Virus record (IMG/VR): IMGVR_UViG_3300023293_000016
Span: 1-51,861 of that record
Direction: 5' to 3' (one strand)
Source of the DNA: a virus
Lineage: Duplodnaviria; Caudoviricetes
Length of the DNA stretch: 51,861 nucleotides
Shown here: one piece after another, positions 1 to 51,861 of the stretch
Numbering within the stretch: the first letter of the stretch is position 1
Layout of the letters: the number at the start of each line of letters is the position of its first letter
Translations under genes and position numbers: made by a program
Notes under the pieces: model-generated
Seen by the model: only the letters and a program-made list of their open reading frames with translations
Told to the model about the DNA's origin: nothing
Database searches by the model: none

Positions 1-1
1 T

Positions 2-26
2 AAAAAACCCGGCGTCAACCGGGTTT
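2..26 (-). terminator. Rho-independent terminator
   Basis: AAACCCGG-cgtcaa-CCGGGTTT hairpin followed by a T-run on the minus strand, just after the ORF at 34-153. Confidence 0.7.
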
Positions 27-33
27 AATTTTA

Positions 34-153
34 TTATTTTTTACGTCGTTTGGGCTTTTGTTTTATCGGCCGCCGCCGCGCCTTTTCACGATCCTGCTTT
101 TCCCACGCCTCTTTACCGTATAATAATTTGCCAAGCCAATTAAATAAAAACAT
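34..153 (-). CDS. Small basic hypothetical protein (39 aa, MFLFNWLGKLLYGKEAWEK...)
   Basis: Read by hand, below the ORF track cutoff; its ATG directly follows the stop of 154-366. Confidence 0.6.
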   Translation of the reverse strand: MFLFNWLGKLLYGKEAWEKQDREKARRRPIKQKPKRRKK

Positions 154-366
154 TTAACCCCAATCCTTTTGGCCGCCGTCGGCTTCCCCATCAGAATAAC
201 CCGCATGATAAGCCTTTAATTCAGACGGTTTTAAATCTGTCACGCAGGTCGCGCAGTCTTTACGGCTCGTGCCACCCGTAAAGTAATGAGGGTCAACCGG
301 TCGGTTATACCAATAGTCCGCCCGTCCGCGATCATATGGACCGCCGTGTCTTTCATCATGTTTCAT
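154..366 (-). CDS. Hypothetical phage protein (RHGGPYDRGRADY motif)
   Basis: ORF track; GGAG Shine-Dalgarno and a promoter upstream. Confidence 0.75.
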   Translation of the reverse strand: MKHDERHGGPYDRGRADYWYNRPVDPHYFTGGTSRKDCATCVTDLKPSELKAYHAGYSDGEADGGQKDWG

Positions 367-391
367 AATAATCTCCGTAGTTAGGTCTAAG

Positions 392-420
392 ATATTATGC
401 GATTATATGGGAGATATCAA
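392..420 (-). promoter_or_regulatory. sigma70-like promoter with operator-like boxes
   Basis: TTGATA-N17-TAATAT on the minus strand, overlapped by TATGCGAT (396-403) and TATGGGAG (406-413). Confidence 0.55.
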
Positions 421-864
421 GCTCATTATCTTAACCCAGTCAAAATCTTCATCAGAAAAGTAAACCGGCGCAACTTTCAGGCCTTCCAGTTTTAAATCCA
501 TCGCGTCTTTACCGTGGTACAAATAGATCATTTGCGGCTTAGTTTTAGTTTGCAGTTTGCGGACTAAAACCCAAACGCTGGCATGACTGTGATTAGTCAG
601 CCACGCAACTTGGTGGGGTCGTAGGTCCACTGCGTTCCCAGATGTTGCCTTTAATTCTACAAAATGAAACTTACCGTTTTCATCGCAGCATAAAACATCC
701 GGGATACCCGGCATGGCCCACGTTTCAATTCGGGTACTTTTCCATGTTCTCGGGCTCTTCTGCATCCCAGTCTTCATCAACCTCCAAAAGTCGGCCTCGC
801 GCTTTGTCGCGGTTCTGGGGATTGCTCTCTCCTTCGGGAGTAACGTCGATAGTGATCGGGGCAT
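403..864 (-). CDS. VRR-NUC / Holliday junction resolvase-like PD-(D/E)xK nuclease (start uncertain)
   Basis: RIET...PGIPDV...FVELK...LRPHQVAW motifs. Confidence 0.8.
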   Translation of the reverse strand: MPRSLSTLLPKERAIPRTATKREADFWRLMKTGMQKSPRTWKSTRIETWAMPGIPDVLCCDENGKFHFVELKATSGNAVDLRPHQVAWLTNHSHASVWVLVRKLQTKTKPQMIYLYHGKDAMDLKLEGLKVAPVYFSDEDFDWVKIMSLISPI

Positions 865-1354
865 AACTTTGTTTAATCTCCTTTAGAGCATTCAGCACTT
901 CGTCTTTGCTCATCGAATCGATGCTGCCATGACGTATTTCTGATCTGCTCACATAAATATCACCTTGCGCTTGCCCTCGCCGGTATTCAGCCTGTACGGC
1001 TGCCGAATAGGCTCCGTTGGTTAATGCGGCATCGCGGATGGTTTGAAGGTCGCGCAAATGCCTTTGGTAGTTCACACCAAACTTTTCATCCAGTTCGGCA
1101 CGATATGATTGGATAGCTGCCACAACATGGGGGCAGATGTTTGGGTTGGTCATTTCGTAAGCACGAGTGTGTGCTGATCCAACGGGGTATCCAGCATTAA
1201 CGGCAGCTTCCCGCATAGTGATCTGGCCGTCTTTTGAGACAAGCTCTTTTACAAAAAGCTCTTGCCGCCTAGTAAGGACCGCTGATTTCGTTGATTTAGG
1301 TCGCCCGCGGCTTTTGATCTTAGCAGGGGGGCTTGATTTAGCTTTCGAGGCCAT
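725..1354 (-). CDS. terS: Terminase small subunit
   Basis: LTRRQELFVKEL...AAVNAGY HTH N-terminus, then AAVQAEYRRGQ and a helical C-terminus typical of TerS. Confidence 0.7.
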   Translation of the reverse strand: MASKAKSSPPAKIKSRGRPKSTKSAVLTRRQELFVKELVSKDGQITMREAAVNAGYPVGSAHTRAYEMTNPNICPHVVAAIQSYRAELDEKFGVNYQRHLRDLQTIRDAALTNGAYSAAVQAEYRRGQAQGDIYVSRSEIRHGSIDSMSKDEVLNALKEIKQSYAPITIDVTPEGESNPQNRDKARGRLLEVDEDWDAEEPENMEKYPN

Positions 1355-1399
1355 ATGAGTATCCTAGTTATTTGCAGATACTTTACTACTAAAAACGCT

Positions 1400-1660
1400 C
1401 TCTTGTATATATAGCTACAGAAATAAAAAAAATAAAAAAAAACTTTCAGACCCCCTTAACGCACTTTGGGCCTTTAAGGTTACACAAACTCTGGTTACGT
1501 TACATTTTTAAAAACTACTTTGTGTTACTTCTAACTCCTTATATACACAGGAGAAAACACCCAAAGTTACACGGTTACACCGGTTACGCCTATATTTACT
1601 AAAAACTTTTATTTTTTTTTTCAGATCCTATATACATATAACGCGTTTATTTGTAACCGC
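1400..1660. repeat. AT-rich non-coding region with GTTAC repeats and imperfect inverted A/T tracts (candidate origin or packaging site)
   Basis: GTTAC at 1479, 1494, 1499, 1524, 1566, 1574, 1583 and inverted at 1653; A-tract near 1420-1442 mirrored by T-tract near 1607-1621. Confidence 0.55.
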
Positions 1661-1690
1661 CCCGTGGTCCGCGGTTTAAGCAGCGCACAG

Positions 1691-1721
1691 AAAAGCCCGC
1701 GAGCCGTGGTCCGCGGGCTTT
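1691..1721 (-). terminator. Rho-independent terminator
   Basis: AAAAGCCCGCG...CGCGGGCTTT hairpin downstream of 1744-2265. Confidence 0.7.
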
Positions 1722-1743
1722 AAATTACGTTAAGCGCCTTATT

Positions 1744-2265
1744 TTATTGGGCTTCGTATTCGACATCGAAGATGAACGCTTCGATATTTTTGGAGTAGAG
1801 GTTGAAGGTAGTTTGTTTTTTATAGTTTGGTCCGCATACTTTAGCGCGACATATTTCGTTTGCGTTGTGCAACTTTTCTGCTTCTCTTCGAACGTCTTCT
1901 TGTCCGATGCTTAGACCGAGGCCTTCTTTTATTTGTTTTGTTGAGAAGCACATGTCTGGTTCTTCTGTTAGGAACAGCATGATTTCTTGTTGCAGTGTCA
2001 GCACGGGTTTTGTTTCGGGTTGTGTTGTTGTTTCCCCGTGTTGGTTTATTAGTTCTACTTTTATTGCTTTCCACTGTGTTGTGAATCGCGTGTTAGAAAT
2101 TACCACCATTTCCACTTGGTCTGCGACTTGCAGGTTTAGTCCTGTGGTAAATTTTGGTTCGATGAAGACTTGTTCATCGTTTTCGGTTTGAGCGAAGGCG
2201 CAATGTTTGTCTTCCAGTACGTTTATGATGACGCCTTGTTTTTTTTGTAGCAGTCCATTTAGCAT
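1744..2265 (-). CDS. Hypothetical protein: cold-shock/OB-fold-like N-terminus, possible winged-helix C-terminus
   Basis: GVIINV...AFAQTENDEQVFI resembles RNP1/RNP2 strands of cold-shock domains; AAGGA Shine-Dalgarno. Confidence 0.6.
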   Translation of the reverse strand: MLNGLLQKKQGVIINVLEDKHCAFAQTENDEQVFIEPKFTTGLNLQVADQVEMVVISNTRFTTQWKAIKVELINQHGETTTQPETKPVLTLQQEIMLFLTEEPDMCFSTKQIKEGLGLSIGQEDVRREAEKLHNANEICRAKVCGPNYKKQTTFNLYSKNIEAFIFDVEYEAQ

Positions 2266-2282
2266 GATTTATCCTTAATGCT

Positions 2283-2363
2283 TTAGGCTCCCCATTTTGT
2301 TCCGAATACTTTTTGGAACACTTGGTTGAGCATTTTTTCCATTTCCAGTTTTTCTTTTGTCAT
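2283..2363 (-). CDS. Very small hypothetical protein (26 aa, MTKEKLEMEKMLNQVFQKVFGTKWGA)
   Basis: Read by hand; GAGGAG Shine-Dalgarno; fills the gap between neighbours. Confidence 0.45.
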   Translation of the reverse strand: MTKEKLEMEKMLNQVFQKVFGTKWGA

Positions 2364-2365
2364 TT

Positions 2366-2524
2366 TCACTCCTCTTCTGTTTCTATTTCGCCTGAACCAT
2401 CGCATGTCTGGCAATGTTCGGCTATTTCGCATGGCTCGCCGATATCTCGGTCGAAGCTTTGTGGTTTATAGATTGTGACGATGGCGATACCGTCGTCACA
2501 ATCGGGGCACGGTTGTTTATTCAT
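2366..2524 (-). CDS. Small DnaJ-type zinc-finger protein (52 aa)
   Basis: Read by hand: CPDCDDG...CQTCDGSG; ATGA overlap with the upstream gene. Confidence 0.7.
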   Translation of the reverse strand: MNKQPCPDCDDGIAIVTIYKPQSFDRDIGEPCEIAEHCQTCDGSGEIETEEE

Positions 2525-2943
2525 CCCCAAACGATACCGACTATTCCGGCTAGGACGCCTGAGACGGCGGCCAAGATTACAAACTTATGTTTGACGTACC
2601 ATTTTGGGGTGTCGTTTAGTTTTGCCCAAGGGCTGTTTGAGAAGGGGTTAACCAAGTTTTTCAGGATTTCTTCGTGGTTTTGTTCTTGTCTTCCGATGTT
2701 TTCACCGTTGTCGAGGCCGATATTTTCTTTTTGCGGCACGAACTTCATTTCTCCTTTCCACGCCATTATGTCTTGTTCGTCCCACATTTTTTTGGTTTTT
2801 GGCCCGCGGAGCGCGGTTGACGGCACTTCGACGGGTTGGGGGAACGTACCTTCTGCTGTTCGGCGGTATATTGTGGGTTTAGCTTTACCTGTGATTTTCA
2901 TCACTTCTTCGATAGATAGTAACTTTGGCATTTTCATCTCCAT
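2521..2943 (-). CDS. alpA: AlpA-family DNA-binding protein with C-terminal transmembrane segment
   Basis: LLSIEEVMKITGKAKPTIYRR..EGTFPQPV is the AlpA/Xis-like signature; hydrophobic FVILAAVSGVLAGIVGIVWG tail. Confidence 0.8.
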   Translation of the reverse strand: MEMKMPKLLSIEEVMKITGKAKPTIYRRTAEGTFPQPVEVPSTALRGPKTKKMWDEQDIMAWKGEMKFVPQKENIGLDNGENIGRQEQNHEEILKNLVNPFSNSPWAKLNDTPKWYVKHKFVILAAVSGVLAGIVGIVWG

Positions 2944-2958
2944 AGGTTATGCTCGCTA

Positions 2959-2988
2959 ACTATATGGGATGGTATGCGATACTGTCAA
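2959..2988 (-). promoter_or_regulatory. sigma70-like promoter for the alpA operon
   Basis: TTGACA-N18-TATAGT on the minus strand, overlapped by boxes TATGGGAT (2963-2970) and TATGCGAT (2973-2980). Confidence 0.65.
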
Positions 2989-2991
2989 GTG

Positions 2992-3279
2992 TCAGTGTAT
3001 TTCGTCCGAGCTTTGGTGCGTTTGTTCGTGGTCCGTTGTTTCGTGGATTGAGACTGACGCATTATGTATGCAGGACGACAGGACTTTCATTGCGGTTTCG
3101 TTATTTGGTGCGACGGACATGAGCGCGGTTAGCGTTTGCGTTAGTATTCCGCCGAGTGCTGCGCCCATATTTACATCGTTTTCTGCCAGTTCTTGGATCA
3201 GGTCTTGTGCGCAATCCATTGCGATCAGGAAGTCGTTTTTGGCTTCTTCTTCGGCTTCTCTGAGTCGCATTGATTTCAC
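2992..3279 (-). CDS. Hypothetical protein
   Basis: ORF track; tiles with neighbours; AAGG Shine-Dalgarno. Confidence 0.65.
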   Translation of the reverse strand: MKSMRLREAEEEAKNDFLIAMDCAQDLIQELAENDVNMGAALGGILTQTLTALMSVAPNNETAMKVLSSCIHNASVSIHETTDHEQTHQSSDEIH

Positions 3280-3280
3280 G

Positions 3281-3592
3281 TTAGACTTTCCTTGGCAGGT
3301 CGTATCTCTTAACGAAATCCTTTACTGAGGACAGGTTTATGCCTGTAAGTTCCGTTATTTTATTATTTGACATGTCTTTAAGTTTCATATTGTTTATGAT
3401 TTTAGCTTTTTCGGGCCATTTATCAAAGGTAATTTTGGTCCTACCGCCTAACGAACCGCTTGCTTTGCCGTTGTCCCATGCTTTTTTCATGTCTTTTTTA
3501 AGCATGTACGGGTTTTTTTTGCCGTCAATTTTATTTTGTTTTATCCAAGCATCCAAATAGAGGGCTTGGTATTTTTCGGAATCCACCTTCAT
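3281..3592 (-). CDS. Hypothetical protein with C-terminal HTH
   Basis: MSNNKITELTGINLSSVKDFVKRY is HTH-like; start moved to 3592 (ATGA overlap). Confidence 0.65.
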   Translation of the reverse strand: MKVDSEKYQALYLDAWIKQNKIDGKKNPYMLKKDMKKAWDNGKASGSLGGRTKITFDKWPEKAKIINNMKLKDMSNNKITELTGINLSSVKDFVKRYDLPRKV

Positions 3593-3795
3593 TTGCGCGG
3601 CTCCCACGTATCCACTTCGGCGTACCATGTGCCGGTTTTACCGCTTTCTTTGACTTGGACATTGATCCATTCGTCATTTCTTGATGACAGCCACGCCAAC
3701 AGGTCTTCGCGTTTTATGCTAAGATTGCACTTAACGAAGTCGGGGGCTTTATCATTTGGTTTTTTGGCGCGTAGGCCATCAACGAAATCTGGCAT
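3589..3795 (-). CDS. Small phage protein (KAPDFVK...WYAEVDTWEP), possibly nucleic-acid binding
   Basis: ORF track; strong AAGGGAG Shine-Dalgarno. Confidence 0.75.
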   Translation of the reverse strand: MPDFVDGLRAKKPNDKAPDFVKCNLSIKREDLLAWLSSRNDEWINVQVKESGKTGTWYAEVDTWEPRK

Positions 3796-3812
3796 TCGTT
3801 TCTCCCTTTTTT

Positions 3813-3859
3813 AAAAAAAATTGCCCCCAGCCGCGGGCAAGCAGTCTGGGGGCGTTTTT
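3813..3859. terminator. Terminator-like hairpin, possibly bidirectional
   Basis: GCCCCCAG...CTGGGGGC stem with A-run on the left and T-run on the right. Confidence 0.5.
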
Positions 3860-3922
3860 ACTACGGAGTGCAACATGCCGTTGCAGTACCTACATTACAT
3901 AGGCGTATGGGATAAGCAACAC

Positions 3923-4108
3923 TTAATCGCATACATCTTCTTTATTTTCTTCAATTGGTACGTGGCCCGCGGTCCGCGCTTCTTTATACCAGTCGAAGAC
4001 CAGTCGGAGTTGTCCGCCGATGGTTCTGCCCTCTGCTTTAGACAGGTATTTAATTTCTTCGTACACTTCCCGCGGTACAAGTACGCTTTTCCAACGTGTG
4101 GTATCCAT
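3923..4108 (-). CDS. Ribbon-helix-helix-like DNA-binding protein (61 aa)
   Basis: WKSVLVPREVYEEIKYLSKAEGRTIGGQLR fits a beta-alpha-alpha RHH pattern; GGAG Shine-Dalgarno before ATG at 4108. Confidence 0.7.
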   Translation of the reverse strand: MDTTRWKSVLVPREVYEEIKYLSKAEGRTIGGQLRLVFDWYKEARTAGHVPIEENKEDVCD

Positions 4109-4113
4109 TTTTT

Positions 4114-4170
4114 TTGCTCCAAGTCCCGCTTCATCTAGGATATTATAGGAGTATATGCAAGAATGCAAGA
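4114..4170. promoter_or_regulatory. Overlapping divergent promoters for the RHH gene and the ATP-grasp gene
   Basis: Minus strand TATAAT at 4142-4147; plus strand TTGCTC-N16-TAGGAT (4114-4141). Confidence 0.45.
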
Positions 4171-4185
4171 AAAAGAGGGTTTACT

Positions 4186-4935
4186 ATGGATTATGTGTTG
4201 TTTGGACAGATGGACGATCCTAACATTGCGGCGCTGCGCCCGCATTTTGATTTATTTCTGGATCAGGCGAGTGATTATACGTGGGACATAAATACAAACA
4301 CCCTTGTTTGTAACGATGAGCGCGTTAAGATGCGCGGTTTTTTTGGCAGGGCCAATGTGTTTACAAAGAACACGCATCAACGTTTCAACAATTGGCATCT
4401 TATGGCGAATTACTTGGACGCTAACTCGCATGTGTCTCGTTATAACAGGCGTTATAACCATGGCACACCTATCAAAGCTTCTAACTTGCGTCGGGCCGTG
4501 GCCGCGGGCCTTGAGATACCGCGCACGATTATTGGCAAGGGGCCTTTGGAGGGCGATTGCATATTTAAGCCGTTGACGGGCGGGGCGCATTGCATGTCCG
4601 GCAATCAAACGAGTTGGACGGGTATTATTCAAAACCGTATGCCGGGGGTTAATCGTCGGTTATTTTTGGTCGGGGATCAGCACTTTGGCTTTAAGTTAGA
4701 GACGACGGCTTTGGATTACCGTGACGATCCGCACGTTGTTGTGACCAAAGAGGTGTTTGCGCAAGATATTGCGCACAAAGTACGGTCCGTGGCCCACGGT
4801 CTAGGTTTAACCTTTTGTGCAGCCGATTTTATGGACGACGTGTTTCTGGAAATAAACAGCGGACCGATGTTTGCGGCGTTTGATCGTGTTGTTGATGGTG
4901 CGCTTGCGAGTGCTATTCGCTCGGAGTTGGCATAA
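4186..4935 (+). CDS. ATP-grasp ligase (RimK / graspetide synthetase-like), 249 aa
   Basis: K..NL..A...GLEIPRT, IFKPLTGG, IIQ..MPG...RLFLVG, LDYR, GLTFCAADF and FLEINSGP motifs; GAGGG Shine-Dalgarno before ATG at 4186. Confidence 0.85.
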   Translation: MDYVLFGQMDDPNIAALRPHFDLFLDQASDYTWDINTNTLVCNDERVKMRGFFGRANVFTKNTHQRFNNWHLMANYLDANSHVSRYNRRYNHGTPIKASNLRRAVAAGLEIPRTIIGKGPLEGDCIFKPLTGGAHCMSGNQTSWTGIIQNRMPGVNRRLFLVGDQHFGFKLETTALDYRDDPHVVVTKEVFAQDIAHKVRSVAHGLGLTFCAADFMDDVFLEINSGPMFAAFDRVVDGALASAIRSELA

Positions 4936-4966
4936 AAAAACCCCCAACCTTTGCGGGCTGGGGGGA
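4934..4966. terminator. Terminator between the convergent ATP-grasp and polA genes
   Basis: A-run then CCCCCA...TGGGGG stem. Confidence 0.55.
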
Positions 4967-5005
4967 AGTTGACAAGTGAGAGGTATGTCGAGCAGTAAAG
5001 GTAGT

Positions 5006-6901
5006 TCACATGGACTCGCCCCATGATGGTCCCATTTCAATGTCACATTTACTCGGGACTTCAAGTGGTAGTACATTCTCCATTATTCTAGCAATTTCTT
5101 GGGCCTCGTCAACATCTTTAACGGACATTGCTATTTCATCGTGGATTTGGATGAGCGGCAGCTTGCCTATCTTGTAGAGAGCCACCATTGCCTTCTTTGT
5201 CATGTCGGCAGCCGACGCTTGGATCAATCTGTTCAGGGCTTTGTACGTGTAAGCCCTCTTCAGGCGTGTGGTAGGCCCGTAGGCGTCCACAGCGTCCTTG
5301 TAAGACATGGCTTTGTTCATTGCGAACGTATCCGGCTCCCACATTTCAAAGCGGCACTTACGGCCTCCCAGTGAGCGTATAGCGCCCGCCGAAGATTTCT
5401 CGTTCAGCCGGTTCATGACGCCGGTCATCAGTCCTTTAACGAACGGGACGCGCTCGTGGTATTGTTTGACCAGTTTTTTGGCCTCTTCAACAGAGATGTC
5501 CAAGCTTTCGGCCATCTTATTCACGCCCATGCCATACATCAGACCAAGGTTGATGGTCTTTGCTTGCTTACGCGGGATGTTTGTCATCTCGGCAACCATG
5601 GTGTGGAAGTCAGTTGAGGGGTCGGTGTTGTACGCTTCGACAAAATCGGCCGCCCCTTCCAGCGGAATGCCGCGTGTTTTGCCATATACATGAGCGTAAT
5701 GGACCAAGATGCGCGGTTCTTGTTGCGAGTAGTCGATAGCCGCCCACTGGTCGCCTTCTTCTGGCAGGAACAAACTACGGATCATGGGACCAAGCTCTGG
5801 GTCGCGGGCCGGGATTTGTTGTAAATTAGGGTTGGACATTGATATGCGTCCCGAAACCGTTCCGCCATCATCTGACCGGATTTGGTTAATGTGCGAATGT
5901 ATGCGCCCATCGGATCGGCAGTGTTTTATTATTGTGTTGATGAACGTGCCCGACGTTTTGTTTAGGTTACGGGCTTCAACAACCAGCTTTGCCACGGGGT
6001 GCGGGTTTTCGTTCAGGAACTGTTTAGTAAACGACGGAGCGCCTTTTTCTGTTTTGGGGTATGATATGTCCAGCTTATCGAACGCTTTTGACAGCGATTG
6101 TGCGGCCCATATCTCCACATCCGTCCCCGTGATGCGTTTAACTTCCTTCATAACTTCTTTTTCGCGCTTCAGAAGCATGTCTCTGGTCCGTTCGACGCGG
6201 TTCACGTCTATTCGAACGCCGCGCATTGTCATATCGACAAGGCAGGGCAGGAGGTCGAGTTCTATGTTAGCAATGCTCCACAGGTCTTCTTTACCTAACA
6301 TTGTGGAAAAGTAATTCCAAAGCTCCAGTGTTAAGACGGCATCGACTTCGGCGTATGGCCCGACATACATTGCAGGCATCTTCCACATCTCGGCTTTTGG
6401 ATCGACGCCAAACTCCCGCGCTGCTTGCACGAGTGCTTTCTCGGACTTAGTTTTTCCAAGGTGTTCGTATGCCAGCGCGTTTAGGCTGTAGCTGAAACGG
6501 TTTTCGTCAAGCAGGGAGGCTACCAACATGGTATCGATGATGCGTCCGTTGACCGTGAAACCCATGCGTTTGATCCAGCCCAGATCGTATTGGGCGTTGT
6601 GCATGATTTTATCGGCAGGGCATTCGAATACTTTGCGCAGCCATTTGTTGACCTGTTTTTCGTCAAGATTACCGCCGCCAAGGTGTCGGATCGGAATGTA
6701 CCCTGACCAACCGTCTACGGCTACGGCATAACCCACGACTTCCCCGTCGCCTGTTGCCCAACCCGGACCATTCTTTTTCAGGTTCGGGTCGCGTGTTTCA
6801 ACGTCGATTGCAATTTTACCTGCGCCCGTAAGGTCTGGTAGTTCGATGGGCGGAACCCATTCACTTTTGGGGGCGAACATAGCCATTTGCAAATTTGCCA
6901 T
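5006..6901 (-). CDS. polA: Family A DNA polymerase with 3'-5' exonuclease
   Basis: ExoI DVET, HNAQYD, GRISMSNPNLQQIP, motif A DYSQQEPR, motif B RKQAKTINLGLMYG, motif C IHDE. Confidence 0.97.
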   Translation of the reverse strand: MANLQMAMFAPKSEWVPPIELPDLTGAGKIAIDVETRDPNLKKNGPGWATGDGEVVGYAVAVDGWSGYIPIRHLGGGNLDEKQVNKWLRKVFECPADKIMHNAQYDLGWIKRMGFTVNGRIIDTMLVASLLDENRFSYSLNALAYEHLGKTKSEKALVQAAREFGVDPKAEMWKMPAMYVGPYAEVDAVLTLELWNYFSTMLGKEDLWSIANIELDLLPCLVDMTMRGVRIDVNRVERTRDMLLKREKEVMKEVKRITGTDVEIWAAQSLSKAFDKLDISYPKTEKGAPSFTKQFLNENPHPVAKLVVEARNLNKTSGTFINTIIKHCRSDGRIHSHINQIRSDDGGTVSGRISMSNPNLQQIPARDPELGPMIRSLFLPEEGDQWAAIDYSQQEPRILVHYAHVYGKTRGIPLEGAADFVEAYNTDPSTDFHTMVAEMTNIPRKQAKTINLGLMYGMGVNKMAESLDISVEEAKKLVKQYHERVPFVKGLMTGVMNRLNEKSSAGAIRSLGGRKCRFEMWEPDTFAMNKAMSYKDAVDAYGPTTRLKRAYTYKALNRLIQASAADMTKKAMVALYKIGKLPLIQIHDEIAMSVKDVDEAQEIARIMENVLPLEVPSKCDIEMGPSWGESM

Positions 6902-7223
6902 TATCTTTTATTTCCTCAATAATTTCATCTACAGGGCGTTTGTCTCTTTCGACAAACTCTGACCCGAGGGCCGTGTACCCTGCTTTATCGATCCACGAAT
7001 CCTGATGGTCGATTGTTTCGATTAACCGGCTGGTTTTTACCCAGTCCATCATCAGGGCAATGTGAGCCGGGGTTAAGTACCCGTGGCTGTTGATTGCCCC
7101 CCGCATGATGACGTTCCATCCTTCCGCGATACGAGCATGATTATCGTAAGCATCACCATAATCTTTTGCCCGGTCCCCGTTAATCAGGGATTTTGCTGCA
7201 TCCAGCACTTCGTCTCGTTTCAT
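6861..7223 (-). CDS. DUF6378-like phage protein
   Basis: INGDRAKDYGD...NHARIA...W...K.SR...DSWIDKAGY pattern. Confidence 0.75.
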   Translation of the reverse strand: MKRDEVLDAAKSLINGDRAKDYGDAYDNHARIAEGWNVIMRGAINSHGYLTPAHIALMMDWVKTSRLIETIDHQDSWIDKAGYTALGSEFVERDKRPVDEIIEEIKDNGKFANGYVRPQK

Positions 7224-7396
7224 TTATCGCCCCTCATCCATTTAATGTCTGCCAGCAACGCCGATTTTTCTTTTGTTGCGGCCTCTAATGCTTGTGTGAT
7301 CCGCGCTATTTCACTGCGCTGCACGGCAATTTTAGATTGCAGGTTACTAATAGCTTTTTCCTGCGAGTTTTTCCCATCGATCACCCATTTAGCCAT
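7220..7396 (-). CDS. Small coiled-coil hypothetical protein (58 aa)
   Basis: Read by hand (MAKWVIDGKNSQEK...); TAATG and ATGA overlaps with both neighbours. Confidence 0.65.
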   Translation of the reverse strand: MAKWVIDGKNSQEKAISNLQSKIAVQRSEIARITQALEAATKEKSALLADIKWMRGDK

Positions 7397-7614
7397 TAGT
7401 GTTCCACCTGATTAACGTAGCCGCAGAACACCAGTTCTTTAAGTTCTTCATCAAACTCGAACTTTGCGGCGGGTTGCGCCAGATCAGATTTGTTTGGGTC
7501 GTTCCACATTTTTTTAGCGCGAGCTTCACTAAAGTCTACTACGCCCATTTTTTTATATTCAGCGCGTTTTGCTATTTCTTGCGCCTTCCAGTCGTCCCAT
7601 GTCATTTTCTTCAT
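7396..7614 (-). CDS. Hypothetical protein
   Basis: ORF track; translational coupling with neighbours. Confidence 0.65.
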   Translation of the reverse strand: MKKMTWDDWKAQEIAKRAEYKKMGVVDFSEARAKKMWNDPNKSDLAQPAAKFEFDEELKELVFCGYVNQVEH

Positions 7615-7955
7615 GTCTTCTCTCCCTTAAACAATTTACTTTCCCACTGGCACACTTCGTTAATGTGCGTGTGCCGTGTGGTAGGACGCACCATCCCAAC
7701 CTTTTCAACCCATCCCAACTTTCGCAGGGATGTCATCATCGCGCCCCAAACGTTGTGGTGATGTGGGTCAGACATACCCTGCGCTCTGCAAAAGGCACAA
7801 ATCTTACCACCTTCTACGAAATTGTGTTCCGACAGGTATTTTGCCGCATTTTGGTAATAGGCTTGTTTCCACTCGTCGTCTGCGTGGACATAAGCGCGGT
7901 CTATTTCAGCCTCAATAAATTCAAACCGCTGTTGTTCAGAGAGGGCTTCGGTCAT
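7611..7955 (-). CDS. Hypothetical phage protein (PHHHNVWGA motif)
   Basis: ORF track; ATGA overlaps; AGGAG Shine-Dalgarno. Confidence 0.7.
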   Translation of the reverse strand: MTEALSEQQRFEFIEAEIDRAYVHADDEWKQAYYQNAAKYLSEHNFVEGGKICAFCRAQGMSDPHHHNVWGAMMTSLRKLGWVEKVGMVRPTTRHTHINEVCQWESKLFKGEKT

Positions 7956-9469
7956 AGGTCATAACTCCTTGTCGCGTCTTCTGGTTCAACAATATACAGG
8001 TTCTGTCGGGTTCGCGTGACCCCAACGTAGAACACTCGGTGCATATCATCTGGGTTAATCCGCATTGCATTGTCCGCAGCCGCACTTAGGTCCGTGAACA
8101 GTACAACGTTATCCGCTTCACCACCCTTTGATCCGTGGATCGTGGACGCTGTGATGCGGGGAATGCCATTAAACTTCTCGCCGCGCCGCAGCATTGCAGT
8201 GATATAAGCCCTGTCAATTTCGGGCAGCTTATCCATGGCCTCTGACCATATCATTGTGCCGTCGATTAGCAGCCCATGGTTAACCATCAAGTCTTGTATG
8301 TTAACCATTTCTTTGTCGTTGAGCCCGGGTATCTTTTTGTACCCGCGTGTAATGCGTGTTCCGGTAGACATGTAGCTGAAAATCTTGCGAGCCACGTCTC
8401 CAGATATCTCTTTTCCCTTGCGCATCTGCTCCCAGCCGTTGACCGCCTCAGATATCTTTTCGCTGATGGACCGGTGGCCGCGGTAGGTAAATAGGTGACC
8501 GTTTGATTTCAGGTCACTTGCTACGGGCTGTAGTTGATATCCTGCTTGGGACAGAATTAGCCAAGAGCCCTCGGCCATGTCCAAAGAGCTTATATGGCTT
8601 ATGCGCTGCACCTTACCGCGCTCGGGTTTTGGTTCATAGCGTTTGGGAAACCTCCGCGTGATGCGGCGCACGACATTCTCTGCTAAGTTATGAACGCTCT
8701 GGGGCACACGGTATGACTGAGATAGCGTCTCTGATCCACCGGGCAGGTTTATGAAGTGATCCACATCTGCTCCCGCCCATCGGTAAATGGCTTGATCGTC
8801 ATCCCCTGCGCAATACATCCGCTTGGAGCTATCGTCTAAGATATGAGCAATATCCCATTGCAGCGGGCTTAAATCCTGCGCTTCGTCTAGGAAGCACAAG
8901 TCAAATTCAGGTCGGAACGTATTTTTTCCAGAAACAAACTGATCTAACATGTCCGTAAAATCGTATAACCCTAAACCCTTTTTGTATTCGCGCAGGCATT
9001 TGTCCACGTAATTCACAGTATTCCAGTCGTCGTCCAGATTGCTCTGGTTATATTGTTCCCGAAGGTCTACTTTGCGCAACCTTGCCAAGTTAATCAGACC
9101 CAGCACCGGATCGTTGCTCGACACTACCGACGGCATGTCGTCGTCAAAGCTGGTGTTTTTTGCTCCACCTAGCGATATTCCAATCTTCTGGCCAAGCTCT
9201 CTAAAGTTAGCTTCCTGCATAACTTGCTCTGGACGGATGTCGGTCATGGTTAGGGCAAGCGAGTGCAACGTCCGGAAGTAAATCAGGTCTTTCTTGGCGT
9301 CCAGCCCGAAGCGTTCCGCAGCGCGTTCCTTGGCCTCGTTAGCCGCTTTACGTGTAAAGGCTAGGAAAGCAATACGGTGGGGGTGTGTGCCCGCAGCCAG
9401 AGCCTCGTCCACCATGTTCAACAGCGTGGTCGTTTTGCCTGTGCCGGGAGGTCCAAATATCCTAAACAT
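7952..9469 (-). CDS. UvrD/Rep-like SF1 helicase
   Basis: GPPGTGKTT, FTRKAA, DEAQD, GDDDQAIY, STIHGSKGGEAD and YVGVTR motifs; start moved to 9469. Confidence 0.95.
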   Translation of the reverse strand: MFRIFGPPGTGKTTTLLNMVDEALAAGTHPHRIAFLAFTRKAANEAKERAAERFGLDAKKDLIYFRTLHSLALTMTDIRPEQVMQEANFRELGQKIGISLGGAKNTSFDDDMPSVVSSNDPVLGLINLARLRKVDLREQYNQSNLDDDWNTVNYVDKCLREYKKGLGLYDFTDMLDQFVSGKNTFRPEFDLCFLDEAQDLSPLQWDIAHILDDSSKRMYCAGDDDQAIYRWAGADVDHFINLPGGSETLSQSYRVPQSVHNLAENVVRRITRRFPKRYEPKPERGKVQRISHISSLDMAEGSWLILSQAGYQLQPVASDLKSNGHLFTYRGHRSISEKISEAVNGWEQMRKGKEISGDVARKIFSYMSTGTRITRGYKKIPGLNDKEMVNIQDLMVNHGLLIDGTMIWSEAMDKLPEIDRAYITAMLRRGEKFNGIPRITASTIHGSKGGEADNVVLFTDLSAAADNAMRINPDDMHRVFYVGVTRTRQNLYIVEPEDATRSYDL

Positions 9470-9614
9470 CTTTAGACGTTTCACGTTTGTATATTTGTTG
9501 GACGCGCTGTTTTGAGATGCCGAACCACTTGGCAACCGCCGTCATGGTGACGCGCTGTTCATCGATGAGGCGCACAATCTCTGCATTACGCATAGCTTTT
9601 AAAACGTTCGTCAT
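9462..9614 (-). CDS. Small HTH protein, sigma70 region 4-like (50 aa)
   Basis: Read by hand: RNAEIVRL...TMTAVAKWFGISKQRVQQI. Confidence 0.7.
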   Translation of the reverse strand: MTNVLKAMRNAEIVRLIDEQRVTMTAVAKWFGISKQRVQQIYKRETSKDV

Positions 9615-11152
9615 TAGAACGGAGCCTCTTCTTGTGACCCAAACTGTGGCGGATCAATGTTGATATCCACATTGTCGAAAGATGGTATCTGCCAAACACG
9701 GACGGCACGGCCCTTAATCTTCATCACAAGGCTACTGCCGTTGATGTCCCGTAGGCGCTGGGCGATGCGGTGCGATTTATATTCGAAGAACTTATTCTTC
9801 TTCAGGAAGTTTTCGAAGTCTTTGAGCCGGAAGTACGTGATGTTCATCTCGTCATCGGTCCAAGGCTTGCGCAACAGGATTTCTTCTTTGTCCTGTGCCA
9901 CCTGTAGGTGGGCGCAAAACTCCTCCAAATAATCGTAGAACTGTCCGCTTATACTTGCGTCCTGTGCCACTTCGATGATGGCGCTTTCGTTATCCTTCAT
10001 TTCGCTCAACAAGGTGCTGATGCGGCCTTCCCATTGGGGCTTGGCAACTGAGCGCGGCATGAAGTTAAGCTGCTCCATACATGCTTTTTGGAACGTCATC
10101 TGGTTCATCAGGGCGTCAGTGTCCATTTCTAGCGGCTCGCCGTTAACGTCCATAAACCACACTGGTGGAGTAGAGTTATACTTTCGGAGGTTCGCGATTG
10201 TAGCCCCTGCTACCGCGGCTCCTATGCCGAACTTACGTGTCCGACATAGGTCTTTGTTGCAGTGCGAATTGATCGGGGAGTCAGAACATTTGTACGCGTA
10301 ATCTTTTCGCTCTACTTGTTTGGCAACAACGTTTACCTCTGAGAGTGGCAGTGGCGGAGATATGTACTCCATGTTGAAGCGCAGTATTTCGGACTCCCAG
10401 CTATCTGGGTACGCTTTCCGTAAGTAAACGCCGATGTTAAATAAACCATTGTTACGTCCTCCTTCGCTGATGCCTGATTTGCACAGGATTTGTAGACAGG
10501 GCGGACCGTCCTTGAGTAGGTTGGTTTCGCCGCCACCCACTACTTGTAGCTTAACAATTTGTTCAGGCGTTTGAACATGTTTTTCGTATAATTCAATAAA
10601 TTCTTCTAACGTCGCAGACGTGCCGTCATCTAAGAAGCCGTAGCGCAGACCGTCTTCATGGTCGTAGTACGGCAGATTAAGGAAGTTACCTACATCACCA
10701 CGGTCAAGGTGTAGCCTTATCTGCTTTGGGAATATTTCGCTTTCGCCATATCCGAGGGCCGCGGCTATCGATTGCAGGGCCTTCTGCATATCTTTGGCGT
10801 CTGTCCAATCGCTTGCGAACAAGAAGCAGTGCGCTCCGCCTGATTTAGAGCGGCACACTACCATTGGTATTTTTAGTTTACGGATTTTATTGACAAGAAC
10901 TTTGTGGTCTAGCGGGTACTGATCGATATCAATACACCCCCACTTACAGCAATTGTCTTCGTTAATCGGTATGATGCCTAGTCCTGCACCTTTGCCAGAG
11001 AGGTGGTTGTCCCACAACTTCTGGTCCCGCGGTTCCCGTAGGATGCCCGCTTTGCCTTTGGCTTTGCCACCGGCACCTGTGTTCTCAATTTTAAAGTAGC
11101 CGTAGGCCTCTTTTAAACCATCAAAGATGGCCATAAATTTATCTGCTGACAT
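9614..11152 (-). CDS. AEP-type primase with PriCT-like domain
   Basis: WGCIDID, RSKSGGAH, GNFLNLPY, PPCL...EGGRNNGLF motifs. Confidence 0.85.
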   Translation of the reverse strand: MSADKFMAIFDGLKEAYGYFKIENTGAGGKAKGKAGILREPRDQKLWDNHLSGKGAGLGIIPINEDNCCKWGCIDIDQYPLDHKVLVNKIRKLKIPMVVCRSKSGGAHCFLFASDWTDAKDMQKALQSIAAALGYGESEIFPKQIRLHLDRGDVGNFLNLPYYDHEDGLRYGFLDDGTSATLEEFIELYEKHVQTPEQIVKLQVVGGGETNLLKDGPPCLQILCKSGISEGGRNNGLFNIGVYLRKAYPDSWESEILRFNMEYISPPLPLSEVNVVAKQVERKDYAYKCSDSPINSHCNKDLCRTRKFGIGAAVAGATIANLRKYNSTPPVWFMDVNGEPLEMDTDALMNQMTFQKACMEQLNFMPRSVAKPQWEGRISTLLSEMKDNESAIIEVAQDASISGQFYDYLEEFCAHLQVAQDKEEILLRKPWTDDEMNITYFRLKDFENFLKKNKFFEYKSHRIAQRLRDINGSSLVMKIKGRAVRVWQIPSFDNVDINIDPPQFGSQEEAPF

Positions 11153-11171
11153 TATTGCCCCCGCCCGAAAG

Positions 11172-11200
11172 AAAAACGGCGGGGCACAATTACCCCGCCG
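11172..11200 (-). terminator. Rho-independent terminator
   Basis: CGGCGGGG...CCCCGCCG stem followed by a T-run on the minus strand. Confidence 0.7.
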
Positions 11201-11210
11201 CGAACACTAC

Positions 11211-11993
11211 TTAAAACGGTATATCGTTCGAAGTTTGTGTTGCTTCATCGTCCGAGTGTTTCACAACAACCTCACCAGCGTTAATGCTTGCTGCAAATTC
11301 TTTAGCGCGTGTATACATGTGTGCTTCGGACACGGGGCCCGCTACAGACATTTCCCACCCGTGCCATGACCCCTTGGAGTTTTCTTCTCCAATTGTTTTC
11401 AAGTCATAGACGTAGGCAAACCGCGGTGGTGTGAAGGGTCCTTTCGATCCCATCATTGAACGTGACGCCATGATGCTGTTCCACTTACGCGACTTTTTAA
11501 GCTGCGTAGATTTCATAGCAATTAGGGCTGTTTCCATTGAGCCGTCTTCCGAGAGCAAGACAACAAAGTGCTGGTGCGTTTCTTCGATGTATTCACCAGA
11601 GCCGTCCATTACATAGTCTTTGTTATCCTCCTTGGAGCGTTGCACCTCTGGGCGCTTGTCCGCGGGGGTGTAGATCGCGGTTGGCGCACCGCTCCCAACG
11701 CCCCGTGGAGCCCACTGGATGAACCTGCGCTGATACGCGCACGGGATGACCTGAATACCTGTCTTGCCCTTGTAGAGGGCTCCTGTGACGGTATTATAGA
11801 TGTCCCCCTTGCGGGCATCCTCATTAACGTCCAGTACCGGATCATTTCCAGACAGAACTTTTAGAAATGGCAGGGCAAGGTCTTCTTGACCCAAATCCTG
11901 TAATCCATTACCGGCGTCTTCTTCGAACATCGCAGGGTTAAACTCCACGATTTCCGCTGTTTCTTTTTTTGCAACTTCTTTTGACTGTGCCAT
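11211..11993 (-). CDS. Putative single-stranded DNA-binding protein
   Basis: Replication-module position, acidic tail ending in NDIPF, DLALPFLK motif; GAGG Shine-Dalgarno before 11993. Confidence 0.6.
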   Translation of the reverse strand: MAQSKEVAKKETAEIVEFNPAMFEEDAGNGLQDLGQEDLALPFLKVLSGNDPVLDVNEDARKGDIYNTVTGALYKGKTGIQVIPCAYQRRFIQWAPRGVGSGAPTAIYTPADKRPEVQRSKEDNKDYVMDGSGEYIEETHQHFVVLLSEDGSMETALIAMKSTQLKKSRKWNSIMASRSMMGSKGPFTPPRFAYVYDLKTIGEENSKGSWHGWEMSVAGPVSEAHMYTRAKEFAASINAGEVVVKHSDDEATQTSNDIPF

Positions 11994-11994
11994 A

Positions 11995-12576
11995 TTATTT
12001 ACCTCTCTTAATGACTGCGCGTTGACCAACATAAGCTCCGAATAATTCCATCGGAAACTCTTCTCCTGCCTCGCACCTTTCTTTCACAAACGCCCGTAGG
12101 GTCTGCGGGTGAATTTCGGTTTTCTGCGTAGGCACAAAACCTTCTTGTTCAGCAAAAGCTGAAAAAGCGTTGGCTTTATCGTCCTCGCCACGGCCGAACT
12201 GGCATAAGACAGTATTTTTAATAATGTCATCGTACCCGTTATCCCGTAGCCAGTCGTAGGCTTGCGGACGATTGTTTACCAGTATGGAGGCTCCATACGT
12301 TTGTTTGACCTGAACGGTAGAACCGTCATCCAAGGCAAACGAAGATATGCCTATTTCTGCAAGCATCGCAGGCATGTCTTCATCCGTGAACTTCAAAAGC
12401 TCTTTCTTCAAACTCTTGGCTAATTGCTCAAGGTTTTCAATCTGTGCTTCATGGTCACGGATTCTTCTGGCCAACTCCGCCACCGTTTGGAGGCCTTGTT
12501 GATCTATCTTTTCGACAGAAGAGGCGATAGTGTCCTCAAAATCTTCTTCCATCATTTTTAGTACGTCGTCACTCAT
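11995..12576 (-). CDS. Conserved replication-module protein of unknown function
   Basis: Coiled coil, then WLRDNGYDDIIK and IHPQTLRAFVKE motifs. Confidence 0.75.
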   Translation of the reverse strand: MSDDVLKMMEEDFEDTIASSVEKIDQQGLQTVAELARRIRDHEAQIENLEQLAKSLKKELLKFTDEDMPAMLAEIGISSFALDDGSTVQVKQTYGASILVNNRPQAYDWLRDNGYDDIIKNTVLCQFGRGEDDKANAFSAFAEQEGFVPTQKTEIHPQTLRAFVKERCEAGEEFPMELFGAYVGQRAVIKRGK

Positions 12577-12614
12577 TCCGAGTCTCCTTCGTGGTTAAAG
12601 GCACCTATCGGGCC

Positions 12615-12655
12615 TTGACAATTACAGATAATATCTTATACTCTGCACTTGTCAA
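12615..12655. promoter_or_regulatory. Overlapping divergent sigma70 promoters
   Basis: Plus: TTGACA(12615)-N16-TATACT; minus: TTGACA(12655)-N16-TATTAT; lies between divergent genes. Confidence 0.75.
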
Positions 12656-12676
12656 GCAGTTTTTAAGGAAAATAAA

Positions 12677-14125
12677 ATGCGTGGATTTGATTACAAGACC
12701 AATCCGTATGACCACCAGAGAAAAGCGTTAGAAGCTTCGTGGGCCGAGGAGTATTATGCACTGTTTATGGAGATGGGAACAGGTAAAACCAAAGTTGCTA
12801 TTGATACCATGGCGGTTCTTTACGAGGCTGGCAAGATCAATGCGGCTTTAGTCGTTGCGCCCAAAGGGGTTTATGACAACTGGGTCCAGAACGAAATCCC
12901 CGCGCATTTACCGGACCGGATCGAACGAACCTTGCTGCGTTGGACCCCCGCTAAGACAAAACGTATGGAAATAAACTTGAAAGACTTTATTGTCGGGGAC
13001 CTTAACGGCATTAAAATATTTGTCATAAACATAGAGGCGTTCTCTACGTCTCGGGGTACAGATGCGGCAACGGCCTTCCTGTACCAAAATCCCAACAATA
13101 TTGTGATAGTGGACGAAAGCACCACCATCAAAAACCGCAAAGCCGCGCGGACAAAAAACATTGTTAAGTTGCAAGAGTATTCAAAGTACCGCCGCATCCT
13201 GACAGGCTCCCCTATTACTAAGAGCCCCATGGATTTGTTCAGCCAATGCGATTTTCTTAAGAACAAGGCGCTGGGGTTTAACAGCTACTTTGCTTTTCAA
13301 GCGAGATACGCAAATATCCAGCAACGGACCATGGGGCACCGCAGTTTTCAACAGATCGTAGGATACCGCCGGTTAGACGAACTTTCGGAAAAGTTAGACA
13401 CTTTTAGCGACAGGGTTTTGAAACAGGATTGCTTAGACCTACCCGAAAAGGTTTATGTCCGTCGGAACATAGAGTTTACTCCCGAACAAAAGAAACTTTA
13501 TACGCAGATGAAGAAGCTGGCGTTAGCAAAGCTTGAAAGCGGGGAGCTTGCCACAACGGCCAGTGTCCTGACGCAGATCATGCGCCTGCAACAGATATGC
13601 TGCGGGTTTCTAAAACCCGACGATGGCGAAATAGAAACCATTCCAAGCAACCGTTTAAAAGAATTGTTGGAACTTTCTGACGAGGTTCAGGGCAAAGCTA
13701 TAATCTGGGCCACTTACACGCACGACATCTTGCGTATTGAGGAAGAGTTAAAGCTCCGGTTTGGACCGGACTCGGTAGCCACTTACTACGGCGGTACGCC
13801 ACAAGATCAACGCCAAGAGATCGTCACACGGTTTCAGGACAAGGCTGACCCCCTGCGGTTCTTTGTTGGTCAACCGCGAACCGGTGGTTACGGCATTACC
13901 TTGACGGCTGCCAACACCGTGATTTACTTTTCTAATAGTTACGATCTGGAGATTAGGTTGCAATCCGAGGACCGCGCACACCGGATCGGGCAGACAAACA
14001 AGGTAACTTATATTGATATGGTTTCGCCCGACACCATCGACGAAAAGATATTGCAGGCGTTGCGCAGTAAAATTGATATTGCGGGGCAGGTTTTAGGTGA
14101 AGACGCAAAGGACTGGTTGAAATAA
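12677..14125 (+). CDS. SNF2-family SF2 helicase
   Basis: MGTGKT, DEST, LTGSP, GGYGITLT and QSEDRAHRIGQ motifs. Confidence 0.95.
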   Translation: MRGFDYKTNPYDHQRKALEASWAEEYYALFMEMGTGKTKVAIDTMAVLYEAGKINAALVVAPKGVYDNWVQNEIPAHLPDRIERTLLRWTPAKTKRMEINLKDFIVGDLNGIKIFVINIEAFSTSRGTDAATAFLYQNPNNIVIVDESTTIKNRKAARTKNIVKLQEYSKYRRILTGSPITKSPMDLFSQCDFLKNKALGFNSYFAFQARYANIQQRTMGHRSFQQIVGYRRLDELSEKLDTFSDRVLKQDCLDLPEKVYVRRNIEFTPEQKKLYTQMKKLALAKLESGELATTASVLTQIMRLQQICCGFLKPDDGEIETIPSNRLKELLELSDEVQGKAIIWATYTHDILRIEEELKLRFGPDSVATYYGGTPQDQRQEIVTRFQDKADPLRFFVGQPRTGGYGITLTAANTVIYFSNSYDLEIRLQSEDRAHRIGQTNKVTYIDMVSPDTIDEKILQALRSKIDIAGQVLGEDAKDWLK

Positions 14126-14271
14126 TGACTAAACAAGAACAAATATTAACAACCCTCGAAAACAGGCTGTCAGGCCTTCTTGCGGAGACTGAAAACCGCA
14201 ACCGGCTAGGCCTCAAGCAAAAGCTTGAGGAAATCCGTAGTCTGCTAGAAATGCTGAAGGCTAGTTTATAG
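14125..14271 (+). CDS. Small coiled-coil protein (48 aa)
   Basis: Read by hand (MTKQEQILTTLENRL...); TAATG coupling to the helicase. Confidence 0.55.
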   Translation: MTKQEQILTTLENRLSGLLAETENRNRLGLKQKLEEIRSLLEMLKASL

Positions 14272-15915
14272 CCTGAAGTTACCCTGTGGGTCGGGTCCGC
14301 GGAGCGGGGGTGGTCCAGAAACTTCCCCGCCGCTTGCAAACGCGCTAGGCATCGGTTGCTCGTAGTCATACGCGGCGTATTGTTTAAACATTTGACCAAT
14401 CCCTGTTTCTTGCGGCGGTTCTGGTCTAGCTTGGGGACGAATAAGAGGGGCAGCGGTTGCTTGCGCAACTTCGGGCTCTTGGTTCATCATCAAATATTCA
14501 CTGACCTGTTGCGGCGTAGGGGTATAACCCGGTTGCCCAATTCCTTCTGGACGCGCTCGTGGTTTTGGGGCCGGGTCTTCACCTTCGGCCATTTGAAAGA
14601 ATCCGTCCATAGCAGGCATTATTTCGCCTTCGGCGGCACCGTGGATTATAGAAACGTACTTTCGGGTTTCGTCAAAGGGCGGAACTCCGCCATACTTCCT
14701 TACATTTCCCGGGCCTGCATTATATGCGGCAAGGGCCAAGGGCACCGTACCAAAGTCCTGTAGCTGTTGCTTGAGGTATTTAATACCGCCAATCACGTTT
14801 TGTTTTGGATCGTTAGGGTCCACACCTAGTTCTTTGGCGGTTCCGGGCATAAGCTGCATAAGGCCAATGGCCCCTTTTTGGCTTACGGGGCCCTGACGGC
14901 CTCTGTTTTCTTGATATATGACGCGCAAAACTAGCTCGGGATCAACGTTTTGTTCGAGGGCTAATTCCATGGGATCAAACCCGTAGTCTTCCATTATTTT
15001 CGTTCTTACCGCGGTAAGTTGTTCCGGGGTAGCCGGGCCTTGTACCGCGCCGCCCTCCGCAAAGAGTTGGGCAGAAATCTCGGGCCCGCCGCCCATCAAA
15101 TTCGTTAGATTATTGCCGCCGCCACCGTCTTCGCCCATGGCTTGGGTAGTAGCTAAGAAACCCCCGCCGAAATCGTTAAAACCTCCGCCACCGTCTTCAC
15201 CCATGGCCATAGTGCTTGCCGAAAGGCCAAAAAAGCCGCCACTGCCGTCTTCGCCTATTGCACGGGTCATACCGCCCATAGCGCCCATAGGTGACCTTTC
15301 GGGGCTCTCAAACTGTTTCAGGCTGTCGAGGTGCATTTGTCCGCCGCCAAAACCAAAGCTTTCTTCCGCCCCAAAATGAGCGCGTTCAGCCTCGTCCACC
15401 ATGCCAACAAAGTGGCCCACATCGCCATCGATGCTGTTTTGGACGTTCTCCATAGCTTTCTGACCGTAAGTGCCCATCAAGTATTCTTGGTAGTTTTTGA
15501 GAGGAGAGCCGCGCAAGTCGGCCATTTGGCTGCCGAACTGGTTTGGCATCGGGCCGCCGGACTGTCGTTGGCTGAAAGCCTGCTCTTGAAAAAGACCGCC
15601 AATACCGCTCATATCGGGTTGTTTAGCCACAGACATGGCTGGTTGCAAACTGGCGGCATACGGGGAAGCTATTGCACCACCCTGCGCGTAATTTTGTACC
15701 ATACCACCATCTCCAAATCCCATGGCCGTGGAGCTTAGTCCTGCATTCCCGGCTAAATTAATATCTCCAGCTTGGAACCCGGCAGAGCCTGCCCCGTCCC
15801 GAACCAACTGCTCTCCAGCACCACTTCCAAAAGGCGCCCGACGTGTTTCCAATAACAGCTTGTGCTGTAGCACTGGCCGCCCCACGACGTTGTGCGCGGG
15901 CTTGGGACTCTTCAA
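14266..15915 (-). CDS. Virion/ejection protein with lytic transglycosylase (SLT) domain; C-terminal part of a frameshifted gene
   Basis: VIYQE...SQKGAIGLMQLMPGTA...ALAAYNAGPG...ETRKYV; three T-x-A-x-GEDG repeats; the first ~28 codons are probably not real. Confidence 0.85.
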   Translation of the reverse strand: MKSPKPAHNVVGRPVLQHKLLLETRRAPFGSGAGEQLVRDGAGSAGFQAGDINLAGNAGLSSTAMGFGDGGMVQNYAQGGAIASPYAASLQPAMSVAKQPDMSGIGGLFQEQAFSQRQSGGPMPNQFGSQMADLRGSPLKNYQEYLMGTYGQKAMENVQNSIDGDVGHFVGMVDEAERAHFGAEESFGFGGGQMHLDSLKQFESPERSPMGAMGGMTRAIGEDGSGGFFGLSASTMAMGEDGGGGFNDFGGGFLATTQAMGEDGGGGNNLTNLMGGGPEISAQLFAEGGAVQGPATPEQLTAVRTKIMEDYGFDPMELALEQNVDPELVLRVIYQENRGRQGPVSQKGAIGLMQLMPGTAKELGVDPNDPKQNVIGGIKYLKQQLQDFGTVPLALAAYNAGPGNVRKYGGVPPFDETRKYVSIIHGAAEGEIMPAMDGFFQMAEGEDPAPKPRARPEGIGQPGYTPTPQQVSEYLMMNQEPEVAQATAAPLIRPQARPEPPQETGIGQMFKQYAAYDYEQPMPSAFASGGEVSGPPPLRGPDPQGNFRL

Positions 15916-16312
15916 TAAAAACGTCTACGTCATCGCCTGAAAAACCGGGGTCGTCAGGTGCGACAGGAGCCGACCCGCCTTCAAAAACAGGTGCGGTACT
16001 CGTAAAGTTTCCCGGAGACTTTACCGTACCAGACCAACTCTCATACGGTGTTGTTCTGTCCGTAGCATTCCATTTTTCGATGGCCGCGTTATAAGTTTCG
16101 CGGTCCTGTTGCCATTGAGCAAGGTTCGCGTTCCACGGTTCGATCTGGTTGGTGTTAAAGTCATCCACCAGCTTTTGGTAATCGCCAGCTTGTGTTTTAT
16201 ACTGCCCCAAAGCGGTGTTGTAGATACCGATCCGGTTATCATAATCCTCCATGATCTTTTTGTCAGTGTCGTAGTAACGATAATCAGGAGACGCATAATT
16301 TACAATTGACAT
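15758..16312 (-). CDS. N-terminal part of the SLT virion protein, joined to 14266-15915 by a +1 shift near 15829-15832
   Basis: Starts right after the upstream gene; composition changes abruptly after GNTSGAF, while the +1 frame continues GSGAGEQ. Confidence 0.7.
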   Translation of the reverse strand: MSIVNYASPDYRYYDTDKKIMEDYDNRIGIYNTALGQYKTQAGDYQKLVDDFNTNQIEPWNANLAQWQQDRETYNAAIEKWNATDRTTPYESWSGTVKSPGNFTSTAPVFEGGSAPVAPDDPGFSGDDVDVFIEESQARAQRRGAASATAQAVIGNTSGAFWKWCWRAVGSGRGRLCRVPSWRY

Positions 16313-16313
16313 G

Positions 16314-19300
16314 TTAACCCCCTAAACTTCCAATCCCACTTTTCATCAACTGCGTTGTTGAGTCATTTGGGAACATTGCAGCGTACCTAGTCCTGTCAAC
16401 CGGTCCAGAAGATTGTACAGGTGCCACTTGGGGTGGCGCAGCGGCCTGTTGGACAGGACTAGGCTGAGTAACCGCACCGGGTAAGGCGGGAGGTCCCTCC
16501 GGTGCGGTATTCAATGACCCTTCTTGGTCTGAAGGGGGTAAGGGTCTTTGTGGTTCAGACGGAACAGTAAATTTTTCTGTTTCTTCGTCTGTTTCACGAA
16601 TTATTGAAGGAGGGCTTCTTCGTATCGGAGAGAAGCCTAAATCTTTAAGCATGTTTCCGACGCGCTCGGCGAGACGAACACGTTCTTTGTCATTACGCGG
16701 TTTGCGCATCATAGCTGCCAAAAGTGTTGGGTTAGCCATCAATTCGGACATAACGTCCGTCTGTAATGCCGCCGGAATGTCGTTAAATATACGACGCATT
16801 GTTTCGGCACCTTGACCCGCAGCGATAAGAGCGCCGGGGCCACTTTGACCGCCAGTAAACATGCGTTGTGCGCGAGTACCAATTGCAGAACCTGTAATGC
16901 CTAAGTAAAAATCAAACAAAGGTCCCGCACGATCCACCAGTTCCCCGATATCACCCGCTTTTTCCGAAGCTTCAAACCGAACCATTTCAGACAAATAGGT
17001 CTTTAGGTTGGAAAGTTCTGCTTCGTTCATTACTTTGTTTTCCTTCATCCAGTCCACTAACGATACGCGGCCTCTGGAGCCCTTTATAGGACGAAACATG
17101 TCATCATATAGGGTGCTTGGGCTAAAGGTCCCCGAGTGGCTGCCACCCGCCTTTGTCGCGGCCCATTCTAAAATGGAAGACTTCAAACCGGTCATGGCTT
17201 GTTCCCGCGCGTCTTCGGGGGCGTTTGTAACAACGCTTAAAAGTCGGTCCAACCCTTGGATCGGGGCTCTTGTGTTAATAGCTCGTGCAATGGCCGTTGT
17301 CGGGCTTTCTGTTCCATACACCCTACGGCCTGTATCACTCATCACAGGGTTCATGAGGTCATAAAAGCTTAATTGAGCCAACTCTTCCGCTTGGTTCTTT
17401 CGATTAATCTCAGAAGACTCTCTTAGAAGAACGTTTGCACTTTCGGCATTTTGTAAATCAAACTGTAACCCGGGAAATTGGTCAAGCACGTCTTTGTTTT
17501 TAGCAACCCACTTAGCCAAAGCATCGGGGTTTACCTCACCAGTATTGGGATCAAAAGCCTCTGACCGCGCATTCCGAAGGATTTGCTCCGTAACGCCGCG
17601 CAACGTTCCTATGGTTGTTTCCGCATCAGCCAAGCCTTCTTCTACCGCAAACATCCCGATTTCGTTAATTTGTTCAAGACGCAGATAGGTTGGATCATTT
17701 CCGCCCTGAAGGATGCGACGAGCCAGTAACTCTGGTCCCATGCTCGCGGCTCCCGAGCCTTTTGTTTTTGTGGCTTCGCCCGCAAAAGCCCGAGTGAACG
17801 TGTCATTAAGAGAGCGCGAATACGAACGAGCCATGTCATACGAGAACCGGTAATCATTTGCCTCCGGTCCCAACGATGCGCCACCTAGATCGTCTAACAT
17901 GGCACTGGCCATTTCATTAGCAATCCTAGCGGAGTTATAATCAGGGTTTTCCCCGGAGGAAAAACGACGTGAATAGTTTAAGGCAATGCCGCGCAGTTCC
18001 GTTAGTTCTTTTGTTGTTAACGGATCGGTTATTACCCCGGTTCCGTCGGCCGCGGGTTGGTTACCCTGCATGACCATTAAATCAGCGGTCTTGTCTAGCG
18101 CATCCGCCAACTGACGTGTTCTAGGGGTAGACATGCGGCCGCGAGAAGAGCTTGCTTCTTGACGCAACCTTGTCAAAATATCTTGTTGTGTTGCGCCTTC
18201 GTTAGTCATCGCATCGACGATGCTACTTACACGGTTTTCATAGCTTGTACCCGCCAGCTTTGTAACGGCGTCGGTTGCCCGTCTTTGAGCCGTGACCAAC
18301 TCTCCGGAAGCCGGTGCAGGCGCACCTAATCCCAACTCGTTTGTTTTACGATCAACAAATTGTTGAAGTAAAGGCATGTCGTCGGCAAGCTTACCTTGAA
18401 GCTCGGGAGAAACGCCCCTTACACTGTTCCATTTTGTTATGAAACTGGGAGTGTTAGTCGCTTCCCCCGCAGCGTTTGAAAAAGAAGTTATGTCGATTTC
18501 AGGGACAGAACCCCACAGTATTTTTTCTTTGCTTCGGGCTTGGCCTAACTGGTTTGTAATAACGTCAAAAAGTCTTTCAGAAAGCTGGATGTTGCTAGTT
18601 CCGTCTCTCGAAACAGTTTCGAAAGCTTTCAGTACGTTATCTGTGGCAAATGCCATGCGTTCATTTAGCTGTGCGCTAAACACGCCTTCGGCCAAATCCG
18701 CAGCCGTTTGAAGGGCGTCTTGGTCCCCTGTTTGGGACATTGCTAGAATTACGTTTCGCAAAGCTTTGATAGAGGCCTTAGAACCGGCGGTTCTTTCCGC
18801 GGACAGACCGCTGCCAAGCTGCTCTAAAGAGGCTTCAATAGCCAGCAAAGCAGGTGATCCGCCTTTTGCCCCCGCAGTTAGCATAATAGGTTTGCCGTCT
18901 TCGCCAACCAACAATTCGCCTAAATCGTCTCCGGCCAAACGTTGGATTACGGCTTCTACGTCTTCGCCTTCTGCTTCCAAGATATCCACGATCCGCTCAA
19001 CCGCTTTTCTTTGACGAGCGGATTTAAGCGGGGACAAAACCGCGCTTGCGCCGCCTTGTTCGTAGGTCTGTTTTACGCGACGCAATGCCGGTAGAATTTG
19101 ATCGTAATTGTTTAGAACAGGCGCTAGAGGACTGGAGGCAACAGTCGTTCCGACACCCCCCACTGTTTCGAAGAAGATGCGGGCTAACGGATCACCTTGG
19201 AAATACGTTTCTGCTACACTTGCTCCGCCCACTTGACCAACACCCGAAATGGCTTCTGCGGCAAGAAAAGGAGCAGGTGCTGCGCGGGCCGCGGACCCTG

Positions 19301-20042
19301 TTCGAGCCAGCATGTTTTGAGCGCCTTGAAGCAAACGAGTGGACCGAGACGGCGTTACGCCGTTTTCGGCTAAGTTCTTTACAAACTCGGCCGTTCCAAC
19401 CCCAACGTTTTTACTAATCATGAAGGGAAAGGGCAGCCAGCCTAAAACGCCTGCGGCGGTTTTCCCGGATTCATAGGCGGCTGTTTGTCCCGGAAGCATC
19501 GGACTTTCTGGTCCCATTAACTGGTCGGTAAGTAATTCGCCGCCTTTATAGGCGGCCAAAGACCCCGCTATACCCCCCACTAAAGCAGCGGCCCCTTTTG
19601 CTACAGGGTGCGCAACGGGCACTTTTGCGCCAACTTTTGCGCCCGCCATAAAACCGCCCAGAGACGTTGTTGCGGGACCGACTTCACGTTTAAAACCGTC
19701 TAGGAACGTACCGGCTTCAATGGGGTTACCTTCGGTATCTTGCGCCAGTAAGTTTATTATTTGGTCGTTTGTAAGGCCTCTTTCTGAGGGCGGCTTGTCT
19801 TTTAAAGGTCCAAAAGTATCAAACAACGTGGAGTTACCGCTTAACAAACCTTGATAAGCGCCACTTCCTAAAACTTCTTCCGCCAGCATTTCTGCCATAA
19901 TTTGAGACGGGTTTTGACCTTCCGAGGAGAAGTTTTGCACATAGGCATCAAACTGAGGCTTGTCAAAAACCACCGGGCTATAATTAGGTCCTACGGAATC
20001 CGCTGTTACGACTTCCGGCGCGACTACATCATCTGGTCCCAT
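16314..20042 (-). CDS. Large internal virion/ejection protein
   Basis: 1242 aa, helical and Ala/Gly-rich with hydrophobic segments; podovirus ejection-module position. Confidence 0.7.
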   Translation of the reverse strand: MGPDDVVAPEVVTADSVGPNYSPVVFDKPQFDAYVQNFSSEGQNPSQIMAEMLAEEVLGSGAYQGLLSGNSTLFDTFGPLKDKPPSERGLTNDQIINLLAQDTEGNPIEAGTFLDGFKREVGPATTSLGGFMAGAKVGAKVPVAHPVAKGAAALVGGIAGSLAAYKGGELLTDQLMGPESPMLPGQTAAYESGKTAAGVLGWLPFPFMISKNVGVGTAEFVKNLAENGVTPSRSTRLLQGAQNMLARTGSAARAAPAPFLAAEAISGVGQVGGASVAETYFQGDPLARIFFETVGGVGTTVASSPLAPVLNNYDQILPALRRVKQTYEQGGASAVLSPLKSARQRKAVERIVDILEAEGEDVEAVIQRLAGDDLGELLVGEDGKPIMLTAGAKGGSPALLAIEASLEQLGSGLSAERTAGSKASIKALRNVILAMSQTGDQDALQTAADLAEGVFSAQLNERMAFATDNVLKAFETVSRDGTSNIQLSERLFDVITNQLGQARSKEKILWGSVPEIDITSFSNAAGEATNTPSFITKWNSVRGVSPELQGKLADDMPLLQQFVDRKTNELGLGAPAPASGELVTAQRRATDAVTKLAGTSYENRVSSIVDAMTNEGATQQDILTRLRQEASSSRGRMSTPRTRQLADALDKTADLMVMQGNQPAADGTGVITDPLTTKELTELRGIALNYSRRFSSGENPDYNSARIANEMASAMLDDLGGASLGPEANDYRFSYDMARSYSRSLNDTFTRAFAGEATKTKGSGAASMGPELLARRILQGGNDPTYLRLEQINEIGMFAVEEGLADAETTIGTLRGVTEQILRNARSEAFDPNTGEVNPDALAKWVAKNKDVLDQFPGLQFDLQNAESANVLLRESSEINRKNQAEELAQLSFYDLMNPVMSDTGRRVYGTESPTTAIARAINTRAPIQGLDRLLSVVTNAPEDAREQAMTGLKSSILEWAATKAGGSHSGTFSPSTLYDDMFRPIKGSRGRVSLVDWMKENKVMNEAELSNLKTYLSEMVRFEASEKAGDIGELVDRAGPLFDFYLGITGSAIGTRAQRMFTGGQSGPGALIAAGQGAETMRRIFNDIPAALQTDVMSELMANPTLLAAMMRKPRNDKERVRLAERVGNMLKDLGFSPIRRSPPSIIRETDEETEKFTVPSEPQRPLPPSDQEGSLNTAPEGPPALPGAVTQPSPVQQAAAPPQVAPVQSSGPVDRTRYAAMFPNDSTTQLMKSGIGSLGG

Positions 20043-22978
20043 CAGGGTTTTCCGTTCTGTTGGTTCATAATGTGCTGCCTAAATCCGGCGGCCGTATCGT
20101 TATCAACTTTTCCCGTAACGCTGCTTGGAACAGTGGCCAACATTCCTAACAATCTATCAATCTCAAAGTTGTTAGAAAGAACCGCTTGGCGGGTCTTGTC
20201 GTCTTGAATGCCGTCGTTAAGAGCCGTTAAATTTGCGCGTCTTTGTTGTTGTGCTAACGCCTTCATTTCTACCAGCTTACCTGCTTCAGACTCCGGGTTG
20301 GTAAAAAACTTGTCTGGATCAGGAAATAAAGCCCCGACCTTTTCCATTTCAGCAACAGGAAACCGTGGGTTAACTACCAAGGCTGATCGCCCTAGAATGG
20401 TAAGGCCCCGCAAGAATTGACGGTTTGCTTGGGTTCCCGAAAAAGCTTGACGAGCTTGTGGGATAAAGCCCCCAAACACGTTATCGGCAAACACTGCAAA
20501 CCCTGCGTAGGGGCCCGTACCGTTACGAGCCGCAGACATTGCATCACGCATCAGGGCCGCATCTTTGCCGGATAAATTCTGCGGGTTTTCGCGGGTTCCG
20601 CCGCGGGAGACAATTCCTAGTTGTTCGTCCATAGCCTCTAAATCGGAGCCGGCCCTTAAAGCAACTCTTTGTTTTGCCGCAATATCGTAAGCAATTGTAT
20701 CGCTTAGTGGATTCACGCCGGTAGTAGGCATACTTTGCGCTGTACCGTCCGAGGCTACATAGGTTCTTCCGCCGTCATAGCTTAGAACGTTGCCCAATCC
20801 TTGAATAGCGAAGGCTTTGGCCGTCGGAGCGGTGTCAGAACTCATGTTAGAAACATTGAATTTCTGCGTACCGCCGGAGTTGGCTTCGTTGGCTTTTGCA
20901 ATAGCGGCCGCTCCACCCACGGTGGTTGCGTCAACCACCTGAGTAGTTTGGTTGCCCATATTGCGAATAACTTTGAAGTCGGGTTTGGTAGGTCCGCCTT
21001 CCGCTTGAAAGACGGACGTTGCCGTATTGTCCGCAGGATTAAATAGGACCAGATCGTTGTCCACAACCTTGAGGCTTGGTGCCAGACGATCCGCTGCCGC
21101 TTCCGCCTCGGTAAACGCCTGCTTACGAAGAGCCAAGCTTTCGTTTGCAAGCTGAGTAATCGTGCCCAAATCCAGATTACCTTGAGAGATGTCCAGACCA
21201 CGCTCTTTAAGACCGTTTGCAACGTCATTTTGAAGCTGTGTAAGCAACCGATCCTTCTCAGACTCGCTACCAGTAAAGTCCTGCATGTCGTTTTGCAGCA
21301 AACTTTTAAAGTCTTGAGCATTGATCTGCAAGCCTTCACGAGCCGCACGATCCAACGCATTTTCCGTAGCCGTTGCCAACTGTTGATTTTGCGCCGCCGC
21401 CGAAGCAATGGTGCCCTTGTGGGCTGCCAACGCAAGGTTAAAGTCGTGCCCTTTGTCCATCTGAGCCAATTCGTAACCGTTTTTAACACCGGCCACTTGT
21501 AGGGTATTGTCCAGATCAACTGCTTTTTCGGTTACGCGCAAGCTACTATTTAACTCTGCCAACTGTCGACCCAGTTCTGCACGTTGAGCAATAGTTTTCT
21601 CATCATTTGCAAACCCGAGGGCCTGACGTGATGCACTAGCCGCGTCAATTGCCTCCTGCAACTCACCTTTAAATTCTTGTGAAGACAAGCGTTCGGAAGT
21701 TGTAAAGTCAAACTTTGCGCCTTGAAGAACTAAATCGTGAGCTTCCGACAAACGCGCTTCTTTTACGGTTAATTCATCCCGAAGTCTAATTTGGTCCTCG
21801 GTCAGCGTACCCTTTAGGTTTTCCAATGTCCGCCGACTTTCCGACAAATCCCTTGCCAAACGTAGAGCATACCCTTGCTCTGTTTCGCCCGTTTCGCGCT
21901 GGAAGGAAAACTTATTGCCCTGCAACAGTAGCTCTTGAGCGCGTTCCGCCGCTTTTTCTACTGATTTACTTTCCGCTAAAGCGGCCGCCGCGGAGGCATC
22001 TATCTTAGCTTGATTTTCTACTCCCAGTTTAGTCTGAGAGGACTGCAACGCTGCCATGTCTAACTGGCGTTTTTCCGCAGCTTGGCCTTGCTTAAACTTT
22101 AATAGTTCACCCGAACGGGCTCCGATATTACCTAATACGGGTTGCGCCACTTGTGCCAAACGCTCCGCAGGGCTCATCTGACGATCCCCGGGGGTGGCAA
22201 AGGCCAATGCACCCTGCGCAATGTCAAACAACATCTGCGATTGGGTCATTTTCTTTTGTTCGTCGTAAGCCGCTTGTTGCTCGTTTCCGCCAATAAGCTG
22301 GCCATAAAGAGCCCGGTCTTGGTTAAAAAGCTCCAAGGCCCGTGGGTCAGGGGCACCGGCGACACGATTAGTGTTCTCTGGTGCAAAATACTGAACCGCG
22401 CCGCCTTGTCTAAAATTTACAGGTACAGGAGCCTCCTCGGCACCCATATTAACCGTGGACATAATACCACCGGCCATGTCCCCCTCTATAGGGGTATTCA
22501 TTGCGTCGGGAGCTAACCCGCCGATTCCTTGATCTACCGCCGCCATTTGCATGACAGGTTGGATCAGCGTTAAAACCGAGTCTGGCGTTTGTTGGGCATC
22601 TTCTTCGCCAACCATTTCGGCCAGTTCCATACGACGGTCTTGTAGGGGAGCTTGATCCCCTCGAATGGCGTTAATCACACCTTCGTAATCTTCGTTTTCC
22701 GCCGCGGCGTCGATGCCTTCAAACTGTCCCGCAGCTTGCCCTAGCATTTGTTCCAAAACCGCTGGATCGATGCCCGCTTGAGCGCCCATTCCTTCGGCTT
22801 CGCCCATGCTGCCTGCTTCAGGCTGGGGCATTCCGGCCATTGCCATTTGTGGAATTGCAGCGGGGTCTACCGCTTGCTGTGGTGCTGGGGGCATCATTGG
22901 AGAACCGCCCGCCTGCATATACCGAACCTGTCCGCCGTTTGCAAACATTTGTCGGCCCATTACACCTCTATCCATCAT
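20042..22978 (-). CDS. Internal virion protein, coiled coil
   Basis: 978 aa; FANGG, MQAGG and FRQGG motifs; long coiled-coil middle. Confidence 0.7.
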   Translation of the reverse strand: MMDRGVMGRQMFANGGQVRYMQAGGSPMMPPAPQQAVDPAAIPQMAMAGMPQPEAGSMGEAEGMGAQAGIDPAVLEQMLGQAAGQFEGIDAAAENEDYEGVINAIRGDQAPLQDRRMELAEMVGEEDAQQTPDSVLTLIQPVMQMAAVDQGIGGLAPDAMNTPIEGDMAGGIMSTVNMGAEEAPVPVNFRQGGAVQYFAPENTNRVAGAPDPRALELFNQDRALYGQLIGGNEQQAAYDEQKKMTQSQMLFDIAQGALAFATPGDRQMSPAERLAQVAQPVLGNIGARSGELLKFKQGQAAEKRQLDMAALQSSQTKLGVENQAKIDASAAAALAESKSVEKAAERAQELLLQGNKFSFQRETGETEQGYALRLARDLSESRRTLENLKGTLTEDQIRLRDELTVKEARLSEAHDLVLQGAKFDFTTSERLSSQEFKGELQEAIDAASASRQALGFANDEKTIAQRAELGRQLAELNSSLRVTEKAVDLDNTLQVAGVKNGYELAQMDKGHDFNLALAAHKGTIASAAAQNQQLATATENALDRAAREGLQINAQDFKSLLQNDMQDFTGSESEKDRLLTQLQNDVANGLKERGLDISQGNLDLGTITQLANESLALRKQAFTEAEAAADRLAPSLKVVDNDLVLFNPADNTATSVFQAEGGPTKPDFKVIRNMGNQTTQVVDATTVGGAAAIAKANEANSGGTQKFNVSNMSSDTAPTAKAFAIQGLGNVLSYDGGRTYVASDGTAQSMPTTGVNPLSDTIAYDIAAKQRVALRAGSDLEAMDEQLGIVSRGGTRENPQNLSGKDAALMRDAMSAARNGTGPYAGFAVFADNVFGGFIPQARQAFSGTQANRQFLRGLTILGRSALVVNPRFPVAEMEKVGALFPDPDKFFTNPESEAGKLVEMKALAQQQRRANLTALNDGIQDDKTRQAVLSNNFEIDRLLGMLATVPSSVTGKVDNDTAAGFRQHIMNQQNGKP

Positions 22979-25647
22979 TAAAATAACCCCGCATTTCTAG
23001 CGCCTGCCGCTGCCGACAGACCCGCTACGCCGAGCCCCAAAATACTTTGGGCTGGCGATACTGAAGGTGCCGTAGTTGCCGAAATACTTTGTTGAGACGA
23101 CGGAGCGCCCTTATAAATATCTGACAAGAAGGACACCCGTTGATATGGCTCGTAAGCTTGTTGTAGGTCTGTTTGACGCTGGGCTTCCAAACCGGCTTGA
23201 TCTTGGGCTTGGAATTGTTTGCCCACGTCGAACAGGAACCCTTGTTCTTTTTGACCCATGCTTTGACCCAATTCACCGAGAGACGCTTGACGTAATCCAA
23301 GATTACCAAGTGCATCGCCCTGTGCCAAGCCCAATTGTCCGTATTGTGTGCCAAGTCCGCCAATGCCCTCGCCCATCCGGCCTTGCAATTCGGAGCCTTG
23401 TAGACCCAAACCGCCTGCCGCTTGTGCGCCCTGCATTCCCATGTTGGCTTGCGCCTGACCAAGCTGGCCTTGTTGACCCGCCATCTGACCGGCAAACTGC
23501 TCGCCCGCAAGAGCGGTTTGACCCGCTTGAGCGGCAATTCCAGCCTGCGCTTGAGCCCCTTGCAGCCCTAATTGGCCTTGTTGGCCAGACATCTGACCAG
23601 CTAATTGAGCCGCATTCATACCTGTTTGGGCGGAAAGTTGCTCTAAACTCATGCCCGTTTGAGCCAAAGCTTGCGCGTTGGCAGAAGCCATTTGCTCCGC
23701 GGACATTCCAATGTTGGCCGCGGCCTGCGTACCCTGTATGCCGAGTTGACCGGCTTGACCGGCACTTTGCTGCGCCAATTGCTCCGCGGACAAACCGAGT
23801 TGACCGGCTTGCTGGGAAGTCTGCGCCATAAGTTGTTGTGCCGACATTCCAGTGCTGGCCTGTTGCTGAATGAGTTGACCCGCAAGCTGTTCTGCGGAAA
23901 TACCCAATTGAGCGGCTTGTCCGGCTAATTGACCTTGTAACTGTGCCGCGGACATGCCCAATTGACCCGCCAATTGCTCGGCTGATTGACCCAATTGACC
24001 CGCCGTGCCTAAATTCTGAGAGGCAAGCTGCTCGGCCGCCATGCCTTGCTGGCCTGCCGCTGTCTGCGCGGACAAACCAAGCTGACCTAATTGCCCCGCT
24101 TGTGTGGCCGCTAACTTTTCGCCTTCAAGCCCTAATTGACCCGCCGCAGTAGCTGCTTGCGTTCCAGCTTGAGCGCCTTGAGCGCCGAGGGACCCGGTAA
24201 GTTGCGCCGCTTGTTGGCCGCGTCCTTGCTGGGCCTCGTATGCGGTTTGCGCCCGTTGTGCAGCACTTTCAAAGCCCGCTTGACGCATCCCTGCGGCAGT
24301 CCGGCCTTGTTGTTCTAACACGTTTCTTGCCATTTCGGCTTCTTGAATACCCTGTCTTGACCCGCCAAACGCTCCCGCGCCTACGGCCTGTGCCCGCTGC
24401 CCTTGAGCCGCGATGTCACCTTGACGTTGGATGTCCGACAGAGCCTGTTGAACCGCCGCATCCTCGTACTGGTTCATAAATGCGCCAGTGGAATTGGGGT
24501 CAAACGCTCCTGTTGTTCCAGCCAAACCTGCAATGCCTTGCTGTGCGGTAGAGGTTCCTAAAGCGCCTGCCTGCTGTAAAGCGGCGGCCGCGTCACTGGT
24601 AATACCTCGGGCACCTTGAACGGCTTGTTGACTTCCAGCCAATGCGTTTTCATACGCGCCAATACCGCCGACACCCGCTTGTTGGGCCGCGGTCCGCGCT
24701 GCGTCAGAAGAGGCTCCTAGCCCCAAAGCCGTACCCGCTGCACCCAAACGAGCGCCTAGCCCAGCATCTGCCGCGGCCTGAGAACCCATTCCTGCGGCAG
24801 CGCCCAAAGCTTGGGCTCCGCCTGATGCAACGTTACGTGCGCCCTGAATGGCCCCGGCTGTTCCGGTTCCGGCTGCGCCTGCTACGTCTTGCGCACCAAG
24901 AGCCGCGCCTTGCAGGCCTTCTTGCCCCGCTTGCGCTTGAAGGCGGGCTTGATCCGTGGCTTGATTTAAGTTCTGACCGGCTAACGTAGCGGCATCTAAT
25001 GCTCCTGCACCTAATGCCCCGTAAGCTCTAGCTTGGTCAACAGACTGACCTAGTTGTCCAGCTAACGTGTTTTGAACGTTTGCTCCACCGGCTCTTGTGG
25101 CATCGGCAACTTGCCCAGCCATGCCTGCGGCACCCGTCATCCCTTGTTGGGCAGCACTAATTTGACCGGGTATAGCGTCATAAGCAGCCAATTGGTCTGT
25201 TGTGGACTGTCCCGCGGCTAATCTCGCGTTATCGGCAGCGGTTCCAAGGCCGAGGGCCGCGGTATCTGTAGCAGATTGACCGGCCCCAATTGCGTTTGCA
25301 ATACCTTGTTGAGCCGCGGAAACTTGTCCCGGTACGGCGTCTGCGCCTGCCCGCATGTAGTCTGCGGCTTCTGTTTGGTAGGGTTGTGCGCCAGCCATGA
25401 CACCGCCAATGGCGGTTTGGGCGTCGCCAAGCGTGTAACCGGCCTCCTCTAAGTAAGGCTGATATCCGCCAATCCCTGCTCCTGCGAGTTCCCCAGCTTT
25501 GATTTGAAGCTGGTTCATCTCCGCAACCATGTTCGGAGGTATTGAGACGCCTTGGTCTGCTAGAGCTTTAGCGGATTTAAGTAAGCCTATTTTGTAGGCT
25601 TCAATATCCGGAGCTTCGCGGACTATCTGTTCTGTTGTTTCGACCAT
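22978..25647 (-). CDS. Gln/Ala/Gly-rich repeat ejection (DNA pilot-like) protein
   Basis: 889 aa; ~11-residue AGQLGxSAEQL repeats; FMNQYEDAAVQQAL and GAFGGSRQ motifs. Confidence 0.7.
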   Translation of the reverse strand: MVETTEQIVREAPDIEAYKIGLLKSAKALADQGVSIPPNMVAEMNQLQIKAGELAGAGIGGYQPYLEEAGYTLGDAQTAIGGVMAGAQPYQTEAADYMRAGADAVPGQVSAAQQGIANAIGAGQSATDTAALGLGTAADNARLAAGQSTTDQLAAYDAIPGQISAAQQGMTGAAGMAGQVADATRAGGANVQNTLAGQLGQSVDQARAYGALGAGALDAATLAGQNLNQATDQARLQAQAGQEGLQGAALGAQDVAGAAGTGTAGAIQGARNVASGGAQALGAAAGMGSQAAADAGLGARLGAAGTALGLGASSDAARTAAQQAGVGGIGAYENALAGSQQAVQGARGITSDAAAALQQAGALGTSTAQQGIAGLAGTTGAFDPNSTGAFMNQYEDAAVQQALSDIQRQGDIAAQGQRAQAVGAGAFGGSRQGIQEAEMARNVLEQQGRTAAGMRQAGFESAAQRAQTAYEAQQGRGQQAAQLTGSLGAQGAQAGTQAATAAGQLGLEGEKLAATQAGQLGQLGLSAQTAAGQQGMAAEQLASQNLGTAGQLGQSAEQLAGQLGMSAAQLQGQLAGQAAQLGISAEQLAGQLIQQQASTGMSAQQLMAQTSQQAGQLGLSAEQLAQQSAGQAGQLGIQGTQAAANIGMSAEQMASANAQALAQTGMSLEQLSAQTGMNAAQLAGQMSGQQGQLGLQGAQAQAGIAAQAGQTALAGEQFAGQMAGQQGQLGQAQANMGMQGAQAAGGLGLQGSELQGRMGEGIGGLGTQYGQLGLAQGDALGNLGLRQASLGELGQSMGQKEQGFLFDVGKQFQAQDQAGLEAQRQTDLQQAYEPYQRVSFLSDIYKGAPSSQQSISATTAPSVSPAQSILGLGVAGLSAAAGARNAGLF

Positions 25648-27479
25648 TACGCTGTCGCCCTTCCACGGTTCTCAAGGTTACGCATAACCGAGTACATGTT
25701 TTTTATTCCGGAGTTCATGTTGCCGCCACCCAAGCCTTTTACGGCATCGGTAGTCATTACAAATTCACCCGGCATTAACATGGCTTTAACGCTGTCTTGA
25801 TTTGGAACACCTTCGTTAGGCATTATACCGCCATTTCGGCGGGGGAATACTTGGCCACCTTGAGCAAGTGTTTGGCCAACGAATGGGCGAGCAAATGGCC
25901 CGCCCGGAGTGCTTCCCTGCAAGAAGTACGCGTTTGGATCAAGCTGTGCCGTTTGCATTTGTGGCTGACCCGGCTGTGTGCCCGCGTTTATTGCAGGAGG
26001 CTGGTAAGTGCTTAAACTTGCTATGCCGCCCATCGCTTCTTCACGAGCGCGGCGGTCTGCTTCAGCCTTGCTTATGTAAGTCCCTGTTTCAGGGTCTAAA
26101 ACCCGGTTGCCAAGGTCTGCAATCATATACTGTGACGGATCGGCATTAACAAGGTCTGTGCCCGTGATGACGTTGCCCTCTTCATCGCGCTCAACAACTC
26201 CTGCTTCTTCCATCGGAGGCGCGGTAAATCCGCCCGCCGCGGCTACACCGGCTGTTCCGAGCAATGCTGCGGGGCCGTATGTACGCATTAGTCCTGCGCT
26301 AACCTGACCAGCCTTTTCAGCGGCCAAGGCTAAATCCGCCGCAGTGGCCGTATTTATATTTTTGCCCATTCCGGTTAAGAAATCAGTTGCTGTCGGAGCG
26401 CCCGCGTTTGGCATAAAGGCGTTTTTCAGGCCTTCCCCAATGCTAACGCCGTCGTTTGGAGTAAACACTTGTTTAATGCTTTCGGTAAAGCCCGGGGGCT
26501 TGTAACTTGCGTTCACGGCCGCTTGTTGTTTGATCTGATCCGTGGTCAACGCTACGCCGTCTGCGGCCACGTTGGTCGCGCTCGTTACAGCATCCGTTGC
26601 CACATTCCCCCCATCAACCGTCACTAATTTTGAAGGGTCTACCGCCCCGTCAACCAAATTCATAGAGTTTGAGCCCGCAAAAGACGTACCGCCCTCGGCC
26701 GTTGGGCCCGCTTTCATGTTAGCAAAAGAAGCGCCCGAGAAATCTCCGGTCAGAGCTTTTCCAATCCCCGACATACCGGCGGACACGTTACTCAAAGCCG
26801 CCGCGTTTTGAACGCCCGTCATAAAGCCGTTGCCGCTCATGGCGCTGCCAACCCCTGCGGTAAGCCCGCCCATAGCACCCGCCATCAAGCCCGATTTAAG
26901 AGCGTCCTTTATACTACCGCCGTTAATCAACGTTGCAATTCCTGAACCCAGTGCCGCGCCGTAAATAGGTCCTAAGAAAACCGTACCTATAATTGGTAAA
27001 ACAATCGGAGCAATCTTTTTAACTACTTTAACAACGGCCTTAACGACTTTTTTAATGCCTTTAACAACGCCTTTAACAATTTTTTTCACCCATTTAAAAA
27101 AGAACTCTGGAGCGCCTGTGTCGGGGTTAAGGCTGTTTTCCTCAGAACCAACAACATACCGCTCGGGGTTTTCAATGCCTTGCGCCTCAAGAAACGCAAA
27201 GAGGGTGTCCTTCATTTCAGGATTGTCTTCAAGAAATGCCGCCGGAATAATTAGCTCGCCCGTTTGAACGTGAGCAATCGTATCGTCGCCTTCGCGGCCC
27301 ATGGCCGCCATCTTTTTGGTCAAAGCTGGAAACTGAGCAATGCCCTCATCGCCAAACTCTTCCGTCCCGTCTTCATCCGGGCCGTAAACCTCGTCCGCTT
27401 CTGCGTCCGACATCACAAAGTCTGCAATACCACCTTCAGGGACTTCCATTGCATCAATCTTTTTTGCAGCTTCTGCCAT
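25647..27479 (-). CDS. Internal virion/ejection protein
   Basis: GREGDDTIAHV..GE, NPDTGAPEF, Gly-rich hydrophobic segment, DSVKAMLMPGEFV. Confidence 0.7.
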   Translation of the reverse strand: MAEAAKKIDAMEVPEGGIADFVMSDAEADEVYGPDEDGTEEFGDEGIAQFPALTKKMAAMGREGDDTIAHVQTGELIIPAAFLEDNPEMKDTLFAFLEAQGIENPERYVVGSEENSLNPDTGAPEFFFKWVKKIVKGVVKGIKKVVKAVVKVVKKIAPIVLPIIGTVFLGPIYGAALGSGIATLINGGSIKDALKSGLMAGAMGGLTAGVGSAMSGNGFMTGVQNAAALSNVSAGMSGIGKALTGDFSGASFANMKAGPTAEGGTSFAGSNSMNLVDGAVDPSKLVTVDGGNVATDAVTSATNVAADGVALTTDQIKQQAAVNASYKPPGFTESIKQVFTPNDGVSIGEGLKNAFMPNAGAPTATDFLTGMGKNINTATAADLALAAEKAGQVSAGLMRTYGPAALLGTAGVAAAGGFTAPPMEEAGVVERDEEGNVITGTDLVNADPSQYMIADLGNRVLDPETGTYISKAEADRRAREEAMGGIASLSTYQPPAINAGTQPGQPQMQTAQLDPNAYFLQGSTPGGPFARPFVGQTLAQGGQVFPRRNGGIMPNEGVPNQDSVKAMLMPGEFVMTTDAVKGLGGGNMNSGIKNMYSVMRNLENRGRATA

Positions 27480-27709
27480 TATCCCGCTCCACCAATGATG
27501 CCTTCAGGCATTGTAACTTGTATATTTGTACTTCTTTTTTCCGAACCTGTCCAACTCTGGTTGCAATCCGGGCAGATGCCGTCAGGGTAAGACGCAATTT
27601 CTTCCGCAGAGTCTACAACATTTTCACAGTTGGCGCAATGAACCGTGTCTGTGCTGGCCGATGGACGCCACTTAGAACCGTCCGACATTGTAATAATTGT
27701 ATCAGTCAT
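27479..27709 (-). CDS. Small zinc-ribbon protein
   Basis: CANC...CPDC. Confidence 0.7.
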   Translation of the reverse strand: MTDTIITMSDGSKWRPSASTDTVHCANCENVVDSAEEIASYPDGICPDCNQSWTGSEKRSTNIQVTMPEGIIGGAG

Positions 27710-28002
27710 GAGATTGTCACCGTTACTGTCCCGACAGAGCCTGTCGCTTGTGATCCCCTAACATAGGGGGAATAAATTAAAGGAACCCGAAGTTGGCCCC
27801 CGTGTTCAAATACCGCACCGGGCTCCAGCCCGCTGTCGTCCGATTGAAGAGCCGTGAAAACGGTAAACGTGTTCCGACCCTCTCCCGCGTTTTGCATGTT
27901 TTGCATGTAAACAGAATAAGACCGCAAAACCTCCGCAAAGTAGGACTGGTCATAGTCCTGCGGCGGAATAGGAAAATAAGGTAGGTTTAAATTCCTAGAC
28001 AC
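27706..28002 (-). CDS. Hypothetical tail-region protein
   Basis: ORF track; coupled to both neighbours. Confidence 0.7.
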   Translation of the reverse strand: MSRNLNLPYFPIPPQDYDQSYFAEVLRSYSVYMQNMQNAGEGRNTFTVFTALQSDDSGLEPGAVFEHGGQLRVPLIYSPYVRGSQATGSVGTVTVTIS

Positions 28003-30116
28003 TAGCGCCTCCCGTCGGGTCTAACTTCCACCCGAGGAGAGCCGAGCCGCCAGCCCACTCCCGTATCGTCCGTATCTATCCTAAACGCAAACGAACGTCC
28101 CCGAAGCCTTACAAACACTTGATCTGTAAATTGCTCGACAGGAACAGAAGCCGTTTTAGCTACCGTATTGCTGTTGGAATTAGAATAATTTGAGCCCGGG
28201 AAGTTACGAACCTTCAGCGTCATAGTTGCCGTGGGCGTCGGGTTAGAAGAATTTCGGAAAGTTAAGTCAGGAATAAGCCGCCGCATAAAGACAAACTGTT
28301 CGCCCTCACCCAAACTCATCTGACTGCTTTCAATATAAGAAGAAATAGCACTGGCCGGAGACGTGCTGCCGTCGTCAAAGCCAATCTCTTGGAAGTACAG
28401 ATAATGGTCCGATCCCGCCGCAATAGGGTCCGAATTAACCCCGCGGTCAAGCCAAACCGTCCGTGAAAGAGTGCCATAATACCAGATTTGCTGCTGGTAA
28501 TTGTAGGTAACGTAGCTGTCGTTTTCAGTGCTAGACGCCGAGGGGTAATACCACGTAACCTCAGAAAAAGCCGTGTTGGTAGAAGCCGTAACTTTCTGCA
28601 ACTGGTCGCTGTTTATGTTGCTGAACACATAATCACGGACCGAGCAAGGAAGGAGCTGTACCGAACCGCCATAAACATAAAACTCTTCCGCGCCCATCCA
28701 GAACACTTGGTCCTCAACAGCAATCGCGGCCAACGGACCCGCAATAGTCACGTTTGTAGATATTTCGTTAATGCCAAACGTAAACGGGGGGCCTAAATAC
28801 TGCATCGCGTGAAGCGAAACGTCCGTAAATACCAGCACTTGTTGCCGAGTTTCAATGGCCGTGACAATCTCAGAGCCCGACCCAATCCGTAAATCTCCCG
28901 CCGTATTAGTGGCCAAAGACTGCCACTGAGTGACGTTTTCTTGGTCCGAAAACCTAATCAAAAGAGGGTCTTGAACACCCGGTTCCACCTCGGAATCACA
29001 ACCAAAGGCAACAACATGGCGGTCCCGATCCGAAACAAGGACTTGTTTCGCCACAATAGGCACCCGGTTAGCCCCGGGCAACGACGCAAGCTCCACGGCC
29101 CGCGTGTTTAAACCGTTACTCTTGTCCCAATAAAAGATGCCCCCGTTGCGCACGTTAATAATAAGGTCTTCACCAAAGTTGTCGTGCGACCATATCCGAA
29201 GAGTTTGGCCCGAAGCGGACAAAGAAGTGCTAGACCCCCACGCGCCGCGGGACCAGACCCCCGCTCCCCAGCCGTTTCCAACGATCGTCGTGTCGAGCCC
29301 CGTGTTAATCTGATATGCGCCGATACAGCCCGTGCCTCCGGTGCCGCTGTCGGCGCTTGTGGCGAAAACATAAGTAGCATCTAGCCCTGAGGTCGTCGTA
29401 ATGCTGTTAATCGTGCTGACGGTGCGAGCTTCTATTTGATAGCTGTTGTCGTTTATAACCTGTGTAACTTCGTACTCTTGGTTAAGAACAGTGGCCGTTA
29501 TTACGCCACCTAGTGTAGTCGCGGAAGAATATGTTACAAAATCATTGACCAAAGCGCCGTGGTTGGTGTCAGACACTATCAAAGTAGCACAGTTTACGGC
29601 GGCACCCGAAGTGTGCGTAGCCGCCGTGGTGCCGTTTACGCCTCGAACACATCCCGTTAGATTATTCCCGACCAAAGCCGCATAAGTGAGTATTTCACTA
29701 TCTATTTGAACCCGGCCCGACTCGGGGAAACCTGAACCAGACGACAACGTTATAGTTGTATCAAGCAATGATACATCTGCGCCTAGCGTGTTTGCGTTTG
29801 CCAGAAAAGTTACGTCTCCAGCCGCCGTTGTAGTTCGGATAGGCGTGATGTCGTTATACCCGCCACCTTCGTTGATGTAATACTTCAGGTGCGTCCCAAC
29901 GCCCAAGTAATTAGACCCGTCCAAGGCCAACCAAGGGTGTAACGCCCGACATGTCCCCAAAAAAGCATTAGAAGACTGCTTGATCCAACCGCCAATTTTT
30001 TCTGGAAAACCAAACCGGAACCGCACTTTGTCCATATCAAACCACCCACCCTCATTTGAATATGACGTGGTTTCACGGTTGATACCGGGGCGGAATTGAA
30101 GTTTGGTCAGCGGCAT
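28002..30116 (-). CDS. Tail stabilisation/nozzle protein (P22 gp10-like)
   Basis: Beta-rich; DPLLIRFSDQEN...NTAGDLRI...VFWMG...FSEVTWYYPS; GGAG Shine-Dalgarno before 30116. Confidence 0.7.
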   Translation of the reverse strand: MPLTKLQFRPGINRETTSYSNEGGWFDMDKVRFRFGFPEKIGGWIKQSSNAFLGTCRALHPWLALDGSNYLGVGTHLKYYINEGGGYNDITPIRTTTAAGDVTFLANANTLGADVSLLDTTITLSSGSGFPESGRVQIDSEILTYAALVGNNLTGCVRGVNGTTAATHTSGAAVNCATLIVSDTNHGALVNDFVTYSSATTLGGVITATVLNQEYEVTQVINDNSYQIEARTVSTINSITTTSGLDATYVFATSADSGTGGTGCIGAYQINTGLDTTIVGNGWGAGVWSRGAWGSSTSLSASGQTLRIWSHDNFGEDLIINVRNGGIFYWDKSNGLNTRAVELASLPGANRVPIVAKQVLVSDRDRHVVAFGCDSEVEPGVQDPLLIRFSDQENVTQWQSLATNTAGDLRIGSGSEIVTAIETRQQVLVFTDVSLHAMQYLGPPFTFGINEISTNVTIAGPLAAIAVEDQVFWMGAEEFYVYGGSVQLLPCSVRDYVFSNINSDQLQKVTASTNTAFSEVTWYYPSASSTENDSYVTYNYQQQIWYYGTLSRTVWLDRGVNSDPIAAGSDHYLYFQEIGFDDGSTSPASAISSYIESSQMSLGEGEQFVFMRRLIPDLTFRNSSNPTPTATMTLKVRNFPGSNYSNSNSNTVAKTASVPVEQFTDQVFVRLRGRSFAFRIDTDDTGVGWRLGSPRVEVRPDGRR

Positions 30117-30173
30117 CAGCAATCTCCAGTTAGGGGGATTATACACAAAAGGTAAGTTTACACCAGTGTTAGG

Positions 30174-30629
30174 TCACACCATTAGCTCGAAGTGAGGACC
30201 GTCTATAAATGGGCGTTTTCCTTGGCTGCGGCGCTCATCAACGTAGCTATTCATAGCATCTTCCATAGTGCCCCCGTGGAACTGAGCGATATTTGAAATT
30301 GTCCATGCCGCGCCCCAGCGTATAGGAACATCTACTTCCCTAGCCGCTTCGGCCATAGCGTCAGCTATATCGTCGTACAAATTTAATTCCCAAGATGCCC
30401 TTGATCCGATATAGGCCATTAAATCAACGGCATGTCCGTCAAGGTGCTTACTTTTCATGGTTTGAGACGCGCCTTTCTCGACCAAGGCTCGTTGCTCTTC
30501 CAGAGTTCGCATCCCGCAGATAACACCGAAATCAATCTTGCTGCGGTGGATGGCAGAGTTGACAACCGCAATCAGGCGCTCGTCTAAGCCTTCCAACCTA
30601 TCAAGGCTGCGCTGTGATAACTTATACAT
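30174..30629 (-). CDS. Endolysin, M15 (L-Ala-D-Glu type) peptidase
   Basis: GMRT..EQ..L...G.SQTMKSKHLDGHAVD...WG..W...DGPHFEL. Confidence 0.92.
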   Translation of the reverse strand: MYKLSQRSLDRLEGLDERLIAVVNSAIHRSKIDFGVICGMRTLEEQRALVEKGASQTMKSKHLDGHAVDLMAYIGSRASWELNLYDDIADAMAEAAREVDVPIRWGAAWTISNIAQFHGGTMEDAMNSYVDERRSQGKRPFIDGPHFELMV

Positions 30630-30634
30630 TAGAC

Positions 30635-31090
30635 TTATCCTTTTTTAAGATATTTTGAAACGGCACGGTTTCCGAACCAGAAAGACATGATGGCAGCAAA
30701 CAGACCAGAGGTTTCTGCGGTCCACATTAGCGTAACCGCAGCGGCCCAGTTGCCACCCTCGTCCATAACTTTAACCATAATTACGATTTGTACGGCAACG
30801 AATAGGCCAAAAAAAGCATAAGTGATGACAGGGCGGACAGACCCCCTAAGTGCGTTAACAAAGCCTCCAGCGTCGATACTATCATGTTTGTAAAGCCCCT
30901 CTGTCTCTTTGATGTCTGCCTGCTTGTCTAGCATGTTCAACTGAAGCTCAGAGCGTTTGCTCATAAGTTCCATTTCGAGCTTCATGCTTTCCATCTTCTG
31001 TTTGTGTTCTTGCCCCGCCTTAAAGAAGTTCAAAACTTCTGGAAGAAACGAACTGCCGAAACCTAAAAGGCTACCCAATAATGTCATCAT
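30635..31090 (-). CDS. Holin-like membrane protein (3TM type)
   Basis: SVRPVITY, hydrophobic helices, FWFGNR C-terminus; adjacent to the endolysin. Confidence 0.7.
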   Translation of the reverse strand: MMTLLGSLLGFGSSFLPEVLNFFKAGQEHKQKMESMKLEMELMSKRSELQLNMLDKQADIKETEGLYKHDSIDAGGFVNALRGSVRPVITYAFFGLFVAVQIVIMVKVMDEGGNWAAAVTLMWTAETSGLFAAIMSFWFGNRAVSKYLKKG

Positions 31091-31284
31091 TACTTAGACT
31101 CCTTACTCATCCAAATACCAAACGAGCCTGTAAAAGCCCCTGTAACGACTGAAATTAGACCCGCTTGTGATACTGACAGGTCCGGTTGCGATAGCGCCCA
31201 TTCTAGGCAGCGAATGTACATTACAGTTGTTACCAGCATCATCAAACGTGGTAGAACTTTCCATTCATCTAGTTTAGTCGCCAT
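31090..31284 (-). CDS. Small two-TM membrane protein in the lysis region
   Basis: LDEWKVLPRLMM plus two hydrophobic helices; start moved to 31284. Confidence 0.7.
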   Translation of the reverse strand: MATKLDEWKVLPRLMMLVTTVMYIRCLEWALSQPDLSVSQAGLISVVTGAFTGSFGIWMSKESK

Positions 31285-31399
31285 CTTCCAAACTCCTTGC
31301 GTAAGCAATAGCGTAGTTCTTGTTGTGCGTTATTATAACAACTTTTCCATGTTTGTCATATACAACGTAATTACCTCTTTTGTTGCGATATAGCTTCAA
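31274..31399 (-). CDS. Small hypothetical protein (YVVYDKHGKVVIIT)
   Basis: Read by hand; TTG start; fills a gap. Confidence 0.45.
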   Translation of the reverse strand: MKLYRNKRGNYVVYDKHGKVVIITHNKNYAIAYARSLEDGD

Positions 31400-31544
31400 A
31401 GCAATACACCGCTGTAGTGCTGCCAGTTATTAAAACCACAGCGTCTTCTTTTGCCTCTTCGCATAGCATTTCAGTAGGAAACTGCCCCAGTTGGTAGTGG
31501 GTTAAATCGTTGTTCATGAACTGAAACCAGACAAGAAACCACAT
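31371..31544 (-). CDS. Small hypothetical protein (MWFLVWFQF...)
   Basis: TGATG coupling to the upstream gene. Confidence 0.6.
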   Translation of the reverse strand: MWFLVWFQFMNNDLTHYQLGQFPTEMLCEEAKEDAVVLITGSTTAVYCFEAISQQKR

Positions 31545-32017
31545 CACCATTTCCCCTGTTGTTTGCCCATGAAGTACAGAACAAGGGCCAAACCAGCTAC
31601 ACCAGACAGGACAATCAAAGTCCCAAGCGTCCACTCAATAACGGCGCGTTGTAGCTCGGCTTTGCGGTAGACTTCTTCTTTGCGCTGCTTGCGCATTTGC
31701 GCCTCAATGTGCAAGACCTCTTTCCATGCGGATGGGCCGTAATGCCAACTGATAAAATTTTTAATTTCAGACCGCATTTCTTGCATCTTTTTCTTTTGGG
31801 CAAAGATTTCAATAGCGGTAGAAGTGTCCGACCCCTTGAAAGAATACCACGGAGGATTCTTGACTTGCTCTTCGGCAAACCCAAAATCAGAAAAAGCCTT
31901 GCCCCAAGTGGACAATTGGCCCGTCATGTCTTGGAGTTCGCGGCCAACGGCAATACCTTTTTTTATCGCGTTATATGCGCCTGTGGCTAAACTGACAGCC
32001 GTAATGGGGTCTATCAT
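31544..32017 (-). CDS. Hypothetical membrane-anchored protein (MIDPITA...)
   Basis: AAGGAG Shine-Dalgarno; C-terminal TM segment. Confidence 0.75.
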   Translation of the reverse strand: MIDPITAVSLATGAYNAIKKGIAVGRELQDMTGQLSTWGKAFSDFGFAEEQVKNPPWYSFKGSDTSTAIEIFAQKKKMQEMRSEIKNFISWHYGPSAWKEVLHIEAQMRKQRKEEVYRKAELQRAVIEWTLGTLIVLSGVAGLALVLYFMGKQQGKW

Positions 32018-32193
32018 GTTAGTACAAACTCCTTCGGGCAGGCGTAGCCGGGGCTTACCCTGTATACGCGGTTGTACCAACTGCCGTTCTTGGGGACGTT
32101 ACTACAGTCGTAATAACAATACTTAAATAGCACACTCCCCGCGCCGTTTATGAACGCTTGGTTGAACCCAACGAACACCAGCACACACAGCAT
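32014..32193 (-). CDS. Small Cys-containing hypothetical protein (59 aa)
   Basis: Read by hand: MLCVLVFVG...CYYDC...YACP; GGAG Shine-Dalgarno; ATGA overlap. Confidence 0.6.
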   Translation of the reverse strand: MLCVLVFVGFNQAFINGAGSVLFKYCYYDCSNVPKNGSWYNRVYRVSPGYACPKEFVLT

Positions 32194-32194
32194 T

Positions 32195-32428
32195 TTACTT
32201 CTCCATTAGTCGGTCGATCTTTTCCTCAAGCCTGTCGAATTTACCCATGATCTGCAAAAGAACCTGATTGCTATCACTCTTGGTGACATACTCCTTCGCC
32301 ATCTCTTCGCGCGTTCTGTTCAACAGAATGGTGACGCGCTTTATCTCATCGTGCTGGGACTTAATCCACCACCCTAAACCGCTGATTACTGCGGCAAATA
32401 CCATGTTCAAAAGCGCGTCCATTTCCAT
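32195..32428 (-). CDS. Small TM/coiled-coil phage protein
   Basis: N-terminal TM segment; TREEMAKEYVTK...FDRLEEKIDRL. Confidence 0.75.
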   Translation of the reverse strand: MEMDALLNMVFAAVISGLGWWIKSQHDEIKRVTILLNRTREEMAKEYVTKSDSNQVLLQIMGKFDRLEEKIDRLMEK

Positions 32429-32664
32429 TAGTTTACAACTTCCGCTTCTTCAGCTTCTTCTGGTGCTTCCAGAGAGTCAGCCAGAATCTTGACGAAGGCT
32501 TCACGCCCCACGTTGAGTTGGTCTAGGTTAAAACGGGCGTTGTCCATTTTACGACCAAGATCGTTTACGTGGTTAAGCAGAACCTTCTGCTCGTCTGTCA
32601 TGTCTTCAACAAGGTATTCGATGTCGTTGACTGTGATTGGTGTTTTGTCATTTTTAGCCATCAC
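32428..32664 (-). CDS. Small coiled-coil tail-region protein
   Basis: ORF track; AAGGAG Shine-Dalgarno. Confidence 0.75.
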   Translation of the reverse strand: MMAKNDKTPITVNDIEYLVEDMTDEQKVLLNHVNDLGRKMDNARFNLDQLNVGREAFVKILADSLEAPEEAEEAEVVN

Positions 32665-32685
32665 TAAGTCTCCTTTAAGTTTAAG

Positions 32686-32994
32686 TTAAGCAGCCCAAGG
32701 ATTTCCAGAGGCTTCAGTTGGGTTTTGTAGTTTGTCTATCTTTGCAGCAATAGCCGCTTCTGTATCATCTTGTGATACATTCTCCCAGACCCAAACCTGC
32801 GCCATAGCTTCTGTTACATCAGCGTATGGTGTGAAGTCAGGTTGAGATGAGTCAGGGGTTAACCCTACAGTGCCATAAGATGACGCTGAGTAGTCACCGT
32901 CTACGCCAGTGCAGCGCCAGTGAATTACGTTAATGCCACCTGTTGCGATGTCGTGTTCGCAGTTAGCGATAGTCCATGTGTTTATAAGTGCCAT
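32686..32994 (-). CDS. Tail-fibre-associated protein
   Basis: WTI...IHW...FTPYADVTE...W...PW pattern; follows the tail fibre. Confidence 0.7.
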   Translation of the reverse strand: MALINTWTIANCEHDIATGGINVIHWRCTGVDGDYSASSYGTVGLTPDSSQPDFTPYADVTEAMAQVWVWENVSQDDTEAAIAAKIDKLQNPTEASGNPWAA

Positions 32995-35900
32995 TTAAAC
33001 GGCCTCCAATGCTGTTAGTCGGGCTTCCATAAGGCCGATTGTGGTTAACGCCTCTTGCAAGGCTGCTGTGAGTAGTGGCACTAGTTTGGATTTATCAATC
33101 CCCTGCATGTCTGGGACGGATCGTGTTCCCATGACGGCTTCGTCTGTCTCGGTTGCAGGTGTGACCTCGTATTCCTCATCACGCATGGCGTCTTTGGTGC
33201 CAGTTGCACACTCTGGAACGACTGCCTGTGCTTCGTGCGCAATGAAGCCATCGACACGGCTGTCGTCTACAATCCAAGCGAAGTTAACTGGCTTCAATGC
33301 CATGACACGTTCTGTTGCGCCTGACATTGGAATAACGTCTTTTTTGAGGCGGTAATCTGAGCTTTCGTTGTAGGCTGTGGCAGAACCTGTGACTGAGATG
33401 GAGCCCACGATGTTTCCAGCATAGTAGAACTGCGCAACAGGACCAGTCGATGTATGTCGTCCTACGTTTAAGGCAGCGGCCTCGCCTACAACCGAAGAGT
33501 ACCGTCCGTCTGAACGGATAGATATACCACTACCGCTAGTATTGTTAGATGGGAATGTGTCTGAGGGGTCACCCACAAGCAAATTGCCGCCAGTGTCGAG
33601 GGTAGCAGCAACAGCACCATTTATGCCAAACTGGATGGGGGCATCGGCGGTTGTGCCGATCAGCATGTCGTTGGGGGTGGTCCCTGTGTAGGTTCCGCCG
33701 ACACCATCCTCCCCAGCAGCATTAACGAAAGAGATAACAGCGTTGTCATCTGTGCCATCTACGCCAAAGGTAATACCAGCGCCGCCCGGCTCGCCAACAG
33801 TATTATCTCGGTCACCATTGAGATCAAGAACAGCATACCCATTAGAGTGAACAGATAGCTTACGTGTGTCTGTTGAGGTTGTGCCTGTATCCGATAGGAT
33901 AACATCACCGACAACATCGAGCTTCTCTGTGGGGCTATTCGTGCCAATCCCGACATTACCTGCGCTGTCGATGCGCATGGCTTCATTGACGAGCTTTGTA
34001 TCGGTACTTGCGTCACCATACCTAAACTGCAAATCGTTATTATCGAGAAAGAACTGCCAATCCGTAGCCGATGAAGAAAAATCTTCAAGCACGATATTAG
34101 GACGGAACTGTGAGATTAACGCATTAAAATCATCACTAGCACCTCCTGACGGTTGCAGATGTAAAAGCGCACGAGGGCTGGTCGTCCCAATCCCCAACGA
34201 CTCAGCACTCGCATCCCAGAATAACCTTGGCGTGCTGCCTGTGTCCTCGTAGAAGCTGATGTCGCCGTTGTTCTGGATGCGCATGCGTTCTGTGCCGCCC
34301 GTGGAAGCTGCCACCGTATCAGCCGCCGGAAACCACACGCCTGTGTTTAGATCGCCTGTGTTTGTAATACTGGGAGTTGATGCCGACCCATCTGCAAACG
34401 TACCTACGCCAGCCGTAGCAAACCCACCGTTAAACACAGCCGCAGCCGTGGTGGTCAGGACGCCTGTTACTAGGGCAGTCGTTGCCATGTTCACAGCACC
34501 ATCAATGTCCACAACGTCTAGGTTGGTTGTACCGTCTACGTCTAGGTCACCATTGAAGTCTACATTACCTGCAACAGCAAGTGTTGTAGCCATATCAACA
34601 GCGCCATCAATGTCTACAGCATCAAGGTTAGTAGTACCATCAACGTCTAGGTCAGTGCCAACAAACAGTTTCTTAGCTATACCAACACCGCCGTCAACAA
34701 TTAAAGCACCTGAAGTTGAGCTAGTTGAGTCAGTAGTCAGATTTAGGTTAACAGCACCGCTTGTATCAAGAGTTGTTACAGACGCAGTAGCAGCAGCGCC
34801 AGACCCAAGAATACCGTCTAGTGTACCAGTAAATCCAGTAGCTGTTATTTGGTCAGTTGCAGTAACACCATCAACAAACAAGTTAGCCCAACGAACACTG
34901 GTTGTACCAAGATCATCAGTGCTGTCTGTGTCTGAAACAATGTTTGAGCCACTTGTAATACCACCCGTTGCTACCTGCGCAGCCGTGGTGGTCAGGACGC
35001 CTGTCACTAGGGCAGTCGTTGCCATGTTCACAGCACCATCAATGTCCACAATGTCTAGGTTGGTTGTACCGTCTACATCTATGTCACCAGAGATGTCTAA
35101 TGAAGCAAAGACAGAGGTGCCTGTTGCTGTAACGGTGCCAGTGATGTCTACGCCTGTGGCGTTTACGTTTAACCGCTGTGTGCCAGCGACTGTCAAACCA
35201 ACTTCGTCTGCCGCAGGGAAATACAAGCCTGTGTTAAGGTCGCCTGTTGTGGTTAAAGACGGTAGTAAATTAGTCCCGTTATCCATTGAGATAACATCAT
35301 CTACACTAACAACTATATCAGTCCCACCAGTCGTGTTGCCCTGTGCTAGAACCTCGGCAAGAGTGTCGAAAGAGCCGACCTGCGCGTCAACATACGCCTT
35401 AATAGACTGTTGTGTGGACAAGGCTGTCGCGCTGTCGGAAGCCATGTTGTCTTCGTCGAGGATATTGGTAACAGACACCGCGCCTGTTCCAGAAAGATTG
35501 TCAAACTCAACCGTACCTGCGTCAACCGTACCTGTTACGGTCACGTCTCCACCGACTGTTACATTTCCAACTACATTTAACGCATCAAAATGAGCATTGT
35601 TAAACACGTTAGCCGCTACCGCTCCGGCTCCCGCGCCGTCGAAGTAAACAACCGCAGTAGTGCCAGCGGGTACTTCGTAGTCATTGGAAGCGTTATAAGT
35701 GCCTTGAAAAAGGATTATGCTGCGAGAGCCAGACAAGCTGTTGCGCACATAAATGATCTTCTCAGAGTCATTTGGCGTCAACTGAACGTATGCTGTAGCG
35801 CCTAAATCAGTGCCGTCTGTAAATGTAATCATGCGATTACGGCCATTTGAGGCTGAACCGTCACTAACCGGAAGGTTGTTCGGTGAGCCGGAGTTTCCCG

Positions 35901-36045
35901 CGCCAGCAAGTGCAATAGACACCTGACCGTCGAGCGCGGTATCTACCAGTTCAAAGTTTGTGTTAGTGGTCTCGCCCCATGTACCGGACTGTTCGCCAGT
36001 GCCGATGAGTTCGATCCCGTTATTCAGGGTGTATGTACTAGGCAT
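32995..36045 (-). CDS. Tail fibre with C-terminal S74 intramolecular chaperone
   Basis: GEQSGTWG anchor, LDVDGTTNLD repeats, GNVGIGT repeats, SSDYRLK...GFIAHE...KLVPLL. Confidence 0.9.
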   Translation of the reverse strand: MPSTYTLNNGIELIGTGEQSGTWGETTNTNFELVDTALDGQVSIALAGAGNSGSPNNLPVSDGSASNGRNRMITFTDGTDLGATAYVQLTPNDSEKIIYVRNSLSGSRSIILFQGTYNASNDYEVPAGTTAVVYFDGAGAGAVAANVFNNAHFDALNVVGNVTVGGDVTVTGTVDAGTVEFDNLSGTGAVSVTNILDEDNMASDSATALSTQQSIKAYVDAQVGSFDTLAEVLAQGNTTGGTDIVVSVDDVISMDNGTNLLPSLTTTGDLNTGLYFPAADEVGLTVAGTQRLNVNATGVDITGTVTATGTSVFASLDISGDIDVDGTTNLDIVDIDGAVNMATTALVTGVLTTTAAQVATGGITSGSNIVSDTDSTDDLGTTSVRWANLFVDGVTATDQITATGFTGTLDGILGSGAAATASVTTLDTSGAVNLNLTTDSTSSTSGALIVDGGVGIAKKLFVGTDLDVDGTTNLDAVDIDGAVDMATTLAVAGNVDFNGDLDVDGTTNLDVVDIDGAVNMATTALVTGVLTTTAAAVFNGGFATAGVGTFADGSASTPSITNTGDLNTGVWFPAADTVAASTGGTERMRIQNNGDISFYEDTGSTPRLFWDASAESLGIGTTSPRALLHLQPSGGASDDFNALISQFRPNIVLEDFSSSATDWQFFLDNNDLQFRYGDASTDTKLVNEAMRIDSAGNVGIGTNSPTEKLDVVGDVILSDTGTTSTDTRKLSVHSNGYAVLDLNGDRDNTVGEPGGAGITFGVDGTDDNAVISFVNAAGEDGVGGTYTGTTPNDMLIGTTADAPIQFGINGAVAATLDTGGNLLVGDPSDTFPSNNTSGSGISIRSDGRYSSVVGEAAALNVGRHTSTGPVAQFYYAGNIVGSISVTGSATAYNESSDYRLKKDVIPMSGATERVMALKPVNFAWIVDDSRVDGFIAHEAQAVVPECATGTKDAMRDEEYEVTPATETDEAVMGTRSVPDMQGIDKSKLVPLLTAALQEALTTIGLMEARLTALEAV
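34442..35076. repeat. ~98-bp near-identical direct repeat inside the tail fibre (34442-34539 and 34979-35076)
   Basis: Two mismatches by eye; encodes VDGTTNLDxVDIDGAVNMATTALVTGVLTTTAA. Confidence 0.85.
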
Positions 36046-36054
36046 GTTTCGATC

Positions 36055-37224
36055 CTATGCTGCTATGTCATCCCAGCTTGGGTTTTGAGACGGTGTTTCG
36101 TCATTCCAAGCAGGGGTGGAAGATGGTGTTATGGGAGTATAGCCCGGATTTTGATCTGGATCAACTTTGTTCCAGACAGGGCTTTGAGAAGGCGTTAACG
36201 GAGAGTATCCGGGGTCTTGATCGGGGATTATTCCGCCCCAAACAAGAACAGGGCCAACTTGGCCCGTAGCAGTGACGCCTGTTACAAGAACGTCCGCATT
36301 TGCGTTGGCATCGACTTGGCCGACTTGGCCTGTGCCTTCAACGCCTGTTACAAGAACGTCAACGGTGACAAAAATGCCGACTTCTACTTCACCGACAGAG
36401 CCGGCGGCTTCTAGTCCAGTAGGATTAACATCGGCATTAGCGGTAACGGCAACAGAGCCAACTGATCCGGCGGCTTCAAGGCCCGTAACAGGCGCTAGGG
36501 CATCAGCTTCAACAACTACTGTGCCAACCTGACCCGTACCGGCAATTCCAGAGGCGGGAACAACTGCGGTGCCCGTTACGGTTACAGTGCCAAGACCACC
36601 CGTACCAGAAACACCTGTGACCGTAACATCCGCGTTGGCCTGCACAACCACGCTACCTACTGCGGATGAACCGGACAATCCCGTTACAGAAACATTAGCG
36701 TCTGCAACAATTACAACAGAGCCAACTTCCCCATTAGCTGCAACGCCATCAGGTAAGACATTGGCACCCGCAATCACTGCGACAGAACCTACTGCGCCAA
36801 GGGCCTCAACCCCGGTGGGGTTAACATTAGCGTCTGCGACAACAGTTACGCCACCAACAGAGCCTGTGGCCGCAAGGCCAGTAACTGATGTATTTGAGTC
36901 CGCCGTAACGACTACAGAGCCTACATTGCCAGTGCCAGCCACCCCAGTAGGGGTAACAACAGCCTCCGCGGTGATTGTGACCGAACCCGGAGAGCCTACA
37001 GCCTCCGATCCTGTAACATTCACGTTTGCCTCTGCGACAACAGTTACGCCACCAACAGAGCCTGTGGCTTGCAGCCCAGTCACAGGAACATTGGCCTCTG
37101 CAACGATTGTTACAGGGCCAATCTGTCCGGCTGCACCCGCGTTCGTAATAGAGTCTTCGCCAAAGGCGAGTTGACCCCACGTCCCCCGGCCCCAGCCGGA
37201 AAAGGGGACGATAACGTCAGTCAT
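36055..37224 (-). CDS. Val/Gly/Thr-rich repeat tail protein
   Basis: ~23-aa repeats (VTGxxAxGxVGxVxVxAxANV); GWGRGTWG N-terminus; PxQxPxW C-terminal repeats. Confidence 0.75.
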   Translation of the reverse strand: MTDVIVPFSGWGRGTWGQLAFGEDSITNAGAAGQIGPVTIVAEANVPVTGLQATGSVGGVTVVAEANVNVTGSEAVGSPGSVTITAEAVVTPTGVAGTGNVGSVVVTADSNTSVTGLAATGSVGGVTVVADANVNPTGVEALGAVGSVAVIAGANVLPDGVAANGEVGSVVIVADANVSVTGLSGSSAVGSVVVQANADVTVTGVSGTGGLGTVTVTGTAVVPASGIAGTGQVGTVVVEADALAPVTGLEAAGSVGSVAVTANADVNPTGLEAAGSVGEVEVGIFVTVDVLVTGVEGTGQVGQVDANANADVLVTGVTATGQVGPVLVWGGIIPDQDPGYSPLTPSQSPVWNKVDPDQNPGYTPITPSSTPAWNDETPSQNPSWDDIAA

Positions 37225-37658
37225 TAGGCTATTCGAAGGATCGCGTTAGAAGCATCCGCTGTTGGGAATACGACAGTAAAGTCACCACTCGTAGATGTCT
37301 TGTCTGAACCAAAGTCCAAAATAACCACCGCTGGATCACCCGCCGCTGATTCATTGTAGATCAGCGCACCACGGGCCGTAATCGTTGAAGACGCCCATGT
37401 TGTGTCTGCAAAATCAGTGAAAGCCGTAGTTCCAGAGCTTGTTGGATCAATCCGCGTTAGCGTATTGCCGCCAGCTACATAACCTGTCCCTGTTATTTCG
37501 TTAGAGGTGGTATAGGCAGCAGTTGCCGCCGTAAAGGACGCGTTGTTGTCATACAAAGCAATCTTAAAGGTGTCTCCACCGCTTAATAGAAAGTTATGCA
37601 CGGCCTCAAGAATCTCTTTCTTAAAGCTCGTACACATGAAGTTACCTGTAAAGGCCAT
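37224..37658 (-). CDS. Virion structural protein (MAFTGNFMCTSFK...)
   Basis: FKIALY...GY.AGG.TL...DFADTTW...RGALIYN...LDFGSDK; AAGGAG Shine-Dalgarno. Confidence 0.8.
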   Translation of the reverse strand: MAFTGNFMCTSFKKEILEAVHNFLLSGGDTFKIALYDNNASFTAATAAYTTSNEITGTGYVAGGNTLTRIDPTSSGTTAFTDFADTTWASSTITARGALIYNESAAGDPAVVILDFGSDKTSTSGDFTVVFPTADASNAILRIA

Positions 37659-38069
37659 GTCACAATCTCCTTATAAGTTTGACATTTGTTCGGTTTAAGT
37701 CGCCTATCATGTCTTTTCTCGCAGAATAAGACCTGTTCGATAAGCGTCAGTGACCTCTTGTGATTCACCGAAGTTTTTGACGCGAGAAAGCGCCTCAGTG
37801 AACCTCTGAGTGTAGTTTTGAACTAGATCGGCCTCACCCTTCATGAAGGTATAAGCCTCAATCAGAGAGCCGTACAGCATGGACACAGAAGCATTAGTGC
37901 TCAACCATGTGGTTCCGTCCTCAGCGCCAGCAGTTGCCGCCGTAAAGGACGCGTTGTTGTCATACAAAGCAATCTTAAAGGTGTCTCCACCGCTTAATAG
38001 AAAGTTATGCACGGCCTCAAGAAGCTCTTTCTTGAAGCTCGTACACATGAAATTTCCTGTAAAGGCCAT
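37517..38069. repeat. 142-bp direct repeat (37517-37658 and 37928-38069)
   Basis: Near-identical nucleotide sequence at a 411-bp offset. Confidence 0.9.
37707..38069 (-). CDS. Chimeric ORF: N-terminus of 37224-37658 fused to a diverged C-terminus of 38104-38754
   Basis: First 47 aa differ at one position from 37224-37658; the rest (GAEDGTTWLS...YRTG) aligns with the end of 38104-38754. Confidence 0.7.
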   Translation of the reverse strand: MAFTGNFMCTSFKKELLEAVHNFLLSGGDTFKIALYDNNASFTAATAGAEDGTTWLSTNASVSMLYGSLIEAYTFMKGEADLVQNYTQRFTEALSRVKNFGESQEVTDAYRTGLILREKT

Positions 38070-38103
38070 GCCTAAGTCTCCTTATCGTTTACAAGTTCAA
38101 GTT

Positions 38104-38754
38104 TCATTGTTTCGGCCTAATTAACATACCAGTCCGATATTCATCTGTTACTTCTTTACTTTCGCCAAGCATTTTCATGCCAGATACGGCTTCGGCAAAT
38201 CTTTTTTCGTACATAGCCATCATATCAGCCTCACCCTTCATAAAGATGTAAGCTTCCATCAAGCTGCCGTACAACAAAGCTATTTCCGCGTTTTCACTAA
38301 GCCACGTGGTCCCATCTTCCGCGCCAGCCGTCAAACTAGCAGGCCGGTAAAAGTAATGTAGTTCTACGGCCGAAGAAGCGTCTGGGGTAGGGCCCAAAAC
38401 AAAGTTATCTACGTCAAAAACAGCATAATAACGAGGGCTGCCCGTCGTCGTCGCGTCCGGATTAAAAGATTGGACAAAATCCACGTCTTTAAAGTCCAAA
38501 AACACATGGTCTCCGCTCGCATCTATAAAAGAAAGCGAAAAAGAAGCCAAATAATCACTAGGACAAGCCAAATATTTGTTAGAAGCGGACATTGATCCGC
38601 TCACATTCTTTTTAAACAGGCTTAATTGAACGTTTTTAAGAATCCGTTCTTCCGCCTGCGTGATAAAAAGAGGCAAATTGTTGACGAAAGTGGTTTCTTC
38701 GTTCTCAGTATAGTCCTGAATAGCCTGTTTTAATTGTGCATATGTAAAGCTCAT
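38104..38754 (-). CDS. Head-tail adaptor / tail-tube-like structural protein
   Basis: TYAQLKQAIQDY...FITQAEERI...G.PRYY...PTPD...LLYGSL.EA pattern. Confidence 0.7.
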   Translation of the reverse strand: MSFTYAQLKQAIQDYTENEETTFVNNLPLFITQAEERILKNVQLSLFKKNVSGSMSASNKYLACPSDYLASFSLSFIDASGDHVFLDFKDVDFVQSFNPDATTTGSPRYYAVFDVDNFVLGPTPDASSAVELHYFYRPASLTAGAEDGTTWLSENAEIALLYGSLMEAYIFMKGEADMMAMYEKRFAEAVSGMKMLGESKEVTDEYRTGMLIRPKQ

Positions 38755-39053
38755 GTCACCACCGTCACTGATCCAACCTGTCCAAAGCCCGTTGCGGGCC
38801 GGAGGGCGGGGTTTTCTACCAAAGGCACACCAACATAAACGTCCATGGGCTCTACCCGGTCAGGGCGAGCGTTCTGTAACGCTTCGGGGTCTGAAACTTT
38901 ACGAAAAGGCCCTAATTGGGGCTGTTTAGGCTCAAATTCGTCCGGGCCAACTAGCAACCCGTTCCATTCTTTGCGCATAAGTCGATACCGATACCGTTGC
39001 CCGGATCGGTCCGATATAGCCCATGAATTTTTACCGGATGCAAACTTAGACAT
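38751..39053 (-). CDS. Conserved phage protein (ISDRSG...EWNG...EPKQPQ)
   Basis: ORF track; coupled to neighbours. Confidence 0.75.
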   Translation of the reverse strand: MSKFASGKNSWAISDRSGQRYRYRLMRKEWNGLLVGPDEFEPKQPQLGPFRKVSDPEALQNARPDRVEPMDVYVGVPLVENPALRPATGFGQVGSVTVVT

Positions 39054-39721
39054 TAGCCCACCCTGTAATATTGATAATTAGGAACGACGTTAAACGACGA
39101 ACGATCCCGATCTTCTGTGGCTGCGCGGTCAAACTCTTCTTCATATACTGCTTTCAGCATTTGAACACGGTTAGGAGCCCGCTTTAAAGCGATATAATAA
39201 GCCAATCCCGCCGCCAAACACGGATAAAACCTAAACGGAAGGTCCATGGTGTTGGTGTATATGTCCGCATCATCCATACGGGTCAAAGCGTCATAATACA
39301 CAACATCCGTGGCATTGTCCGGAACAGGCCACAAGTTTAAAACCGGCGTAACTTGCCGGTCTAAGAAAAACTGATTTACGCGGCCTTGAGTAGCTTTGTT
39401 TGGGATTGTAAGAAACCCATCACGGCTTAGACGGTCCAAAGAATAATCTGTCCCGTCGCGTTGAACAATGACAGACAATACGTCAATAACGTCATTGCCT
39501 AGTTCATAAGAACCATCACCAACAACCATTGCTACGGTCCGCTGCTTAATGGTCCATTGGTTCAAACCACGGTTAGCCCAATCCGCAAGCATAAGATTTA
39601 ACGACCTTTTGGCCGTCTTTAGGTCATAACCGGTTCGTACCTCTAAGCCGCAACGCTCAAAAGCTTCTTCAACGTACTCAGCTACGTCTAAATCAAAATC
39701 TTTGCTATTAGAGGTAGTCAT
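39053..39721 (-). CDS. Head-tail connector/adaptor protein
   Basis: EEAFERCG...AKRSLNLMLADWANRG.N.W...LWPVP...GLAYY. Confidence 0.75.
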   Translation of the reverse strand: MTTSNSKDFDLDVAEYVEEAFERCGLEVRTGYDLKTAKRSLNLMLADWANRGLNQWTIKQRTVAMVVGDGSYELGNDVIDVLSVIVQRDGTDYSLDRLSRDGFLTIPNKATQGRVNQFFLDRQVTPVLNLWPVPDNATDVVYYDALTRMDDADIYTNTMDLPFRFYPCLAAGLAYYIALKRAPNRVQMLKAVYEEEFDRAATEDRDRSSFNVVPNYQYYRVG

Positions 39722-39882
39722 TACCGTTTCCTATTCGTCTTTGCGGTTTTAGCCGACAGCTTGAACGCTTTTGCCGTTGGAGCGCCCTTTGCGCCGGGTT
39801 TTCGCATCTTCTCGCCCGAACCCGCAGCAATGCGGGTTCGTTTAGCTTGAATGTTCGAGTATAAACCGGGCTTCTTTCCCAT
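39721..39882 (-). CDS. Small basic protein (53 aa, KPGLYSNIQAKR...)
   Basis: Read by hand; TGATG and TAATG coupling. Confidence 0.75.
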   Translation of the reverse strand: MGKKPGLYSNIQAKRTRIAAGSGEKMRKPGAKGAPTAKAFKLSAKTAKTNRKR

Positions 39883-40037
39883 CAGGCATTCCTTACTACA
39901 CAGCTTTTGTTGCCGACTTTACCGCCGCTGCCAAATTTCTTGACCATACCGCCGCCACGCATTTTCTTAACCATGCCGCCACCGCGCATCTTTTTAACCA
40001 TGCCGCCGCCACGCATTTTCTTAGGTTTCATCGCCAT
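39882..40037 (-). CDS. Small basic repeat protein (51 aa, KKMRGGGMV x3)
   Basis: Read by hand; three 27-bp repeats that vary at synonymous positions, supporting coding function. Confidence 0.8.
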   Translation of the reverse strand: MAMKPKKMRGGGMVKKMRGGGMVKKMRGGGMVKKFGSGGKVGNKSCVVRNA

Positions 40038-40605
40038 TTTTTAGCCCCCTATAAAGGTTTTCCCGCTTTGCATAGATTTCGCGAGCATTATATTCTGCGT
40101 CATAAGTATCATAGTAGCCCTTTTTTGACAACTTGTCTGCCGCTTCTTGCAGTTTTGACAACCGTTGCACAAAAATCAAGGAATAAGCTTCTTCCACGGT
40201 AGCGTCGAACTCAATGTCCGCTACAAAGTCGCTCGCGTCGTCTTCTGGGTGAAAACCCATAACCCAGATGTCTTTATCAATAAACATCCCCTCAGAAATC
40301 ACTGTGTTCAAATCGTCCAAATATTCATGGAAAGCTTCCGGGGCCGTTTCAACCGTTAAGTCTACAATGATGGCTAATTCAAAATTGTCATCAAAGCTAG
40401 AAACAGTGCGGTACAAAACTTGGTTACTACTTTCGTATTTAAAAAGTACAGCAACTTTTTCGTCCAGCCACGCTTGTTTTGCATAAGGACACGGCGGAAG
40501 GTCGTTAAAATACGGGTTGCTTTTTTCTAAAACTTCTTCGGACCACTGCATTAACTCGGATACAATGCTTGCCTCTTTAGGGTTGCCGAAAAAGGAAAGG
40601 TTCAT
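40021..40605 (-). CDS. DUF1415-like hypothetical protein
   Basis: PPCPYAK, MGFHPED and VQRLSKL motifs; start moved to 40605. Confidence 0.65.
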   Translation of the reverse strand: MNLSFFGNPKEASIVSELMQWSEEVLEKSNPYFNDLPPCPYAKQAWLDEKVAVLFKYESSNQVLYRTVSSFDDNFELAIIVDLTVETAPEAFHEYLDDLNTVISEGMFIDKDIWVMGFHPEDDASDFVADIEFDATVEEAYSLIFVQRLSKLQEAADKLSKKGYYDTYDAEYNAREIYAKRENLYRGLKNGDET

Positions 40606-40612
40606 TTCTACT

Positions 40613-40897
40613 TCACCACGCTTTGCAGGACCAGTATCGGGCGCTGAACTTGTCTTTTGCCGTATCACACGAATGACGGGCTCGAAAGTTTTTACGACGG
40701 CCGGGTTGGTCTTTTTTAATGGACATCTTAGGGTCCCCGAACCGGACCAGTTTGATCTCAGAGCCTTTTTTAGCTAGGACGGCGCTCTTTTTTGATTTGC
40801 CGGGAGTTCTTTTTGGCTTATTGAAGCCCGAAAAGCTCTCCCCACGGTAAGTTATTCTTCCGGAAGGCGTTCTAGTTATGTCTTTCGTAGTAGCCAT
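40613..40897 (-). CDS. Basic conserved phage protein (VRFGDP...FRARHSC...YWSCKAW)
   Basis: ORF track; highly basic. Confidence 0.8.
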   Translation of the reverse strand: MATTKDITRTPSGRITYRGESFSGFNKPKRTPGKSKKSAVLAKKGSEIKLVRFGDPKMSIKKDQPGRRKNFRARHSCDTAKDKFSARYWSCKAW

Positions 40898-40903
40898 ACA
40901 TCA

Positions 40904-41191
40904 TCACTTTTGAATAAAAAGAGTCAAAGTAGTATTGGCCGGGATAGTAGCGTAAAGACCGTGGTAAAACAAAATGCCGTCACCCGGTATTTCCATCCCA
41001 AACAAACCAGCGTCTTTTTCGTCTATTTCCAAAACCTCGTCACCAGACGCCGCCGCGGCGTTGTCATAAATAACAACATCCCCCGATGATCCCGACGAGT
41101 GGTTGATTAAAAAACCCGCCAGACGCCCACGGCCGGTAGCAAACGAAGCCGTCGAATGACTGTGTACCGCTTTTACCTCATTGCCTGCCAT
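40904..41191 (-). CDS. Small beta-rich virion protein
   Basis: IPGDGILF motif; similar to 41204-41476. Confidence 0.75.
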   Translation of the reverse strand: MAGNEVKAVHSHSTASFATGRGRLAGFLINHSSGSSGDVVIYDNAAAASGDEVLEIDEKDAGLFGMEIPGDGILFYHGLYATIPANTTLTLFIQK

Positions 41192-41203
41192 AAAGAGTCA
41201 CTC

Positions 41204-41476
41204 CTAGCTGTAAAATACCGTTGCAGACGTACATGCGGTGAACAACGATATGTAAATATCGGTTACACGAATACCTTCGTCCGGAATGTTGACGGAGTGC
41301 GTATCAGAAGCATTTAAATCCATGTCCAAAACAGTTGCACCCCCGTTGCCGTCGGTAACCGTTAGGCGAGGAGAGCCCGTGGTTGTTTTTATTTGAATTT
41401 GACGAATACGTGCGGGACCAACCGCAGCAGAACCCGTCGCAGCCAAACGTTTTGTTCGAATATCAGAACCAGCCAT
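41204..41476 (-). CDS. Small beta-rich virion protein
   Basis: IPDEGI motif; similar to 40904-41191. Confidence 0.75.
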   Translation of the reverse strand: MAGSDIRTKRLAATGSAAVGPARIRQIQIKTTTGSPRLTVTDGNGGATVLDMDLNASDTHSVNIPDEGIRVTDIYISLFTACTSATVFYS

Positions 41477-41479
41477 TTG

Positions 41480-41671
41480 TTAACCCTTTTTCTTAACAGG
41501 TTTATCCGCCCATATATACGCTTCATTAACATTAGGCGTAGAAGGGTCGTCTGCTTTAAGTGTGCCGTTTTTCTTTCGGGCTCGAACTTTTTCCACCTTT
41601 ATAGGTGTGCCGTCGGAGTTTAACCCCCGACGTGCTAGTTCTTCGGCCGAAGCGGTTGTAAACCTACTCAT
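41480..41671 (-). CDS. Small protein (RAR...KADDPSTPNVNEA motif)
   Basis: ORF track; AAGGGG Shine-Dalgarno. Confidence 0.7.
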   Translation of the reverse strand: MSRFTTASAEELARRGLNSDGTPIKVEKVRARKKNGTLKADDPSTPNVNEAYIWADKPVKKKG

Positions 41672-41681
41672 GACCTACCCC

Positions 41682-41906
41682 TTACGCGGCTGCGATTGTA
41701 GCGCCTGTATCAGACCGCTTCCAATCAGTGCCGTTAGAAAAAGCTAAGATAGCAGCGCCCGCAGCGCCGTTAGAAACATATACCAAAGTGCCCGCGCCTG
41801 CATCAGAAGCGGATGGGGCATTTGCAACAGTGTAAGTTGGAACTTGGATGTCGCCAACAAAACCGTTTGTTGAGGTCACTGGACCTGAAAAAGTAGTAGA
41901 AGCCAT
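41682..41906 (-). CDS. Putative capsid decoration protein (MASTTFSGPV...)
   Basis: First gene after the capsid terminator; YVSNG...AFSNGTDW; start moved to 41906. Confidence 0.7.
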   Translation of the reverse strand: MASTTFSGPVTSTNGFVGDIQVPTYTVANAPSASDAGAGTLVYVSNGAAGAAILAFSNGTDWKRSDTGATIAAA

Positions 41907-41919
41907 TATAAGCACCTTT

Positions 41920-41981
41920 TTGCATAAGGATTCGCTTCGTAGTCTATGCAACGTCAGGAGGGCAGAACCTGTCTACAAAGC
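41920..41981 (-). ncRNA. Candidate cis-regulatory pseudoknotted RNA
   Basis: GCUUUGUAG/CUACGAAGC stem, inner CAGG/CCUG stem and crossing UUGCAUA/UAUGCAA pairing, ending at the RBS. Confidence 0.55.
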
Positions 41982-42021
41982 TAATATGTTAACCCTTAAA
42001 GAAGTATACTCTAGGTTTGGC

Positions 42022-42052
42022 AAAAAAGAAAGGGGCCTCGAAAGAGGCCCCT
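42022..42052 (-). terminator. Rho-independent terminator after the major capsid gene
   Basis: AGGGGCCTC-4 nt-GAGGCCCCT followed by TTCTTTTTT. Confidence 0.85.
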
Positions 42053-42080
42053 CCTTGCAGTACAGAATGAGGTTCTGTTC

Positions 42081-42992
42081 TTATGCTGCGCCGGGAGTTC
42101 CGTACACGCTACGCCAATCGGATACACCGAAAGAATAACGCTCACGCGCCTTAAAGCGCATGTTACCCGTATCAAAATCGCCTTCCATCGCCGTTTTAAT
42201 AGGCGAACGGTTGAACAATTTGAAACCATTTGGAGCATCAGTTTTGATGAAGAATGCGTCTGAGTCTGTCAAGAAGTGGTTAACCACTGCCCCGTCAGGA
42301 ATCATACCCATGTTTTTCATCGCATTGTTGTCGTTGTCGGCAGTGCCGGAACGCAGGTTGGAGTTCATTACCCGCTCTGCAATAAATTGCAGTTCTTTCG
42401 GAATAATCAACTTCATACCACGAACAGCAATCTTCAGACCACGCTCATCAGTCAAACCGGCAATGTCGATCAACATCTGTTCCAACGAAGTCTCGTTGAG
42501 GTCGGCAGCAACTGCCAAGACGTTAGTCTGATTACCAGAAAGCGATGGGTGGGATGCTGAACAAAGTGCTGCACCGTCGCCAATCGCAGAAACACCAGCC
42601 GTGAACGCATTGTTCAGGATAGAAGCCGCTTTGATTTGCTTTGTCTGGGCCATAGAACGGGCCAGAGCTTTGGTGTAGCGAGATGCCAGACGATCATAAA
42701 GGTTATCTTCGATAGCCTCCTCAGTGATCGAAAATGCCAACGCAATGGTTTCGTGAGTGTAACGAGCGGTATATGTTTCCTGCGCATCGTCATAAGTAAG
42801 GGCACCGCCCTCGCTTTTAACAGGTGCTGTGGAAAATCCGCCGAGCATGACCTCCTCCTCAAAAGCTCGGTCTGAGCTTTCTTCTTCGAAGATTTCACCA
42901 TGCTCGTTTTCGTAACGATTGTATTCAAGGCCGAACAAGGCATTAAGGCCGGGTTCTAGCTCTTTCGCTAATTGTGCGCGAGAAATAGCCAT
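42081..42992 (-). CDS. Major capsid protein
   Basis: MAISRAQLAKELEPGLNALFG...FSITEEAIED...DFDTGNMRFKARERYSFG; GGAGG Shine-Dalgarno; downstream terminator. Confidence 0.92.
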   Translation of the reverse strand: MAISRAQLAKELEPGLNALFGLEYNRYENEHGEIFEEESSDRAFEEEVMLGGFSTAPVKSEGGALTYDDAQETYTARYTHETIALAFSITEEAIEDNLYDRLASRYTKALARSMAQTKQIKAASILNNAFTAGVSAIGDGAALCSASHPSLSGNQTNVLAVAADLNETSLEQMLIDIAGLTDERGLKIAVRGMKLIIPKELQFIAERVMNSNLRSGTADNDNNAMKNMGMIPDGAVVNHFLTDSDAFFIKTDAPNGFKLFNRSPIKTAMEGDFDTGNMRFKARERYSFGVSDWRSVYGTPGAA

Positions 42993-43006
42993 TTATTAAG
43001 CCCTCC

Positions 43007-43657
43007 TTATAGACCTGTTGATGTCGCGGTAGTCTGCGAATCAAACCGGCTGGTTGGTGCATTATAATGAGCGTTCAAACGAACAATCAACGGAATACCA
43101 GCGGCTGCATAGTCGCTGTTACCCGCATCGTCCATGATGCCCACAATACGCAATGGCAGAGTAGCCGTTGCAGCAATAGTAGACACGCCCAAAGCGGAAT
43201 CGGAACTACCGGTGTCAGTAGAACCTGTGCGAGCAGATGTACCCAACGACGCGTTCGCAAATACATGCGCAAGAGCCGTTGCCCGATCTGACAGAGTAGC
43301 GTCAGACGCAACTTTGTACAGTTGGTTAGGGTTGTCTGCAACAAACGCCTTTACAGGGTGGTTTGTATCGACGCTTACCGAACCCGAACCGGGCCAGTAA
43401 TTAATGAAGACTGGTTTCTTTTGAACCGAGTCCACGTATTCTACGCCCATCAGGACACCCAATGCTTGCGTAGTACCACCATTAGTAGCACCAGCTTGAT
43501 CTACCACACCGGAGCTCGTAGGAACTACGATACCGTACTGGTAGATTGCATTAGTGTTGTTGGAAGCGATTTCATACTGGGTTACACCAGTAGTATTAGC
43601 CGCAGCGCCAACTAGCCCGATAGGACGAAGACCATAGGCAGTATTAGAATTTGCCAT
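43007..43657 (-). CDS. Capsid-associated structural protein
   Basis: MAN...YGLRP start; immediately upstream of the capsid gene. Confidence 0.7.
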   Translation of the reverse strand: MANSNTAYGLRPIGLVGAAANTTGVTQYEIASNNTNAIYQYGIVVPTSSGVVDQAGATNGGTTQALGVLMGVEYVDSVQKKPVFINYWPGSGSVSVDTNHPVKAFVADNPNQLYKVASDATLSDRATALAHVFANASLGTSARTGSTDTGSSDSALGVSTIAATATLPLRIVGIMDDAGNSDYAAAGIPLIVRLNAHYNAPTSRFDSQTTATSTGL

Positions 43658-43683
43658 TAGATTTCACTCCTATTGAGGTAGCC

Positions 43684-44172
43684 CTATTTCTTGGGGCCAC
43701 CGAAGGTTACACGAGATTGACGATCGGGTTTAGCAATCGTCATGGTTGAATGTGCATTCTCGCGCATCATATCGTGATCGACAGCTTGCATCTGATCCAT
43801 ATTTCTACGAGAGAAATACGCTGTTCGTTCTGCAATTGTTTCGACAGGAATACGAGCGAGAAGCAACCCGCCAACTCCAAACACACCTTCATGTTTACCT
43901 GATTCAACAACAGGGGATTCAAAATCAGGATACTCGTCCTTACGGACCAATTCCCAACCTTCCCTCATTTTAGCACTGATGTTTTTAGTATCATCAAAAC
44001 CGCGCGTTTCGGCGCGTATCCAACGATGCTTAAAGCCATCAGGGGCAGGTGGTGCGTCTAGCATAGACGGTGGGGCCCAAGGCTTACGAACAGCCTGTTT
44101 CTCCCGGGTTTGGTTAGCGCGAGAAGTACGGTTAATTGCCGAACCATCGTTTTGGTTGTTTTGTTCAGTCAT
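43684..44172 (-). CDS. Conserved head-module protein
   Basis: WAPPSMLDAP...RWIR...REGWELV...VGGLLLARIP. Confidence 0.75.
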   Translation of the reverse strand: MTEQNNQNDGSAINRTSRANQTREKQAVRKPWAPPSMLDAPPAPDGFKHRWIRAETRGFDDTKNISAKMREGWELVRKDEYPDFESPVVESGKHEGVFGVGGLLLARIPVETIAERTAYFSRRNMDQMQAVDHDMMRENAHSTMTIAKPDRQSRVTFGGPKK

Positions 44173-44176
44173 CTTC

Positions 44177-45037
44177 TTACTCCTTCACGTATTTCGCATA
44201 TTCTTCTAGCGGCACACCCAATTTTTTCGCTATTGCGACTTGGCTCGGGGTGAGACGAACCTTTCTCCCAATGCGCCCAGATGGTGTTCTTGAAGCGCCA
44301 ACAACCGTTTGAGCGGGCCGTCTGTTCGCGGTGTTTCCGGCATTTACAAACTTACTTGAAATGCGACGGTCAAGTTCATTATAGTAGTCATCGCTCGTCG
44401 GGTCAAACCCTTCGTCTTCAACGAGCTTTTTATGTATTCCAAACGCCGCATACGTCATGGCCTCGTCTTGGCCAAACCAACTGTTTTTCATGGCCCATGT
44501 CTCCGCTTTGGGATCAGGGCGCTTGGGCGCTTGGGCAGGCATAGGCTGACGCGATTGGTGCTGCGCAGCGGCCTGTTGCTGTTGTCGCGAACGATCTTGT
44601 TGCGCTTTTGCCTGTTCGGCTCGGTCTTGCTGGATAGCCAACTTAGTCAAGTTGCGCTGGGCTTCCACCGAGGCCTTGCTGTCACCCATCTCAATTGCAC
44701 GGGCTAATTCATTTTCAGCCTGTTGCACCTGAGTGTTGACACGGTTTGTATATTCGTTGACGTAATTCGTATCCATGTGGGACATCCGGTTCTTTAGGCC
44801 GGTTGCCTCCGTCTGGACCGCTTGAGCGTACTTAATCGCTTCTTGCTCGCGCCGTTCAGCTTCACGCATCTTCTTCGTCAAACGATCAATTCGTTTTTGA
44901 GTTGCCGTCTCCGCTTTGGAGAACTGGTCATCACGGTCATCGTCTTCCGACGAAGATACCTCACTTACAACCTCAACCTCAGTTTCTTGGTTGTCCCCAA
45001 CGTCTAGTTCAATCGGGTTTTCACTACTATTAGCCAT
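44177..45037 (-). CDS. Capsid scaffolding protein
   Basis: Acidic N-terminus, coiled coil, C-terminal LTPSQVAIAKKLGVPLEEYAK. Confidence 0.75.
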   Translation of the reverse strand: MANSSENPIELDVGDNQETEVEVVSEVSSSEDDDRDDQFSKAETATQKRIDRLTKKMREAERREQEAIKYAQAVQTEATGLKNRMSHMDTNYVNEYTNRVNTQVQQAENELARAIEMGDSKASVEAQRNLTKLAIQQDRAEQAKAQQDRSRQQQQAAAQHQSRQPMPAQAPKRPDPKAETWAMKNSWFGQDEAMTYAAFGIHKKLVEDEGFDPTSDDYYNELDRRISSKFVNAGNTANRRPAQTVVGASRTPSGRIGRKVRLTPSQVAIAKKLGVPLEEYAKYVKE

Positions 45038-45049
45038 ATTTTACCTCGT

Positions 45050-45523
45050 TTACAAATGCTGGATGTCTTCAGGGTCCAAAATAGTCGCAAGAACCTCGTC
45101 GTCATTGAGGATGCGGACTTCTCCCCCATCGATCTGTAGGCGCGAACCGGCATAACGGGCAAACAATACCCACTGCTTCTCCGCGCACCACGCGCCGTCA
45201 GGAAACTTGTCACGGTCTTTGTAAGCCAAAGGACCGACTTTAAGGACATAACCCACCTGTGTGGATATCTGGCTCTTCTCTTGAATTTCGGTAGGGATAA
45301 AAATACCCCCGGCCGTCTTCGCCTTACCTTGGTAGGGCAAAATGAGAATACGCCATCCAGTAGGGGCAGGCATTCTTTCCAGAAGACTTGCGTCTAAAGC
45401 TTCTGGGTTTAAACGGGGTTTTTCGACATAAGCATCAGCTAAATTAGCCTTTGTCGTTTCCGCCATAGCCGCCACACCTTCGGCAGCCGCAGACAGATCA
45501 ATTCTTGTTGACTGGTTAGTCAT
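45050..45523 (-). CDS. groES: GroES-like co-chaperonin
   Basis: PTGWRILI...KTAGGIFI...GYVLKVGP...FARYAG...RILNDDEVLA. Confidence 0.9.
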   Translation of the reverse strand: MTNQSTRIDLSAAAEGVAAMAETTKANLADAYVEKPRLNPEALDASLLERMPAPTGWRILILPYQGKAKTAGGIFIPTEIQEKSQISTQVGYVLKVGPLAYKDRDKFPDGAWCAEKQWVLFARYAGSRLQIDGGEVRILNDDEVLATILDPEDIQHL

Positions 45524-45719
45524 CGGATCGCTCCTGTTTATCTAGCAGGCCCTTGAGTTCCTGTTCCACGTGATTTAGGCACTCTAAGTTGCCCATAAGC
45601 TCACGATATTGCTCCATTGATTTGACGTTTCCAAAAATCATCAAATCCGTAACCCCTTGCCGTCTTTCTCTCAAGATACGAAAAACCGCTTCGGCTACAT
45701 ATATTTCATCCATTCCCAC
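45516..45719 (-). CDS. Hypothetical protein
   Basis: ORF track; GAGGT Shine-Dalgarno. Confidence 0.7.
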   Translation of the reverse strand: MGMDEIYVAEAVFRILRERRQGVTDLMIFGNVKSMEQYRELMGNLECLNHVEQELKGLLDKQERSDD

Positions 45720-45720
45720 C

Positions 45721-45803
45721 TCGCATAATATCTAACATTATCAGATATAATCCTAGCACAACTTGTATAAGATAAGCTAGGACTATCTGTAAATTTATGC
45801 GAT
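45721..45803. promoter_or_regulatory. Nested inverted repeat upstream of the head operon
   Basis: TCGCATAA/TTATGCGA, CAGATA/TATCTG and TCCTAGC/GCTAGGA arms. Confidence 0.55.
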
Positions 45804-45820
45804 TTACGGAAAAAACAACG

Positions 45821-46027
45821 TTAAGAACCGCTGCCCATGTAACTCGTGCCGCGGATCGCGGCTCCCGTGCCACGCGTTTTCATCTTACGCACGTTGTCCG
45901 TGGCCATCGGGGCGGGGGCTGTTTTTCCGTAAGGAATGCGGCCTTGACCCTTAATGTCCGCGTAACCAACCGCTTTTGGCGGATCACTCGGCGCAGAGCC
46001 GTTTACTTTAATTTTACGATCTTTCAT
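45821..46027 (-). CDS. Small basic protein (RGTGAAIRG motif)
   Basis: ORF track; AGGAG Shine-Dalgarno. Confidence 0.75.
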   Translation of the reverse strand: MKDRKIKVNGSAPSDPPKAVGYADIKGQGRIPYGKTAPAPMATDNVRKMKTRGTGAAIRGTSYMGSGS

Positions 46028-46030
46028 AAT

Positions 46031-46606
46031 TTAACTCCTTTGGAAGACGCTTGTACGGGGACCCGAATTATTTAACAAATAATCGGTGTCTGTAATTAGG
46101 GATTGAAGGTCCGGGCCCTGCGCTTGTTGCGGGGGCATGTACGGGGTGAAGGGCTGAATAGAATTAGTAGGACCCATTGGGGTGCCGCTATACGCGCCGT
46201 ATGTCCGACCTTCTACTGGAGGAGGCGGCGGAGGCGTAAATGCGGTGTTATCCGGGGAGGGTGTAAACACGGGGTTAACCACCGGTGGAGGTGTAACAGG
46301 GGCAGGGAGCATAGGGTCCACACCGGGAGGAAGGGAAAAAACGGGCGTATCAGGGGCAGGCGCTTGTTCTAAAAAAGATACATTGTATTTTTCATTGGTG
46401 CCCGGCCCAAAAAGACCGGACTCAACATTCTTGCGTTGAGTTACCCCAGATTGCGCTTCCCGACCTTTATCGTCGTAAAGAACGTATCTAACCATGCCGC
46501 CACTGGCGCTAGGGGTAAACTCCAGTCGTTGACGCGTATCCGGAGCCACATCGCCACCTTCCGCAAACTTCTGCGGATAGGCGTAATTTAAACTCTTGCT
46601 CATCAT
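46031..46606 (-). CDS. Proline-rich hypothetical virion protein
   Basis: KFAEGG motif; ATGA overlap with the portal gene. Confidence 0.65.
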   Translation of the reverse strand: MMSKSLNYAYPQKFAEGGDVAPDTRQRLEFTPSASGGMVRYVLYDDKGREAQSGVTQRKNVESGLFGPGTNEKYNVSFLEQAPAPDTPVFSLPPGVDPMLPAPVTPPPVVNPVFTPSPDNTAFTPPPPPPVEGRTYGAYSGTPMGPTNSIQPFTPYMPPQQAQGPDLQSLITDTDYLLNNSGPRTSVFQRS

Positions 46607-49059
46607 TGCGTTTGCCCTCGCTGTTTAAGTATCTCACGGTCCATGGCCGATTGAATACGAGCCGCCGTCTGCTCTTCCTGAGACTGCAACCGCTGCTGGA
46701 ACTGCTGTCCGCGCATCTTCTGGTTCTGCGCATCCAACTCCAGCTTGGCCTGATCGATCTGAGTGTCCGCCTGATCTGCCGTCGCCTTCTGCTGCAACTC
46801 CTGCTCTTTAAGCTGAACAAGTGGATCAGGAGCGCCAGCACCCGAAAGCTCACCAGACAATTCTTTAAGCTGCTGCAAGCCTTCCGCAATTAACTGAGCC
46901 GTCATCTGCTCGACCTGAAGCATCTGCTCCTCGTCCGCAGGTTGACCACCCTGCTGCTGAACTTGCTGCAAATACTGAACCGCCGCTTGCTCGCGGGACG
47001 CAATCTGCACATGCTCCATAACGTGCTTCTGAACAGCAACCGCGACAGGAGGCATACCGCCCACAATCGGAGAAGTGCCAAACAACAAGTGAGCCGTAAT
47101 GTGCGCCTGATGGTTCTGACCCTCAAACGCCTTCAACGGCAACATGTCTAAAGCATTAATGTTTTCTTGCGCCGGATCAACAGGCTCATCCGTATCCGCC
47201 GGTATAGACTTCAACAAACGATCCGTGTCCGTAACACCCAAAGCGTCGTACATGTCCCTAAAGACTTCGTGCATGTTGTGTATCTCAGGAGCCTGAGACG
47301 CCAACTGCAACTTAGTCTGAGCCAACATAATACGCTGCGATTGACTAAACACATTCGGATTGCTGACCGGTATAACATCTACCCGACCATCAAAATCCTC
47401 GCGCATAATCGTCTCATCACCGCCCGGAACCGAATACGGATACTCCTGCGGCAAACTCTCCGACATAACACGGGCCAAAATCCGAAACTCTTGGCGCATC
47501 GCATAGTGCAACCGCTTGTGAACAGCACTCATAACACGAGAGCCCTGCTCCATCATAGCCATCGTTGTGCCGACAGCCGCGTTCTCGTTGCCGTCTCCAA
47601 CCTTCAAGTCTGTAATCGTCGCAAACCGCTGACCAGCCTGAACAACAAAACCCAACAACTGGAACAACGTCTGATCCGGACCCTTAAAGGGCAACGGCAT
47701 AAGACTATCGCGGATAGCCCCACCCGGAGCATCCACATCGCGGAACTCACCGGGCTGCAACGGTTCATCATCGTCTCTGATCCGTAGTCCACGGGCCTTG
47801 AAACCCGCAGGGAGGTTGGACAACGTACCCGCGTCAATCAACTGTCGCAGTGCCGAAGTGGCGGTCCGTGACAGACCCCCAATCGTGTGTATCAAGCCAA
47901 GGCCGTAAAAACCAAACCCCGGCAAAAACTTAAAATGCGTGAAAAATTGTATCTTCTTTTTCCGCTCATCTTCCTCGGTCCAATTCCGACGAACAGACAA
48001 AACCTGCCCGTTGTCCATGGAAAGCGTAACAATATAAGGGACCCGGATGCCCGTAGGCTCGCCGTCCTCGTCAAGCTCCTCATAACCCTCAAGGTCCAAA
48101 TCAACGTGACACTCAAGTATCGTGCAGTCGTAATCAATCGTACCCGGCTGTAGGCCGTCAATTCGATCTATCGTGCCGTCAAGCCCCGTAACCTCACGCT
48201 GCGCAGGAATAACGTCAACATCATCCAAATAAATCCCAGCAATCTGACGCTTGCGCAAATCATTCAAAGACATCCGAACAACCTGAGTAATATTAGGACA
48301 CGTCTCAAGATCAGAAGTTTCATACGGAACAACTAAATTCTCCGCAGGAACAAACTTACTGACCGCACGGCCCATAGCCTCGTCGTAATACGTCTTCTTA
48401 AACGTCGAACCAGCAAGCGGTAAATAAAACAACATCTGATCCATGTCAGGAGTGTAATCCTCCATGACATTCGTAATGTAATAATTCATAAATTGACGAA
48501 CACGCTGCGATTGAGCAGCCTTGGCCCGCGTCTCTTGGCCCATAACAACAGTACGAACAGGACCGCTAGACGGCAAAAGCTCATTAAAAGCCTGCGCCTG
48601 AAACTGTGTGGCAGCCTCCGCAAGCAACGGATGCGTAACACCCGAGGCCCCACGAAACGGCTGCGTCCGCTCCTCGTAGTTAAAGCCCAAAAGCTCCAAA
48701 CCACTCGAATACGCATCCTCCCAGTCCTGACGACTGGCCTTGTTCGCGTCATACTCGCTCAATAAATCACCCGCAATGCGCTGCAATTCACGATCCGGCA
48801 TCTCTTCAGCCAAGTTGGCATAAAAATCCATGTCCTCGCCGCGCTGGTCTTGGGGATCGAAATCAACCTCAACACCGCCGTCGTCAGTCTCACTGATTTC
48901 TATCTCGCCAACGTCCTCGGCACTAATCATAGCCATAACGTCGTTCTGTGAATCAGGAAGCTCAATCTCCATCTCAGCCTTTAGGTCATCCTCGTCAAGC
49001 TGCGCAGGAACATTGTTGTCCATTAAACTACCCGAGTAACCATTTATTTCTTCAGCCAT
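46603..49059 (-). CDS. Portal protein
   Basis: 818 aa; near terL; HPLLAEA...GSTFKK...GFYGLG...LIDAGTLSNLP; Gln-rich helical tail. Confidence 0.9.
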   Translation of the reverse strand: MAEEINGYSGSLMDNNVPAQLDEDDLKAEMEIELPDSQNDVMAMISAEDVGEIEISETDDGGVEVDFDPQDQRGEDMDFYANLAEEMPDRELQRIAGDLLSEYDANKASRQDWEDAYSSGLELLGFNYEERTQPFRGASGVTHPLLAEAATQFQAQAFNELLPSSGPVRTVVMGQETRAKAAQSQRVRQFMNYYITNVMEDYTPDMDQMLFYLPLAGSTFKKTYYDEAMGRAVSKFVPAENLVVPYETSDLETCPNITQVVRMSLNDLRKRQIAGIYLDDVDVIPAQREVTGLDGTIDRIDGLQPGTIDYDCTILECHVDLDLEGYEELDEDGEPTGIRVPYIVTLSMDNGQVLSVRRNWTEEDERKKKIQFFTHFKFLPGFGFYGLGLIHTIGGLSRTATSALRQLIDAGTLSNLPAGFKARGLRIRDDDEPLQPGEFRDVDAPGGAIRDSLMPLPFKGPDQTLFQLLGFVVQAGQRFATITDLKVGDGNENAAVGTTMAMMEQGSRVMSAVHKRLHYAMRQEFRILARVMSESLPQEYPYSVPGGDETIMREDFDGRVDVIPVSNPNVFSQSQRIMLAQTKLQLASQAPEIHNMHEVFRDMYDALGVTDTDRLLKSIPADTDEPVDPAQENINALDMLPLKAFEGQNHQAHITAHLLFGTSPIVGGMPPVAVAVQKHVMEHVQIASREQAAVQYLQQVQQQGGQPADEEQMLQVEQMTAQLIAEGLQQLKELSGELSGAGAPDPLVQLKEQELQQKATADQADTQIDQAKLELDAQNQKMRGQQFQQRLQSQEEQTAARIQSAMDREILKQRGQTQ

Positions 49060-49081
49060 GTAATCCTCCTATTTGACCAAC

Positions 49082-50014
49082 CTAAACGCCGTAATTACGG
49101 TACTTACGAGGAGATATCCCCATAACGCCTCTAGTCGTGTCAAAATAACCTTCCTCGTTGCGAGGGAAAAAAACATCCGGACCCTCAGACGGTGATTTAA
49201 AGTTCCGTGGGGCGCGAGGCTGATCCGCCGATGGCGTCATACGATCCTCCTCCGAACGTCCCATTATCTTATCTAACTGCTTAAATATCTCAGCGTCAAC
49301 CTGCTGGGTTAACTCCTCAACAGTCGCGTCTATTCCAGCCTTCATAAATATCTGACGACCAATCGCGTTGTTGCGCTGGTCCATAGCAACGTCACGCTTG
49401 TTCTGACCACCACCCATAAGAATCGGCGCAAAACGATCCATAAACTCACTAAAGTTTCCAGCACTCTCCGCAGTATCAGGCCCATACTCCGACGCCATAA
49501 CAGCCGAACCTAACAAATGACCCCGAGCATCCTCTAACTCAGGATACGTCGGCAAATCACCACGGTCCTCGGGCCGCGCATGACGGACTTCTTCAGAATA
49601 AAGGTCCAAATCGGTAGGTATTATCTTCTCGCCCGTCTCCTCGTCAAAGACACTCGGATAGCCGTACTCGTCAATTAATGTCTCCATAAACTCAGGGGAG
49701 GTGCCGCCAACACGGCCAGACTCACGTAAATCTTCCGTGACGTTCTTTCCACGTATCCGGTCCATGATAAGGGACCCTAAACCTTTTTGGTCCTCAAACT
49801 CCGCAAGCTCTTCTTCAGACATAACAGGCGCATCGTCGCCCACGGGGCCCCTGAGATCAGCAAACTCAGGCCTCGGGCTTTGTGACCCCGGTGCCGTGCC
49901 CGTCAACGTTTCTTCCAAGTACATAGGACTGCCGCCCCCCTCGAAATACATCACGTCGTCAAAGCCGCCAGCCCCAAGATTTACCGCAGTACCATACATC
50001 CAGACGCCCTTCAT
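49082..50014 (-). CDS. Hypothetical protein (DARGH...MDQRNNAIGR motif)
   Basis: ORF track; lies between terL and portal. Confidence 0.7.
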   Translation of the reverse strand: MKGVWMYGTAVNLGAGGFDDVMYFEGGGSPMYLEETLTGTAPGSQSPRPEFADLRGPVGDDAPVMSEEELAEFEDQKGLGSLIMDRIRGKNVTEDLRESGRVGGTSPEFMETLIDEYGYPSVFDEETGEKIIPTDLDLYSEEVRHARPEDRGDLPTYPELEDARGHLLGSAVMASEYGPDTAESAGNFSEFMDRFAPILMGGGQNKRDVAMDQRNNAIGRQIFMKAGIDATVEELTQQVDAEIFKQLDKIMGRSEEDRMTPSADQPRAPRNFKSPSEGPDVFFPRNEEGYFDTTRGVMGISPRKYRNYGV

Positions 50015-51478
50015 CTAATAATACAATCTCACTTTAGCAGAGTTTTCTTCATCTTCCCAGTCATCTGTTGGTAATTGTACAAAATTACCTTGTCTATAGC
50101 GCATAAGTGCCTGCGTCATACTATCAACCAAATCGTCATGCTCCCCATTCGGAAAGGCCGCAACCTCCTCAATTAACTCCTCCGCCCACATCTCGTCAGG
50201 AGCCCAAACCATCCCAGCCTCAAATAATGGCGCTATACTATGCGCCCGAGTAATCTTGTCATTACCACGACTTGGAGTGAAATTCACAACAGGAATCCCC
50301 ATAGCACGTAACTCCTGCGTCAAAGGGGTCCCAGAAGCCTTCGCCTCAACAATAACCGTGTCAGGCTCCCAAAATTTATAATTTTCTAAAGCCTCCTGCT
50401 TTAATTCCGGAAAATCCCAACGCCCCTTCTTACTATCCAACAAAATTAAATTAGGCCCAGAACCACCCTCATTCGGATAAAATACCCCCCACGTTGTAAT
50501 CGCACTAAAGTCAGCAGTCTCCCGCTTACTAAAAGCCGTATCGTAACTTTGAATAACATATTCCAACTGAGGAACCTTATCCTGATCCCAAACACGCCAC
50601 CACTCGCGCTTGATAATCGCATTCTCCTCGCCAGTAGGATTTTGCTGATATTGCGCATTCCACTTGCTCGGAGGAATCGAAGCCTTGACCGCAGTCAAAT
50701 CCTCCAAACTCCAATACTCAGGCCAACAAGAAGTCCCGTCCTCAAAAATAGCAGGTAACTCAACAACCTCCCACTGATCCGCAGAACCATCCTTCGCTTG
50801 AGCCCGCAGCAACTGACCCGTCATATCCTTCTCAGACCACCGCGTCTGAACCAAAACAATGCTCCCCCCCGGCTGTAAACGCTGACGAGGACCACCAGTA
50901 TACCAATCCCAAGCGTCCTCAAAACCCGTGTTGCTCATCGCCGTCTGCTCCGAATGAGGATCGTCAATGATAATTAAATCACCACCACGACCAGCTAAGT
51001 TCGAACCAACACCAACAGCATAATACATCCCACCGTCGCTCGTGTCCCACCGACCACTCGCCTTGCTGTCCGCAGCTAACTTTACCCCCGGAAACACATC
51101 CCTGTAATCGTCACTCTCAATCAAGTTCTTCGTCTTGCGACCAAAGTTAACAGCTAACTCCGTCGTGTGCGTAGCCTGAATGATCTTCATCTTCGGATTA
51201 CGGCCCATCATCCATGACGGAAATAAATAACTCGCAAACTCACTCTTCGTGTGCCGCGGAGCCATGTTGATGATAAGTCGCTTTAAGTCGCCATTTGCAA
51301 CCCTTTCCAACTTCTCAGCAATAATCTTATGATGACGGCCCGCAATAAAATCAGGCCAAACTGTTTTTACAAAAATTAAAAAATTATTTTGGCACTCCTC
51401 GTTCTTCATGATCTGCGCCAAACGTAATTCTAATTTTAATTTTTTATCCTCTAACATCGAATTTTGAGCAACGTTCAT
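50015..51478 (-). CDS. terL: Terminase large subunit
   Basis: PRHTKS Walker A, IIIDDP Walker B, QSYDTA...DFSA, VEAKASG and HDDLVD nuclease motifs. Confidence 0.95.
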   Translation of the reverse strand: MNVAQNSMLEDKKLKLELRLAQIMKNEECQNNFLIFVKTVWPDFIAGRHHKIIAEKLERVANGDLKRLIINMAPRHTKSEFASYLFPSWMMGRNPKMKIIQATHTTELAVNFGRKTKNLIESDDYRDVFPGVKLAADSKASGRWDTSDGGMYYAVGVGSNLAGRGGDLIIIDDPHSEQTAMSNTGFEDAWDWYTGGPRQRLQPGGSIVLVQTRWSEKDMTGQLLRAQAKDGSADQWEVVELPAIFEDGTSCWPEYWSLEDLTAVKASIPPSKWNAQYQQNPTGEENAIIKREWWRVWDQDKVPQLEYVIQSYDTAFSKRETADFSAITTWGVFYPNEGGSGPNLILLDSKKGRWDFPELKQEALENYKFWEPDTVIVEAKASGTPLTQELRAMGIPVVNFTPSRGNDKITRAHSIAPLFEAGMVWAPDEMWAEELIEEVAAFPNGEHDDLVDSMTQALMRYRQGNFVQLPTDDWEDEENSAKVRLYY

Positions 51479-51519
51479 GGGGGACCCTACTTAATTTATG
51501 GTACGCGGTTCACGGCCAA

Positions 51520-51535
51520 TGTTTCACGTGAAACA
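51520..51535. promoter_or_regulatory. parS: parS centromere-like site
   Basis: Exact palindrome TGTTTCACGTGAAACA, the bacterial chromosomal ParB-binding consensus. Confidence 0.85.
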
Positions 51536-51552
51536 TATGCGATATTACGGGC

Positions 51553-51562
51553 TATTATAGGA
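51553..51562 (-). promoter_or_regulatory. Candidate -10 element for terL
   Basis: TCCTATAATA on the minus strand, identical to 4141-4150. Confidence 0.45.
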
Positions 51563-51758
51563 CAGTTAAGGCTCGTTGGAAATAACTAATGAATATTCGT
51601 GAGAAACATGGCCCAAGCCCTCGGTACGCAAACCCCGGGCCGCGGGTTTCGGGCAGGTTTTTCGGCGCAAAACCGGTGGTTTTTGACCCGATATCGGAGG
51701 GACCCGAGCAATTTGCAGGGATCGCGGGCCGCGGATCGCGGTCCAGCTACGCGGGTTT

Positions 51759-51856
51759 TGATGTCGGGCCGGTGTCGATCTGATGTCGGGCCGGTGTCGA
51801 TCTGATGTCGGGCCGGTGTCGATCTGATGTCGGGCCGGTGTCGATCTGATGTCGGG
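51759..51856. repeat. 22-bp tandem repeat TGATGTCGGGCCGGTGTCGATC, 4 copies plus a 10-bp partial
   Basis: Identical units at 51759, 51781, 51803 and 51825; partial at 51847. Confidence 0.95.
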
Positions 51857-51861
51857 TAACT

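Follow-up and report, generated by a model that had tools for sequence, protein, structure and literature searches.

A phage-encoded graspetide-type ATP-grasp ligase and candidate core repeats in a lytic transglycosylase protein

To our knowledge, graspetide chemistry has so far been described as a bacterial route to small protease inhibitors. The closest described system is that of plesiocin (PsnB with PsnA2, group 2), for which the available part of the PsnB preprint gives the core as TTxxxxEE with Gly36-Glu37-Glu38. Other graspetide ATP-grasp ligases are MdnB/MdnC and AMdnB, and according to the accessible portion of PMC5934393 AMdnB processes several cores in one polypeptide, AMdnA. The microviridin systems differ from the phage locus described here in core motif and ring topology, and they are leader-dependent, bacterial and yield small-peptide products. 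RimK, the ribosomal protein S6 glutamate ligase, has the ATP-grasp fold and a whole-protein substrate in common with the phage enzyme but adds residues and forms no rings. On the side of the substrate, the muralytic internal virion proteins of the T7 gp16 type are likewise large, contain a lytic transglycosylase domain and have their gene at the end of the structural operon, and we know of no enzymatic side-chain cross-links described for such podovirus proteins. Internal virion proteins variably host muralytic domains, as stated in the available part of PMC4819975.

We analyzed a 51,861-nucleotide stretch of virus DNA (IMG/VR record IMGVR_UViG_3300023293_000016; the window) that carries both a short ATP-grasp ligase gene and a lytic transglycosylase (SLT) protein gene with three short repeats (Table 1). 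We propose that the ligase is a phage-borne short synthetase of the plesiocin type (group 2), which probably cross-links the cores in the linker of the SLT protein.

Table 1: Features of the ligase and SLT regions in the window
Feature	Position	Strand	Remark
81-aa ORF flanking the ligase	3923..4168	-	homologs next to the ligase site of relatives, whether or not these carry a ligase
Shortened graspetide-type ATP-grasp ligase	4186..4935	+	249 aa, start MDYVLFGQ; assigned by alignments, PDB profile, fold and TIGR04187
Terminator-like hairpin, 9 pairs then T run	4941..4964	-	consensus scan only; ligase and DNA polymerase genes converge on it
Core-bearing SLT protein gene	14266..16312	-	two overlapping ORFs here, 15758-16312 and 14266-15915
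SLT domain	14677..14961	-	PF01464, E 3.3e-22; residues 319-413 of the 549-aa ORF
Core 3, TTQAMGED	15127..15150	-	SLT gene frame
Core 2, STMAMGED	15193..15216	-	SLT gene frame
Core 1, MTRAIGED	15247..15270	-	has Thr2 and Glu7 but not Thr1
One extra base	15834	-	absent from the intact 679-aa gene of the near relative L224 (pairwise DNA alignment)

The first-pass annotation had described an ATP-grasp gene with an LDYR motif, and L176-D177-Y178-R179 is indeed present in its translation. As Pfam (even at E 10) and PHROGs gave nothing usable for the window ligase, it was identified as an ATP-grasp protein by comparison of profiles and folds; a single-sequence search of the PDB also gave nothing usable, with PsnB as top match at E 0.27. 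A family profile of 19 sequences searched against the PDB found PsnB at E 3.8e-25 and then AMdnB (3.3e-18), the PruB-like 9bou (2.9e-17) and also MdnB/C and CdnC, all ahead of the far weaker RimK (E 0.019), with MdnB/MdnC and AMdnB spanning E 1e-16 to 3e-18. Using the AF2 model of the ligase (pLDDT 96.8) as Foldseek query, graspetide ligases fill ranks 1–27 with query-normalised TM-scores of 0.64–0.78, the top matches being PruB, PsnB, AMdnB, MdnC/B and CdnC, and RimK follows from rank 28. Of the solved structures PsnB thereby comes closest by profile, and by fold it ranks among the top ones. All 19 family members match the NCBIfam model TIGR04187 ('ATP-grasp ribosomal peptide maturase'), the window ligase with E 6.6e-8 and a score of 32 bits where the curated cut-off is 350 bits, and it therefore belongs to a divergent subfamily. 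Judged by these profiles and models the window ligase is graspetide-type and not RimK-type, in line with the grouping suggested before. A tree of phage and bacterial ligases was based on 22 of the 41 phage loci (40 plus L088) and 30 of the 80 bacterial loci; two further loci were left out for odd ORF length, and the bacterial row L184 is a long-branch artefact.

The residues D11, R55, K97, G108, K128, R158, D177, R179, D214, E222, N224, P227 and M228 are invariant in 73 homologs. R158 aligns to the Arg of PsnB 'DDVRVY' (PsnB Arg213) and D177-Y178-R179 to the 'DFR' loop; the core-binding Arg and the D-aromatic-R loop of graspetide ligases are thus common to PsnB and the phage family, where they are invariant or nearly so. 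The loop aromatic of the window ligase is Tyr (DYR) and neither Phe nor Trp, the loop being given as D(F/W)R in the part of the PsnB preprint at hand, and all 8 PsnB residues named in that part fit a 20-residue tag offset. Unlike PsnB, the phage ligase is phage-encoded, only 249 aa long and approximately 20 residues shorter in the stretch aligned to the leader-binding segment, where 6 of the 7 contact residues, as far as the available source describes them, are lost or replaced. Inspection by eye of the sequence preceding the first core revealed no leader motif shared among phage and bacterial substrates, and several bacterial precursors start almost at the first core. The N-terminal segment MAxFKxFKP...KIA..MGY of the HMO-2011-type proteins was considered as a ligase-specific leader and ruled out, as it is also present in the ligase-less HMO-2011. 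The shortened stretch suggests that the ligase may be independent of a PsnA-type leader, and in combination with the missing leader motif it may reflect either recognition by other means or, conceivably, an enzyme of low activity.

The three motifs of the SLT protein lie in one minus-strand frame and each is followed by Gly-rich sequence, exactly as originally noted, while their description as plesiocin-like cores holds in part: xTxAxGED is repeated far above chance, but strict TTxxxxEE is found in none of the three, as position 8 is Asp in all of them and one core has no Thr1. In the six-frame translation of the window TxAxGE[DE] occurs 3 times, always in the SLT cores and nowhere else, compared to a mean of 0.08 and a maximum of 2 in 200 mononucleotide shuffles. 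Shuffling the residues of the 549-aa ORF 20,000 times gave at least one motif in 38 cases and three in none. The SLT protein thus contains a repeated Thr/Ser...Glu/Asp core motif in the form of three xTxAxGED, and the shape Thr(-Thr)-x3-Gly-Glu-Glu/Asp in tandem is common to the phage and plesiocin. The 53 unique phage cores differ from plesiocin in that most have Asp at position 8 and many have a residue other than Thr at position 1; 12 of them read [TS]TxxxGEE. Glu8 occurs only together with Thr/Ser1 (12/24 vs 0/29; Fisher p 1e-5, relatedness being ignored), a pattern that fits the T1-E8 and T2-E7 ring pairs of plesiocin; bacterial exceptions with Glu8 and without Thr/Ser1 are KTQAVGEE, YTRALGEE and KTFAAGEE. 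In an intact relative the cores correspond to residues 337–381, which adjoin the SLT domain and show pLDDT <50 and no secondary structure, and the core-bearing linker just N-terminal of the SLT domain is accordingly predicted to be disordered. A complex prediction from the ligase alignment and residues 205–270 of the SLT ORF scored 0.01 against a mark of 0.32; as it was run without controls, it was counted neither way.

In the window the ligase is not adjacent to its putative precursor gene, as both are separated by approximately 9.3 kb and lie on opposite strands in different modules, and their co-expression is therefore assumed. The distance also separates the locus from plesiocin, as does the substrate, a multi-domain protein of about 679 aa instead of a short precursor. 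In most of the distant phages ligase and core genes are neighbours. The ligases of 19 such loci are 39–46% identical and in 16 of them an ORF starting ~10–40 nt after the ligase stop holds 1–7 cores; the core-bearing proteins are 355–1061 aa long. Two more of these loci have a 644-aa ORF, of which the one in L027 contains one variant core, KTLMIGED, and the last locus ends too soon for its downstream ORF to count. No Pfam or PHROG family was found for the core-bearing partner proteins of the relatives. In order to approach the pair from the other side, TTxAxGEEG was scanned across 2.9 million viral contigs and 80 of the 87 resulting stretches were read: a ligase is present in 8/8 loci with at least two cores in one frame and in 0/72 single-hit loci. 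Of 197 bacterial relatives the best 80 were examined, and 78 of these loci carry one or more xTxAxGE[DE] cores in an ORF on the strand of the ligase; nearly all of the cores are TTxAxGEE, a single ORF contains as many as 13 strict ones, and except in L190 the core-bearing ORF lies upstream of the ligase.

Presence and absence in phage genomes follow the same pairing. The proteins phage1322_25 of HMO-2011 and gp35 of Roseobacter phage CRP-1 are homologous to the core protein that lies next to the ligase in G002 and related contigs, and they occupy the same position in the tail or structural module, but they have no cores and their genomes no ligase (positive control 4/4). In G002, which is syntenic with HMO-2011, the ligase gene stands as an insertion between the homologs of gp26 and gp25, the latter of which also has the cores inserted. 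The expectation that ligase and repeats would be found together in relatives is thus borne out by their adjacency in distant phages and in 78 of the best 80 bacterial loci and by their joint absence or decay in syntenic phages and HMO-2011. By this comparative genomics a link between ligase and cores as enzyme and substrate is strongly supported. Ligase-bearing phages are known from metagenomes only: neither the window ligase nor the G002 ligase had a tblastn match among 50,697 GenBank phage records, and megablast of positions 4000–16400 against GenBank phages likewise gave none.

The SLT gene closes a minus-strand structural block that comprises terminase, portal, capsid, a fibre-like gene and four ORFs of 610–1242 aa. 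It encodes a coiled N-terminal part and the SLT domain, whose PHROG matches are annotated as lytic tail protein, endolysin and internal virion protein with endolysin domain. With respect to podovirus muralytic internal virion proteins the match is confined to the SLT part, although by gene order this structural operon, too, ends with a gene for a protein with a muralytic domain. This order, and what is known from other podoviruses (PMC4819975, as far as available), suggests a virion or ejected protein. In the record the gene is split into two ORFs because of the single inserted base (Table 1). The base is present in contigs of the runs X16 and X1 (the latter being a possible source) and absent from those of X15 and X17, which makes the gene frameshifted in the record and two of four runs; intact versions of 677–682 aa exist in 5/5 close relatives. 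As a single SLT ORF used as query reached only these five, an alignment query was used to go further, and the comparison of SLT relatives took 50 of 68 loci, the other 18 being mostly shorter contigs.

How the ligase and the cores are to be read depends on what the enzyme does and where its product ends up. It is very improbable that the enzyme is an amide ligase of the RimK/GshB type, which would add amino acids such as Glu tails without forming side-chain rings. Such an activity agrees with RimK being the next fold class behind the graspetide ligases, with a weak match of 6/19 family members to TIGR00768 (best E 6.6e-5) and with one source naming a distant homolog 'glutathione synthase/RimK-type ligase-like', but the E-value of PsnB is better by ~23 orders of magnitude, the graspetide-specific Arg and D-aromatic-R loop are conserved, and core genes, mostly with TTxAxGEE, stand beside the ligase in nearly all of the best 80 of 197 bacterial relatives. 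We also give little credence to the SLT cores being unmodified leftovers of a mobile cassette of ligase and substrate, with the ligase now acting on another phage or host protein. The ligase is indeed apart from the core genes in this clade, 15 loci (L002–L016) have no adjacent cores, the window cores depart from TTxxxxEE, and the complete genome of G001 retains the ligase with only one variant core. Against this, 2–3 cores are retained in all 5 close SLT homologs while the inter-core linkers differ, no further motif exists in the window, and cores are gone or degenerate where the ligase is absent or decayed: the syntenic genomes G014 (DNA polymerase 93% identical) and G028 (complete, 55.7 kb) have neither, and G020 has a ligase remnant of ~75 aa and LSQALGEE as its only, degenerate core.

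A less remote but still unlikely case accepts the cross-linking and disputes the destination, so that the product would be neither a virion nor an ejected protein. It could be a late soluble wall-degrading protein with a stapled linker, or the cores could be cut out and freed at lysis as plesiocin-like graspetides directed against proteases of competitors or grazers. According to the available part of PMC8939145, the characterised graspetides are without exception small protease inhibitors, and the substrates of L020 and L023 are low-complexity proteins of 355–488 aa without a recognisable structural domain. The SLT gene, however, stands at the end of the structural block behind its four large ORFs, and the homolog shared by G002 and HMO-2011 sits between tail-fibre genes and large structural-module ORFs.

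We therefore return to the cross-linking of cores within the SLT protein. Most likely the ligase would use ATP to phosphorylate Glu7 in each xTxAxGE[DE] core; Thr2 would then attack this Glu and close a hairpin by a side-chain omega-ester, and cores with Thr or Ser at position 1 may gain a further, outer ring that reaches position 8. Omega-esters would then be present in the SLT-protein cores, and while the phage penetrates the wall the cross-linked hairpins might protect the linker from proteases or turn it into a protease inhibitor. A wider version, conceivable though we would rather doubt it, is that diverse uncultured aquatic phages from marine and salt-lake habitats staple their own structural or ejected proteins by means of a minimal leader-independent graspetide synthetase, and that tandem omega-ester hairpins, possibly also Lys-Asp lactams in KTxAxGED, enter the envelope together with the wall hydrolase and there inhibit periplasmic or defence proteases or act as a shield against them.

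We found no description in the literature of a phage graspetide ligase with cores in the phage's own large protein, although the supplements of the PsnB preprint and of graspetide surveys may list such entries; the pairing of a ligase with cores in the phage's own cell-wall-cutting protein appears to be new for viruses and not yet described. If true, it would represent a new kind of phage protein modification, enzyme-installed and covalent, on structural-module proteins, and the first RiPP-type chemistry as part of a virion. The ligase is naturally minimal (~250 aa) and may need no leader, and protein stapling could profit from an enzyme that recognises a tag of 8 residues within proteins unrelated to each other. 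Cluster-based genome mining misses such systems.

In the surroundings of the ligase, the terminator consensus scan gave 7 sites in the region compared to 2.1 expected, and a promoter scan near the ligase gave 3 sites compared to 2.2 expected, which is no excess over chance. Two RNA runs contained a small share of words (0.10–0.12), which is no evidence of expression. A homolog of the 81-aa ORF lies directly upstream of the ligase in L023, and homologs are also present in G014, G020 and G028.

The window ligase, a 249-aa ATP-grasp protein, matched no Pfam or PHROG family when its sequence was used alone, and a search of 1.84 billion representatives yielded 296 homologs with E <= 0.001, of which eight reached <= 1e-30. 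A profile built from 19 homologs and compared with solved structures was led by PsnB, the ligase of the group 2 graspetide plesiocin (3.8e-25), followed by AMdnB (3.3e-18), 9bou (2.9e-17), MdnB (1.3e-16), CdnC (1.4e-12) and MdnC (2.4e-12), whereas the ribosomal protein S6 glutamate ligase RimK came next with 0.019. The AlphaFold model of the ligase is confident (pLDDT 96.8), and in a Foldseek search with this predicted structure graspetide ligases fill ranks 1–27, with RimK appearing from rank 28. Both results agree with the first-pass annotation, which had proposed a graspetide-type rather than a RimK-type enzyme. All 19 family members also match TIGR04187 (NCBIfam, ‘ATP-grasp ribosomal peptide maturase’), far below its curated cut-off, and the family is therefore a divergent subfamily. 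In the alignment with PsnB, R158 of the phage enzyme pairs with the Arg of ‘DDVRVY’, and D177-Y178-R179 with the ‘DFR’ loop. With an offset of 20 residues for the tag, each of the eight PsnB residues that the preprint names (bioRxiv 10.1101/2021.03.09.434688) matches its letter in the PDB chain; the aligned positions are therefore PsnB Arg213 and its D(F/W)R loop. R158, D177 and R179 are invariant across 73 homologs. Judged by sequence alignment, the phage ligases are shorter by ~20 residues over the stretch matching the PsnB leader-contact residues (Tyr171, Arg181, Arg192, Ile193, Leu196, Val201 and Phe203), and the Tyr alone is conservatively retained, as Phe.

To relate the ligase to its presumed targets, the xTxAxGE[DE] cores, we examined the best 80 of 197 bacterial loci encoding relatives with 27–38% identity. 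In 78 of these 80 a same-strand ORF contains at least one core, and it lies upstream of the ligase in all such loci but L190. The cores of these best 80 loci are nearly all TTxAxGEE, and as many as 13 strict cores occur in one ORF; the whole ligase family is thus plesiocin-like. The bacterial substrates are about 40 to about 600 aa long; some carry Tat-like signals and several are almost leaderless. Those from Planctomycetota (L146–L149, L158, L160, L165, L166, L182, L185, L187, L192, L207, L213) and Thiothrix loci include proteins of 200–400 aa that have Tat-like RRDFLR signals and as many as 13 strict cores; in Thiothrix a conserved N-terminal domain precedes the cores. Phages are therefore not alone in having cores inside larger proteins.

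Among 19 distant viral loci with a ligase 39–46% identical to that of the window, 16 have an ORF with 1–7 cores that begins about 10–40 nt past the ligase stop. Two others have a 644-aa ORF, with the single variant core KTLMIGED in the one read, and the last locus stops too early for a core ORF to be judged. These ligase-adjacent substrates (355–1061 aa) matched no Pfam or PHROG family. One of them, a 488-aa protein with six cores and likewise no Pfam or PHROG match (L023 10772–12238, and L024), has a long tail rich in Gly, Gln, Pro and Tyr as well as a stretch, DVNQDGEISMGDV, that by eye resembles a calcium-binding or dockerin-type loop. The complete genomes G001 and G002 have almost no gene in common with the window besides the ligase and cores, and ligase plus cores therefore travel as a module. 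In a tree comprising 22 phage ligases and 30 from bacteria, a single long branch (100/100) separates phages from bacteria, except for the long-branch sequence L184. The clade of the window with the ligase standing alone (8 sequences, support 98/91) is embedded among phage lineages whose substrate is adjacent; a root on the bacterial side would make ligase–substrate adjacency ancestral and the split arrangement of the window derived.

The reverse search looked for DNA able to encode TTxAxGEEG in 2.9 million viral contigs. Of the 80 returned loci that were read, eight carried at least two cores in the same frame, and the ligase was present in every one of these eight but in none of the 72 single-match loci. 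The joint occurrence of ligase and repeats in related phages, suggested as a check by the first-pass annotation, is seen as adjacency in 16/19 phage loci and as joint absence in G014 and G028. Among syntenic genomes, G014 (DNA polymerase 93% identical) keeps both ligase-flanking genes, with the ligase absent and an SLT homolog without cores, and G028, complete with terminal repeats, lacks ligase and cores alike. In G020 a ligase remnant of ~75 aa remains at the syntenic position, with the small flanking gene on one side and the gene for DNA polymerase on the other, and the SLT homolog of this genome retains only the degenerate core LSQALGEE, where relatives carry two or three cores. The remnant (L039 about 8260–8475; G020:C1:21477–21632) consists of N- and C-terminal pieces, the catalytic middle being gone. 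Restricting the comparison to six genomes, each at least 90% complete, leaves three ligase-positive genomes with three cores (window), seven cores (G002) and one variant core (G001), and three ligase-negative genomes (G028, G049, G053), all without cores. The reversed control pattern gave 3 matches in 55 records.

The window has an estimated completeness of 91% at 51,861 bp and carries nearly all of its genes on the minus strand, and a strong terminator-like hairpin separates the convergent ATP-grasp and DNA polymerase genes. The AEP-type primase of its replication block matches the primase domain of TOTE conflict systems (PF22548, E 2.5e-12). The 24 runs that contain the stretch carry the labels salt lake and marine metagenome, and 14 of these are possible sources.

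Layout of the window, with positions and strands where assigned
Feature	Position	Remarks
Terminase	50015–51478	
Portal	46603–49059	
Capsid	42081–42992	
Fibre-like protein	32995–36045	
Virion structural protein	28002–30146	
Four large ORFs		610, 889, 978 and 1242 aa; precede the SLT-domain gene
SLT-domain gene	14266–16312 (−)	after the four large ORFs, before the replication block
Core MTRAIGED	15247–15270	in the SLT protein
Core STMAMGED	15193–15216	in the SLT protein
Core TTQAMGED	15127–15150	in the SLT protein
Replication block		Pam3 gp33/gp34-like proteins, AEP primase, UvrD-type helicase, family A DNA polymerase
Part of replication block	11211–12576 and 9614–11152	Pam3 gp34-like and gp33-like proteins (PF23977, PF23984) and AEP-type primase
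ATP-grasp ORF	4186–4935 (+)	among the few plus-strand genes; convergent with the DNA polymerase gene

The three cores of the SLT protein were found exactly where the first-pass annotation had placed them, and they occur far above chance. The gene itself consists of two overlapping ORFs in the window and of a single ORF of 677–682 aa in 5/5 close relatives; DNA alignment pinned an extra base at 15834, and this one-base difference at 15833–15834 splits the gene. This base is absent from the assemblies of the sequencing runs X15 and X17 and present in those of X16 and X1, the latter a possible source, so that either the position is polymorphic or the assemblies differ recurrently, and the public data contain both forms. 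For an intact relative of 679 aa, a model that is poor overall (mean pLDDT 53.8) and was used solely to divide ordered from disordered regions predicts a long N-terminal helix (residues 12–82), the cores (337–381) inside a low-confidence stretch without secondary structure, and a folded SLT domain (about 430–560). In the family of the SLT N-terminal part, 53 of 120 homologs are free of cores, 34 carry a single one and 33 carry two to four, and across this wider family the cores sit in two different linkers depending on the lineage. Judged from these sequences, the cores behave as insertable modules. A motif [DEQ]-G-G-x-[VI] occurs in three or four copies per protein in the window ORF 14266–15915(−) and its relatives (GDGGMV, AQGGAI, AEGGAV, ASGGEV, then GPPPLRGPDPQG) and also in HMO-2011-type partner proteins (MAKGGMIRKMQTGG); G202, G203 and V205 are invariant across 22 homologs.

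Among 53 unique phage cores, defined as xTxxxGE[DE], position 4 is Ala in 47, and Glu8 occurs solely together with Thr or Ser at position 1 (12/24 vs 0/29; Fisher p 1e-5, kinship ignored). According to the preprint, Glu37 pairs with Thr32 for the first ring and Glu38 makes the second (bioRxiv 10.1101/2021.03.09.434688). The pattern is the one expected if a T1–E8 outer ring encloses a T2–E7 inner ring; a few bacterial cores break this rule (KTQAVGEE, YTRALGEE, KTFAAGEE). Lys1 is present in 11/53 of the unique phage cores, every time with Asp8 (KTxAxGED; ligase-adjacent ORFs of L025, L026, L028 and L030–L034), and here a Lys–Asp lactam beside the Thr–Glu lactone is conceivable.

PsnB is a dimer, and by analogy the phage ligase is probably dimeric as well. 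It would bind every exposed core, phosphorylate Glu7 and close the Thr2–Glu7 lactone, and a second ring may form in cores with Thr or Ser at position 1. For the window SLT protein this would amount to up to five dehydrations (1+2+2) if Asp8 is accepted and otherwise to three. The shortened stretch aligning with the PsnB leader-binding region, together with the variety of unrelated core-bearing proteins, suggests that the core alone is recognized. Muralytic domains are known from podovirus internal virion proteins (PMC4819975), and since the SLT protein ends the structural block, we judge it most likely that the stapled linker accompanies the wall hydrolase on its way into the envelope. There it would resist or inhibit proteases; graspetides characterised so far are all protease inhibitors (PMC8939145).

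The chemistry class is already known; what is new is that a phage is its host, that the ligase is minimal, and what kind of substrate it has. Full-text literature searches turned up neither a graspetide system encoded by a phage nor any account of cores within virion proteins, in line with the first-pass annotation, which knew of no RiPP-type cores in a virion protein; two large graspetide surveys do not mention phages in their main text, and neither the window ligase nor that of G002 had a match among 50,697 GenBank phage records. Around its gp25 homolog, G002 shows synteny with the cultured phage HMO-2011. The genomes of HMO-2011 and the Roseobacter phage CRP-1 contain no ligase and no cores (positive control of the ligase search 4/4), whereas in G002 the ligase lies between the homologs of gp26 and gp25, the latter of which bears an inserted stretch with seven cores. 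A conserved C-terminal module starting with CWVAREVYG...W(Y/F).FR.WL, missing from other partner-protein homologs (L030, CRP-1 gp35), is shared by L028, L033, L034, L035 and HMO-2011 phage1322_25.
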